From a bacterium (GTDB taxonomy: Bacteria; Myxococcota_A; Bradymonadia; UBA7976; UBA1532), in assembly GCA_030426945.1 (NCBI GenBank), contig JAUHXL010000002.1, forward strand, positions 1 through 52,812: DNA of 52,812 nt, read 5' to 3'. The notes beneath the pieces are model-generated. The model was given only the letters and a program-made list of their open reading frames with translations, ran no database searches and had not been told where the DNA came from. The stretch's first letter is position 1. Each line of letters begins with the position of its first letter. A program made the translations under genes and the position numbers. Below are positions 1-52,812 of the stretch, in pieces.

Positions 1-437
1 TCGAGATGGTGACCCAGCGCCAGCTTGGTGAACCCGTTCTCGGCGCACCACCGATTCAGCACGCCGCGCCGCAGCCGGCCGCACAGCGCGCACGGGATCT
101 GGCCCGGCGCGAGCTGCGGCTCGACGATGCTCCAGGTGTCCTCGCGGATGACCTCCACCGGCAGCTCCAGCGCCGCGCAGACGGCGTCGAACTGCGCCCG
201 CGCGAAGCCCGGTTGATGCTGATCGAGGTGGATCGCGCGCCAGGTGAAGTCGAGGTCGCCGCGCCGCTCGAGGGCCCGCATGACCATCGCCAGCAGCAGC
301 GAGTCCTTTCCGCCCGAGATGCCCACGGCGACGCGATCGCCGGGCTCGATCAGCGTGAAGTCGCGCACCGCCCGTTCGGCCAGGGCCAGGACGGCCTTGC
401 TGGGCCCGGGCGCTGCCGGCAGCGCTCGGGCCCTCAC
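1..437 (-). CDS. ttcA: TtcA-like tRNA 2-thiocytidine PP-loop ATPase (C-terminal part runs off the left edge)
   Basis: Absent from the ORF track because it leaves the window. My reverse-strand translation from GTG at 437 reads [78 protein letters not shown]...CALCGRLRRGVLNRWCAENGFTKLALGHH. It has the SGGKDS PP-loop, LDQ.QPGF and C.LC.RLRRG...ALGHH blocks typical of TtcA. The GTG overlaps the TGA of the upstream gene (GTGA, 434-437). Confidence 0.8.
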   Translation of the reverse strand, partial: MRARALPAAPGPSKAVLALAERAVRDFTLIEPGDRVAVGISGGKDSLLLAMVMRALERRGDLDFTWRAIHLDQHQPGFARAQFDAVCAALELPVEVIREDTWSIVEPQLAPGQIPCALCGRLRRGVLNRWCAENGFTKLALGHHL

Positions 438-2386
438 GGGAAGGGCAGCGACAGGCAGACGTTGCGGCCCTGGTCGTTCAGGTCCTGGCTGCACATCGTC
501 CCGTTGGCGCAGTTGGCGTCGACGTCGCACGGGCGGCTGCAGACGCTCAGGATCACGAAGCCCGAGCACACCAGGCCCGAGGCGCACTGATCATCGGCGG
601 TGCAGGGCTGACCCTCGGCCACGTTGCCCGCCCCGGTGGGCCGGCACTCGCCGCTCTGCACGTGACAGTAAGGGGCGCCGGGGCAGTCGGCCTGAACGGC
701 GCACCGGTCGTTGCATTCGCCCGTCAGCGGGTTGCACTGCTCGCCCGCCGGGCAGCGAACCCCGACGCACATGTCGTTGCAGGTACGCACGACCGGCGTG
801 CAGTGGCGCGTCTCCACGCCGCTGATGCCGCTGCACTCGTACCCCGCCGGGCAGTCGTCGTCGCAGGGCGGCGAGCAGAGCGCCTCGCGGTTGTCGATCA
901 ACACGCAGATGGCGCCCTCGTCACGGCACTGGTCGTTGATCTCGCAGGGATCGCACAGCCCCTGGTTGCCCGGCAGGCACGCGCCGTCCTGCGCGTTGCA
1001 CACGCGCCCGACGCCGCAGTTCACCTCGGCGCAGCGATCGACGCAGGCGCCCGTCGTACGCTCGCAGGTCGCGCCGCACTCGCTCGCGTGGCAGACGCCG
1101 CTGAAGCACTGCGGACAGTTGCACACCGAGCCGGCGCTACAGCTGCCCTGTACCACCCGATCGATGACCTCGATGCGGCAGGTGGCGCCGTCCACGCGCG
1201 CGACCTCCCAGATGTCGCCCTGGGCGCTGTTCAACAGCGGCGCGCGCAGCGTGGCGTCGCCGATGGTGCGTTCGCTCTCGCCGCAACGGATGGTCACCTC
1301 TGCCGTCGCGTCCGTGCCGGTGTTCCCGTCGCCGTAGAAGAGAACCCCGATGAGGTACTTGCCGCTCTCGAGGCGCTCGATGCTGATCTCTTCGGGCCCG
1401 GGCGGCATGGTCGAGTCGACCGTGAGGCCGGGCTGCCCCCACTGAGGATCCGGGTTCTGCCAGTGCAGATCGTGGGCGGGATCGCCCCACTTGCCGTAGG
1501 GATCGACCACGTGCAAGTCCAGGTCGGTCGAGTTGCCCTGCCAGGTCAACGACACCCGCAAGCCGTCGCCCATCGGAGGTGGATCGACGGGCTCACACGC
1601 GTCACCCACACCGTCGCCGTCGGCGTCGGCCTGGTTGCGGTTGGGCGTCTCGCGGCAGTTGTCGCAGGCGTCGCCCACGTCGTCGCCGTCGGTGTCGGTC
1701 TGGCCGCCGTTGGAGACGCGCGGGCAGTTGTCCTCGCCGTCGGGCACGCCGTCGTCGTCGCGATCGGCCGCCTCGCAAGCGTCGCCCACGCCATCACCGT
1801 CGGCGTCCTGCTGGCTGAAGTTGGGGTCGTCGGGGCAGTTGTCGCAGGCGTCCCCCACGCCGTCGTCGTCGGCGTCCGCCTGATCGGCGTTGGCGTCGTC
1901 GGGGCAGTTGTCGCCGTCGCCCTCGACGCCGTCCCCGTCGGGGTCGTCGGGGTTGGGGGGCGGGTCGTCGTCGCACGCGTCGCCCAATCCATCGCCGTCG
2001 CGGTCGCCCTGGCCGGCGTTCGCGTCGGTCGGGCAGTTGTCGCAGGCGTCGCCCACGCTGTCGTCGTCCGCGTCTTCCTGGCGGTTGTTGGCCTCGTCGG
2101 GGCAGTTGTCGTCGCCGTCGGGCACGCCATCGTCGTCCCGATCGCCGGGCGGCCCGCCGCCGCCCTGCCCGGGCTCGCCGCCCTGCCCTGGTACGCCGCC
2201 GGCGCCCGGCTGACCGCCCTGGCCCGGCGTGCCGCCCTGGCCGGGCTCGCCACCCTGGCCGGGACCGCCGCCGTCGACCGCCGCGCCGCCGCCCGCGCCG
2301 GGCGTGCCGGTGCCGCCGCCCCCGCCTCCACCGGGATGACAGCCGACCGCGAGAGCGGCCACGAGAACAACCAGAACGCCGCGCAT
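434..2386 (-). CDS. lipoprotein with a Gly/Pro-rich linker, about 8 thrombospondin type-3 (Ca-binding) repeats, a central beta-sandwich-like domain and a long Cys-rich C-terminus
   Basis: Lies in ORF 434..2701(-). I start it at ATG 2386 ([16 protein letters not shown], lipobox). It has a PGQGG-type linker, then repeats of D.D.DG..D..DNCP ([38 protein letters not shown], and others). These are followed by [10 protein letters not shown]...GPEEISI...[11 protein letters not shown] and then more than 40 Cys in repeated C..C / C.....C spacing. Confidence 0.8.
1592..2143 (-). repeat. coding tandem array of thrombospondin type-3-like Asp-rich repeats, preceded at 2153-2263 by a PGQGG pentapeptide-repeat linker
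   Basis: Periodic DxDxDGxxDxxDNCP units are visible in the translation of 434..2386(-). Coordinates were computed from residue positions in the ORF track protein. Confidence 0.7.
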
Positions 2387-2507
2387 GGCATCCCTCCCCA
2401 AGGGCGAAAACCGCGGCAGTCTACTGAAGGCGGGCCTTCGTTTCACCTGCCGGCGTGGTGCTGACCGTCGCGACCCGACATACTCCGCGACGACGCGGGA
2501 GGAGCCG

Positions 2508-3380
2508 ATGGAACGACGCAAGGTCTGGTCGGTGCTGGGCAACAGCCAGCGCCTCGACGGTGGGGCGATGTTCGGCAACGCGCCCAAGGCGCTGTGGCAG
2601 CGGTGGCTGGCGCCGGACGAGCGCAACACCATCCCGCTGGCGTGCCGGGCGATGCTCGTCGAGGAGGCGAACGGCCGCCGCGTCCTCTTCGAGACGGGCA
2701 TCGGCGCCTTCTTCGCGCCCGACCTGCGCGCCCGCTACGGCGTGCAGGAGGATCGCCACGTGCTGCTCGACAACCTGGAGGCGCTGGGGCTGAGCGACGC
2801 CGACGTCGACGTCGTCGTGCTCTCGCACCTGCACTTCGACCACGCGGGCGGCCTGCTGGCGGCCTTCGCCGAGGACGAGACGCCGCGGCTGCTGTTCCCG
2901 AAGGCGACCTTCGTGGTCAGCCGCGCCGCCTGGGATCGCGCGAAGCGGCCCCACGCCCGCGACCGGGCGTCGTTCATCCCCGAGCTGCCCGCGCTGCTCG
3001 AGGCGAGCGGGCGCCTCGAGGTCGTCGACGGCGACCGCTCGGCCACGCTGGGCCCCGACTATCGGCTGCACTACAGCGAGGGCCACACGCCCGGCCTGAT
3101 GCTGGCCGAGGTGCCGAGCGACGACGGCCCGATCCTCTATTGCGGCGATCTGATCCCCGGCGCCCCCTGGGTGCACCTGCCCATCACGATGGGCTACGAC
3201 CGCTATCCCGAGAAGCTGATCGACGAGAAGCGCGCCCTGCTGACCGACCTGAAGGCGCGCGGCGGGCGGCTGTTCTTCACCCACGATCCCGAGGTCGCGC
3301 TCGCCCGCGTCGAGCAGGACGAGCGCGGACGCTTTCGCGCGGGCGCGCCGCTGGCCGAGCTGGACGGCCTGCCCGCGTAA
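2508..3380 (+). CDS. MBL-fold metallo-hydrolase
   Basis: Lies in ORF 2385..3380(+). I start it at ATG 2508, preceded by GGGAGGAG. The HxHxDH motif is present in [13 protein letters not shown], and downstream His and Asp residues ([20 protein letters not shown]) fit the beta-lactamase fold. Confidence 0.85.
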
Positions 3381-3436
3381 GGTCGGCCCGCGTAAGATCG
3401 GCCCGACGAGCGCGTCGGGTGGCGCGGAGGTACGAG

Positions 3437-4594
3437 ATGCGCGCGCGACGATGGATCTTCCTGGCGGCCCTGGTGGCCGCCGGCTGCAGCCAGGACGACG
3501 ACGACAACGGTGTGCCCGGCGACGCCGGCCCAGATGACGCCAGCCCCGGCGACGCGGGGCCCGACCCCGGCACCTTCGCGCAGCGCCTCGCGGCCTGCGA
3601 GGCCGAGGGGTTCTGGCGCGTCGACTACGACCCCACCGACGAGGCCGCGCGCAACGCGGGTCAGAAGCTGAGCGACGTGCTGCACCTGACGCCGGCCGGC
3701 GTGACGGTGGACGCGTACCAGGTGGGTGAGTGCGACGCGCCGCCGATGGTCGACGCGGGCTGGGTGGGCGACGCGGGCTGTACCCTGCGTGTCCAGCGCA
3801 CCACCGGACCGTGTGGCGGCGGGGGCTACCGCTCGTCGCTCGACCTGACGGTGACGCTGGGTGGGTCGAGCGGCGGAGGCCAGGCCACCTTCGGTGAGGC
3901 CCCGGCCGGCGAGCCGCTGCCCGAGGGCAGCTTCGCCGTCACCGCCGAGCGACATCCCGCCGACGACGCCTGCGCCGCCCCGGACCCCGAGCCGGCCCAG
4001 CCCGGCATCTTCGGCGACTGGGCCCTCGAGGGCACCGCGCAGACGACCGGCGAGGTCATCGTCGACAGCGTGGAGATCGACGACGAGACGCAGTGGGTGA
4101 CGGTGCACCTGGCCGACGGCGCCGATCCGATCAAGGTGCCGCTGTCGCCCGACCACCCCGCGCCCCCCGCGGTCGGCGACACGCTGTGGCTGGATGGCGA
4201 GACCGACATGCCGTTCTGGGTCGAGGGCGCCTACGTCCTGCGCGCGGCCGCAGACGGACCGCTCGTCGCGGCGGGCATCACCGGATCGACGCAGTGGCTG
4301 GACAAGGGGCCTTGGATCCGCGCCGGCCTGACCCTGGCGACGACGGCCGCCTGCGCCCCCGCCTGGCTGTCGCTGGACTGCGGCGAGCTGGCCACCTTCT
4401 ACCGCGTGTCCGTCGGCGCGCCGGACGCCCGGGCCCTGTCGGCCGGCATCGGCGAGTCCCGCACGATCGAGGCGCCCACCCTGGGCGGCCCGCTCGACTT
4501 CCAGGTGCGCAACGCCACCACCTACGACCAGGTGCAGTGCACCGATCACCCCGGCGCATGGTTCAACCTGGTGCTGCAACCGGCGGCCGAGTAG
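3437..4594 (+). CDS. hypothetical lipoprotein (paralog A of a tandem pair)
   Basis: In frame within the shadow-extended ORF 2594..4594. ATG 3437 gives MRARRWIFLAALVAAGCSQDDDD (lipobox followed by an acidic linker). It is homologous by eye to the next gene (ACEAEGFWRVDY vs AECNALGSWQLAY; PLSPDHPAPPAVGDTLWL vs SLPLDHPRPPSVGDRAWL). Confidence 0.65.
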   Translation: MRARRWIFLAALVAAGCSQDDDDNGVPGDAGPDDASPGDAGPDPGTFAQRLAACEAEGFWRVDYDPTDEAARNAGQKLSDVLHLTPAGVTVDAYQVGECDAPPMVDAGWVGDAGCTLRVQRTTGPCGGGGYRSSLDLTVTLGGSSGGGQATFGEAPAGEPLPEGSFAVTAERHPADDACAAPDPEPAQPGIFGDWALEGTAQTTGEVIVDSVEIDDETQWVTVHLADGADPIKVPLSPDHPAPPAVGDTLWLDGETDMPFWVEGAYVLRAAADGPLVAAGITGSTQWLDKGPWIRAGLTLATTAACAPAWLSLDCGELATFYRVSVGAPDARALSAGIGESRTIEAPTLGGPLDFQVRNATTYDQVQCTDHPGAWFNLVLQPAAE

Positions 4595-4648
4595 GCCCGA
4601 CGCGACGGCTTCCGATAGGCTGGCGGCCAGACCCTGGGGAGCCACGCC

Positions 4649-5749
4649 ATGCCTGTGCGCCGAGCGCTGTGGGTGATCGTCGCGGTCGTCCTGGGTTGCG
4701 CCGACGACGACGATGCGACGTCCGGCGCCAGGGCGGACCCCGACGGCGGCGCCGCCGCCGACGCCGCTCCACCGGTCGACTTCGGCGAGCGCGCCGCCGA
4801 GTGCAACGCCCTCGGCAGCTGGCAGCTCGCCTACGCGCGGCCCGTCGGCGGCCGGCCGACCTTCCTGCACATCTCCCCCGATGGGGTCGAGCTCGACGTG
4901 CCCCAGCCCTCGGGCTGTCCCGCGGCGCTCGCGGTCGACGCCACGTGGGGGCCCACCCGCTGTGCGCTCACCGTGCGCACGCATCACGGCCGGTGCGCCC
5001 GTGGTGAGGGCAGCCGGGCGCGAACCCTGGCGCTCGACTTCACCCTCTCGCCACCGAGCGGCCCTGCCGTGCTGGTCGACCCGCAGGCGACCCTGTTGGA
5101 CGCGATCGTCACGGCCACGCGCGCCGTGCCCGGGCGCCGCTGCGACGCCGATCCACCGGGGCCATCGGGCGGACCGGCCTTCCCCTGGTCTCGTCCCGGG
5201 GTAGACCTCACGCACACCGATACCGAGGTGATCGTGACCGCGGTCGAGGCGGAGGCGGAGCACACCGTGCTGGTGTTGAGCGACGGGACGGACGCACCGC
5301 CACAGCGCGTGAGTCTGCCCCTGGACCATCCGCGACCGCCATCGGTCGGCGACCGCGCGTGGCTGCACCACGCCGCCTACGACGCCCTCGACGCCTTGAT
5401 CCTGGTCGAGTTCGTGCTGCGCACCCAGCCCGACGGCCCCCTGATCGCCGCGGCGTATTGGGGCTCGTCCGGCTTCGTCCCGTACGCCCACGAGCTGGGG
5501 ATCGACGCGACCACCGCCCCGGCCTGCGTGCCCTACTGGCAGGGCGCGACGCTCGTGACGCCTCAGCAGGTGACCTACACCTTCGAGGCGCAGACGCTGA
5601 CGCTGGGCCCGGGCGACACGGGGCTGCTCGACGTGCCCGCGCTGGGCGGCACGATCCAGCTCCGGCTCGACCGCGCGGCCGAAGGTGACTACGGCTTCGT
5701 CGGCGACGATGGCGGAGGCTTCGCTGGTTCGATGCTGCCGGCCGACTGA
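4649..5749 (+). CDS. hypothetical lipoprotein (paralog B of a tandem pair)
   Basis: ORF 4649..5749(+) starts MPVRRALWVIVAVVLGCADDDD (lipobox). It has the same domain order and motifs as 3437..4594. Confidence 0.65.
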   Translation: MPVRRALWVIVAVVLGCADDDDATSGARADPDGGAAADAAPPVDFGERAAECNALGSWQLAYARPVGGRPTFLHISPDGVELDVPQPSGCPAALAVDATWGPTRCALTVRTHHGRCARGEGSRARTLALDFTLSPPSGPAVLVDPQATLLDAIVTATRAVPGRRCDADPPGPSGGPAFPWSRPGVDLTHTDTEVIVTAVEAEAEHTVLVLSDGTDAPPQRVSLPLDHPRPPSVGDRAWLHHAAYDALDALILVEFVLRTQPDGPLIAAAYWGSSGFVPYAHELGIDATTAPACVPYWQGATLVTPQQVTYTFEAQTLTLGPGDTGLLDVPALGGTIQLRLDRAAEGDYGFVGDDGGGFAGSMLPAD

Positions 5750-6018
5750 GATCGCACAGGGCGAGCCTCGGCCGGCCCCACGACCTCGGGGCCCGACCGA
5801 CGCCCGCCCCCTGCCGCGCGCGGGCGCCGTCGACGCCGGCCGGCGCCCCATCGAGCATAGCTTTTCAAAGAACTGAACGCGCGTTCACCCATCCTAGTGG
5901 CGCGGCGTTCGCCGGGTCTTACGCGCGGTCGCGACTTTTTTTCGCCGCCTGCGCCCAGGCCCCTCTCCACCGCGCCGGACGGGTTCGCGCCGCCGCGGCC
6001 CTCTGCTACAAGTCGCGC

Positions 6019-9000
6019 ATGCTGGTGGTGCACCGCGGCAATCGGATGGAGGCGCTGGCGGACGCGCTGGCCGACGTGCTGCGCGCGCCGTCCGGTGGGC
6101 CCTTCGACGCCGAGTGCGTGGCGGTGGCGGCGCCCGGCCTCGAGCGTTGGCTCGAGCTGTGGCTGGCGCACCGGCTGGGCATCTGCGCGCAGATTCGCTT
6201 CCCGTCGCCGGCGGGTCTGGTGCGCGCCGCGCTGGGGGACGCCGCGGACGCGTGGTCGTCGCGGCGGCTGCTGTGGCCGGCCTTGGTCGCTCTCGACGCG
6301 CTCGACGAAGGCCCGGTGCCCGCCGCGCTGGCGCGCTCGCGGAGTGACGCACACCTCGTGGGCCTGGCCGCGCAGGTCGGGGAGGCGTTGGCGCGCGTCG
6401 CGACCTACCGGCCCGAGCGCGCCCGCGCCTGGTCGGCGGGTGAGGGCGACGACTGGCTGGCGCGCGTGTGGCGCGCCGTCGAGGCGGATCTCGGGGTCCC
6501 CTCGCCCGCCGCCGTCGACCTCGGGCCGGCCGACCTGCCGCCCCGCCTCTGCGTCTTCGCCGTCTCGACGCTGGCCCCGCTGCACCTCGAGGTCCTCACC
6601 CGCCTGGCGGCCGAGCGCGAGGTGCACGTCTTCGCCCTCGATCCGGGCGACGCGCCCGCCGACCACCCGCTGGTGAGCGCGCTGGGCCGCCTGCCCCGCG
6701 AGCTGGCCGCGGCCCTCGGCGCCCTGCCCGACGCCGACCAGCGCACCCACCGCGTCGATCCCGGCGCCGACACCGTGCTGCGCGCCCTGCAGCGCCATCT
6801 GTTGACCGGCGACGCCCCCCGCCTGCCGCCGGACGACTCGGTGCAGATCCACGGCTGCGCCGGCCCGCTGCGGCAGGTCGAGGCCCTGCGCGACGTCCTG
6901 CTCGACCTGCTGCTGCGTCACCCGGACCTCGAGCCCCACCACGTGCTGGTGATGGCCGCCGACGTGCCCACCTACGCGCCGCTGGTCGAGGCCGTGTTCG
7001 CCGACGAGGACGGCGGCCTGCCGCGCTTGCCCTTCGTGCTCGCCGACCGGGGCGCCCGCGCCGTGAACCCGGCCGCCGAGGCCCTGCTCGCCACCCTCGA
7101 CCTGGTCGGCGGCCGCTTCGAAGCCAGCGCCGTGCTCGATCTGCTCGCCCTGCCGCCGGTCCTACGCCGCTTCGGGCTCGACGAGGACGACCTCGAGGCC
7201 GTGCAGCGCCTGGTGACCGACGCCGGCATCCGCTGGGGCCTCGACGCCGACCACCGCGCCGCGCAGGGGCAGCCCGCGACGCCCGAGCACACCTGGCGCT
7301 TCGGCCTCGACCGCCTGCTGCTGGGCCAGGCCACGGCCCACGACGATCTGGTGCTCGGCGTCCTGCCGCACGAGGCCGTCGAGGGCAAAGAGGATCGCGC
7401 GGTCCTCGGATCGCTGGTGGCCTTCGTCGACGCTCTGGCGACCGCCGCGCACGCGCTGACCGCCCCCCGACCGATGCCCACGTGGAGCGCCGATCTGCGC
7501 GCCGCCCTCGACGCCCTGTGTGCCGCCGACGACGACACCGCCTGGCAGCTGCAGCAGGTGCGCGACACCCTCGGCGCCCTGGCCGAGGAGGCCGCCGCGG
7601 TCGAACGCCCGCTCGACCGCCCGGGCGTCGCCGCCTTGCTGCGCGCCCGCCTCGAGCGCCCGGAGCCGGGCCGCGCCTTCCTGACCGGCGGTGTCACCTT
7701 CAGCGGCATGGTGCCCCTGCGCAGCATCCCCTTCCGCGTCGTCTGCCTGCTGGGCCTCGACGACGGCGCCTTCCCGCGCCCGGACCGCCGCCCGGCCTTC
7801 GATCCGCTGGTCCGCGAGCAGCGCGCGGGCGACCGCCCGGACCGCGACGACGACCGCGCGCTGTTCCTCGAGGCGCTGCTGGCCGCGCGCGATCACCTCG
7901 TGGCTTTCTACACCGCGCGCGATCCCCGCGACGGCGCGCCGCGCCTGCCCGCGCAGCCCCTCGCCGCCCTGCTGGATCACCTGCCCACGGTCACCGACGA
8001 CGTCGCCGCGTTGCAGCACCACCACCCGCTGCACGCCTTCGACGCCGCCAACTTCGCGCCCGCGGCCCCGCGCAGCTTCGACGCGCGCCTGCGCGCCGCC
8101 GCCGAGGCCGGTCGCGCCCCGCGGGTGCCCGCCTCGCCCTTCTTCGCCGGCCCCCTGCCGCCCGTCGACGGCGACCGCGTCCTCACCCTCGACGCCCTCA
8201 TCGCCTTCCTGATGAACCCCGTGCGCGCGGTCTTCGGCCGCCGCCTGGGCGTGTGGTTGGGCGAGGCCGCCGACGCCGTGCCCGACCGCGAGGCCCTCGA
8301 GCCGGACGCCCTGCAGCGCTGGGCCCTGGCTGACGATCTGCTGCGCCGCGCGCTGGACGGTCACCCCCTGAGCGACGCCGCCCGCGTCCGCGCGCGCGCC
8401 GCCGGCCTGCTGCCGCCCGGCGGCCCCGGCGACGCGCTGTTCACCGCCGCCGCGAGCGACGTCGAGCCGGTCTTCCTGCAGGTGCAGCAGATGCGCGCCG
8501 GCGGCCCGCGCCCGCCCGTCGACGTCGACCTCGTCGTCGCCGAGACGCGCCTGTCCGGGCGGGTCAGCGGTCTGTGGGCCGAGGGCCACCTGCACCACCA
8601 GATGTCGAAGGTGCGCGGCAAGCACCGCCTGGCCGCGTGGGTGCGCCACCTCGCGCTGCACGCCAGCGGCTGGACGGGCCGCAGCGCCGTCGTCGGCAAG
8701 GACTGCACCTGCGTCCTGCAGCCCCTGCGGCGCGATCCCACCGCGCTGCTCGAGGCGCTGGTCGCCCTCTACTGGTTGGGCCAGCGCACGCCGCTGATGT
8801 TCTTCCCGGAGCCCAGCGAGACCTTCGCGCGCGAGGTTGGGCGCAGGGGCGCCGAGGCCGCCGCGGAGCGGGCCTTCCGCTTCTGGGGCAAGTACGGCGA
8901 ACCCGACGTCTACGCCCGCGCCGTGCTGGGCGACGCCCTCCCCACCGCGGTCGATCCGGCCCTCGTCCCGCCCAAGTGCGACTTCGCCGGCCTCGCCGTC

Positions 9001-9036
9001 GGCGTCTTCGGCCCGCTGCTGGAGCACCTGTCGTGA
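6019..9036 (+). CDS. recC: exodeoxyribonuclease V gamma subunit RecC
   Basis: This 1005-aa ORF begins MLVVHRGNRMEALADALADVL (RecC-like N-terminus). Its size and position fit the call: it sits directly upstream of a RecB-type gene and overlaps it (GTGA at 9033-9036), followed by RecD. The call rests on synteny plus recognition of the N-terminal pattern. Confidence 0.8.
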   Translation: MLVVHRGNRMEALADALADVLRAPSGGPFDAECVAVAAPGLERWLELWLAHRLGICAQIRFPSPAGLVRAALGDAADAWSSRRLLWPALVALDALDEGPVPAALARSRSDAHLVGLAAQVGEALARVATYRPERARAWSAGEGDDWLARVWRAVEADLGVPSPAAVDLGPADLPPRLCVFAVSTLAPLHLEVLTRLAAEREVHVFALDPGDAPADHPLVSALGRLPRELAAALGALPDADQRTHRVDPGADTVLRALQRHLLTGDAPRLPPDDSVQIHGCAGPLRQVEALRDVLLDLLLRHPDLEPHHVLVMAADVPTYAPLVEAVFADEDGGLPRLPFVLADRGARAVNPAAEALLATLDLVGGRFEASAVLDLLALPPVLRRFGLDEDDLEAVQRLVTDAGIRWGLDADHRAAQGQPATPEHTWRFGLDRLLLGQATAHDDLVLGVLPHEAVEGKEDRAVLGSLVAFVDALATAAHALTAPRPMPTWSADLRAALDALCAADDDTAWQLQQVRDTLGALAEEAAAVERPLDRPGVAALLRARLERPEPGRAFLTGGVTFSGMVPLRSIPFRVVCLLGLDDGAFPRPDRRPAFDPLVREQRAGDRPDRDDDRALFLEALLAARDHLVAFYTARDPRDGAPRLPAQPLAALLDHLPTVTDDVAALQHHHPLHAFDAANFAPAAPRSFDARLRAAAEAGRAPRVPASPFFAGPLPPVDGDRVLTLDALIAFLMNPVRAVFGRRLGVWLGEAADAVPDREALEPDALQRWALADDLLRRALDGHPLSDAARVRARAAGLLPPGGPGDALFTAAASDVEPVFLQVQQMRAGGPRPPVDVDLVVAETRLSGRVSGLWAEGHLHHQMSKVRGKHRLAAWVRHLALHASGWTGRSAVVGKDCTCVLQPLRRDPTALLEALVALYWLGQRTPLMFFPEPSETFAREVGRRGAEAAAERAFRFWGKYGEPDVYARAVLGDALPTAVDPALVPPKCDFAGLAVGVFGPLLEHLS

Positions 9037-12000
9037 GCCTGCAGCTGGTCGAAGCGAGCGCCGGCACGGGCAAGACGCACCGCATCGCGCAGGTGTGGCT
9101 GCGGCTGCTGCTGGACGGGCTGCCGGTGGACGCGGTGCTGGTGATGACCTTCTCGCGCGCGGCCACGGCCGAGCTGCGCGGCCGGCTGCGGGCGTACCTG
9201 CTGGCCGCCGTGGCGGCCTTCGACGGCGCCGAGGCGCCCGAGGATCTCACCGCCCTCGTCGCCCAGCGCGCGAAGTCCCGGGCCGCTGATCTCGCCCGCC
9301 TGCGCGAGGTCGCGCGCCGCTTCGACGAGGCCCCGCTGAGCACGCTGCACGGCTTCTGCGCGGACACGCTGCTGCGCTTCGGCCTCGAGGCCGGCGCCGC
9401 GCCCGGCGTCGAGGTGGTCGGCGACGCGACGGCGCTGATCGATCGGCTCGTCGAGGACGCCTGGGTGTCGCACGTCGCCTTCGCCGAGGCGCCCGTGGCC
9501 GGCGACACGACGCTCACCGGCTGGCGCGACCTGGCCCACGCCGCCGTCGCCGCGCCCGACGCGGCGCTGCTGCCCCCGCCGGAGCGCCCGGAGGCCGCCG
9601 CCGCGCACGCGCTGGTCGGGGCGGTGCGGGCGGAGCTCCCCCGCTGCCTCGCGGCCGCGGGCCAGCGCACGCTCGACGGCCTGATCACCACGGTCCGCGA
9701 CGCCCTGCACGATCCCGACGGCGGCCCCGCCCTGCGCGCCGCCTTGCGCGCCCGCTACCGCGCCGTCCTGGTCGACGAGTTCCAGGACACGGATCCGGCG
9801 CAGTGGTCGCTGCTGCAGGCGGCCTTCGGTGACGGCCACCCGCTGGTGCTGGTGGGCGACCCGAAGCAGTCCGTCTACGCCTTCCGGGGCGCCGACCTGC
9901 CGACCTACCTCGCCGCGCGCGCCGCCGCCACGCGCGCCAAGCCGACCACCAGGAACCACCGCACGGACGCCCCGTTGGTCGAGGCCGTCGCCCACCTGTT
10001 CGGGCGGCCCGGCCTGCGGCGGCCCTTCCGCGACGAGGCCATCGCGCCGCCGCCGTCCGAGGCGGCGCACCCGTCGCGGCTCGCGCCGCCGGACGCCGCC
10101 CCGCTGCGCGTCACCTTCGTCCCCCGCGAGGCCGCCGGGGGTCCCCTGCGCGGCGGCCGCATCCCGCGCACGACGGCCCGCGTGCTGGTGCCGCAGGTGG
10201 TCGCGGTGGAGATCGAGCAGACGCTCGCCGCCGGCCTGCGCCGCCACGCCGAGGGCACGACGGTCGCGGTGACGCCGCGCGACGTCGCGGTGCTGGTGCG
10301 CACGCACGCCCAGGCCGCCGCGGCGCAGGCCGCCCTGCGCGCGCGCGGCGTGCCGGCGGTGCTGCGCACACCCGCGTCCGTGCTCGAGCGCCCCGAGGCC
10401 GCCGACCTGACGCGCGTGCTGCACGGCGTCCTCGATCCCAGCAACGCGGGCGCCGTCCGCGCGGCGCTGGCGACCGACCTGCTGGGCGTCGACGCCGCGG
10501 GGCTGGTCGCGTTGGCCGACGACGAGGCCGCGTGGGGCCGCTGGGTGGAGCGCCTGCGCGCGTGGCACGACGCCTGGATGCAGCGCGGCTTCATGGCCAT
10601 GTTCCGCGCGCTGCTGGGCGACGCCGACGTGCCCGCGCGGCTGCTGGCGCGCCCGGACGGCGAGCGCGCGCTGACCGACCTGCTGCACATCGGCGAGCTG
10701 CTGCACGGCGCCGAGCGCCGGCGCCACCTCCGTCCCGCCGGGCTGCTGGCCTGGTTGGCGGCCGGCGGGCCGGACGTCGCGCCCGACGCGCGCCAGCTGC
10801 GCCGGGCCAGCGACGCCGACGCGGTGACCGTCACGACCGTGCACGCCAGCAAGGGCCTGGCGTGGCCGCTGGTGTGGGCGCCCTTCCTGTGGTCGCCCTC
10901 GCCGGTCGGCAAAGAGGCGGTGGTGCGCTTCGCCGACCCCGGCCACGACGGCCGACCGACGCTCGCCATCGGCAGCGCCGCGAAGGCGGCCCGCAGCTTC
11001 GCCGAGCAGGCCGCGCGGGCCGAGGACGTGCGGCTGGCCTACGTCGCGCTCACGCGCGCGCGCCATCGTTGCTGCGTGGTGTGGGGCGCGTTCGAGGGCG
11101 CCGAACACTCGCCGCTCGGCTGGCTGCTGCATCAACGGACCGACGCGCCCGACGCGCGGCTCGAGGCCGAGACCACGCGCTTCTTGCGGCAGGCCGACGA
11201 CGCGACGCTGCTCGGCGAGCTCGAGGCGCTGGGCCACGGCATCGCCGCCGTCGCGCTGCCGCCGTATCCCGGACCGCCCGCGCCGGCCGCCGAGGCGCCA
11301 GCCGAGCCGTTGCGCGCGCGCAGCTTCGACCGGACGCTCGACCTCACCTGGCGGCGCGTCAGCTTCAGCTCGATGACCCGCGGCGCCGCCCACGTCGCCG
11401 TCGTACGCGACCACGACGCGCGCCCGCCCGAGGACGAAGCGACGACGATCGACGACGAGGCCCCGCCCCCGGCGCCGCCCGCCGAGGCCGACCGCGTGCC
11501 CCTGCACGCCGTGCGCGGCGGCGCGCGCTTCGGCACCTGCCTACACCGCATCCTCGAGCTGCACGACTTCACCGCGCCCGACGCGCTGCCGTCCCTGGTG
11601 CACGCGCAGCTTGCCGCGCACGGCCTCGACGCCGAGCACGGCGAGACGCTGACCGCCGCGCTGCAGGCCGCGCTCGACACCCCGCTCACGCCCGACGGCC
11701 CCACGCTGTCGACCGTGCCGCGCAGCCGGCGGCTGGACGAGCTGGACTTCTACCTGCCCCTGCGCGGCGGCTTCGACGCGCCCCCCGGCGCCGCGCTGGA
11801 CCGGCCCGCGCTGGCCGAGGTCTTCCGCCGCCACGGCGAGGCAGAGCTGGCCGATCAGATCCTCGAGCTGCCCTTCGGCGCCGCGCGCGGCTTCCTCACC
11901 GGCAGCATCGACCTCGTCTTCGCGCTCGGCGGCCGCACCTACGTCGTGGACTACAAGTCGAACAACCTGGGCCCGGCCGTCGATGACTACGGCCCGGCCG

Positions 12001-12257
12001 CCGTGGCGGCGGCGATGCGCGATCATCACTACCGCCTGCAGGGGCACCTGTACGCCGTGGCCCTGCACCGCTACCTGCGCTGGCGCGTGCCCGACTATGC
12101 GTACGACACGCACGTCGGCGGGCTGTTCTACCTGTTCCTGCGCGGCATGAGCCCAGCGCACGGCAGCGCGCGCGGGGTGTGGCATCACCGGCCGACGGCG
12201 GCGCTGATCGAGGATCTGGAGGCGACGTTGTGTGGGCTGCCGGGGGCGGCACGATGA
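9033..12257 (+). CDS. recB: exodeoxyribonuclease V beta subunit RecB (SF1 helicase plus PD-(D/E)XK nuclease)
   Basis: GTG 9033 is in frame within ORF 8574..12257. Helicase motifs are VEASAGTGKTHRI (Walker A), LVDEFQDTDPAQW, VGDPKQSVYAFRGAD and TVHASKGLAWPLV. The C-terminal nuclease motif is GSIDLVFALGGRTYVVDYKSN. Confidence 0.9.
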   Translation: MSLQLVEASAGTGKTHRIAQVWLRLLLDGLPVDAVLVMTFSRAATAELRGRLRAYLLAAVAAFDGAEAPEDLTALVAQRAKSRAADLARLREVARRFDEAPLSTLHGFCADTLLRFGLEAGAAPGVEVVGDATALIDRLVEDAWVSHVAFAEAPVAGDTTLTGWRDLAHAAVAAPDAALLPPPERPEAAAAHALVGAVRAELPRCLAAAGQRTLDGLITTVRDALHDPDGGPALRAALRARYRAVLVDEFQDTDPAQWSLLQAAFGDGHPLVLVGDPKQSVYAFRGADLPTYLAARAAATRAKPTTRNHRTDAPLVEAVAHLFGRPGLRRPFRDEAIAPPPSEAAHPSRLAPPDAAPLRVTFVPREAAGGPLRGGRIPRTTARVLVPQVVAVEIEQTLAAGLRRHAEGTTVAVTPRDVAVLVRTHAQAAAAQAALRARGVPAVLRTPASVLERPEAADLTRVLHGVLDPSNAGAVRAALATDLLGVDAAGLVALADDEAAWGRWVERLRAWHDAWMQRGFMAMFRALLGDADVPARLLARPDGERALTDLLHIGELLHGAERRRHLRPAGLLAWLAAGGPDVAPDARQLRRASDADAVTVTTVHASKGLAWPLVWAPFLWSPSPVGKEAVVRFADPGHDGRPTLAIGSAAKAARSFAEQAARAEDVRLAYVALTRARHRCCVVWGAFEGAEHSPLGWLLHQRTDAPDARLEAETTRFLRQADDATLLGELEALGHGIAAVALPPYPGPPAPAAEAPAEPLRARSFDRTLDLTWRRVSFSSMTRGAAHVAVVRDHDARPPEDEATTIDDEAPPPAPPAEADRVPLHAVRGGARFGTCLHRILELHDFTAPDALPSLVHAQLAAHGLDAEHGETLTAALQAALDTPLTPDGPTLSTVPRSRRLDELDFYLPLRGGFDAPPGAALDRPALAEVFRRHGEAELADQILELPFGAARGFLTGSIDLVFALGGRTYVVDYKSNNLGPAVDDYGPAAVAAAMRDHHYRLQGHLYAVALHRYLRWRVPDYAYDTHVGGLFYLFLRGMSPAHGSARGVWHHRPTAALIEDLEATLCGLPGAAR

Positions 12258-12415
12258 GGCGTTGCGTGCAGGCGCGGTGGGGGGCTGAGATTTGGGTGGC
12301 ACCTCTCGGAGGAGCTGCAGCGCCTCTTCGGGCACGGGCACGGGCACGGGCACGGGCACGGGCCGTTGAGATTTGGGTGGCACCTCTCGGCGGGCTGCCG
12401 GGGGCGGCCTCATGA
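12234..12415 (+). repeat. duplicated recB-stop/recD-start junction flanking a 158-nt insertion
   Basis: GGGCTGCCGGGGGCGGC followed by N3 and ATGA occurs at 12234-12257 (ending in the recB TGA) and again at 12392-12415 (containing the recD ATG). The two copies are 158 nt apart. Confidence 0.7.
12286..12390 (+). repeat. two identical 24-nt direct repeats bracketing a (GGGCAC)5 hexanucleotide run
   Basis: TGAGATTTGGGTGGCACCTCTCGG occurs at 12286-12309 and 12367-12390. GGGCAC is repeated five times, followed by GGGC, at 12330-12363. All of this lies in the recB-recD intergenic space. Confidence 0.9.
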
Positions 12416-14277
12416 CCGTCCTCGAGCAGCTCCACGACCTCGGCGCGCTCACCCCGCTCGATCTGCACTTCGCGCGCGCCCTCGCGCGCCTCGCGCCCAA
12501 AGCCAACGCCGACGCGCTGCTCGGGGCCGCGTTCGCCAACCGGGCGCCCAGCCGGGGCGACGTGTGCGCCGATCTCACCCGGCTGGCCGACCTGCTGCCC
12601 GACGCGCTGCCGCCCGAGACGGAGCCGCCGCCGCTGCCCGACCCCGACGCCTGGGTCGAGGCGCTGCGCCAGAGCGGCCTGGCCCGCGCGCCCGGTGAGC
12701 CGGCCCGGACGCCCCTCGTCCTCGACGGCCACGCCCTGTACCTCGACCGCGTCTGGCGCTACCAGGCGCTGTTGGTCAACACCGTCCGCGCGCGCCTCAA
12801 GCGCCCCTTCCGCGACGACGTCGACCCCGCCCTGCTGCGCGCCGGGCTCGAGCGCCTGTTCCCGCCCGACCGCCTGCCCGACGCCGTCGCCGCCGACTGC
12901 GACCGCCAGCGCCTCGCCGCCCTGCTCGCCGTGCGCCGCGGCTTCACCGTCATCACCGGCGGCCCCGGCACCGGCAAGACCACCACGGTCGTCAAGGTGC
13001 TCGCCCTGCTCGTCGAGCAGGCCCAAGCCCGCCAGCAGCGCCTGCGCATCGCCCTCGTCGCGCCCACCGGCAAGGCCGCCGCGCGCATGAGCGAAGCCAT
13101 CCGCAAGCACAAGGCCCCCGACCGCCTCGCCGTCGCCGACGCCGTGCGCGACGCCATCCCCGACGAGGCCAGCACCATCCACCGCCGCCTCGGCTTCCGC
13201 TGGGGCAGCGTCCGCTTCGCCCACGACGCCGACAACCCGCTGCCCGTCGACGTGGTCGTCGTCGACGAGGCCTCGATGGTCGACCTCGCGCTGATGGCCA
13301 AGCTGCTCGACGCCGTGCCGCCCCACGCCCGCCTCGTGCTCCTGGGCGACGAGGATCAGCTCGCCTCGGTCGAGGCCGGCGCCGTCCTCGGCGACCTGTG
13401 CCGCGCGGGCGAGGGCCCGATGTCCACCGCCACCGGCGGCCGCGTCGCCGAGGTGGGCGACGCCCTGCCCCCGGACCTCGCCGGCACCCACGACGCACCC
13501 GGCATGGCCGACGCCGCCGTCCGCCTCACCCACGCCTGGCGCTTCGGCCCCGACAGCGGCATCCGCGCCCTCGCCGCCGCCATCAACGCCGGCGACGCCG
13601 CCGCCGCGCTCGATTGCTTTGCGGCCCACGACGATCTCACCCGCCTCGATCCGCCCGCGCCCCACGACAAGGACGGCCTCGCCCGCGCCCTGCGCCTCCT
13701 CACCGAGGTCGGCTACGGCGCCGTCGCCCAGGCCCCCGATCCCGAGGCCGCGCTCGCCGCCCTCGGCGCCTTCCGCGTCCTCTGCGCCCACCGCCGCGGC
13801 CCCCGCGGCGTCGCCGCCCTCAACGCCCAGATCGAGCGCTGGCTCGCCGCCGCCGGCCACGTCCACCCCACCGAGCCCTGGTACCCCGGCCGCCCGATCC
13901 TCATCACCCGCAACGACGCCCCCCTGCGCCTCTTCAACGGCGACGTCGGCGTCGTCCGCGACACCCCCGCCGGCCGCCGCGCCTTCTTCCCCGCCGACGG
14001 CGGCCGCGCCCTGCGCGCCTTCAACCCCGCCCGCCTGCCCCCGCACGACACCGTCTTCGCCACCACCGTCCACAAGAGCCAGGGCTCCGAGTTCGATCAC
14101 GTCGTCGTCGTCCTCCCCGACCGCCCCAGCCCGCTGCTGACCCGCGAGCTGCTCTACACCGCCGTCACCCGCGCCAGCGCCCGCGTCACCGTCCTCGGCA
14201 GCCCCGACGTGCTCGCCGCCGGCGTCGAAGCGCAGGTGAAGCGGGTGTCGGATCTGGGGCGCCTGCTGGCGCGCTGA
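12412..14277 (+). CDS. recD: exodeoxyribonuclease V alpha subunit RecD
   Basis: ATG 12412 (MTVLEQLHDLG) lies in ORF 12373..14277. Motifs are VITGGPGTGKTTTV (Walker A), VVVVDEASMVDL (Walker B) and TVHKSQGSEFDHV. Confidence 0.9.
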   Translation: MTVLEQLHDLGALTPLDLHFARALARLAPKANADALLGAAFANRAPSRGDVCADLTRLADLLPDALPPETEPPPLPDPDAWVEALRQSGLARAPGEPARTPLVLDGHALYLDRVWRYQALLVNTVRARLKRPFRDDVDPALLRAGLERLFPPDRLPDAVAADCDRQRLAALLAVRRGFTVITGGPGTGKTTTVVKVLALLVEQAQARQQRLRIALVAPTGKAAARMSEAIRKHKAPDRLAVADAVRDAIPDEASTIHRRLGFRWGSVRFAHDADNPLPVDVVVVDEASMVDLALMAKLLDAVPPHARLVLLGDEDQLASVEAGAVLGDLCRAGEGPMSTATGGRVAEVGDALPPDLAGTHDAPGMADAAVRLTHAWRFGPDSGIRALAAAINAGDAAAALDCFAAHDDLTRLDPPAPHDKDGLARALRLLTEVGYGAVAQAPDPEAALAALGAFRVLCAHRRGPRGVAALNAQIERWLAAAGHVHPTEPWYPGRPILITRNDAPLRLFNGDVGVVRDTPAGRRAFFPADGGRALRAFNPARLPPHDTVFATTVHKSQGSEFDHVVVVLPDRPSPLLTRELLYTAVTRASARVTVLGSPDVLAAGVEAQVKRVSDLGRLLAR

Positions 14278-14323
14278 TTTCGACACTTGACCAACTCAAC
14301 GGGTCCAACTAACGTGCGGACCC

Positions 14324-14551
14324 ATGAGCGAAGCCATCAACATCCACGAAGCCAAGGCACGGCTATCCGAGCTCGTGCAACGCGCGATCGACGGCGAGGA
14401 CATCGTGATCGCGCGCCGCAACAAGCCCGTCGTGCGCCTCGTCGCCCTGCCGCCCGATGTTGTCGAGCGACAGCTCGGCTGGGCCGCCGGCAAGATCCAC
14501 CACGTCAGCGAACTCGACGCCCCCGTCGTCGACCTCGACGCCGCGAAGTAG
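14324..14551 (+). CDS. type II antitoxin, Phd/YefM family
   Basis: This 75-aa ORF reads MSEAINIHEAKARLSELVQRAIDGEDIVIARRNKPVVRLVAL, the classic Phd/YefM N-terminus. It sits 7 nt upstream of a PIN-domain gene. Confidence 0.8.
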   Translation: MSEAINIHEAKARLSELVQRAIDGEDIVIARRNKPVVRLVALPPDVVERQLGWAAGKIHHVSELDAPVVDLDAAK

Positions 14552-14558
14552 CGCCGAC

Positions 14559-14951
14559 GTGCCCCCCCGCTGCCTGCTCGACACCCCGACGCTGCTGTGG
14601 ATGGCCGGCGACGTCGACCGCCTCAGCGACACCGCGCGCCAGACGCTGGCCGACCCGACCACCCACCTCGTCATCAGCGTCGCCAGCGTCTGGGAGATCG
14701 CGACCCAGCTCGGCACCGGCCGGCTTCGCCTCGACCTGCCCCTCACCGAGCTCATCCGCAGCGCGACCGCCCAGACCGGCATCGCCCTGCTGCCGGTCGA
14801 GCTGCCCCACACCCTGGTCGTCCCCACGCTGCCCCTGCACCACCACGACCTTTTCGACCGCCTGCTGGTGGCCCAGTGCATGGTCGAGGATCTGGTGATC
14901 GTCAGCGACGACGCGGCCTTCGACGCGTACCCGGTGAAGCGGCTGTGGTGA
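14559..14951 (+). CDS. vapC: type II toxin, PIN-domain VapC family
   Basis: GTG 14559 is in frame in ORF 14457..14951. The four PIN acidic positions are visible: LLDT, SVWEIA, FDRLLVAQC and VSDDAAF. Confidence 0.8.
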   Translation: MPPRCLLDTPTLLWMAGDVDRLSDTARQTLADPTTHLVISVASVWEIATQLGTGRLRLDLPLTELIRSATAQTGIALLPVELPHTLVVPTLPLHHHDLFDRLLVAQCMVEDLVIVSDDAAFDAYPVKRLW

Positions 14952-15003
14952 GCGCTCGACGCGCCCGCAATGCCTCCGCCCCGCGCCAGAGGGAGGGCTG
15001 ACC

Positions 15004-15900
15004 ATGTCCACGCGCGGCTGGTACGAGCTCTACGTGGTGGACGACGCCCGCCGCGAAGTGTCGCGCGCCATGCAGTGGTACAAATGGGGCGACGCCACGC
15101 CCGAGAACGCGCTGTACGAGCGTGACCTGCTGGCGTCCACGTTCGCCGAGCTGAACAACCGTCCGCCCGTGCATCTGGTCGACGACCTGCTGCGGGACAA
15201 CGTCGGCGAGGCCTTCGCGGTCCTCCCGCCCGCCTTTCCTCTCGGCTGCTATTGCTTCTTCCTGTTGCGCGCCGCCGAAGAGCGGGCGTCCGCGCCCTTC
15301 CGCAGCGCGGACTGGATCCGCCTGCCCAAGGAGCAGCGTCCCGACTATCGGCTCGGCTTCGCCGTTGGCAAAGCCACGGTGCTGCAGGGCTACGAGATTC
15401 CCCGGACCGGCAACGCGACCATCGATGGTGCCCACTTCGCGATCGAAGTCGGCAGGCTGGTGCGCCGCTGGGTCGACCACTCGGCCGACATGACCTTCCT
15501 CCGCTGGCTGCAATACCTCACGCAGGTGACGACCGAGATCGACATGGGCTCCATCGCCGGCGACTTCGAGGCGCCCCGGTTCGACGTCTCGTATCACTAC
15601 AACCTCTTCGTCCGCGTCCCCGCCCTCGACGCCCGAACGCAACACGTCACCGACGTCACCATCGACCTGCGCACCCCAGCCGGCGCCGACCTGCTAGACG
15701 ACATCGACGCCCAGCTCGCCGAGGCCACCCGCGACGACGACCGCGCCTACCTCGAGCGAGAGCGCGCACGCATCACCCGACTCGCCGACGCCGCGCGCCC
15801 CCACCTCACCACCCTCGACGCCCTCCGCGAGACGCACACCCTGGTGCCCAGCCCGTTCTGGGCCAGGCAGATCCCGCGGCTGCAGTACCTGGGGCCATGA
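15004..15900 (+). CDS. hypothetical protein, no domain recognised
   Basis: This 298-aa ORF has an ATG start and non-shadow amino-acid composition (W, Y, F, N and K present). It lies between the toxin-antitoxin pair and a Uma2 gene. Confidence 0.55.
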   Translation: MSTRGWYELYVVDDARREVSRAMQWYKWGDATPENALYERDLLASTFAELNNRPPVHLVDDLLRDNVGEAFAVLPPAFPLGCYCFFLLRAAEERASAPFRSADWIRLPKEQRPDYRLGFAVGKATVLQGYEIPRTGNATIDGAHFAIEVGRLVRRWVDHSADMTFLRWLQYLTQVTTEIDMGSIAGDFEAPRFDVSYHYNLFVRVPALDARTQHVTDVTIDLRTPAGADLLDDIDAQLAEATRDDDRAYLERERARITRLADAARPHLTTLDALRETHTLVPSPFWARQIPRLQYLGP

Positions 15901-15948
15901 GCACCGCGATGCCCGCGGCGCCGACCCTCGACGCACCGGACGTGAGCC

Positions 15949-16698
15949 ATGCCCGACCCGTTCGTTGACGCCGCGCCCGTCGAGGCGCCGCCCTCCGAGG
16001 CCGCCCTGCCCTGCGAAGGCCCCTTCGGCATGGAGCCCAGCCAACATCGCGCCCAACGGGAGCTGCTGATCAGCTCCCTGTCGCTGCACCTCGCGGATCG
16101 CGACGACGTCTTCGTCGGCGGCGCCATGTTCCTGTACTTCAGCGCCCACCAGGTGAAGCGCAACGACCTCCGCGGACCGGATGTCTTCGTCGTCCTGGGC
16201 ACAAACCCCCGCCAGCGTCGATCGTGGGTGATGTGGGACGAGGCGCTGGCGCCACACGTCATCGTCGAGTTGACGTCGCCCGCCACCCGAGACGAGGACC
16301 ACGGGCGCAAGAAGATCCTCTACGCCGACGCGCTGCGCGTGCCCTACTACTTCATCTTCGACCCCGAGTCGGGCCGGCTGGACGGCTTCGATCTGCGGCT
16401 GGCCGCGCCGGAATACGTCGCGCTTCGACCCGACGCCCACGGCCGCCTGCGCTGCGGCTGCCTCGACCTCGACCTCGGCACCTCCGACCTTCCCTACCGC
16501 GGCCAGCCCGGCCCCTGGCTGCGCTGGTTCACGCCCGACGACCGGCTCGTACCGACCCCCGAAGAGGTCGCAGCGCGCGAGGCCGCCCGCGCCGTCGCGG
16601 CCGCCGCCCGCGCCGGGCAGGAAGCCGCGGCCCGCCGCGCCGCCGACGCGCGCGTGGCCGAGCTCGAAGCCCAGCTCCGCGCCCTGCGCGGCGGCTGA
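15949..16698 (+). CDS. Uma2-family (DUF820) PD-(D/E)XK endonuclease with an Ala/Arg-rich coiled C-terminal tail
   Basis: The core pattern DVFVGGAMFLYF...PDVFVV...APHVIVELTSPATRDEDHGRKKILYADALRVPYYFIFDPE fits the Uma2 core (PD..V, E.xS, K, YW/YF.v.dP). Confidence 0.75.
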   Translation: MPDPFVDAAPVEAPPSEAALPCEGPFGMEPSQHRAQRELLISSLSLHLADRDDVFVGGAMFLYFSAHQVKRNDLRGPDVFVVLGTNPRQRRSWVMWDEALAPHVIVELTSPATRDEDHGRKKILYADALRVPYYFIFDPESGRLDGFDLRLAAPEYVALRPDAHGRLRCGCLDLDLGTSDLPYRGQPGPWLRWFTPDDRLVPTPEEVAAREAARAVAAAARAGQEAAARRAADARVAELEAQLRALRGG

Positions 16699-16786
16699 CC
16701 CGAGCGCACGCTCTATCGGCCCACGGGCACGCCGAGTCCACGTCCGCTCGCCGCGCCCCCGGTTCCGCCGCCCATCCCTCCGGCTT

Positions 16787-16827
16787 GGTGCTACCCTGCC
16801 CGCGACGATGACCAGGGCAGGGGCACC
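16787..16827 (+). promoter_or_regulatory. 13-bp interrupted hairpin 9 nt upstream of the FGE-lipoprotein start
   Basis: The structure is GGTGC-TA-CCCTGCCC, a 13-nt loop, then GGGCAGGG-GCACC. I checked the pairing base by base. It lies about 90 nt after the Uma2 stop, so it could be a terminator or a leader structure. Confidence 0.3.
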
Positions 16828-16835
16828 AACCCACC

Positions 16836-18116
16836 GTGCGACGCGTATTGAGCCGACTCATCCTCGCCGTGGCGGCGTCGGGCTGCGCCGTCGACGAGGC
16901 CGACCTGGCCCGCGCCTACGGCGCCGATCCGAGCAGCGCGCCCCACTCCACCCACCCGGACGCGCGCCCCCAACCCAGCCTCGACGGCGGCAGCCCCGGT
17001 ACGCCCGACGGGCCCACGCTGTGGGACGTCGGCACGGGGCGCGACGGGTTCGAGGCCGCCTTCGACGGCCAGGTGCCCACCCGGCCACGCGACGCCTTCG
17101 AGATGACCGACGCCCACGCAGGTCCGCGCGACAGCGCGCCGCCGGCCCCCGTCGATGCCAGCGCTTCCGACCGGGGGCCGTTCACGCCTCCCGCGGACGC
17201 GGCGGCGACGCTCGACGCGATGCCGCGAGACGCCGCGGTGCCCGACGCCTCGCCGGCCCTGGACGACGCGACGCCGCCCGACGCCGGCGCGCCCGACGCT
17301 GGCCCCGTCGTACCGGCGGGCATGGTGCTCATCCGACCGGGGGTCTTCACGATGGGCCTCCAGCTCGACGACGTCGTGCGCGCCGACGTCCAGCCCCGCG
17401 AGGTCACCATCAGCCGGGCCTTCTTCATTGGCCGCACCGAGGTCACGCAGCGGCAGTGGCGCGACCTGATGGGCAACAACCCCTCGTCGTTTGCCGGCTG
17501 CGGGCCCAACTGCCCGGTCGAGCGCATCAACTGGTTCGAGGCAGCGGCCTACTGCAACGCCCTGTCGGCCCGTGACGGGCTGACGGCCTGCTACGAACTG
17601 GACGACTGCAACGGCCGCGTGCCCGGCGGCGACTTCCAGTGCGCAACGGTGGTCTCGCTGTCCGACCGCTGCTCGGGCTACCGCCTGCCGTCGGAGGCCG
17701 AGTGGGAGTACGCCGCGCGCGGCCAAGGAGCCGACGTCACCTATCCCTGGGGCAACGAACCGGCCAACTGCGAGCGGGCGCTCTTCGAGAGCCCCGGCGA
17801 GGGCGGCTATGCCTGCCGCGAAGGCGCGACCACCGACGTCTGCTCTCGATCGCCTGCCGGCGACACGCCCCAGGGCCTGTGCGACATGGCCGGCAGCGTC
17901 TGGGAGTGGGTCGAGGACTACTACGGGCCGTACGCCGAGGCGCCCGTGGACGGCTCACCCCGGACGGTGCCGGGCGCGACGGGTCACCGGATCGACCGCG
18001 GCGGCGGGCTTGGCAACCGTTCACGCGGTCTGGCCTGTGCCAACCGCAACGCCGGTTCGGCGACGATACGCGACGCCAGCCTCGGCTTCCGCGTGGCGCG
18101 CACCGTCGACCCATGA
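16836..18116 (+). CDS. lipoprotein with a C-terminal FGE-sulfatase-fold (SUMF1-like) domain
   Basis: GTG start gives MRRVLSRLILAVAASGC (lipobox), followed by a Pro/Asp/Ala-rich linker. FGE-sulfatase motifs follow: GMVLIRPGVFTMG, EVTQRQW, PVERINWFEAAAYCNALS, YRLPSEAEWEYAARG, GSVWEWVEDYYGPY and LGFRVART. Confidence 0.85.
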   Translation: MRRVLSRLILAVAASGCAVDEADLARAYGADPSSAPHSTHPDARPQPSLDGGSPGTPDGPTLWDVGTGRDGFEAAFDGQVPTRPRDAFEMTDAHAGPRDSAPPAPVDASASDRGPFTPPADAAATLDAMPRDAAVPDASPALDDATPPDAGAPDAGPVVPAGMVLIRPGVFTMGLQLDDVVRADVQPREVTISRAFFIGRTEVTQRQWRDLMGNNPSSFAGCGPNCPVERINWFEAAAYCNALSARDGLTACYELDDCNGRVPGGDFQCATVVSLSDRCSGYRLPSEAEWEYAARGQGADVTYPWGNEPANCERALFESPGEGGYACREGATTDVCSRSPAGDTPQGLCDMAGSVWEWVEDYYGPYAEAPVDGSPRTVPGATGHRIDRGGGLGNRSRGLACANRNAGSATIRDASLGFRVARTVDP

Positions 18117-19903
18117 GCCGACCGCCAACCACCCAGCTTCAGTGGATCCTCGGTGCGCTCCTCGCCGCCCTCGCCACCGGCCCCCTCGTGGCCACCGCGG
18201 CCGAGCCCACCGTCCTCCCGCGCCTCGAGCCCCCACGAACCGCGTCGACCGCCCCGCAGGACGCCGCCGTCGTCATCGGCATCGAGGACTACGTCTACCT
18301 GCCCAACGTCCCCTTCGCCCGCGCCGACGCCGAGGCCTTCCACCGCTTCCTCACCGACACCGTCGGCGTACCCCCCGAGCGGATCAAGAACCTCGCCGTG
18401 CAGCCGGCGACGCGCACCACCATGCTCAACGCCGTCCGCGGCGCCGCCCAGCGCGTGGGCCCCAACGGCACCCTGTGGATCTACTTCGTCGGCCACGGCG
18501 CCCCGGTGGTCGACGCGTCCGGCGATGCCGTCCCCTACCTGATCGGCCACGCCGCCACCAGCGACGCGCTGCAAGAGGCCTCGATCAGCCAGGCCGAGCT
18601 GCTCCAGGCCGCCCGCCCCGGCGAGTCGGCGCGGGGCACGGTCGTCCTGATCGACGCATGCTTCAGCGGCCTCTCGCGCCAGGGCACCCAGCTGACCACC
18701 GACCGCTTCGGCGGCGCCGTCACCCTGGGCGCCGCGCCGCGCACCGTGGTCTGGACCGCCGCGCAGGCCAACCAGAGCGCGGGCGTCTTCGCCGAGACGG
18801 GCCACGGACTCTTCACCTACTTCGCCGTCGGCGCGCTGATGGGCTGGGCGGCGGACGAAGCCGGTCAGGTCACCGTCGAAGGCGCCCAGCGCTACGTCGA
18901 GCGCGCGATGAAGGTGGCCGAAGGCGTGCGCTCCCGCCCCCAGGAGCCCCACTTCGGCACCCCGCCCGACACGGCCCAATGGCTGCTGGCCACGGTCGAC
19001 CCGAAGGCGGCCAAGCCCGACCTGCGCGCCCTCAACCGCCTGTCCACCAGCCTGCGCCTGGGCCTCGAGGCGCCCCCCGAGGTGAAGCCCGTCGAGCCCT
19101 TCGTCCCGATCCGCGTGGGCTACCAGGCTCAGGATCCCGCCGCCCTCCGGCTGCTCGAGACCGCGATCCGCGCCGATCGCGACGCGGGCGTCCCACCCGA
19201 GCAGAAGATCGGCGCCTGGCGCGCGGTCGCCGACCACCCGCGCACCAGCGCCGAGCATCGTCTGCAAGCGGACGGGCGCGCCGCCCGTTGGCGAGCCTTC
19301 ATCGAGGCCGAGCGAGCCCGCGACGAACAGATTCGCCAGATTCGCGCCCGCTACACCACCGACCGCGCGCACCTGACCCAGCTGCTCGCGCTGGGTGACG
19401 ATGTCGCCCCGGCCGAACAGAAGCGGTTGTGGCGCGAAGAGTTCGCGCGCGTCTGGACGCCCTGGCGCGAGCTGGTCGGCGACGATCCGCTGCTCGACTC
19501 CAGCCGCGCCCTGTCCAGCCTGGCCGCCACGCTCGCGGCCGGCACGGGCGTCCTGCTCTACGACGGCGAGGCGTCGCGAACGGGCGCGATGCTCGAGGTG
19601 CTCGGCGGCTATCGGTGGGGCGGCTGGTCGCTGCAGGCCGGGCCCGTGATCGGCGTCGAGCCGCCGCACCCGGTCATCGTCCGCGGCGTGGCCACCGGCC
19701 GATCCGGCTGGCTGGTCGGGCGCCTCGGCGTCCAGTCGATGGTCCACCCCGAGCAGACCGTCGGCGCCGTCGGCGGCGCCGGCGTGTTCGTGCCGATCAC
19801 CTCGACGCTGGCCGCCGTGCTCCTGGCCGAGTTGACCTGGTGGCCCCGCAGCAGCGCCGTCCTGCCCTTCGAGGGGCGCCTGGGCCTCGCCTACGGTTGG
19901 TGA
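18113..19903 (+). CDS. exported caspase-fold (peptidase C14) protein with a helical middle region and a hydrophobic/aromatic C-terminal domain ending YGW
   Basis: ATG 18113 overlaps the upstream stop (ATGA) and is in frame in ORF 17639..19903. There is a signal-like ILGALLAALATGPLVATAA. The caspase core is AAVVIGIEDYVYLPNVPFARADAEAF...GTLWIYFVGHGAP...VVLIDACFSG, with the His-Gly and Cys dyad present. Confidence 0.8.
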   Translation: MSRPPTTQLQWILGALLAALATGPLVATAAEPTVLPRLEPPRTASTAPQDAAVVIGIEDYVYLPNVPFARADAEAFHRFLTDTVGVPPERIKNLAVQPATRTTMLNAVRGAAQRVGPNGTLWIYFVGHGAPVVDASGDAVPYLIGHAATSDALQEASISQAELLQAARPGESARGTVVLIDACFSGLSRQGTQLTTDRFGGAVTLGAAPRTVVWTAAQANQSAGVFAETGHGLFTYFAVGALMGWAADEAGQVTVEGAQRYVERAMKVAEGVRSRPQEPHFGTPPDTAQWLLATVDPKAAKPDLRALNRLSTSLRLGLEAPPEVKPVEPFVPIRVGYQAQDPAALRLLETAIRADRDAGVPPEQKIGAWRAVADHPRTSAEHRLQADGRAARWRAFIEAERARDEQIRQIRARYTTDRAHLTQLLALGDDVAPAEQKRLWREEFARVWTPWRELVGDDPLLDSSRALSSLAATLAAGTGVLLYDGEASRTGAMLEVLGGYRWGGWSLQAGPVIGVEPPHPVIVRGVATGRSGWLVGRLGVQSMVHPEQTVGAVGGAGVFVPITSTLAAVLLAELTWWPRSSAVLPFEGRLGLAYGW

Positions 19904-19976
19904 GGCCGCCCGACGCTGGCGCACCGCCCTGCGAGGCGCTAGTCTTCGGCCACTCGAACGGGCCGTACTTGGGTTC

Positions 19977-21242
19977 ATGTCACGCTGGCCGCTCACCGCT
20001 GTCGCGGCGCTGCTCATCGCCACCCTTGCATCGCCCGCCGCCGCAGAGCCGCAGCCGGCCGCGACGTGCGCGTACACCCTGCCCAAGGGCGGCCAGCGTT
20101 GGCGCGTCGAGCGCGCCTGGGCCACCGGCCGCGACGAGGCCGACGCCCGGCAGAACGCGCGCGACAAGGCCCGCCAGCAGCTCGACCGCGACCTGCGCGG
20201 CGTCTACCCCGACGCCGACCGCGCCGCCATCGTGGGCAGCCTGCGCTACGTCGGCGCCGCCTACGACCCGACCACCCGCACGGCCTGCGTCACCGCGCTG
20301 GTCGAGAAGCCCGACCTGCCCGCGGCCGCCAAGGCGCCCTACGAGACCCTCCAGGCCGAGCTCGCCCGCCTGATCGACGCCCTGCCCCGCGTGACGCGCG
20401 CGCGCCGCCTGCGCCTGTTGCCGCCCCAGTGGAGCACCGGCCTCGGCGCCGGCGAGCTGGGCGAGCGCCTGCGCGTCCAGATCGAGGGCGCCCTGGGCGC
20501 CGCCGAGCGCGGCTACACCCTCGACCCGCGCGCCAAGCACACGCTGGGCTTCAACCTCGCGCCGTCGGGCACCGGCTGCGCCGTCACGCCCTACGTCCGC
20601 GACGCGCGCGGCCGCCGCAAGCCTCTGCCCGGCCTGACCGTGCCGCCCCAGGCCCTCGGCCTGCGCACCTGCGCCTCGGCCGCCCCCAGCGCCGCGCTCG
20701 GCGATCCCACGCTGGGCCTCGTCGACGGCGAGCGCGCCGGCGCCGACGGCCTGCGCGTGCAGCTCTGGACCTCGGCGGGCGATCGCCCGCTCTGCGGCGG
20801 CGAGCCCTACGACGTCTTCCTGCGCACCAACCGCCCCGCCCGCGTCCGCATCTACGCCGTCGCCAGCGACGGCCGCGTCGCGATGGGCTGGCCCGAGCAA
20901 GCCGTCGACGGCGAGCACCGGGTCACGCCCCCCGGCGCCAGCGTCCACCTGGGCCCCGACCTGGGCTACCGCCTGGTCGCCGTCGCGGTCCCCAAGGGCC
21001 TCGGCTTCGGCGACTTCCGCCCAGCCACCCCGGCCGACGCCCGCGACGGCTGCATGGGCCGGAAGGGCCTTCGCGCCGCCGACTTCCCCTCGGGAGCGGC
21101 CCTCGCCGCGCTGCCACAGACGGTCCGGTCGCCGGATGCGGCAAGCTGCCGCCCCGACACTGATGCCCGCGCGGTGCACGAGCGCTTGCTGGCCTTCTAC
21201 GATGCTCTGCCCACCTGTCGAACAGATGGAGGTCGGTGGTGA
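19977..21242 (+). CDS. secreted protein with a DUF4384-like C-terminal region
   Basis: The signal peptide is MSRWPLTAVAALLIATLASPAAAEP. The segment LRVQLWTSAGDRPLCGGEPYDVFLRTNRPARVRIYAVASDGRVAMGWP...GYRLVAVAVP matches my memory of the DUF4384 pattern and needs HMM confirmation. It is homologous by eye to 24634..25935(-). Confidence 0.55.
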   Translation: MSRWPLTAVAALLIATLASPAAAEPQPAATCAYTLPKGGQRWRVERAWATGRDEADARQNARDKARQQLDRDLRGVYPDADRAAIVGSLRYVGAAYDPTTRTACVTALVEKPDLPAAAKAPYETLQAELARLIDALPRVTRARRLRLLPPQWSTGLGAGELGERLRVQIEGALGAAERGYTLDPRAKHTLGFNLAPSGTGCAVTPYVRDARGRRKPLPGLTVPPQALGLRTCASAAPSAALGDPTLGLVDGERAGADGLRVQLWTSAGDRPLCGGEPYDVFLRTNRPARVRIYAVASDGRVAMGWPEQAVDGEHRVTPPGASVHLGPDLGYRLVAVAVPKGLGFGDFRPATPADARDGCMGRKGLRAADFPSGAALAALPQTVRSPDAASCRPDTDARAVHERLLAFYDALPTCRTDGGRW

Positions 21243-23278
21243 GACGACGCCCCGACGTGTTCTCCGCGCTCGCTCTGCTGGCTGCCATCTGGCCACTGTC
21301 CGCGCACGCTGAGCGCGCCGTTCTGCCGCCGCTCGACCCCCCGAAGACTGGCGCCGTTGCCCCTCATGACGCGGCTGTCGTGATCGGTATCGAGGACTAC
21401 GCCTACCTGCCCGACGTGCCCTTTGCTCAACGAGATGGCCGACTGGTCCACCGCTTCCTGACCGACACGGTCGGCGTGCCGGTCGAGCGCATCAGCAATC
21501 TGTTCGTTCGCCCCGCGACACGGGCCGCCATTCTGAAGGCCGTCCGCGAACGGTCGGCCGAGGTCGGTCCAGATGGCACGCTCTGGATCTACTTCTCGGG
21601 CCACGGTCTGCCCTGGAGTGATGGCGACACGACCGAAGCGCTGCTGGTCGGTCAGTCGGCCACCCAGGGCACGTTGCGTGACGACTCCGTATCCAAGGCC
21701 GAGCTGCTGAAGGCCGCCCAGGTCCCTGAGGGTAGTCGCGGCGTCGTCGTCTTGCTCGACGCCTGCTTCAGCGGCAAGGACCGCGCCGGCGCCAGCCTGT
21801 CCGGTGCCCGCTTCGGCGGCGCGGTGACCCTCGGCGTCACACCGAACACCGTTGTATGGACCGCCGCCCAGGGAAACCAGATCGCCGGCACGCTGCCCGA
21901 GGTGCAGCACGGCATTTTCACCTACTTCGCGGTTGGCGCGCTGTCGGGCTGGGCCCGCGAGACGGGCGGGTCCGGTGTTGTGCGGGTGGCCGACGCCCAG
22001 CGGTACGTGGACCGAGCGATGCGGGTCGCCGAGGCAGTCCGTGGCCAGCCCCAGCAACCGCACCTGGCCGCGCCCACGCCGACTCTCCAGTGGCGCCTGA
22101 CAGAACGGGCGGGTGATCCGCCGCGCCCCGATCTCGACGCCTATGGCCGAGGAGGCCGCACGTTCGTCGCAGTCGTGCCCGTCCCCCGTGTGGCCCCGGT
22201 CAAGCCGTTCAGCCTGCCGCCTGGTGGTTTCCGAGACGTCGATGTGCAGGCGCTGACCACGCTGCAAGAGGCCGTGCGAACCGAGCGAAGCGACAGCGCG
22301 ACGCCTGCCGAGCGCGCGAGCGCCTGGGACGCTGTCGCCCGCCACCAGGGGACCAGCGCGGCGCACCGACGCCAGGCCGAAGAACGCGCTCAGGCCTGGC
22401 GGGCCTTCGTCGCCGCCGAGCGCGCGCGCGCCCAACAGGAAGCCGAGGTCCGCGTTCGCTTCGCGGCCGACCGGGACAAGCTGAGGCACCTGCTCGCACT
22501 CGACGACGAGGTCGTGTCGGCTTCGATGAAGCAGCGCTGGCGCCAGGAATTCGTGACAGTGTGGACACCCTGGCGCCAAGTCGTGGGCGACGATCCCCTT
22601 TTCGTGGAGATCCCCGCTACGGCCCGCGAAGCATCAGGGCTGAGGGCGACCGACGCCTCCGCCCAGCAGGATACCCTCGAGCGCGACGAGGTGACCGACG
22701 TGCCCTCGACGGTCGAACAGCAGTCCGACGTCTCAGACTTCGAGGCGCAGAAGCACTGGCTCCAGCTGAGCGCTGCCGGCTACATCGGAGCGGTCGACCT
22801 CGGCCAGATCGATAACGGTGTCTTCACCTTCGACGGCACCCAACTCGAGCCACTGAACGCCATGGGCTTCGCGGTCAACGCAGCTTTCAGCGCGCGTTGG
22901 TTGCAGGCCGGCGTCGGCCTCCGCTTCGCAGCCGCCCGCCTGACCGACGCACAACTCGCGGGTTTCGAATCGATCTCGATCTACTCCACGACGCCCTACG
23001 CCTTCTTCGGACCTCAGTTCACCTGGGCCGAGTCCATCGCGCTCCGTCAGGCAACCGTGTTCGTGCAGGGTATGGTGGGGTCGGAGTTCCTTCAGGTGGC
23101 CGGTGACAGTTCCAACGACGGTGAGGACATCGATGTCTCTGCCGAAGCCCTCATGTGGGGCGGAACGGCGGGCTTTCGATATCACATCTCGCCAGCGTGG
23201 GGCATCTTCGCGGCGTACCGTTTCGAGCAGTCCGATCTCGCACAAACACACGGTGCAGCTGCAGGCTTGGTCTTCTAA
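21236..23278 (+). CDS. exported caspase-fold protein with the same helical middle region and a C-terminal putative outer-membrane beta-barrel domain
   Basis: GTG 21236 overlaps the upstream stop at 21240-21242. The signal peptide is FSALALLAAIWPLSAHA. The caspase core is AAVVIGIEDYAYLPDVPF...GTLWIYFSGHGLP...VVLLDACFSG. The last ~175 aa show an alternating hydrophobic pattern and end in AAGLVF, with a terminal Phe. Confidence 0.8.
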   Translation: MVRRRPDVFSALALLAAIWPLSAHAERAVLPPLDPPKTGAVAPHDAAVVIGIEDYAYLPDVPFAQRDGRLVHRFLTDTVGVPVERISNLFVRPATRAAILKAVRERSAEVGPDGTLWIYFSGHGLPWSDGDTTEALLVGQSATQGTLRDDSVSKAELLKAAQVPEGSRGVVVLLDACFSGKDRAGASLSGARFGGAVTLGVTPNTVVWTAAQGNQIAGTLPEVQHGIFTYFAVGALSGWARETGGSGVVRVADAQRYVDRAMRVAEAVRGQPQQPHLAAPTPTLQWRLTERAGDPPRPDLDAYGRGGRTFVAVVPVPRVAPVKPFSLPPGGFRDVDVQALTTLQEAVRTERSDSATPAERASAWDAVARHQGTSAAHRRQAEERAQAWRAFVAAERARAQQEAEVRVRFAADRDKLRHLLALDDEVVSASMKQRWRQEFVTVWTPWRQVVGDDPLFVEIPATAREASGLRATDASAQQDTLERDEVTDVPSTVEQQSDVSDFEAQKHWLQLSAAGYIGAVDLGQIDNGVFTFDGTQLEPLNAMGFAVNAAFSARWLQAGVGLRFAAARLTDAQLAGFESISIYSTTPYAFFGPQFTWAESIALRQATVFVQGMVGSEFLQVAGDSSNDGEDIDVSAEALMWGGTAGFRYHISPAWGIFAAYRFEQSDLAQTHGAAAGLVF

Positions 23279-23762
23279 GCTGCTCCACCTGCATCGCTCA
23301 CCGGGCGAATGATCGGTGCGCAAAGCCCAGCCGCCATCCCTTCCGAAGCCAGAGTGCCGTCGAGGCCGCGGCTGCGCCGTGTGGCAGCTGCGCCTTCGAA
23401 CCGCCATCCTGCGTCTTGGTCAGCTCGGTCGGCAACGGGCATGAGGTCGTGGTCGCGCGGGAAGGCGGCGCGGTTCTTCCTGGTGTCCGTGCTAAGGCGC
23501 CGTTTCCTGACGATGCGGTACCGCACGATGAACTGCAATTGTGGCTCTCGGTGAATTGTCTCCGCGCCTCGTCAAGCAGGGAGTCGCGGCCGACGCGGCA
23601 GGTCCGGTTAACCCGCCCTCATGCGACTCGGCGACGGCGGGGTTACCACCAGTGGGTAGGGGTGGCTGCTAATACGCCACGCTAGCCAGTACTTCGATCC
23701 GCGCCGCTTCGCACTTGGACTACGCTGGCCCTTGCGTCCGGTTGACCATGCTGCAACGAGCG

Positions 23763-24572
23763 TCACGGGGGCGTTCGGGCCACGCGGAAACCCAGGAATG
23801 CGCCGCGGAAGTCGGCCGAATTCCTGTTGCGGTCCGCCGCGCGCAAACTCTCGTCTGTGAAGAACCAGCTGCCGCCCCGAAACACCCGATACTCGGCGGA
23901 CTCGGTGCGCGCACTGCCGTCACTGGGCGCCTCCCCATACGGACCATGCCAGTCCGCGACCCATTCCCACACGTTTCCCGCCATGTCGCAGAGCCCATGC
24001 ACCGTGTTTCCGGCGGACCTCGAACACGCCCGCGCCGTGGACTCGGTTCCACAGCCCAGCCCGCCATCGTTCATCACAGCGCGACTGCAGTCCGCCTGCT
24101 CGTCGCCCCACGGGTACTCCCTTGCCTTACCACCGGACCGTGCCGCGTACTCCCATTCGGCCTCGCTCGGCAGCCGACCGCCCACCCAAGCAGCGAACGC
24201 CGACGCCTGTCCCCAGTCCACACAGTTGATGGGATGCTCGTCCCTGCCCGACTTGTTCCAGTTGCAGTACGTGCCAGTGGCTGGCACGGTGCAAGCTGCG
24301 GCTTCAACGCACGCCCGATACTGTACCACCGTCACTTCCGTCTTCGACAAGGCGAATGCAGGCACAGTCACGTTTCGAACCGGCAACTCGTCCGAGTCTC
24401 CCTTTGCGGACCCCATAGAGAACGAACCGCCCTCCAGCACGACCCACTCGACCCGGGCCTCGCCGCGCAGCAGCGGCCCCGAGCCCTCGTACACGCCCTC
24501 CAACTCGTTCGCGCACCCCGCCCCCAGCAGCAGAAGCCAGCCGAGCAGCCCCCACCCCAAGGCTCGACCCAT
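23763..24572 (-). CDS. lipoprotein consisting essentially of one FGE-sulfatase-fold domain
   Basis: ATG 24572 in ORF 23763..24659(-) gives MGRALGWGLLGWLLLLGAGC (lipobox). Motifs are GGSFSMGS, SKTEVTVVQYRAC, HPINCVDW, GRLPSEAEWEYAARSGG, GNVWEWVADWHGPYGEAP and LGFRVART. Confidence 0.85.
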   Translation of the reverse strand: MGRALGWGLLGWLLLLGAGCANELEGVYEGSGPLLRGEARVEWVVLEGGSFSMGSAKGDSDELPVRNVTVPAFALSKTEVTVVQYRACVEAAACTVPATGTYCNWNKSGRDEHPINCVDWGQASAFAAWVGGRLPSEAEWEYAARSGGKAREYPWGDEQADCSRAVMNDGGLGCGTESTARACSRSAGNTVHGLCDMAGNVWEWVADWHGPYGEAPSDGSARTESAEYRVFRGGSWFFTDESLRAADRNRNSADFRGAFLGFRVARTPP

Positions 24573-24633
24573 CGAACACACTCTCGACCCCCTCACCCGC
24601 CGGTAACTTCCGCCCCGGAAGACCGCCCAACCC

Positions 24634-25935
24634 CTACTCACACCCCACCACCCCCGCAATCATCCCCCCCACCTGCGCCCGACTCAACGCCCGCCCCGGC
24701 GCGCACGGCGGGCCGTCGTGCACGACGAACGCGCTCGTGCCCACCTGCGCGCCGGCGGGCCACTCGCCGCGGTCCAGGCGCGCGCGCTGGGTGGCGGACA
24801 GGCGGCACTGCCCCTTCGGCAGGCCGGCCAGCCAGCCGGCGGGCTTGCCGCGAGGGACGAAGACGGCGACCAAGCTCTCGGGCTCGCCGCCCGGCGGGGG
24901 CGCGATGTCCAGCGCAGGCGACGACAGATCCTGCGGACCGTAAGCCGTCTGCGGCGGCAAGGTCAGCGCGTGGTCGGCGAAGCGATCAAAGACGTACAGG
25001 GTGCCGGCGCCGGGCGCGCTGACCTTCAGCGTCGTGCGGTCGCCGTTGCACAGGCGGCCGTGGGGACCGGGGGCCAGCCGCATCGACAGCGCGCCGGCGG
25101 CCACGGTGGGCGCCGCGTGCTCGGAGGGGGCGGCGTCCTCGGGGATCAGCAGCGCGGGCGCCCACCGGGTCGAGCCCGCGCGGGTGGGGCGGGCCGAGTA
25201 CTGCACGTCGACCACCGGGCTGTTGTTCTCGCGCCGGTTCACGTAGGTGCCCTCGATCACCCACTCGACCCCGCTCGGCTTGTCCTCGCCCGGCTTCAAC
25301 GGCACGACCTCGGCGCCGGCGCGGCTGAGCGCGGCGGCGATCAGCTGGGCCAGCCAGACGCCGCGCTCGGCGCCTTGCAGGTGGCCGCGGCGCACGGCGC
25401 CGACGGCGACCCGGTGAGGCTTTCGGGGGGACGGCTTGCCGGCCGGCAGCAGGTCGCGGGCGCGTTCGTCGAGCTGCGCCGCCAGCCCCTCGGTGCTGGC
25501 CTTGGTGCGCCGCCAGCGGTCGAGCGCGGCCTCGCTGAGCACGACCTGCGCGCACACCTGGTCGCCGCCTTGGGCCACGGCGTTGGGGTACAGGCTGACG
25601 TTGGCCTCCAGCGCCGCGCAGCTTCGGGCGCCGTCGCACAGCGGGCCCAGCAGCTTGGCGCGGGCGGCGCGCTCGACGGCCGTCGCGGCGTCGGCGCCCC
25701 GGGGCAGCGTCGCGACGGCGCTCTTCCACGGCCCCCCGCAGGGCAGCGGGGCGCGCTCCGGGCACACCCAGGGCTTCGGGTTCGCGCAATCCTCCGCCGC
25801 GGCGGGCCACGGACCCAACACCGCAGCGCACGCCACGACGAGCGCGGGCCAACGGCCGCTCACCGCCCGGCGTCCACCGCCCGCGCGGCGTGCTCCAGCG
25901 TGTCGGTGGCCCAACGCGGCCGCGCCGCCCCTCAC
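24634..25935 (-). CDS. secreted protein with a DUF4384-like C-terminal region (paralog of 19977..21242)
   Basis: GTG 25935 overlaps the stop of the upstream lipoprotein gene (GTGA). An alternative GTG at 25863 would give MSGRWPALVVACAAVLGPWPAAA. The C-terminal segment LKVSAPGAGTLYVFDRFADHAL...ESLVAVFVP is DUF4384-like. Confidence 0.55.
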   Translation of the reverse strand: MRGGAAALGHRHAGARRAGGGRRAVSGRWPALVVACAAVLGPWPAAAEDCANPKPWVCPERAPLPCGGPWKSAVATLPRGADAATAVERAARAKLLGPLCDGARSCAALEANVSLYPNAVAQGGDQVCAQVVLSEAALDRWRRTKASTEGLAAQLDERARDLLPAGKPSPRKPHRVAVGAVRRGHLQGAERGVWLAQLIAAALSRAGAEVVPLKPGEDKPSGVEWVIEGTYVNRRENNSPVVDVQYSARPTRAGSTRWAPALLIPEDAAPSEHAAPTVAAGALSMRLAPGPHGRLCNGDRTTLKVSAPGAGTLYVFDRFADHALTLPPQTAYGPQDLSSPALDIAPPPGGEPESLVAVFVPRGKPAGWLAGLPKGQCRLSATQRARLDRGEWPAGAQVGTSAFVVHDGPPCAPGRALSRAQVGGMIAGVVGCE

Positions 25936-27026
25936 CGCGTGGCGTCCGCCGCCGCGCGCGCGGCCTGCTCGAGCGTGTCAGTGGCGATGAAGGCCAGCAC
26001 CTTGGCCTTGTACTGCCAGCCATCGGGGCCCTGCGTGCTCTCGACCTTCCAGTCCTCGTCCTTGACGAAGCGCGCCACGCCCTGCGAGGCCCGCTGCAGC
26101 GTGCTCTTCTCGTCCAACCTCGCCGTCAGCGCGGCCAGATCGCCGGCCAGCGTCTCGTTGCGGCTGGCCGACTGCTGGATGGCCTCGCCCAGATAGCGGA
26201 TGACCTGCCGCCGCGCCTCGAGCAGCGCCAGGTCGCGCGCCAGGCGCTCGCTGGTGACCCACTCCGACACGCCGACGAAGTACTGGCCGTGCCCCACCTT
26301 GGGCACCTTGCCGCTGGCCCAGTCCGCGGCCGCCGCGCCGGGATTGCGCTCGATACCCCCACCCCCAGGGCTCAGCTTGAACGCGAAGAACACCGGCTGC
26401 TTGAACTCCACCGCCTGCCGCCACGCCAGCCCGTCGCGGTACTCCACCCCGGCCATCTCGGCGGCCTTCAGATCGGCCTCCGTGGCCCGCATGTCGGCGT
26501 AGTACAGCTTGCCCGTGCCCCCGAGGAACTCGCCGACGATGCGCCCGCTGCAGTTGCCGTCGGCCTGCCGGCAGCAGGCGTCGTAGCCCGCGGGATCGGC
26601 GAGATCGGCGATCCACTTGTCGGTCAGCGTGTATTGCACGCGCACCACGCGGCCGTTCTGGTGCGAGATGCCCGCCTTGATGGGCACGTCCTCGGCCGGC
26701 AGGCTCATGCCGGCCGACGCCGCCTCGCTGGCGCGGAAGTACTCGTCGTAGGTGACCCCGCCGCCCTTCACCTTGCGCACCGTGAAGAACTGGCTGCACG
26801 CCGTGCGCTGCGCGTTGGCGTCGTCGATGTCGCCGTCGGCCACGGCGTCGGGCACGAAGCGCCCCAGGTACACCGATGGATCCGTGTCGAAGCCCGTACG
26901 CAGGAAGAAGTTGGCCTTGGGCCGCACCATGGTCGGCTGCAGCGTCGGCCCCGAGGGCCCGCCACCGCAGGCGAGCATCGGCAAGGTCAGCGCGGCCAGC
27001 GCCAGCGCGCGGAGAGTCAGCGACAT
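25932..27026 (-). CDS. hypothetical lipoprotein (N-terminal ~200 aa unassigned; C-terminal helical region)
   Basis: ATG 27026 is preceded by GGGAGGAA and gives MSLTLRALALAALTLPMLAC (lipobox). I can name no family with confidence. The first gene of the three-gene minus-strand unit lipoprotein -> DUF4384-like -> FGE-fold. Confidence 0.65.
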   Translation of the reverse strand: MSLTLRALALAALTLPMLACGGGPSGPTLQPTMVRPKANFFLRTGFDTDPSVYLGRFVPDAVADGDIDDANAQRTACSQFFTVRKVKGGGVTYDEYFRASEAASAGMSLPAEDVPIKAGISHQNGRVVRVQYTLTDKWIADLADPAGYDACCRQADGNCSGRIVGEFLGGTGKLYYADMRATEADLKAAEMAGVEYRDGLAWRQAVEFKQPVFFAFKLSPGGGGIERNPGAAAADWASGKVPKVGHGQYFVGVSEWVTSERLARDLALLEARRQVIRYLGEAIQQSASRNETLAGDLAALTARLDEKSTLQRASQGVARFVKDEDWKVESTQGPDGWQYKAKVLAFIATDTLEQAARAAADATR

Positions 27027-27145
27027 GGGTTCCTCCCGGACAACGGCCCGGCCGGCAGACTGCCACGCCCAATGCCCATGCTCAACCCGCAGATGCCCAC
27101 CACCCCACAATCCAGGTGGACAACCCCAGCCCACCGGATCCGGGG

Positions 27146-27988
27146 CTATCCGAACAGCCCGCCGACCTCGGTGCAGGTGGCGGCGCGGCGCAGCCAGCTC
27201 GTCAGCGCGGACGGGTCAAGCGTGGCTCGGATGCGCGCGGCGACATCGCCGGGGACGGGGAGGCCGCGGGCCTCCAGCACGGCGAGGATCGACTCCGCCA
27301 ACGCCTTGGCTTCGCCCTCGGCCATGCCCTCGGCTCGGCCCTCGGCCCTACCCTCGGCGGCGCCGGCGTCGTGGCTGTTGCGAAGCGCGCCGACGAGCAC
27401 CGGGTTGCGCTTGGCCAGCAGTGCTTGCGCCACCGCGTCGTCGGCCTTGGCGGCGTCGACCAAGGCGGCGACCGGCAGCGGGGCCGCCAAGGCGCTGTCC
27501 ACGATCCGCTCGTCGGGCCCGAGGATCCGCCAGCCGTCGGTGGCGGTCGACCACTCGAGGGCCCGGCGGCGCTCGACGTCGATGGCGAAGACGCGGCGCA
27601 CGCCGCGCCCCACCAGCTTCGCGGCCTTGACGCCCGCGTCGGCGAGGCGCTCGGTGCTGCAGATCTCGAAGGCGAGCTGCTCGAGCTGGCGGCGGCCGGT
27701 CTCGGCGTCGCGCGCACGGGGGAAGACGCTGACGTCGGGCGCCATGTCGTCGAGGACGGAGGTGCGGGTCAGCATGTCGACGGCGACGTCGAAGTCGTCG
27801 TGGGCGTGGGCCTCGACGAGGGCGGCGACCTTCGAGTGCCGCGTCCCGTGGGGCTCGTCGGCGGGCGCCACGTACACCACCGTCCCGTCGAGGATTTCGA
27901 AGCGCGTCTCCGGTGCGACCAGGCGCTCGTCGACCCCGAGCGGGTCGCGGGGCTGGGGGGATGAGCCGTCGGTGCCGGAGGTCGCCAT
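27146..27988 (-). CDS. Uma2-like PD-(D/E)XK endonuclease with a helical C-terminal tail
   Basis: The core pattern is RFEILDGTVVYVAPADEPHGTRHSKV...APDVSVF...LAFEICSTERLADAGVKAAKLVGRGVRRVFAIDVE (Uma2 core). The tail EGRAEGMAEGEAKALAESILAVLEARGLPVPGDVAARIRA resembles the C-terminal tails of Rpn/PD-(D/E)XK transposase-like proteins. Confidence 0.65.
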   Translation of the reverse strand: MATSGTDGSSPQPRDPLGVDERLVAPETRFEILDGTVVYVAPADEPHGTRHSKVAALVEAHAHDDFDVAVDMLTRTSVLDDMAPDVSVFPRARDAETGRRQLEQLAFEICSTERLADAGVKAAKLVGRGVRRVFAIDVERRRALEWSTATDGWRILGPDERIVDSALAAPLPVAALVDAAKADDAVAQALLAKRNPVLVGALRNSHDAGAAEGRAEGRAEGMAEGEAKALAESILAVLEARGLPVPGDVAARIRATLDPSALTSWLRRAATCTEVGGLFG

Positions 27989-28138
27989 GGGGCGAGGATA
28001 GCGCGGCGACGGCTCGGCGCAAACCGCGCGCTGGCCCCAGCCACCCCGCCGCCCCGATGCGGCGCGGCGCCCGCGGGGTGGCGCCCCGAGCCCATCCCCT
28101 CGGTCGGCACGTCAGTAGCGCCTCCGCGCCCGACGCGC

Positions 28139-28144
28139 CATACT
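28139..28144 (+). promoter_or_regulatory. conserved CATACT (-10-like) box in the leader of the caspase-FGE gene 28173
   Basis: CATACT-N6-CGGG lies 34 nt upstream of the GTG codon (28179) that is homologous to the start codons of the 30907 and 33657 genes. The same motif and spacing occur at 30868 and 33617. Confidence 0.3.
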
Positions 28145-28172
28145 CCCCGCCGGGCATACCGTTCGAGGAGGC

Positions 28173-30458
28173 ATGGCCGTGCGCGCCGTCAGCATCGTCT
28201 TCCTGTCCATCCTGGCCTGCGCCCCGGCGGCCCACGCTGGCCCCTGGCCCGATCTGGCCGAGGCCCCCCGCTCGAAGACCCGCGAGGGCGCGCGCGACGC
28301 GGCGCTCATCGTGGCCATCGAGGACTACGCCCACGTGCCCGACGTGCGCGGCGCCCGCCGCAACGCGGCCGACTGGCGGGCCTGGCTGCGCGCCCGCGGG
28401 GTCACGGAGATCGAAGTGCTGCAGGACGCCGATGCGTGGCACCGGTTCGACGCCGACGGCCAGCCGCTCGGCATCCTCTCCCGTCTGGATCGTATGGCGG
28501 CCAAGGTGAAGCCGGGCGGCACCCTGTGGTTCGTCTTCATCGGCCACGGCGCCCCCGTGGTGGTCCGGAAGGACGACGCCACGGGCTCAAAGTCCGGCGT
28601 CGAGCCGGTGCTGTTGGCGCACGGCGTGCGCCAGACGGCCGACGGGCTGCGGGCCGACGGTATCTCGCTGGACGCTCAGATCTTGCCGCGCCTGCGCCCC
28701 AAGGCCCGCGGCGCCCGCTCGGTGGCCGTGCTGGACACCTGCTTCAGCGGCAAGGACACCGCCGGCCGCGCCGTGGTGCCGAAGCTCCAGCCCCTCATCG
28801 TCGCCGGGTCCAGCGCCGTGCCCGCGGGCGTGACCCTGCTCAGCGCGGCCAAGGGCGACCAGTTCGCTGGCCCCCTGCCCGGCCTGGGGCGTCCCGCCTT
28901 CAGCTACCTCGCGCTGGGCGCCCTGCGCGGCTGGGCCGACGACGACGGCGACGGCAACGTCACCGCGAACGAGGTGCGCCAGTACGTGGAGGACGCCCTG
29001 TACCGCGTCGTCAAGGACCGCACGCAGACCCCCGACGCCCAAGGCGAGGTGGCCGCGGCGCTGGCCCGGGTGGCCGAGGCCGCGCCCGACCTGGCCGCCA
29101 TCGCGCAGGCCCTCACCCCCACCCGCCCGGTCGCACCACGCGACGACTTCGAGGCCCGCCTCGCCGAGGCCACCGCCGGCGCCGCCGCGGTGGACACCAC
29201 CGGCATGAGCCCGCTGGACGCCGAGATGGCGCGCCTGGCCGCCCAGCAGGCCGAGCGCCAGCGCATCGAGCGCGAGGAGGCCGAGCGCAAGGCCCGCGAG
29301 GAGGCCGAGCGCCAGCGCCGCCTGGCCGAGGCCGCCGAGGCCGAGCGCCAGGCCCGCGAGCGCGCGATGGCGCTGCACACGGCCGACGTCGACGCCAAGT
29401 GGGCGAAAGTGAAGGCGGTGGCCCGCGACCCGGCGAAGGGCGTGCGCGCCGTCGAGGCCTTCGTCGGCTTCTACGCCGCCCACCCGCTGGGCAACCCGCG
29501 GCAGGCCGAGGCCGAGGCGCTGAAGACGAAGCTCGAGGCCACGCTCGAGGCCGAGGCGGCGCGCGCGCACGCCGCCGAGGTCGAGCGCGCGTGGGCGCTG
29601 ACGAAGAAGGTGGCGAAGCGCGGCGGGCCCGAGGGGAAGAAGGCGCTGGAGCTGTTCCTGAAGCAGTACGCCGACCACCCGCGGGGGAACCCGAAGTCGG
29701 ACGAGGCGCAGTCGATGCTGTGGGACCTGGGCGGCGGCGGTGGGGGGCGCGGCAAGGCGGGCATCGAGTGGGTGCGGATACCGGGGGGGAGTTTCCGGAT
29801 GGGGTCGACGAAGGGCGGCAGCGACGAGAAGCCGGTGCGGACGGTGCGGGTGGGGGACCTCGCGCTGTCGAAGACGGAGGTGACGGTGGGGCAGTACCGG
29901 GCGTGCGTGGATGCGAGGGCGTGCACGGCGCCGGACACGGGCACCTACTGCAACTGGGACAAGTCGGGCCGAGACGACCACCCCATCAACTGCGTGGACT
30001 GGGAGCAGGCGTCGGCGTTCGCGAAGTGGGCGGGGGGTCGATTGCCGAGCGAGGCGGAGTGGGAGTACGCGGCGCGCTCCGGGGGCAAGAGCCGCGAGTA
30101 CCCGTGGGGCGACCAGAAGGCAGACTGCAGCCGAGCGGTGATGGACGACGGGAGCGGGAACGGGTGCGGGAAGGGAGGCACGACGTTCCCGGTGTGCTCG
30201 AAGCCGGCAGGGAATACGGCGCAGGGGGTGTGCGACATGGCGGGGAACGTGTGGGAGTGGGTTGCGGACTGGTACGGGCCGTACGGCGAGGCGCCCAATG
30301 ACGGCAGCGCGCGCACCAGGACCGCCCAGTTCCGGGTCGGCCGGGGCGGCGGCTGGAACAACGCCGCGAGGGGCCTGCGCGCGGCGCACCGCTCCGGGCG
30401 CTCGCCCGGCGGCCGGCGCATCAACCTGGGCTTCCGCGTGGCCAGGGCGACCCCTTGA
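28173..30458 (+). CDS. exported caspase-fold / helical-repeat / FGE-sulfatase-fold fusion protein
   Basis: The signal peptide is MAVRAVSIVFLSILACAPAAHA, followed by GPWPDL. The caspase core is AALIVAIEDYAHVPDV...GTLWFVFIGHGAP...VAVLDTCFSG. A Glu/Arg coiled coil (ERQRIEREEAERKAREEAERQRR) follows, then two HP.GNP helical repeats. The FGE-fold motifs are GGSFRMGS, GRLPSEAEWEYAARSGG, GNVWEWVADWYGPYGEAP and LGFRVARA. Confidence 0.85.
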   Translation: MAVRAVSIVFLSILACAPAAHAGPWPDLAEAPRSKTREGARDAALIVAIEDYAHVPDVRGARRNAADWRAWLRARGVTEIEVLQDADAWHRFDADGQPLGILSRLDRMAAKVKPGGTLWFVFIGHGAPVVVRKDDATGSKSGVEPVLLAHGVRQTADGLRADGISLDAQILPRLRPKARGARSVAVLDTCFSGKDTAGRAVVPKLQPLIVAGSSAVPAGVTLLSAAKGDQFAGPLPGLGRPAFSYLALGALRGWADDDGDGNVTANEVRQYVEDALYRVVKDRTQTPDAQGEVAAALARVAEAAPDLAAIAQALTPTRPVAPRDDFEARLAEATAGAAAVDTTGMSPLDAEMARLAAQQAERQRIEREEAERKAREEAERQRRLAEAAEAERQARERAMALHTADVDAKWAKVKAVARDPAKGVRAVEAFVGFYAAHPLGNPRQAEAEALKTKLEATLEAEAARAHAAEVERAWALTKKVAKRGGPEGKKALELFLKQYADHPRGNPKSDEAQSMLWDLGGGGGGRGKAGIEWVRIPGGSFRMGSTKGGSDEKPVRTVRVGDLALSKTEVTVGQYRACVDARACTAPDTGTYCNWDKSGRDDHPINCVDWEQASAFAKWAGGRLPSEAEWEYAARSGGKSREYPWGDQKADCSRAVMDDGSGNGCGKGGTTFPVCSKPAGNTAQGVCDMAGNVWEWVADWYGPYGEAPNDGSARTRTAQFRVGRGGGWNNAARGLRAAHRSGRSPGGRRINLGFRVARATP

Positions 30459-30667
30459 CCCTTGTTCCCTTGCGCCCTTGACCCTTCGCCTCGAAGAACG
30501 AGCAGTGCCGAGCGCAGACGACCGAGGAGAGCGCCGCCCAGCGACGGGGGGCCCGGAAGGGCGCCCGACTCAGCGGCAGCCGAGGGCGCCCGGGAGGGCA
30601 CCCCGCCGCAGGGCGGTGAGCGAGCGAAGCGAGCGACGTTTGTCCTTTCCGCGACGCCCTTCGCGCC
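30459..30667 (+). repeat. copy A of a ~205-nt conserved non-coding element directly after a caspase-FGE stop codon
   Basis: It shares ordered blocks with the reverse complement of 39926-40128: CCCTTGACCCTTCGC, TGCCGAGCG, GGCCCGGAAGGGCGCCCGAC, CAGCG.CAGCC.AGGGCGCCCG.GAGGGCACCCC, GAGCG.AGCGAGC and CCCTTCG. It contains two GGGCGCCC palindromes. Confidence 0.6.
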
Positions 30668-30867
30668 ACGTCGCAGGCTGCAACGGCGCGCCGCCGCCCC
30701 CGCCGGACATGAACCACACGCTCGACCACGCCGCCCACCGCGTCCACGGGACACGAAAGAATGCCGGCAGGCGTGGGCGCGTGTGCGACCGGGCCTCCCC
30801 ACCGACGCGCGGCGTTGCGCCCGCAGTCGGCGCCGCCGGTCCGCTGGTGCCAGGAAGGCCGGCGCGG

Positions 30868-30873
30868 CATACT
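30868..30873 (+). promoter_or_regulatory. conserved CATACT (-10-like) box in the leader of caspase gene 30907
   Basis: GGCATACTGCGCGACGGG lies 33 nt upstream of GTG 30907, followed by a GGGAGTC Shine-Dalgarno-like block. It is alignable with 33611-33656. Confidence 0.3.
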
Positions 30874-30906
30874 GCGCGACGGGTCACCCTGTCGGGAGTC
30901 ACCGCC

Positions 30907-32502
30907 GTGCGGACGCCGATCCTGGCCGTGGGCGCGTACCTCGCGCTCGCGAGCCCACCGCTCGCCGCCCCGGCCCTGGGCAGCCCGTGGCCCGACCTGA
31001 GCCAGCCCGCACCGGCCGACGCGCGCCGCGACGAAGGCGCGCGGGACGCCGCGCTCATCGTCGCCATCGAGGACTACGCCTTCGTGCCCGACGTGCCCGG
31101 CGCGCGCCGCAACGCCGCCGACTGGCGAGCCTGGCTGCGCGCCCGCGGCGTGCCGCACGTGAAGGTGCTGCAGGACGCCGCCGCGATGCACGGTTTCGAC
31201 GGGCGCGGCCGCCCGCGCGGCATCCTGACCGCGCTCGAGCAGACGGCCACCAAGGTGGGGCCCGGTGGCACGCTGTGGTTCGTGTTCATCGGCCACGGCG
31301 CCCCCAACGGCGATCCCGCTCACCCCGACGGCCTGCTGCTGGCCCAGAGCGTCCAGCAGACCGCCGACGGCCTGCAGCTTGCCGGCATCCCCGTCCAGGC
31401 CGAGCTGCTGCCCCGCCTGCGCCCCGCCGCCAAGGGCGCCCGCGCCGTCGCCGTGCTCGACGCCTGCTTCAGCGGCAAGGTGGACGCGGATCGGCCCCTC
31501 GTCGCGGGCCTGCAGCCCGTCTTCGTCGCCAGCGTCGGCGCCGTCCCGCCCGGCGTCACGCTGCTCACCGCCGCCAAGGGTGACGAGTACGCCGGCGCCC
31601 TGCCCGGCCTGGGGCGGCCCGCGTTCAGCTACCTCGCGCTGGGCGCCCTGCAGGGCTGGGCCGACCAGGACGGCGACGGCCAGGTGAGCGGGCGCGAGGT
31701 GCGGCAGTTCGCCGAGGACGCGCTGTTCCTCGTCGTCACGGGCCGGCAGCAGACACCCGATGCGCAGGGCGATCTGGAGGGCGCGCTGGCACCCGCCCGC
31801 GCCGCCAGACCCGACCTGGCCGCGATCGCCCGGACGCTGGCGCCGCCCCTGGCGACGCCGCTGCCCGCTCGAGACGGGCCACCACTGCGTGCCCCGGCGG
31901 TGCCCTTGCCGGACCGGGACACGCCACCGCCCGCCGCCCCGCCGTCGAGCGACGCCCCCAAGATGGGCCGTGAGGAGTTCCTGGTTTGGCTCAGGACCTC
32001 GCAGGCGAAATCCGAGGCGTGGAAGCGCGCAGAGGCGCTCGGATTGGCCCGATACAACGACCGCGTGGAAGCTGAGTGGACCGAGGTCCTGGCCGCAGCC
32101 AACGATCCCGCGACGGGGCTCCGAGCCGTGTACGCCTTCCTCCGCAAGTACGCTGACAACCCGCTGGGCAACCCGCGAGAGGCCGATGCCGAGGCGCTGA
32201 AGGATCGACTCGCGGCGGCGCTGACCGGCGCGGCGCCGCCGCAACCCGAGCGGCCCAGGGCCGCCCCAGAAGGCGGGCCCGATGACACCCTCGCAAGCCG
32301 GGAGGACTGCCAGGCGATGTTCGACCGGGTGGTGGAGTTCGAGCTGGAGGGCGAGGCACCGATGGTTGCCCAGGTGGCCCGTTACACGCTGAGCAAGCAA
32401 GCGCCGCAGTTCGTCGCCGAGTGTGCCGGACAGGCCAGCCAAGCGGAGGTCGACTGTGTGCTGAAGGCGAAGGACCGGGCCGCCTACGAGGCCTGTAAGT
32501 AG
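30907..32502 (+). CDS. exported caspase-fold protein with a Pro-rich linker, an HP.GNP helical repeat and a small 4-Cys C-terminal domain (no FGE domain)
   Basis: GTG 30907 is in frame in ORF 30262..32502 and is homologous to the start of the 33657 gene. The signal region is RTPILAVGAYLALASPPLAAPALG, followed by SPWPDL. The caspase core is AALIVAIEDYAFVPDV...GTLWFVFIGHGAP...VAVLDACFSG. Confidence 0.8.
   Translation: MRTPILAVGAYLALASPPLAAPALGSPWPDLSQPAPADARRDEGARDAALIVAIEDYAFVPDVPGARRNAADWRAWLRARGVPHVKVLQDAAAMHGFDGRGRPRGILTALEQTATKVGPGGTLWFVFIGHGAPNGDPAHPDGLLLAQSVQQTADGLQLAGIPVQAELLPRLRPAAKGARAVAVLDACFSGKVDADRPLVAGLQPVFVASVGAVPPGVTLLTAAKGDEYAGALPGLGRPAFSYLALGALQGWADQDGDGQVSGREVRQFAEDALFLVVTGRQQTPDAQGDLEGALAPARAARPDLAAIARTLAPPLATPLPARDGPPLRAPAVPLPDRDTPPPAAPPSSDAPKMGREEFLVWLRTSQAKSEAWKRAEALGLARYNDRVEAEWTEVLAAANDPATGLRAVYAFLRKYADNPLGNPREADAEALKDRLAAALTGAAPPQPERPRAAPEGGPDDTLASREDCQAMFDRVVEFELEGEAPMVAQVARYTLSKQAPQFVAECAGQASQAEVDCVLKAKDRAAYEACK
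31036..31728 (+). repeat. copy 1 of a 693-nt near-identical direct repeat (caspase-domain coding)
   Basis: Hand alignment with 33771-34463 shows no indels and about 29 mismatches (roughly 96% identity). Confidence 0.85.
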
Positions 32503-32675
32503 GGCGCGGACCTTGGCTCACGGAGTTCGTCGCGTCGGGGGCGACGTCCAGGTGGGAGAAGGCGTTACGTTCTCCAACGGGACATGGGGCCTCGGGACGC
32601 GGGCCGCCGAGGACCGAGACAGGGTCGGCTTCACCCGAGGACGCGGCAGGATCGCTTCGATGGAGGTGAGTACTC

Positions 32676-33275
32676 GTGCCGAGCAAGGCGCTGGCGCGGT
32701 GGCAGACGGTGGCCCAGCGGCAACTGGACGAACTGCTCGATGCCCACCGAGCCATTGGCGGTACTGGACCGGGTCGGCGGTTGGCCACCACGCAGGTGAA
32801 CCACGCGTTCGCAGTGCTGCTGCAGTCTCAGTTTCAGCGCTATTGCCGAGACCTGCACTCCGAGGCCGTCGACCATCTCTGCGCTCGGCTGCTCGAGGAC
32901 GGCCCCGAGTGGGCGGAGGTGCTGGCGCGGAAACGCCTGACCGAACAGCGGAAGCTCGACCGGGGCAACGCAAATCCCGGCAACCTCGGCGCCGACTTCG
33001 GACAGTTCGAGATGAGCTTCTGGAACGATGTCTACCGCCAGGACGGTCGCAACCGACGACGACGGGCCAAGCTGGATGCGCTGAACGCATGGAGGAACGC
33101 CATCGCCCACCAGGACTTCTCGAGCGACAGTCTGGTTCTCGACGCAACGGGACGCCTCAGCCTCCAGAAGATGGATGTCGAGATGTGGCGCTCGGCCTGC
33201 GCCGGACTGGCGGTATCGTTCGATCGCGCTGTTGCGAAGCATCTGGCGCAGCTGCTGGGCGCCGATCCCTGGTAG
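32676..33275 (+). CDS. HEPN-like protein (Rx4H motif), putative RNase or abortive-infection-type effector
   Basis: GTG 32676 is preceded by GGAGGTG. The 199-aa product is all-helical by composition. LDALNAWRNAIAHQDF carries R-N-A-I-A-H, which is the Rx4H HEPN signature. G+C is lower than the surroundings (my spot counts give 58-68%). Confidence 0.5.
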   Translation: MPSKALARWQTVAQRQLDELLDAHRAIGGTGPGRRLATTQVNHAFAVLLQSQFQRYCRDLHSEAVDHLCARLLEDGPEWAEVLARKRLTEQRKLDRGNANPGNLGADFGQFEMSFWNDVYRQDGRNRRRRAKLDALNAWRNAIAHQDFSSDSLVLDATGRLSLQKMDVEMWRSACAGLAVSFDRAVAKHLAQLLGADPW

Positions 33276-33326
33276 TTGCACGCGCCCACCGCTATCCTCG
33301 TGACGGACTGTCGTGGAGGTTCTGGC

Positions 33327-33533
33327 GTGACCGAAGACAGGTTCAAGGTGGGTGACAAGGTGTCGTTCTACAACGGGATTCGCCGCGTTGTGGCGCGTGT
33401 CGTCGAGGATCGGGGCCGGATTGGCGTCAACGGGCGCCAGATCTTCACGATCGAAGTGGACGTCGAAGGCGACCAGCCCTCCCGATTCGAGCTGCCTGCC
33501 GAGCGGCTGTCTCGCCCGCAAGCGGCGGCCTAG
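33327..33533 (+). CDS. small hypothetical protein (68 aa), possible partner of the HEPN-like gene
   Basis: GTG 33327 is preceded by GGAGG and is in frame in ORF 33276..33533. The sequence VTEDRFKVGDKVSFYNGIRRVVARVVEDRGRIGVNGRQIFTIEVDV looks like a small beta-rich (SH3/Tudor-like) protein. I recognise no family. Confidence 0.35.
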   Translation: MTEDRFKVGDKVSFYNGIRRVVARVVEDRGRIGVNGRQIFTIEVDVEGDQPSRFELPAERLSRPQAAA

Positions 33534-33616
33534 CCGCGGCGCCCAGGCCGCACCTTCCCCACTCAGCCTCCCCACGCCGAGCCCGCGACAGGCTGGCACG
33601 GCGCGCCTGCCGGCGG

Positions 33617-33622
33617 CATACT
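33617..33622 (+). promoter_or_regulatory. conserved CATACT (-10-like) box in the leader of the caspase-FGE gene 33657
   Basis: GGCATACTGCCCATCGGG lies 34 nt upstream of GTG 33657, followed by a TGGAGTC Shine-Dalgarno-like block. Confidence 0.3.
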
Positions 33623-33656
33623 GCCCATCGGGCGTAGCCAGTCTGGAGTCGTCGCC

Positions 33657-35834
33657 GTGCGAATGCCGTTCTTGGCCGTGAGCGCGTTCCTCCTGAGCGG
33701 CGGAACCGCAGTCGCCAATCCGTGGCCCGACCTGAGCCAGCCCGCGACCTCGGCGGCCGAGCGCCAGCAGGGCGCGCGGGACGCCGCGCTCATCGTCGCC
33801 ATCGAAGACTACGCGCACGTGCCCGACGTGCCCGGCGCGCGCCGCAACGCCGCGGACTGGCGAGCCTGGCTGCGCGCGCGCGGCGTGCCGCACGTGAAGG
33901 TGCTGCAGGACGCCGCCGCAATGCACGGTTTCGACGGGCGCGGTCGCCCACGCGGCATCCTGACCGCGCTCGAGCAGACGGCCGCCAAGGTGGGCCCCGG
34001 CGGCACGCTGTGGTTCGTCTTCATCGGCCACGGCGCCCCCAACGGCGATCCTGCGCAACCCGACGGCCTGCTGCTGGCCCAGAGCGTCCAGCAGACCGCC
34101 GACGGCCTGCAGCTCGCCGGCATCCCCGTCCAGGCCGAGCTGCTGCCCCGCCTGCGCCCCGCCGCGAAGGGCGCCCGCGCCGTCGCCGTCCTCGACGCCT
34201 GCTTCAGCGGCAAGGTGGACGCGGATCGGCCCCTCGTCGCGGGCCTGCAGCCCGTCTTCGTCGCCAGCGTCGGCGCCGTCCCGCCCGGCGTCACCCTGCT
34301 CACCGCCGCCAAGGGCGACGAGTACGCCGGCGCCCTGCCCGGCCTGGGGCGGCCCGCGTTCAGCTACCTCGCGCTGGGCGCCCTGCAGGGCTGGGCCGAC
34401 CAGGACGGTGACGGTCAGATCAGCGGAGGCGAGGTGCGGCAGTTCAGCGAGGACGCGCTGTTCGAGGTGGTCACGGGTCGCCGCCAGACCCCGGACGCGC
34501 GCGGCGACATCGTCGGCACGCTCACGCGCGCCCGTGCGCCCAAGCCCGATCTTGCCGCCATCGCGCGCACTGTTCACGAGCGGTCGGCCGCCCCGTCCGA
34601 CGACTTCGACGCTCGACTCAGCCGCGCCACGGCAGTCGAGCCGACAGCGCCGCAGGGGCGTTCGGACGGGCTCGAAGCGGAGATGGCCCGGCTGGCGGCC
34701 AAACAGGCCGAGCGCGAACGGCTCGAACGCGAGGAGGCCGCAGCGCGGGCGCGCGCGTTGAGCCTGCACACCGCCGACGTGGACGAGAAGTGGGCCAAGG
34801 TCCAGGCCGTGGCGACCGATCCTGCCAAGGGCGTGCGCGCCGTCGAGGCGTTTCTCGCGTTCTACGCTGGCCACGCGCTGGGCAACCCGCGCCAGGCCGA
34901 CGCCGAGGCGCTGAAGGCCAAGCTCGAGGCGGCGATCGATGCGAAGGCGCAGGCGACCCACGAAGCCGATGTGGACCGGGCGTGGGCATTGGCCCAGAGA
35001 GTGGCGAAGCGGGGCGGGCCCGAAGGGCGGCAAGCGCTGGAGGCCTTCTTGAAGCAGTACGCCGATCATCCGCGGGGCAACCCGAAGGCGGACGATGCTG
35101 AGGCAATCCTCTGGACGCTCGGTGGGGCGGGCCGCGGCAAGGCCGGCATCGAGTGGGTTCGGATGTCCGGGGGCAGCTTCCAGATGGGCTCCATCGGAGG
35201 CGAAAGAGACGAGAGGCCGGTCCGAACCGTGAAGCTCAAGTCGTTCGCCATCTCGAAGACAGAGGTGACCGTGGGCCAGTATCGGGCATGCGTGCAAGCT
35301 GGAGTCTGTAGCGCTCCCCTCGCCTTCGACGAGTGCAACTGGGACAAGCCAGATCGAGACGATCACCCCATCAACTGTGTCGACTGGGCCCAGGCGTCCA
35401 CGTTCGCGCAGTGGGCTGGTGGACGGTTGCCCAGCGAGGCGGAGTGGGAATACGCGGCCCGTTCGCAGGGCCGCCAGCAGACTTATCCATGGGGCGAGGC
35501 GAAAGCCGACTGTAGCCGAGCTGTCATGAGAGACGGCGAGAAGCGAGGCTGTGGACGGGGCGACGTGACGTTCCCCGTGTGCACGAGGCCCGAGGGCAAC
35601 ACGGCCCAGGGGCTCTGCGACATGGCGGGGAATGCGTGGGAGTGGGTCGAGGACTGGTACGGACCGTACGGCGAAGCCCCCCAGGACGGCGGCGCACGCA
35701 CGGCCAGTGCGAAGCACAAGGTCAACCGAGGCGGCGGCTGCAGTAGCCCTGCTGGGCTCATGCGCACAACTGGCCGCTATTGGGGCCTTCCGAGCGACCG
35801 GTTCAACTGCCTCGGCTTCCGCGTAGCGCGCTAG
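33657..35834 (+). CDS. exported caspase-fold / helical-repeat / FGE-sulfatase-fold fusion protein (chimeric paralog)
   Basis: The signal peptide is MRMPFLAVSAFLLSGGTAVA, followed by NPWPDL. The caspase domain is about 96% identical in DNA to that of 30907. The C-terminal half parallels the 28173 gene (AVEAFLAFYAGHALGNPRQ, LKQYADHPRGNPK, GGSFQMGS, GRLPSEAEWEYAARSQG, GNAWEWVEDWYGPYGEAP, LGFRVAR). Confidence 0.85.
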   Translation: MRMPFLAVSAFLLSGGTAVANPWPDLSQPATSAAERQQGARDAALIVAIEDYAHVPDVPGARRNAADWRAWLRARGVPHVKVLQDAAAMHGFDGRGRPRGILTALEQTAAKVGPGGTLWFVFIGHGAPNGDPAQPDGLLLAQSVQQTADGLQLAGIPVQAELLPRLRPAAKGARAVAVLDACFSGKVDADRPLVAGLQPVFVASVGAVPPGVTLLTAAKGDEYAGALPGLGRPAFSYLALGALQGWADQDGDGQISGGEVRQFSEDALFEVVTGRRQTPDARGDIVGTLTRARAPKPDLAAIARTVHERSAAPSDDFDARLSRATAVEPTAPQGRSDGLEAEMARLAAKQAERERLEREEAAARARALSLHTADVDEKWAKVQAVATDPAKGVRAVEAFLAFYAGHALGNPRQADAEALKAKLEAAIDAKAQATHEADVDRAWALAQRVAKRGGPEGRQALEAFLKQYADHPRGNPKADDAEAILWTLGGAGRGKAGIEWVRMSGGSFQMGSIGGERDERPVRTVKLKSFAISKTEVTVGQYRACVQAGVCSAPLAFDECNWDKPDRDDHPINCVDWAQASTFAQWAGGRLPSEAEWEYAARSQGRQQTYPWGEAKADCSRAVMRDGEKRGCGRGDVTFPVCTRPEGNTAQGLCDMAGNAWEWVEDWYGPYGEAPQDGGARTASAKHKVNRGGGCSSPAGLMRTTGRYWGLPSDRFNCLGFRVAR
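33771..34463 (+). repeat. copy 2 of the 693-nt near-identical direct repeat
   Basis: See 31036-31728. The two copies are offset by 2735 nt in the same orientation. Confidence 0.85.
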
Positions 35835-35891
35835 GCCACCCGAGCGCCCAACCGCCCGACCGAGCACTTGGCCAGGAGTCGAAACCACAAC

Positions 35892-37652
35892 ATGCACGAA
35901 GCGACGGACATCCTGCGGCCGCTGGCGCCCTTTCTGGCGCCCGTCGCCACCATCGACGCCGCCGCGCTGAACGCGCTCTGCGGCGCTGACGAGACGTGCT
36001 GGGATGCGGACAGCGTGGCCGAGCTGCACGCCGCAGGCGGAACGCTCGCCAGCGCGCTGCGTGCGTACACCGAGAAGACCAGCGGGCGCGACTACGAGCG
36101 GACCTGGCGGCTGGGTTGGGCGGCCATGCCGTTCATGGACGCCGCGCAGCAGCTGCTGGCGATGGCGGCTCGGCGCGCGGAGGTCGGCTTCGAGGCGCAG
36201 GCCAACCGGCTCGCCCGCTTCTCGCAGGTTCGCCCGGCTTGGAAGCGGTACCGCAACACCGCGCGCTACGGCGATCGCGAGATGATGGTCCGGGGATTCG
36301 GCGACGAGATGCGCAAGGTGGACGCCAACCTCACCTGGCTGCCGTGGCAGCCGCGCGCCGTGGAGCATGATGGGCTGCCGCTCGGCGCGGCCATCTACGC
36401 GCGCGGGGGTCGGACCGAGGCCCGCGCGGCGATCGGCATCGACGGAACGGCCGGCGTGCTGCGGCTGCGCGCCGTGCTCGGGATCAGCACGGCGCAACGC
36501 GACAAGCAGATCGAGTGGTCGCCCGGCGACGATGACGCACTGGTGGCGTCGTGGCTCGATGACCTCACCGCGATGGTGGTGGCCGCGCGCGATGAGGCGA
36601 CGGACTCACCGCGGGCCGCCTCCGCGCCCCCGGCGGCCCCGGCGCCGCTCGAGGTGACCGACCTGCAACGCCACCTCGAGGCCCAGCCCGCGGTGGTCCT
36701 GCAGGGGCCGCCCGGCAGCGGCAAGACGCACCGGGTGCTGGCGCTGATCGACTCCCTGCGCGGCGAGCACGCACGTGAGGACTGCCGCTGGACCACGGTC
36801 GGCGACCCCAACGCCGATGACCTGGGCGAGGCCAGGTGGCGCGATCTGCCGGTGCTGTGGGAGATCGTCCAGCTTCACCCCAGCTACACCTACGAAGACC
36901 TCGTCCGCGGGCTCACCACCCGAGCGGTGGGCGAGGGCGTGCAGTTCGTCGTCGAGGACAAGCTGCTGGTTCACCTGGCGCGGGCCGCCGCGGCGCGGCG
37001 CGCGGCCGCGGACTCTGGTGACGACCCGCAGCGCCCCACCGTGCTGATCCTCGACGAGATCAACCGCTGCAACCTGTCGGCGGTGTTGGGCGAGCTGATC
37101 CTGGTGCTCGAGAAGGGCTACCGCGACATGCCCGTTCGGCTGCAGTACGTCGACGCCGCGCGGCCGGGCGACGCGACGCTGATGCTGCCCCCGAACCTGT
37201 GGATCGTGGGCACGATGAACACGGCCGACCGCTCGATCGCGATGGTCGACTTCGCCATCCGCCGGCGGTTCCGCTTCGTCGACGTCGAGCCGGACGCCAA
37301 GGTGATCGAGGCGCTGAACGCGCGCGTCGCTGCCGAGGCGGTCAAGGCCAGCGTCGCGACCTTCGAGGCCTTCCAGGGGCTGTTGCACGAGGCCGAGCGC
37401 GACCGCCTGGCCGTCGGGCACAGCTACTTCCTGCTGGACGCCCACGCTGGCGTGGAGTGGTCGGAGCAGCTGGCCGACCGCATCGTGTTCGAGGTGCTTC
37501 CCCTGCTGCGCGAGTACCACCAAGAGGGCTACCTGCAGACGCCCGAGCTGCGCACGGACTGGCTGACGTGGGATGCCCGACGCCATACGACCCCCGACCG
37601 GGCCGCGCTGAAGGCGCAGCTCGACAAGCTGGGCGCCGGGTTGGTGCGGTGA
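35892..37652 (+). CDS. mcrB: McrB-family AAA+ GTPase (type IV restriction-like) with an unrecognised ~260-aa N-terminal domain
   Basis: ATG 35892 has AGGAG 13 nt upstream; the ORF track start at 35868 is a TTG. Motifs are VVLQGPPGSGKTHRV (Walker A), TVLILDEINRCNLSAVLGELI (Walker B) and the McrB signature LWIVGTMNTADRSIAMVDFAIRRRFRF. Confidence 0.85.
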   Translation: MHEATDILRPLAPFLAPVATIDAAALNALCGADETCWDADSVAELHAAGGTLASALRAYTEKTSGRDYERTWRLGWAAMPFMDAAQQLLAMAARRAEVGFEAQANRLARFSQVRPAWKRYRNTARYGDREMMVRGFGDEMRKVDANLTWLPWQPRAVEHDGLPLGAAIYARGGRTEARAAIGIDGTAGVLRLRAVLGISTAQRDKQIEWSPGDDDALVASWLDDLTAMVVAARDEATDSPRAASAPPAAPAPLEVTDLQRHLEAQPAVVLQGPPGSGKTHRVLALIDSLRGEHAREDCRWTTVGDPNADDLGEARWRDLPVLWEIVQLHPSYTYEDLVRGLTTRAVGEGVQFVVEDKLLVHLARAAAARRAAADSGDDPQRPTVLILDEINRCNLSAVLGELILVLEKGYRDMPVRLQYVDAARPGDATLMLPPNLWIVGTMNTADRSIAMVDFAIRRRFRFVDVEPDAKVIEALNARVAAEAVKASVATFEAFQGLLHEAERDRLAVGHSYFLLDAHAGVEWSEQLADRIVFEVLPLLREYHQEGYLQTPELRTDWLTWDARRHTTPDRAALKAQLDKLGAGLVR

Positions 37653-39256
37653 GCGCCTCCCAGCCGAGCGATCACCACTCGGGCGCCGAGAGCCTGCTGC
37701 GGTGGATCGAGTCGCTCGAGGGACAGACCGGCGGTCCACTGGAAGTGCGACGGGACGCGGCCGGGCTGGAGGTCGCCCTCGTCGAAGGCGCCGCGCTCGA
37801 GATGGACCTTGGCGCTTCGGGGGCCGATTCGGCGGGCGACCTGGCGGCCCGTGTGCATCTGGCGGCGTCGCTCGATCGATTGCTCGGTGCGCTGCAAGCG
37901 CCGCTGATCGGCAAGCCCGGCGCCGTCGCGCGCCTCGCTTCGATCAGCGCGACGCCCAGCCTCAACGACACCCTGCGCGTGGCGCTGGTGTTGTCGGCCG
38001 GCGCCTGCGGCTTCGCGAGCTTCGACCTGGCCGGCACGCGGGTGCATTGGGAGACGCGGCCCAAGATCCGTGGCACCGACTGGGTGGGCCTGCTGGCCCT
38101 GGCGCGCGGTTGGCCGAGCCTGGGCCTGGGCGCCGAGGGTGATCACGAGCGCCCGGCCGATCGCTCGCTGGCCGAGGTGCTGGTGCGCGCCTACGTGGGC
38201 GCCGTCCGCCGCCTGCTGCACATGGATCCGTCCGCCGAGCGGGTGCCGGGCGGCGGCCTGCGCCGCGCCTACGATCCGCGCGCCGAGGTGCTGCGCGGAC
38301 GTCTGCGCGGCCAGCTGAATCGCCCGGCCTACCTGCAGCAGGTCGCCCGCGGCCGACCCGATCGGGTGCCGTGCCGATTCCACGCGCACGACCTGGACCA
38401 CCTGCCCAACCGGGCCCTCCGCTGGGGCCTGCACCTGTGCCAGGCGCTGCTGGGTGGGATACGCGCCGCCGCGCGCGCCGAGCTGCACACGCAGCTGCGC
38501 GAGGCCGACGCACGCTTCGCCGGTGTCTCGTGGGAGCGCGTCACGCGGTCCGATCTGCCGGCGCTGCGCCACCCGCCGCGGGCGCTGCGCGCCTACGAGC
38601 AGACCGGCGCGCTGCCCCTCGCGCGCCTGTTGCTGACCCACGCCGAGCTGGGCGGCCCGGCCGGCGGGCCCACGTCGGTGGCCTTGGCGTTCGACATGCC
38701 CAGCCTGTTCGAGCGCGCCTTCGCCCAGGCGACAGCCGACCGGCTGGGCTGCGCGCACGGACACGTCGCCCAGGCGCAGTGGCGGGTGCACCTGAAGACC
38801 GGCGAGGGCTCCGTCTGGCGCGATGGCACCAACGACCTGCGGCCCGATCTGTACGTCCGTGGCGAGGGCGAACGACCGGCCCTCGTGGCCGATACGAAGT
38901 GGAAAGCCGTCACGACGACCCGATCCGACGGGGCCGACGCCGCCACTCGGGACGACGAGTCCGACCCGCAGGCCCTCGTCGACGGCCTCGCGTTCAAGGT
39001 CAAGCGAGAGGATCTGTACCAGGTGCTCGCCTACGCGCTCACCGCACGCGGCTTGCAACCCGAGCACGAGGTGCGCGTGGCCCTGGTGTACCCGCTGCCC
39101 TCGACCGCCCGAGCCGAAGCGCTCGCCGCGACGCTCTGCTGGCGAGCGCCGGGCGAGGCCGTTCATCCCTGGCTGCAGATGCAGGTGGTCGGCTGGCCCA
39201 TGGACGCCCTCGAGGGCGGGCTGACCACCCTGCTGCGGACGCTGCAGGTGGCCTGA
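37649..39256 (+). CDS. mcrC: McrC-like PD-(D/E)XK nuclease subunit
   Basis: GTG 37649 overlaps the mcrB stop (GTGA) and is in frame in ORF 37199..39256. The C-terminal nuclease motif is LRPDLYV...ALVADTKWK...EDLYQVLAYAL. Its position immediately after mcrB supports the call. Confidence 0.75.
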   Translation: MSASQPSDHHSGAESLLRWIESLEGQTGGPLEVRRDAAGLEVALVEGAALEMDLGASGADSAGDLAARVHLAASLDRLLGALQAPLIGKPGAVARLASISATPSLNDTLRVALVLSAGACGFASFDLAGTRVHWETRPKIRGTDWVGLLALARGWPSLGLGAEGDHERPADRSLAEVLVRAYVGAVRRLLHMDPSAERVPGGGLRRAYDPRAEVLRGRLRGQLNRPAYLQQVARGRPDRVPCRFHAHDLDHLPNRALRWGLHLCQALLGGIRAAARAELHTQLREADARFAGVSWERVTRSDLPALRHPPRALRAYEQTGALPLARLLLTHAELGGPAGGPTSVALAFDMPSLFERAFAQATADRLGCAHGHVAQAQWRVHLKTGEGSVWRDGTNDLRPDLYVRGEGERPALVADTKWKAVTTTRSDGADAATRDDESDPQALVDGLAFKVKREDLYQVLAYALTARGLQPEHEVRVALVYPLPSTARAEALAATLCWRAPGEAVHPWLQMQVVGWPMDALEGGLTTLLRTLQVA

Positions 39257-39370
39257 CGGTGCGGCCGCAGCCCGCTCTCGAGCCAGAACGACGGCGAGGA
39301 CCTCCACGGCGCCGGGTCGACCTGACCCAAGCAAAGTGGCCTCGGAAGGACCCGGGGCGGTTCACCTGAG

Positions 39371-39784
39371 GTGCGCGGCGACACGGAGGGCGCTCTCGCC
39401 GCCGCGCTCGAGCCCGGCCCCGACCTGAACGTGAGCGCGGATGGCCTGGCTGGACGCGGCGCACCTACCCCACCGTTGACGCGGCCCGCAACGCCGCCCG
39501 AGCCCTCGGCCCTGCCTGAACGACTGTCGAAGGCGCAGGTTGTCGGAGTGATCCGGAAGGCGGCGGGCCCCGTCGACCGCTGTCGTGACCCGAACGGTCC
39601 CTCGGGGACCATCATGGTCAAGTTCTCGGTCCAACCCGATGGCCGTGTCCACGCCGCCCACGTGACCACGGGAAAGTTCAAGGGCACGCCCACCGCAACG
39701 TGTGTCGAACAGCAGGTCGGGGCGCTGCGCTTCCCGGCCTTCGGTGGTCAGGCCATGGACCTCACGACACCGTTCGCGCTGTAG
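39371..39784 (+). CDS. AgmX/PglI-type (TonB-C-like) C-terminal domain protein, possibly an N-terminally truncated remnant
   Basis: The sequence LSKAQVVGVIRKAAGPVDRC...GTIMVKFSVQPDGRVHAAHVTTGKFKGTPTATCVEQQVGALRFPAF fits the myxobacterial AgmX/PglI C-terminal domain pattern. No signal peptide or TM segment precedes it, and the start is GTG. Confidence 0.45.
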   Translation: MRGDTEGALAAALEPGPDLNVSADGLAGRGAPTPPLTRPATPPEPSALPERLSKAQVVGVIRKAAGPVDRCRDPNGPSGTIMVKFSVQPDGRVHAAHVTTGKFKGTPTATCVEQQVGALRFPAFGGQAMDLTTPFAL

Positions 39785-39925
39785 CGGTCTGGGCTTCCCC
39801 GCGCCCGTCGCAATGCACGGGCGTCGAAGTCGGGGTGCCGGGCGCCGCCGTGTGCGGGACGACGACGGCCAGGCGTCAGGCGCCAGGCGCCAGACCGGCG
39901 CTGCTGCTTGCGCCGCTCACAGAAT

Positions 39926-40128
39926 CACCGAAGGGTCGCCGCCGGGCTCGCTACGCTCGCCCGGCGCCCGGCCAGCGCCGGGGTGCCCTCGCGGGCGCCC
40001 TTGGCTGTCGCTGGGGTCGGGCGCCCTTCCGGGGCCCCGGCGTAGGCCGGTAGGTTCTCGTCCGCGCGGGCACGCTCGGCATCACGCGCTGCCGGACGCG
40101 AAGGGTCAAGGGTCCAAGGGAAAGTGAG
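39926..40128 (-). repeat. copy B (inverted) of the conserved non-coding element following a caspase-FGE stop codon
   Basis: The reverse complement aligns block by block with 30459-30667. It starts immediately after the stop codon at 40129-40131. Confidence 0.6.
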
Positions 40129-50099: not shown

Positions 50100-51536
50100 A
50101 TGAAGTTGTCCAGCCGTCTCAGCCTCGTCCTCGGCGCCGCGATCGTCGCGGTCGTCGCCCTGCACGCGCTGTGGGCGACCCGGCGTGCCCTCGAGGTCGT
50201 CGAGCAGGACTTCGCGCAGCGCCTCCAGGTGCGGGCCCAACAGACCGTCGAGCTGATGACCGCCGCCCGCATGGTGCACGAGAGCCCGACCGGCGACGTG
50301 TGGCTGCAGGGGCCGACCGACGACCGCCAAGGCGTCCGCTGGTGGAGCCGCGCCATGCGCCCCGAGCGGCTGTCGGACGCGGCTTGGGAGGCCGTGCTGG
50401 GCGGCGCGCCGCATCACCTCGAGGACGCCGAGAATGGGCTGGCGGTGCTGTTCGTGCCCTTCGTGGGGGGTGAGGACGGCGCCGTGCTGGGCGCCGTCGA
50501 GGTGCGCACGCGGGCCGGTGATCGCGACCAGCTCGCGGCGTCGATCCTGCGCGAGCACGTCATCCTCGCGGCGCTGACGCTGCTGGCCTGCGTCGGGGTG
50601 CTGGTGATCACGCTGCGCCGCGAGGTGGGCGCGCCGATCCAGGCGATGGCCGACATGGCGCGCCGCGTGGGCGACGGCGATCTCGACGCCCGGGTGGCGT
50701 CGCGGCGCCCAGACGAGCTGGGGCAGCTCGCGAACCAGCTCAACGACACGGCTGCCAAGCTGGCCGAGGCGCGCGCGGCGCTCGAGGACGAGGCCGCGCA
50801 GCGCGTGCGCGCGATGCACGAGATGCGGCACGTCGAGCGCCTGAAGACCGTGGGCCAGCTCGCCGGCGGCGTCGCGCACGAGCTGGGCACGCCGCTGAAC
50901 GTCATCAGCGGCCACGCCAAGATGATCGAGAAGGGCTACGTCGAGGGCGACGATCTGCTCGACAGCGCGCGCACCATCGGAGAGCAGTGCGCCCGGATGA
51001 CCGCGCTCATCCGCAACGTGCTGACCTTCGCCCGATCACGCCCGATGCCGCGCCAGCAGGTGCGCATCGCCGAGGTCGTCGACTCCGCGCTGGCGCTGAT
51101 GAAGCCCGCGCTGCGCAAGGCGCAGGTGAAGGTCGAGGTCGATCACCAGGCGCCGGCGCTGGAGGCGCGCGGCGATCCCGCGCAGCTCGAGCAGGTGCTG
51201 ACCAGCGTGTTGATGAACGCCATCCAGGCCCTGCCGGACGGCGGCGCCGTGCGCATCCGCACCGGCGCCGATCCCGCCGCCGACGGGGGGGGGCCATGCG
51301 CCTTCGTCGAGGTGCGGGACGACGGCGTCGGCATGACGGCCGAGGTGTCCGATCGGATGTTCGAGCCCTTCTTCACCACCCGCGACGTCGGCGAGGGGGC
51401 GGGCCTCGGCCTGTCGACCGCCTTCGGCATCGTGCGCGACCACCAGGGCTGGTTCGATGTCCGCTCGGCACCGGGTGAAGGGACGACCCTCCGCATCCAC
51501 CTCCCCCTCGAGTCCGCCACCCCCCAGGCGGCCTGA
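50100..51536 (+). CDS. membrane sensor histidine kinase with a HAMP domain
   Basis: ATG 50100 is preceded by GGGGAGGA and lies in ORF 49779..51536. There is an N-terminal TM segment and a second TM followed by HAMP (DLDARVASRRPDELGQLANQLN). The H-box is VAHELGTPLN. HATPase motifs are DDGVGM and GAGLGLS. Confidence 0.85.
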   Translation: MKLSSRLSLVLGAAIVAVVALHALWATRRALEVVEQDFAQRLQVRAQQTVELMTAARMVHESPTGDVWLQGPTDDRQGVRWWSRAMRPERLSDAAWEAVLGGAPHHLEDAENGLAVLFVPFVGGEDGAVLGAVEVRTRAGDRDQLAASILREHVILAALTLLACVGVLVITLRREVGAPIQAMADMARRVGDGDLDARVASRRPDELGQLANQLNDTAAKLAEARAALEDEAAQRVRAMHEMRHVERLKTVGQLAGGVAHELGTPLNVISGHAKMIEKGYVEGDDLLDSARTIGEQCARMTALIRNVLTFARSRPMPRQQVRIAEVVDSALALMKPALRKAQVKVEVDHQAPALEARGDPAQLEQVLTSVLMNAIQALPDGGAVRIRTGADPAADGGGPCAFVEVRDDGVGMTAEVSDRMFEPFFTTRDVGEGAGLGLSTAFGIVRDHQGWFDVRSAPGEGTTLRIHLPLESATPQAA

Positions 51537-51705
51537 CGCCCCGCGCGGGGCACCGCGCCCCGATTCGGGGCACTGTGCCCCGCTCTCCCGGCCCTCGCCC
51601 GTGACCTTGCCCTCGCCGCCCGGCCCGCGCCCGAGACCCCGACCTTGCCCTCACCCCGGCCTCGCCCCCACCCTACGCCCAGCCCCCCGCACCGGAGCTT
51701 GCGCC

Positions 51706-52452
51706 GTGCCCACCCGCCTCCTGCTGCCCGCCCTGCTCACCCTGCTCGCCCTCGCCTCGCCCGCCGCCGCCGAGGCGCCCCCGCTGCAGTTCGTCGAGCT
51801 CACGACCGCGGGCGCCGCCGCCGACGCCCGGCTCCCGTTGGTGATCGCCGTCCACGGCCTGGGCGACCGGCCCGAGCGCTTCGCCGCGCTGCTGAAGGAT
51901 CTCCCCGTCGCGGCCCGCGTCGTCGTCCCGCGCGCCCCCGCCGCGCACGGGGGCGGCTTCAGCTGGTTCCCCGTCCGCGTGCCGGTGGCCGGCCCTCAGC
52001 CCGGCCTCGAGGAGGGCCTACGCGCCTCGACCCAGAAGCTGGCCGCCCTCGCAAGCCACCTGGCCACCACCCGGCCCACCGTCGGCCGCCCGATCGTCAC
52101 CGGCTTCAGCCAGGGCGGCATGCTCAGCTTCGCCCTGGCCGTCGGGCACCCCGACGTGTTCGCCGCGGCCCTGCCCATCGCGGGCGCCCTGCCGCGGTCG
52201 ATGTGGCCCGCGAAGGGCGCGCCGACCACGCGCGTGCGCGCCTTCCACGGCGACGCAGACCGGGTGATCTCGGTGGACGACGCCCGCGATCTGATGCGCC
52301 ACCTGACCGACCACGGCTGGGACGCCACGCTGGGCACGTTTCAGGGGGTCGGCCACGGGGTGCCGCCGATCATGCGCGCGTCGCTGCACGCCGAGCTGGC
52401 CGCGGCGATCCGGCGGGCGGCGGCGGTCAAGCCGGCGGCTCGAGCACCTTGA
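51706..52452 (+). CDS. secreted alpha/beta hydrolase (phospholipase/carboxylesterase family)
   Basis: GTG 51706 lies in ORF 51457..52452. The signal peptide is PTRLLLPALLTLLALASPAAA. Motifs are VIAVHGLGD, the nucleophile elbow GFSQGG, FHGDADRVI and GVGHGV. Confidence 0.75.
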   Translation: MPTRLLLPALLTLLALASPAAAEAPPLQFVELTTAGAAADARLPLVIAVHGLGDRPERFAALLKDLPVAARVVVPRAPAAHGGGFSWFPVRVPVAGPQPGLEEGLRASTQKLAALASHLATTRPTVGRPIVTGFSQGGMLSFALAVGHPDVFAAALPIAGALPRSMWPAKGAPTTRVRAFHGDADRVISVDDARDLMRHLTDHGWDATLGTFQGVGHGVPPIMRASLHAELAAAIRRAAAVKPAARAP

Positions 52453-52812
52453 CCATCTCGATGGCGGTGCAGACGCAGTCCGGCTGCTGGCACCCGCCGC
52501 ACAGGTAGTCGACCTCGGCCCAGTAGCGCGCGTGCTCGGCCACGGCGACGAAGCCGAGCCGCCGCAGGTAGCGCCGCGACGAGTCGTGGGGCGACTCTTT
52601 CCACGAATGCGCCACCACCAGCGTGGCGCCCACCCGGCGCAGATCGGCGAAGGCGCGCTCGGCCAGCCGCCGCCCGATGCCGCGTCCCATCTCGGCGTGG
52701 TCGACGAAGCAGGACTGGAAGTAGCCCGCCTCGGCCAGCGGACCCGGCCAGCGCTCGGGCGTCAGGCCGCTGCCCCGCCCCTCGTCCCAGCGGCCGGGTG
52801 GCAAGACGAAGC
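52427..52812 (-). CDS. GNAT-family N-acetyltransferase (N-terminus beyond the right edge)
   Basis: The frame is open to the window edge, and the track start at 52804 is only a TTG. The acetyl-CoA-binding block is VDHAEMGRGIGRRLAERA, and there is a C-terminal CGGC...C.C cluster. Its 3' end overlaps the convergent esterase gene by 26 nt. Confidence 0.6.
   Translation of the reverse strand, partial: FVLPPGRWDEGRGSGLTPERWPGPLAEAGYFQSCFVDHAEMGRGIGRRLAERAFADLRRVGATLVVAHSWKESPHDSSRRYLRRLGFVAVAEHARYWAEVDYLCGGCQQPDCVCTAIEMVKVLEPPA

Follow-up and report, generated by a model that had tools for sequence, protein, structure and literature searches.

How do a caspase-fold protease and a protein of the formylglycine-generating enzyme (FGE) fold come to be encoded in overlapping genes, when the same two folds are joined in single polypeptides elsewhere on the same stretch of DNA? 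The window, that is, the whole stretch of 52,812 nucleotides analyzed here (~74% G+C), carries four plus-strand genes at 16836 to 23278. Gene A (16836 to 18116) encodes a 426-aa lipoprotein with an FGE-fold domain (PF03781) and a lipobox, ASGC, at residues 14 to 17; gene B (18113 to 19903) encodes an exported caspase-fold protease of 596 aa with a signal peptide; gene C (19977 to 21242) encodes an exported 421-aa protein of an unannotated family; and gene D (21236 to 23278) encodes a second exported caspase-fold protease of 680 aa, a paralogue of B. The calls and frames of all four match the GC3 frame bias, and both overlaps given in the preliminary description are real: the A stop shares bases with the ATG of B in ATGA at 18113 to 18116, and C and D overlap in GTGGTGA at 21236 to 21242, with a Shine-Dalgarno GGAGG at 21226 to 21230 ahead of the D start. 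The heptamer is kept in the near-identical closest relative, L001, where the second GTG is called as start, and the C/D overlap is 7 or 4 nt depending on which GTG starts D. B and C are spaced by 73 nt, and no terminator-like site was found on the plus strand. Stop/start overlaps of four bases are frequent in the operons of G+C-rich bacteria; judged from sequence, those seen here would argue for co-transcription, not for the physical contact that had been read into them.

Do the four genes form one module? They make up the left edge of a strain-specific accessory island of 25.5 kb (16699 to 42197) in this Myxococcales genome, which holds the genes A to I, K and U2 described here together with Uma2, a HEPN-like gene and McrBC. 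The island is missing in the sister metagenome-assembled genome (MAG) GCA_020633465.1, where Uma2 adjoins the AI-2E transporter gene and the flanking DNA is 80 to 94% identical. In L001, C and D are present and A and B are missing, Uma2 being followed directly by C and D, so that the four genes are two separable units and not one obligatory module. A and B together constitute a 3.2-kb plus-strand indel cassette (16694 to 19909) whose edges are the Uma2 stop and the B stop. The spacer upstream of C is the same in L001 without A and B, and C and D could therefore be expressed apart from them. L001 also contains a transposase. The divergence of D is mosaic, with a dS of 0.82 versus 0.11 to 0.23 in RecB, RecD, PIN and C, and its GC3 lies below that of neighboring genes. 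Toxin-antitoxin genes, like Uma2, the HEPN-like gene and McrBC, are among the island neighbors. Presence and absence among near-identical genomes, the number of paralogues and these neighbors point to a putative conflict or social role rather than housekeeping. We give about even chances to a joint explanation in which A+B and C+D are two units of an island of exported caspases with lectin-fold recognition parts and partners, serving such a conflict or social role.

The window encodes six caspase domains (B, D, G, H, I and K). D passes the Pfam cutoff for PF00656 (36.2 bits; cutoff, 21.4), and the other five give no match to this family even at an E value of 10. The best-scoring curated model for all six is the NCBIfam entry NF047832 ("caspase, EACC1-associated type"), with E values of 1e-12 to 2e-25, the latter for B, and scores of 47 to 89 bits that stay under the 140-bit cutoff. 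In the AlphaFold model of B, residues 40 to 310 have pLDDT values of >90, and the model matches MALT1, GSU0716, metacaspases and caspase-8 with a Foldseek probability of 1.0 and E values down to 7e-9; the predicted structure places B in the caspase-haemoglobinase alpha/beta fold, clan CD peptidase C14. The caspase domains retain an intact His-Cys dyad (His in ..GHG.., Cys in ..DACFSG..). In B numbering, His128 and Cys183 are invariant in 43 homologues, and G127-H128-G129, D181 and C183 are invariant in alignments of 13 and 43 sequences, both of which take in all six window paralogues. Cleavage would probably be after Arg or Lys, the sole pointer being the Asp of the D-x-C motif, which we take, by analogy with metacaspases, to go with an Arg/Lys P1 preference.

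Beyond the caspase domain (~40 to 310), B consists of a helical domain (~340 to 475) and a hydrophobic tail of 118 residues (479 to 596) that has one 19-residue hydrophobic window (mean KD, 1.9) and ends in ..AYGW. D shares this helical domain and is 51% identical to B over 488 aa. The last ~170 aa of D resemble an outer membrane beta-barrel, with a weak PF13505 match below the cutoff (19.6 versus 28.7 bits) and a terminal Phe (..GLVF); Pfam gives no PF13505 match for the tail of B. These tails may localize B and D to a membrane. As previously proposed, the helical middle of B and D is homologous to that of the fused gene K (B versus K, 35% identity over 459 residues, E value of 2e-35). The C-terminal slot on the same caspase(+helical) core varies in relatives, being filled by FGE-fold domains, Sel1 repeats and other domains, the last recognized by eye only. 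B and D have a different C-terminal module where the fused genes have an FGE domain, and the idea that they are fused genes minus that domain is not supported.

Three caspase-FGE fusions are indeed present elsewhere in the window, all of them exported: G (28173 to 30458, plus strand; 761 aa), with a repeat-containing linker of a different type; I (33657 to 35834, plus strand; 725 aa); and K (40129 to 42216, minus strand), with a widespread caspase-helical-FGE architecture that occurs in at least 18 of ~80 related loci. H (30907 to 32502, plus strand) is an exported caspase with the linker type of G and I, no FGE domain and a Cys-containing C terminus. On the minus strand lie E (23763 to 24572), a stand-alone FGE-fold lipoprotein whose gene is convergent with D; F (24634 to 25935), a distant member of the C family (hhalign probability of 97.6%, E value of 4e-12, 332 aligned columns); and U2 (25932 to 27026), a lipoprotein of another unannotated family, whose stop codon shares bases, in GTGA, with the earliest start available to F. 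This continuation of the module on the other strand had been overlooked in the preliminary description. By sequence inspection, all components carry either a signal peptide or a lipobox, the lipobox patterns being ..VAASGC in A, ..LPMLAC in U2 and ..LLLLGAGC in E, which is noncanonical at -3.

The earlier interpretation is supported in part: a genomic link of FGE-fold and caspase parts reaches well outside this window, and A and B form a single cassette, but A-D as a whole is not one unit. Could A simply have landed beside B, with the overlap a product of compact operon packing and no functional coupling? FGE-fold lipoproteins are abundant in Myxococcota, the nearest relatives of A lie in arrays of FGE genes with no adjoining caspase, overlaps of this length are commonplace, and an FGE neighbor is missing for most of the family's unfused caspases; ~8 unfused caspase-helical genes in other genomes lack an FGE gene within 10 kb, so that an FGE partner in trans is not obligatory. 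However, A and B were gained or lost jointly, and an independent split pair is found in an unrelated Myxococcota MAG (L053), where the caspase stop overlaps the start of an FGE-lipoprotein gene by 7 nt. In another locus, L086, genes for an FGE-lipoprotein, U2, C and a caspase-FGE fusion form a codirectional row with stop/start overlaps at U2/C and C/caspase. Stand-alone FGE genes are located ≤2.5 kb from a caspase domain in 7 of 8 cases, counted within flanks of 10 kb. We therefore consider chance adjacency unlikely, and a functional link of the FGE-fold and caspase parts is supported, as far as gene arrangement can indicate.

A further possibility is that A and B are halves of a once-fused caspase-FGE gene like G, I or K, held together by translational coupling, as the preliminary description had suggested in speaking of fission. 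The ATGA overlap is real, caspase and helical domains are common to fused and unfused forms, and elsewhere (P0007, P0011 and L053) this caspase family is joined to FGE domains of the A subclade. The correspondence of parts also stands, with B and D matching the caspase and helical part of K and A and E matching the FGE part. On the other hand, A is only 38 to 42% identical to the local fused FGE domains, compared to 58 to 69% for E, and all of the 120 best database hits of A are stand-alone FGE proteins; the derivation of A from the local fused genes by detachment is not supported. In a neighbor-joining tree of the FGE domains, built without bootstrap support, E nests among the fused domains but A falls into another subclade, with nearest relatives that stand alone. 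Moreover, A sits upstream rather than downstream of the caspase, and B shows no truncation, having its own C-terminal tail. Fission thus appears quite unlikely as the origin of A and B, and the best candidate for a detached FGE domain is E.

What do the FGE-fold parts do? All five domains of the window match PF03781 far above the cutoff of 23.3 bits (A, 143; E, 190; G, 189; I, 168; K, 202), the domain of A being placed at residues 162 to 422 behind a long Pro/Asp/Ala-rich linker. Nevertheless, both catalytic cysteines, a copper-binding pair that lies in LCHDSYC in the Streptomyces coelicolor FGE, are missing in all five: the first site falls in a 3-residue deletion, and the second cysteine is replaced by T, A, P, A or S. 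Judged by sequence, these domains cannot act as formylglycine-generating enzymes. The four closely related copies, E, G, I and K, owe most of their differences to a single segment of 25 residues, which corresponds in position to the active-site loop of FGE; in it, 3 of 25 positions are invariant versus 112 of 192 elsewhere (Fisher p = 9e-6). The missing cysteines and the concentration of variation in one segment make the five domains look like binding modules. A Pfam scan of 30 window proteins revealed no sulfatase gene. Two other identities were considered and rejected. For the sulfoxide synthases EgtB, OvoA and SenA, only the FGE part aligns, with 48 to 103 bits against cutoffs of 360 to 420, and Pfam detects no DinB-like iron-binding domain. 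For a C-type-lectin-fold protein diversified by a diversity-generating retroelement (DGR), there is no reverse-transcriptase domain in the scanned genes and no near-identical noncoding repeat of the variable segment, all repeats being paralogous coding DNA of 60 to 86% identity.

In an enzymatic reading, first put forward as a speculation by Asplund-Samuelsson et al. 2012 (PMC3501461), the FGE-fold parts would modify a substrate before the caspase cleaves it, or the two steps would follow in the opposite order. The strong PF03781 match would suit it, and the fold does support other chemistries, as in EgtB and related enzymes and in PvdO, an FGE-fold enzyme without the cysteines, so that catalysis is possible for such domains. 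In the window domains, however, the cysteines and the residues around the first site are gone, the iron-binding domain of EgtB has no counterpart, and the paralogues vary most in the equivalent loop, which is unexpected for an active site; we regard enzymatic activity as very unlikely.

The unannotated C family comprises 123 representatives at 50% identity, in which six positions, each a cysteine or a glycine, are invariant. C is modeled with alpha/beta domains and a beta-sandwich, and its domains resemble LpoB and the TolB N-terminal domain. The earlier label of C as DUF4384-like holds as a loose resemblance through the predicted beta-sandwich but not as family membership: PF14326 scores 15.8 bits (E value of 0.015; cutoff, 27), matches 1 of 36 C-family members (at 7e-4) and gives no match to F. 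In other genomes, members of the U2 family are encoded directly upstream of C-family genes, and neighboring genes in many MAGs repeatedly encode a U2-like lipoprotein, a C-family protein and a caspase, with the first two immediately upstream of the caspase in many genomes. A U2 search found five loci, all of them with a C-family gene, which directly follows U2 in four and is ~3 kb off in L090; a caspase is present in four of the five, and the contig of the fifth stops too early to show one.

Least probable of all is a housekeeping envelope machine, in which FGE lipoproteins would build a ring or scaffold, as PorK/GldK do for type IX secretion, and the caspase would process exported proteins. 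PorK/GldK and GldJ are among the NCBIfam and PDB matches, and the export signals of all components and the LpoB/TolB resemblance of C also favor this reading, yet the GldK/GldJ scores are far under their cutoffs, the whole island is absent between conserved flanks of the sister genome, and six paralogues, mosaic divergence and a transposase in L001 speak against it.

How might the parts act together in the conflict or social island favored here? The caspase protease would act in the cell envelope, held at the membrane by its own C-terminal tail (B and D) or via a partner. The FGE/C-type-lectin-fold domain would be the part of the protease that recognizes a ligand or target, either fused to it in cis (G, I and K) or provided in trans by a lipoprotein (A for B, and E perhaps). 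The U2-like lipoprotein and the C-family protein may regulate the caspase or be its substrates, the choice of substrate being a guess. By analogy with protease-effector modules of the cytoplasm, binding of a ligand may license the protease to cleave a partner or target. More speculatively, and with rather low confidence, the U2-like lipoprotein, the C-family protein and the exported caspase could constitute a previously undescribed envelope conflict system of Myxococcota and some other phyla, with a swappable recognition domain on the caspase, of lectin fold or another kind and present in cis or in trans, in which a periplasmic lectin-like sensor of a foreign or non-kin surface molecule licenses cleavage of a latent lipoprotein or periplasmic effector. 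If true, this would be an extracytoplasmic counterpart of cytoplasmic caspase/STAND/gasdermin-type immune modules, and an envelope-level system of recognition and proteolysis would carry immunity or social conflict based on bacterial caspases beyond the cytoplasm into the periplasm.

The pairing of caspase and FGE domains is itself already known from fusions published since 2012: caspase homologues fused to FGE-sulfatase domains account for 33 of 671 prokaryotic metacaspases in a survey that also noted frequent N-terminal hydrophobic segments, maybe signal peptides (Asplund-Samuelsson et al. 2012, PMC3501461), and orthocaspase and metacaspase-like architectures have since been reviewed (PMC5756287, PMC7475262). 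G, I and K are members of this class, with the same order (caspase p20-like and then FGE-sulfatase). Such surveys list architectures only, and the window caspase domains are divergent, D alone reaching the Pfam threshold. The split lipoprotein form, the helical linker, the membrane tails of B and D, the U2/C neighbors and the island behavior are not described in PMC3501461, PMC5756287 or PMC7475262. These fusions were cataloged without a functional handle, and the present locus gives several: the FGE fold appears not to be the enzyme and varies at its presumed binding surface, it may come in trans from a lipoprotein in the same mobile cassette, the proteases carry export signals, and two conserved unannotated partner families are candidate substrates or regulators. 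The island is present, partial or missing across three near-identical genomes, which provides natural knockout comparisons.

Several known systems share features with this module. In bacterial conflict systems, FGE/FGS domains are considered to be sensors with a lectin fold (Kaur et al. 2020 and 2021, PMC7159879, PMC8195603; STAND sensors, PMC13581612), with a noncatalytic FGE fold C-terminal to an effector domain such as a caspase; as in DGR variable proteins, variation is concentrated in a C-terminal segment of the fold, and one such protein, TvpA (PDB 2y3c), is detected by sequence from a window FGE domain. Those systems are cytoplasmic, NTPase-based (STAND, MoxR-vWA) and often diversified by reverse transcriptase, whereas the window module has no NTPase, no retroelement or template repeat, and proteins that are all predicted to be exported. 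Caspase-like proteases activate adjacent effectors in defense modules (EACC1, gasdermin; PMC12642450; NF047832) in which, as here, the protease gene is tightly linked to small partner genes in variable islands. The window caspases are not members of the NF047832 subfamily by their scores, no EACC1, gasdermin, MBL or alpha/beta-hydrolase effector is present in the module, and the partners of the C and U2 families are, unlike those effectors, exported and unannotated. PorK/GldK and GldJ of type IX secretion and gliding are outer membrane FGE-fold lipoproteins with structural or binding roles in the periplasm and no FGE chemistry; they are detected by sequence, at 90 versus 350 bits, far under the equivalog cutoffs, and the window differs in having no other type IX secretion genes and in its accessory-gene behavior. 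True FGEs (SUMF1; Streptomyces coelicolor FGE, PDB 2q17 and 6muj) share the fold and much core sequence (E value of 1e-29 to PDB chains) and differ in the catalytic cysteines. PADLOC recognizes its generic "caspase" model only.

The window has a G+C content of about 74%, and its ORFs were therefore filtered by third-position G+C. Four genes stand in a row on the plus strand: A (16836 to 18116) encodes an FGE-sulfatase lipoprotein (FGE, formylglycine-generating-enzyme fold), B (18113 to 19903) and D (21236 to 23278) encode exported proteins with a caspase fold, and C (19977 to 21242) encodes a member of the C family. The codon overlaps reported in the preliminary description are present, A and B sharing ATGA at 18113 to 18116 and C and D sharing GTGGTGA at 21236 to 21242, a heptamer preceded by GGAGG and also kept in a relative. 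The caspase-FGE fusions lie where they had been placed, at 28173 (G), 33657 (I), and 40129 (K, minus strand), and our own domain HMMs likewise counted six caspase domains and five FGE domains across the window. Convergent with the A-B-C-D row is a minus-strand row of U2, F, and E, and the two rows combined hold two FGE, two C-family, and two caspase genes and one U2 gene. Scans of this DNA for promoters (none found) and terminators (one, on the wrong strand) were uninformative at such a high G+C content, and an Rfam search gave no matches.

D scores above the threshold of the Pfam caspase model, and no Pfam caspase match was obtained for B, for the fusions G, I, and K, or for H, a caspase gene without an FGE domain. 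A PDB profile search with the caspase family alignment returned FGE structures only. Sequence searches of Pfam and PDB having failed, the fold was identified through structure prediction and Foldseek: AlphaFold modeled residues 40 to 475 of B with pLDDT >90, and the model matched MALT1, Geobacter GSU0716, and metacaspases with a probability of 1.0. The NCBIfam model NF047832 ("caspase, EACC1-associated type") matches all six N-terminal domains with E values from 1e-12 to 2e-25, at scores under its cutoff, and a generic caspase model was the sole recognition by PADLOC. His128 and Cys183 (B numbering) show no variation across 43 homologues, and the Asp of the D-A-C motif suggests Arg/Lys specificity, by analogy with metacaspases.

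The FGE-fold domains are not enzymes of the namesake type. A has a lipobox and clearly matches PF03781 (FGE-sulfatase); in an alignment to the Streptomyces coelicolor FGE, each of the five domains of the window lacks three residues at the site of the first catalytic Cys and has a noncysteine residue at the second, so that they are not formylglycine-generating enzymes. Pfam and NCBIfam scans found no EgtB-type iron domain. A neighbor-joining tree, built without support values, divides the domains into two subclades. One comprises E, a stand-alone lipoprotein (23763 to 24572, minus strand), together with G, I, and K, at 58 to 72% mutual identity, and E is nested among the fused domains. A shares only 38 to 42% identity with these four and groups with stand-alone proteins; its best 120 database matches are all stand-alone, and the two closest whose context could be retrieved sit in arrays of FGE genes with no caspases. 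In other organisms (P0007, P0011, and L053), FGE domains of the A subclade do occur joined to caspases of this family. Variation among E, G, I, and K clusters in the 25 residues between RGG and LGFRVAR, where 3 of 25 positions are invariant versus 112 of 192 elsewhere (Fisher's P = 9e-6) and mean pairwise identity is 33% versus 71%. This segment coincides with the active-site loop of FGE, and the variable region of FGE-type lectin folds targeted by diversity-generating retroelements lies there too. Diversification by such an element was rejected, as no reverse transcriptase was found in the scanned genes and the window has no retroelement or template repeat.

How do the split genes relate to the fused ones? 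As proposed, B and D have a helical region homologous to that of K (B versus K, 35% identity over 459 residues, E value of 2e-35), and the linkers of G, H, and I are of a different, repeat-containing type. The linkers of G and I (29224 to 29400 and 29350 to 29650; 34705 to 35040), and in part that of H, have a Glu/Arg/Ala-rich coiled-coil-like repeat and two copies of a motif of ~45 residues (..KGVRAVEAF..YA.HPLGNP..) in place of the helical domain of B, D, and K. The term split form applies only in part: beyond the caspase and helical domains that they have in common with K, B and D each bear a tail of their own and are not fusions cut short. That of D has ~170 residues, a weak match to an outer membrane beta-barrel, and a terminal Phe; that of B, which AlphaFold could not model, has 118 residues, is hydrophobic, and ends in Trp. 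The same C-terminal slot is filled in relatives by FGE, by Sel1 repeats, or by several further domains recognized by eye only, so that the C terminus behaves as a swappable module. FGE is the most frequent filler, and the caspase-helical-FGE arrangement occurs in at least 18 of ~80 loci, in Elusimicrobia and Myxococcota metagenome-assembled genomes (MAGs). In the MAG YF1.bin66 (Myxococcales), members of this caspase family (L009, L010, and L015) end in a domain of ~130 residues with the motif GGWRLPS..EL....FW.SS...VRCVR, which by eye resembles the DUF1566/Lcl type and is possibly a further lectin-like fold in the variable slot.

The link between A and B was traced in other genomes. In a contig of a very close relative (L001; RecD 97.6% and C 92.6% identical in protein sequence), the genes run RecBCD, PhD/PIN, U1, Uma2, and then directly C and D, and window positions 16694 to 19909, exactly A plus B, are missing, indicating that A and B were gained or lost together and that C and D form a separate unit with its overlap retained. 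In an unrelated Myxococcota MAG (L053), a caspase gene and an FGE lipoprotein gene of the A subtype share 7 nt (ATGgTGA) at the stop of the former and the ATG of the latter; the caspase comes first there, the reverse of the order in the window. The L053 contig carries both forms (4316 to 8003 and 9989 to 12432), with a C-family gene and then a caspase-FGE fusion on one strand and, on the other, the overlap pair, whose caspase has a hydrophobic tail ending in Trp. Among caspase-anchored loci with flanks of up to 10 kb, seven of eight stand-alone FGE genes, a small sample, have a caspase domain no more than 2.5 kb away; ~8 unfused caspase-helical genes in other genomes lack an FGE neighbor, which counts against an obligatory A-B link. 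Overall, the earlier reading of these genes as a split form of the module, whose caspase and FGE-fold parts would work together, is partly supported.

The neighborhood extends to two unannotated families. The description of C as "DUF4384-like" reflects a weak match only (E value of 0.015). Its family is exported, with ~400 residues and conserved cysteines, and comprises 123 representatives at 50% identity, a size that rests on an exhaustive HMMER search, as a word-indexed search with C returned its orthologue only. The C model is confident (pLDDT 87.6); Foldseek gave no whole-chain match to it and nothing at an E value of ≤1e-3, and at the level of single domains only, it resembles beta-sandwiches and the alpha/beta domains at the C terminus of LpoB and the N terminus of TolB. 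F (24634 to 25935, minus strand) belongs to the same family as a remote member, recognized by profile comparison only (hhalign, 97.6%), BLASTP between C and F not being significant. Upstream of F lies U2 (25932 to 27026, minus strand), a lipoprotein with no match in PDB or PADLOC searches. Neighborhoods in relatives were scored by HMM matches to stop-to-stop ORFs. In L086, FGE-lipoprotein, U2, C, and caspase-FGE genes follow one another in one direction, with overlapping stop and start codons at U2/C and C/caspase and a gap of 57 nt between FGE and U2. A metagenome scan for module loci with the U2 alignment as the query found five loci, all with a C-family gene, directly 3' of U2 in four and ~3 kb away, past a caspase-FGE gene, in L090; four have a caspase, and the remaining contig ends before one could appear. 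Further combinations occur in L003, L012, L016, L017, L053, L054, L057, and L081.

All these genes lie on a strain-specific island. Proteins that share 90% identity or more with those of the window carry the annotation "Myxococcales bacterium," and the sister MAG GCA_020633465.1 (L094) lacks a stretch of 25.5 kb (16699 to 42197); there, Uma2 sits ~110 bp from the AI-2E transporter flank. This stretch contains every caspase (6), FGE (5 domains), C-family, and U2 gene, as well as McrBC, a second Uma2, and an HEPN-like gene. The island is thus missing, partial, or complete in three near-identical genomes; the partial island, that of L001, is a shorter, different version with C, D, a DDE transposase, and the last part of an FGE gene. 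D and its counterpart (L001, 10001 to 12040) are 67% identical, with a dS of 0.82, versus 93 to 98% identity and a dS of 0.11 to 0.23 for RecB, RecD, PIN, and C, which points to allele replacement by recombination. Simple positive selection on D was rejected, given a dN/dS of 0.29 and a dS four times that of the flanking genes. D also has a lower GC3 (0.80), and U1 and Uma2 show intermediate divergence from L001 (dS, ~0.45), a pattern that looks like mosaic recombination. U1 (15004 to 15900; 298 amino acids, no family match) lies between the PIN toxin and Uma2 genes, is kept in L001 (74%), and survives as a remnant of 57 amino acids in L094, where window positions 15334 to 15706 are deleted. 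The two genes of the Uma2 family (putative restriction endonucleases) lie at the left island border (15949 to 16698) and inside the island beside U2 (27146 to 27988, minus strand), and in BLASTP, the Uma2 protein of L001 matched the border copy only. McrB-like AAA_5 GTPase and McrC genes stand between I and K (35868 to 39256), and a weak HEPN (RiboL-PSP) gene is at 32676 to 33275.

Considering the behavior of the island and its gene neighbors, we favor a role in conflict or social interaction. The protease would be located in the cell envelope, the FGE/C-type-lectin-fold part may serve as its recognition module in cis or in trans, and the C-family and U2 proteins could be regulators or substrates. 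Such a role fits the literature, in which FGE/FGS domains are seen as sensors of a lectin-like kind (PMC8195603, PMC7159879, PMC13581612) and linked effectors as activated by caspase-like proteases (PMC12642450); those systems, however, are cytoplasmic and NTPase based. The caspase-FGE fusion was published in 2012 for 33 of 671 prokaryotic metacaspases (PMC3501461), so the Rosetta-stone link is not new in itself. The searchable literature yielded no account of an exported split form in which the FGE partner is a lipoprotein, of the helical linker and its conservation, of the variants with membrane tails, of the U2/C-family/caspase neighborhood, or of the strain-specific island.

A conserved sequence of ~170 nt lies just 3' of the stops of G (30459 to 30640) and K (39950 to 40128, minus strand) and of an FGE-ending gene in L001 (14300 to 14471), with 73 to 83% identity; no copy was found behind E or I. 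Within it is a long, G+C-rich hairpin (minimum free energy of -92 kcal/mol, z = -2.0), and the sequence may be a terminator or REP-like element. At 434 to 2701 on the minus strand, a protein of 755 amino acids with thrombospondin type 3 repeats is encoded by tandem 69-nt DNA repeats, seven copies of which lie at 1554 to 2198.
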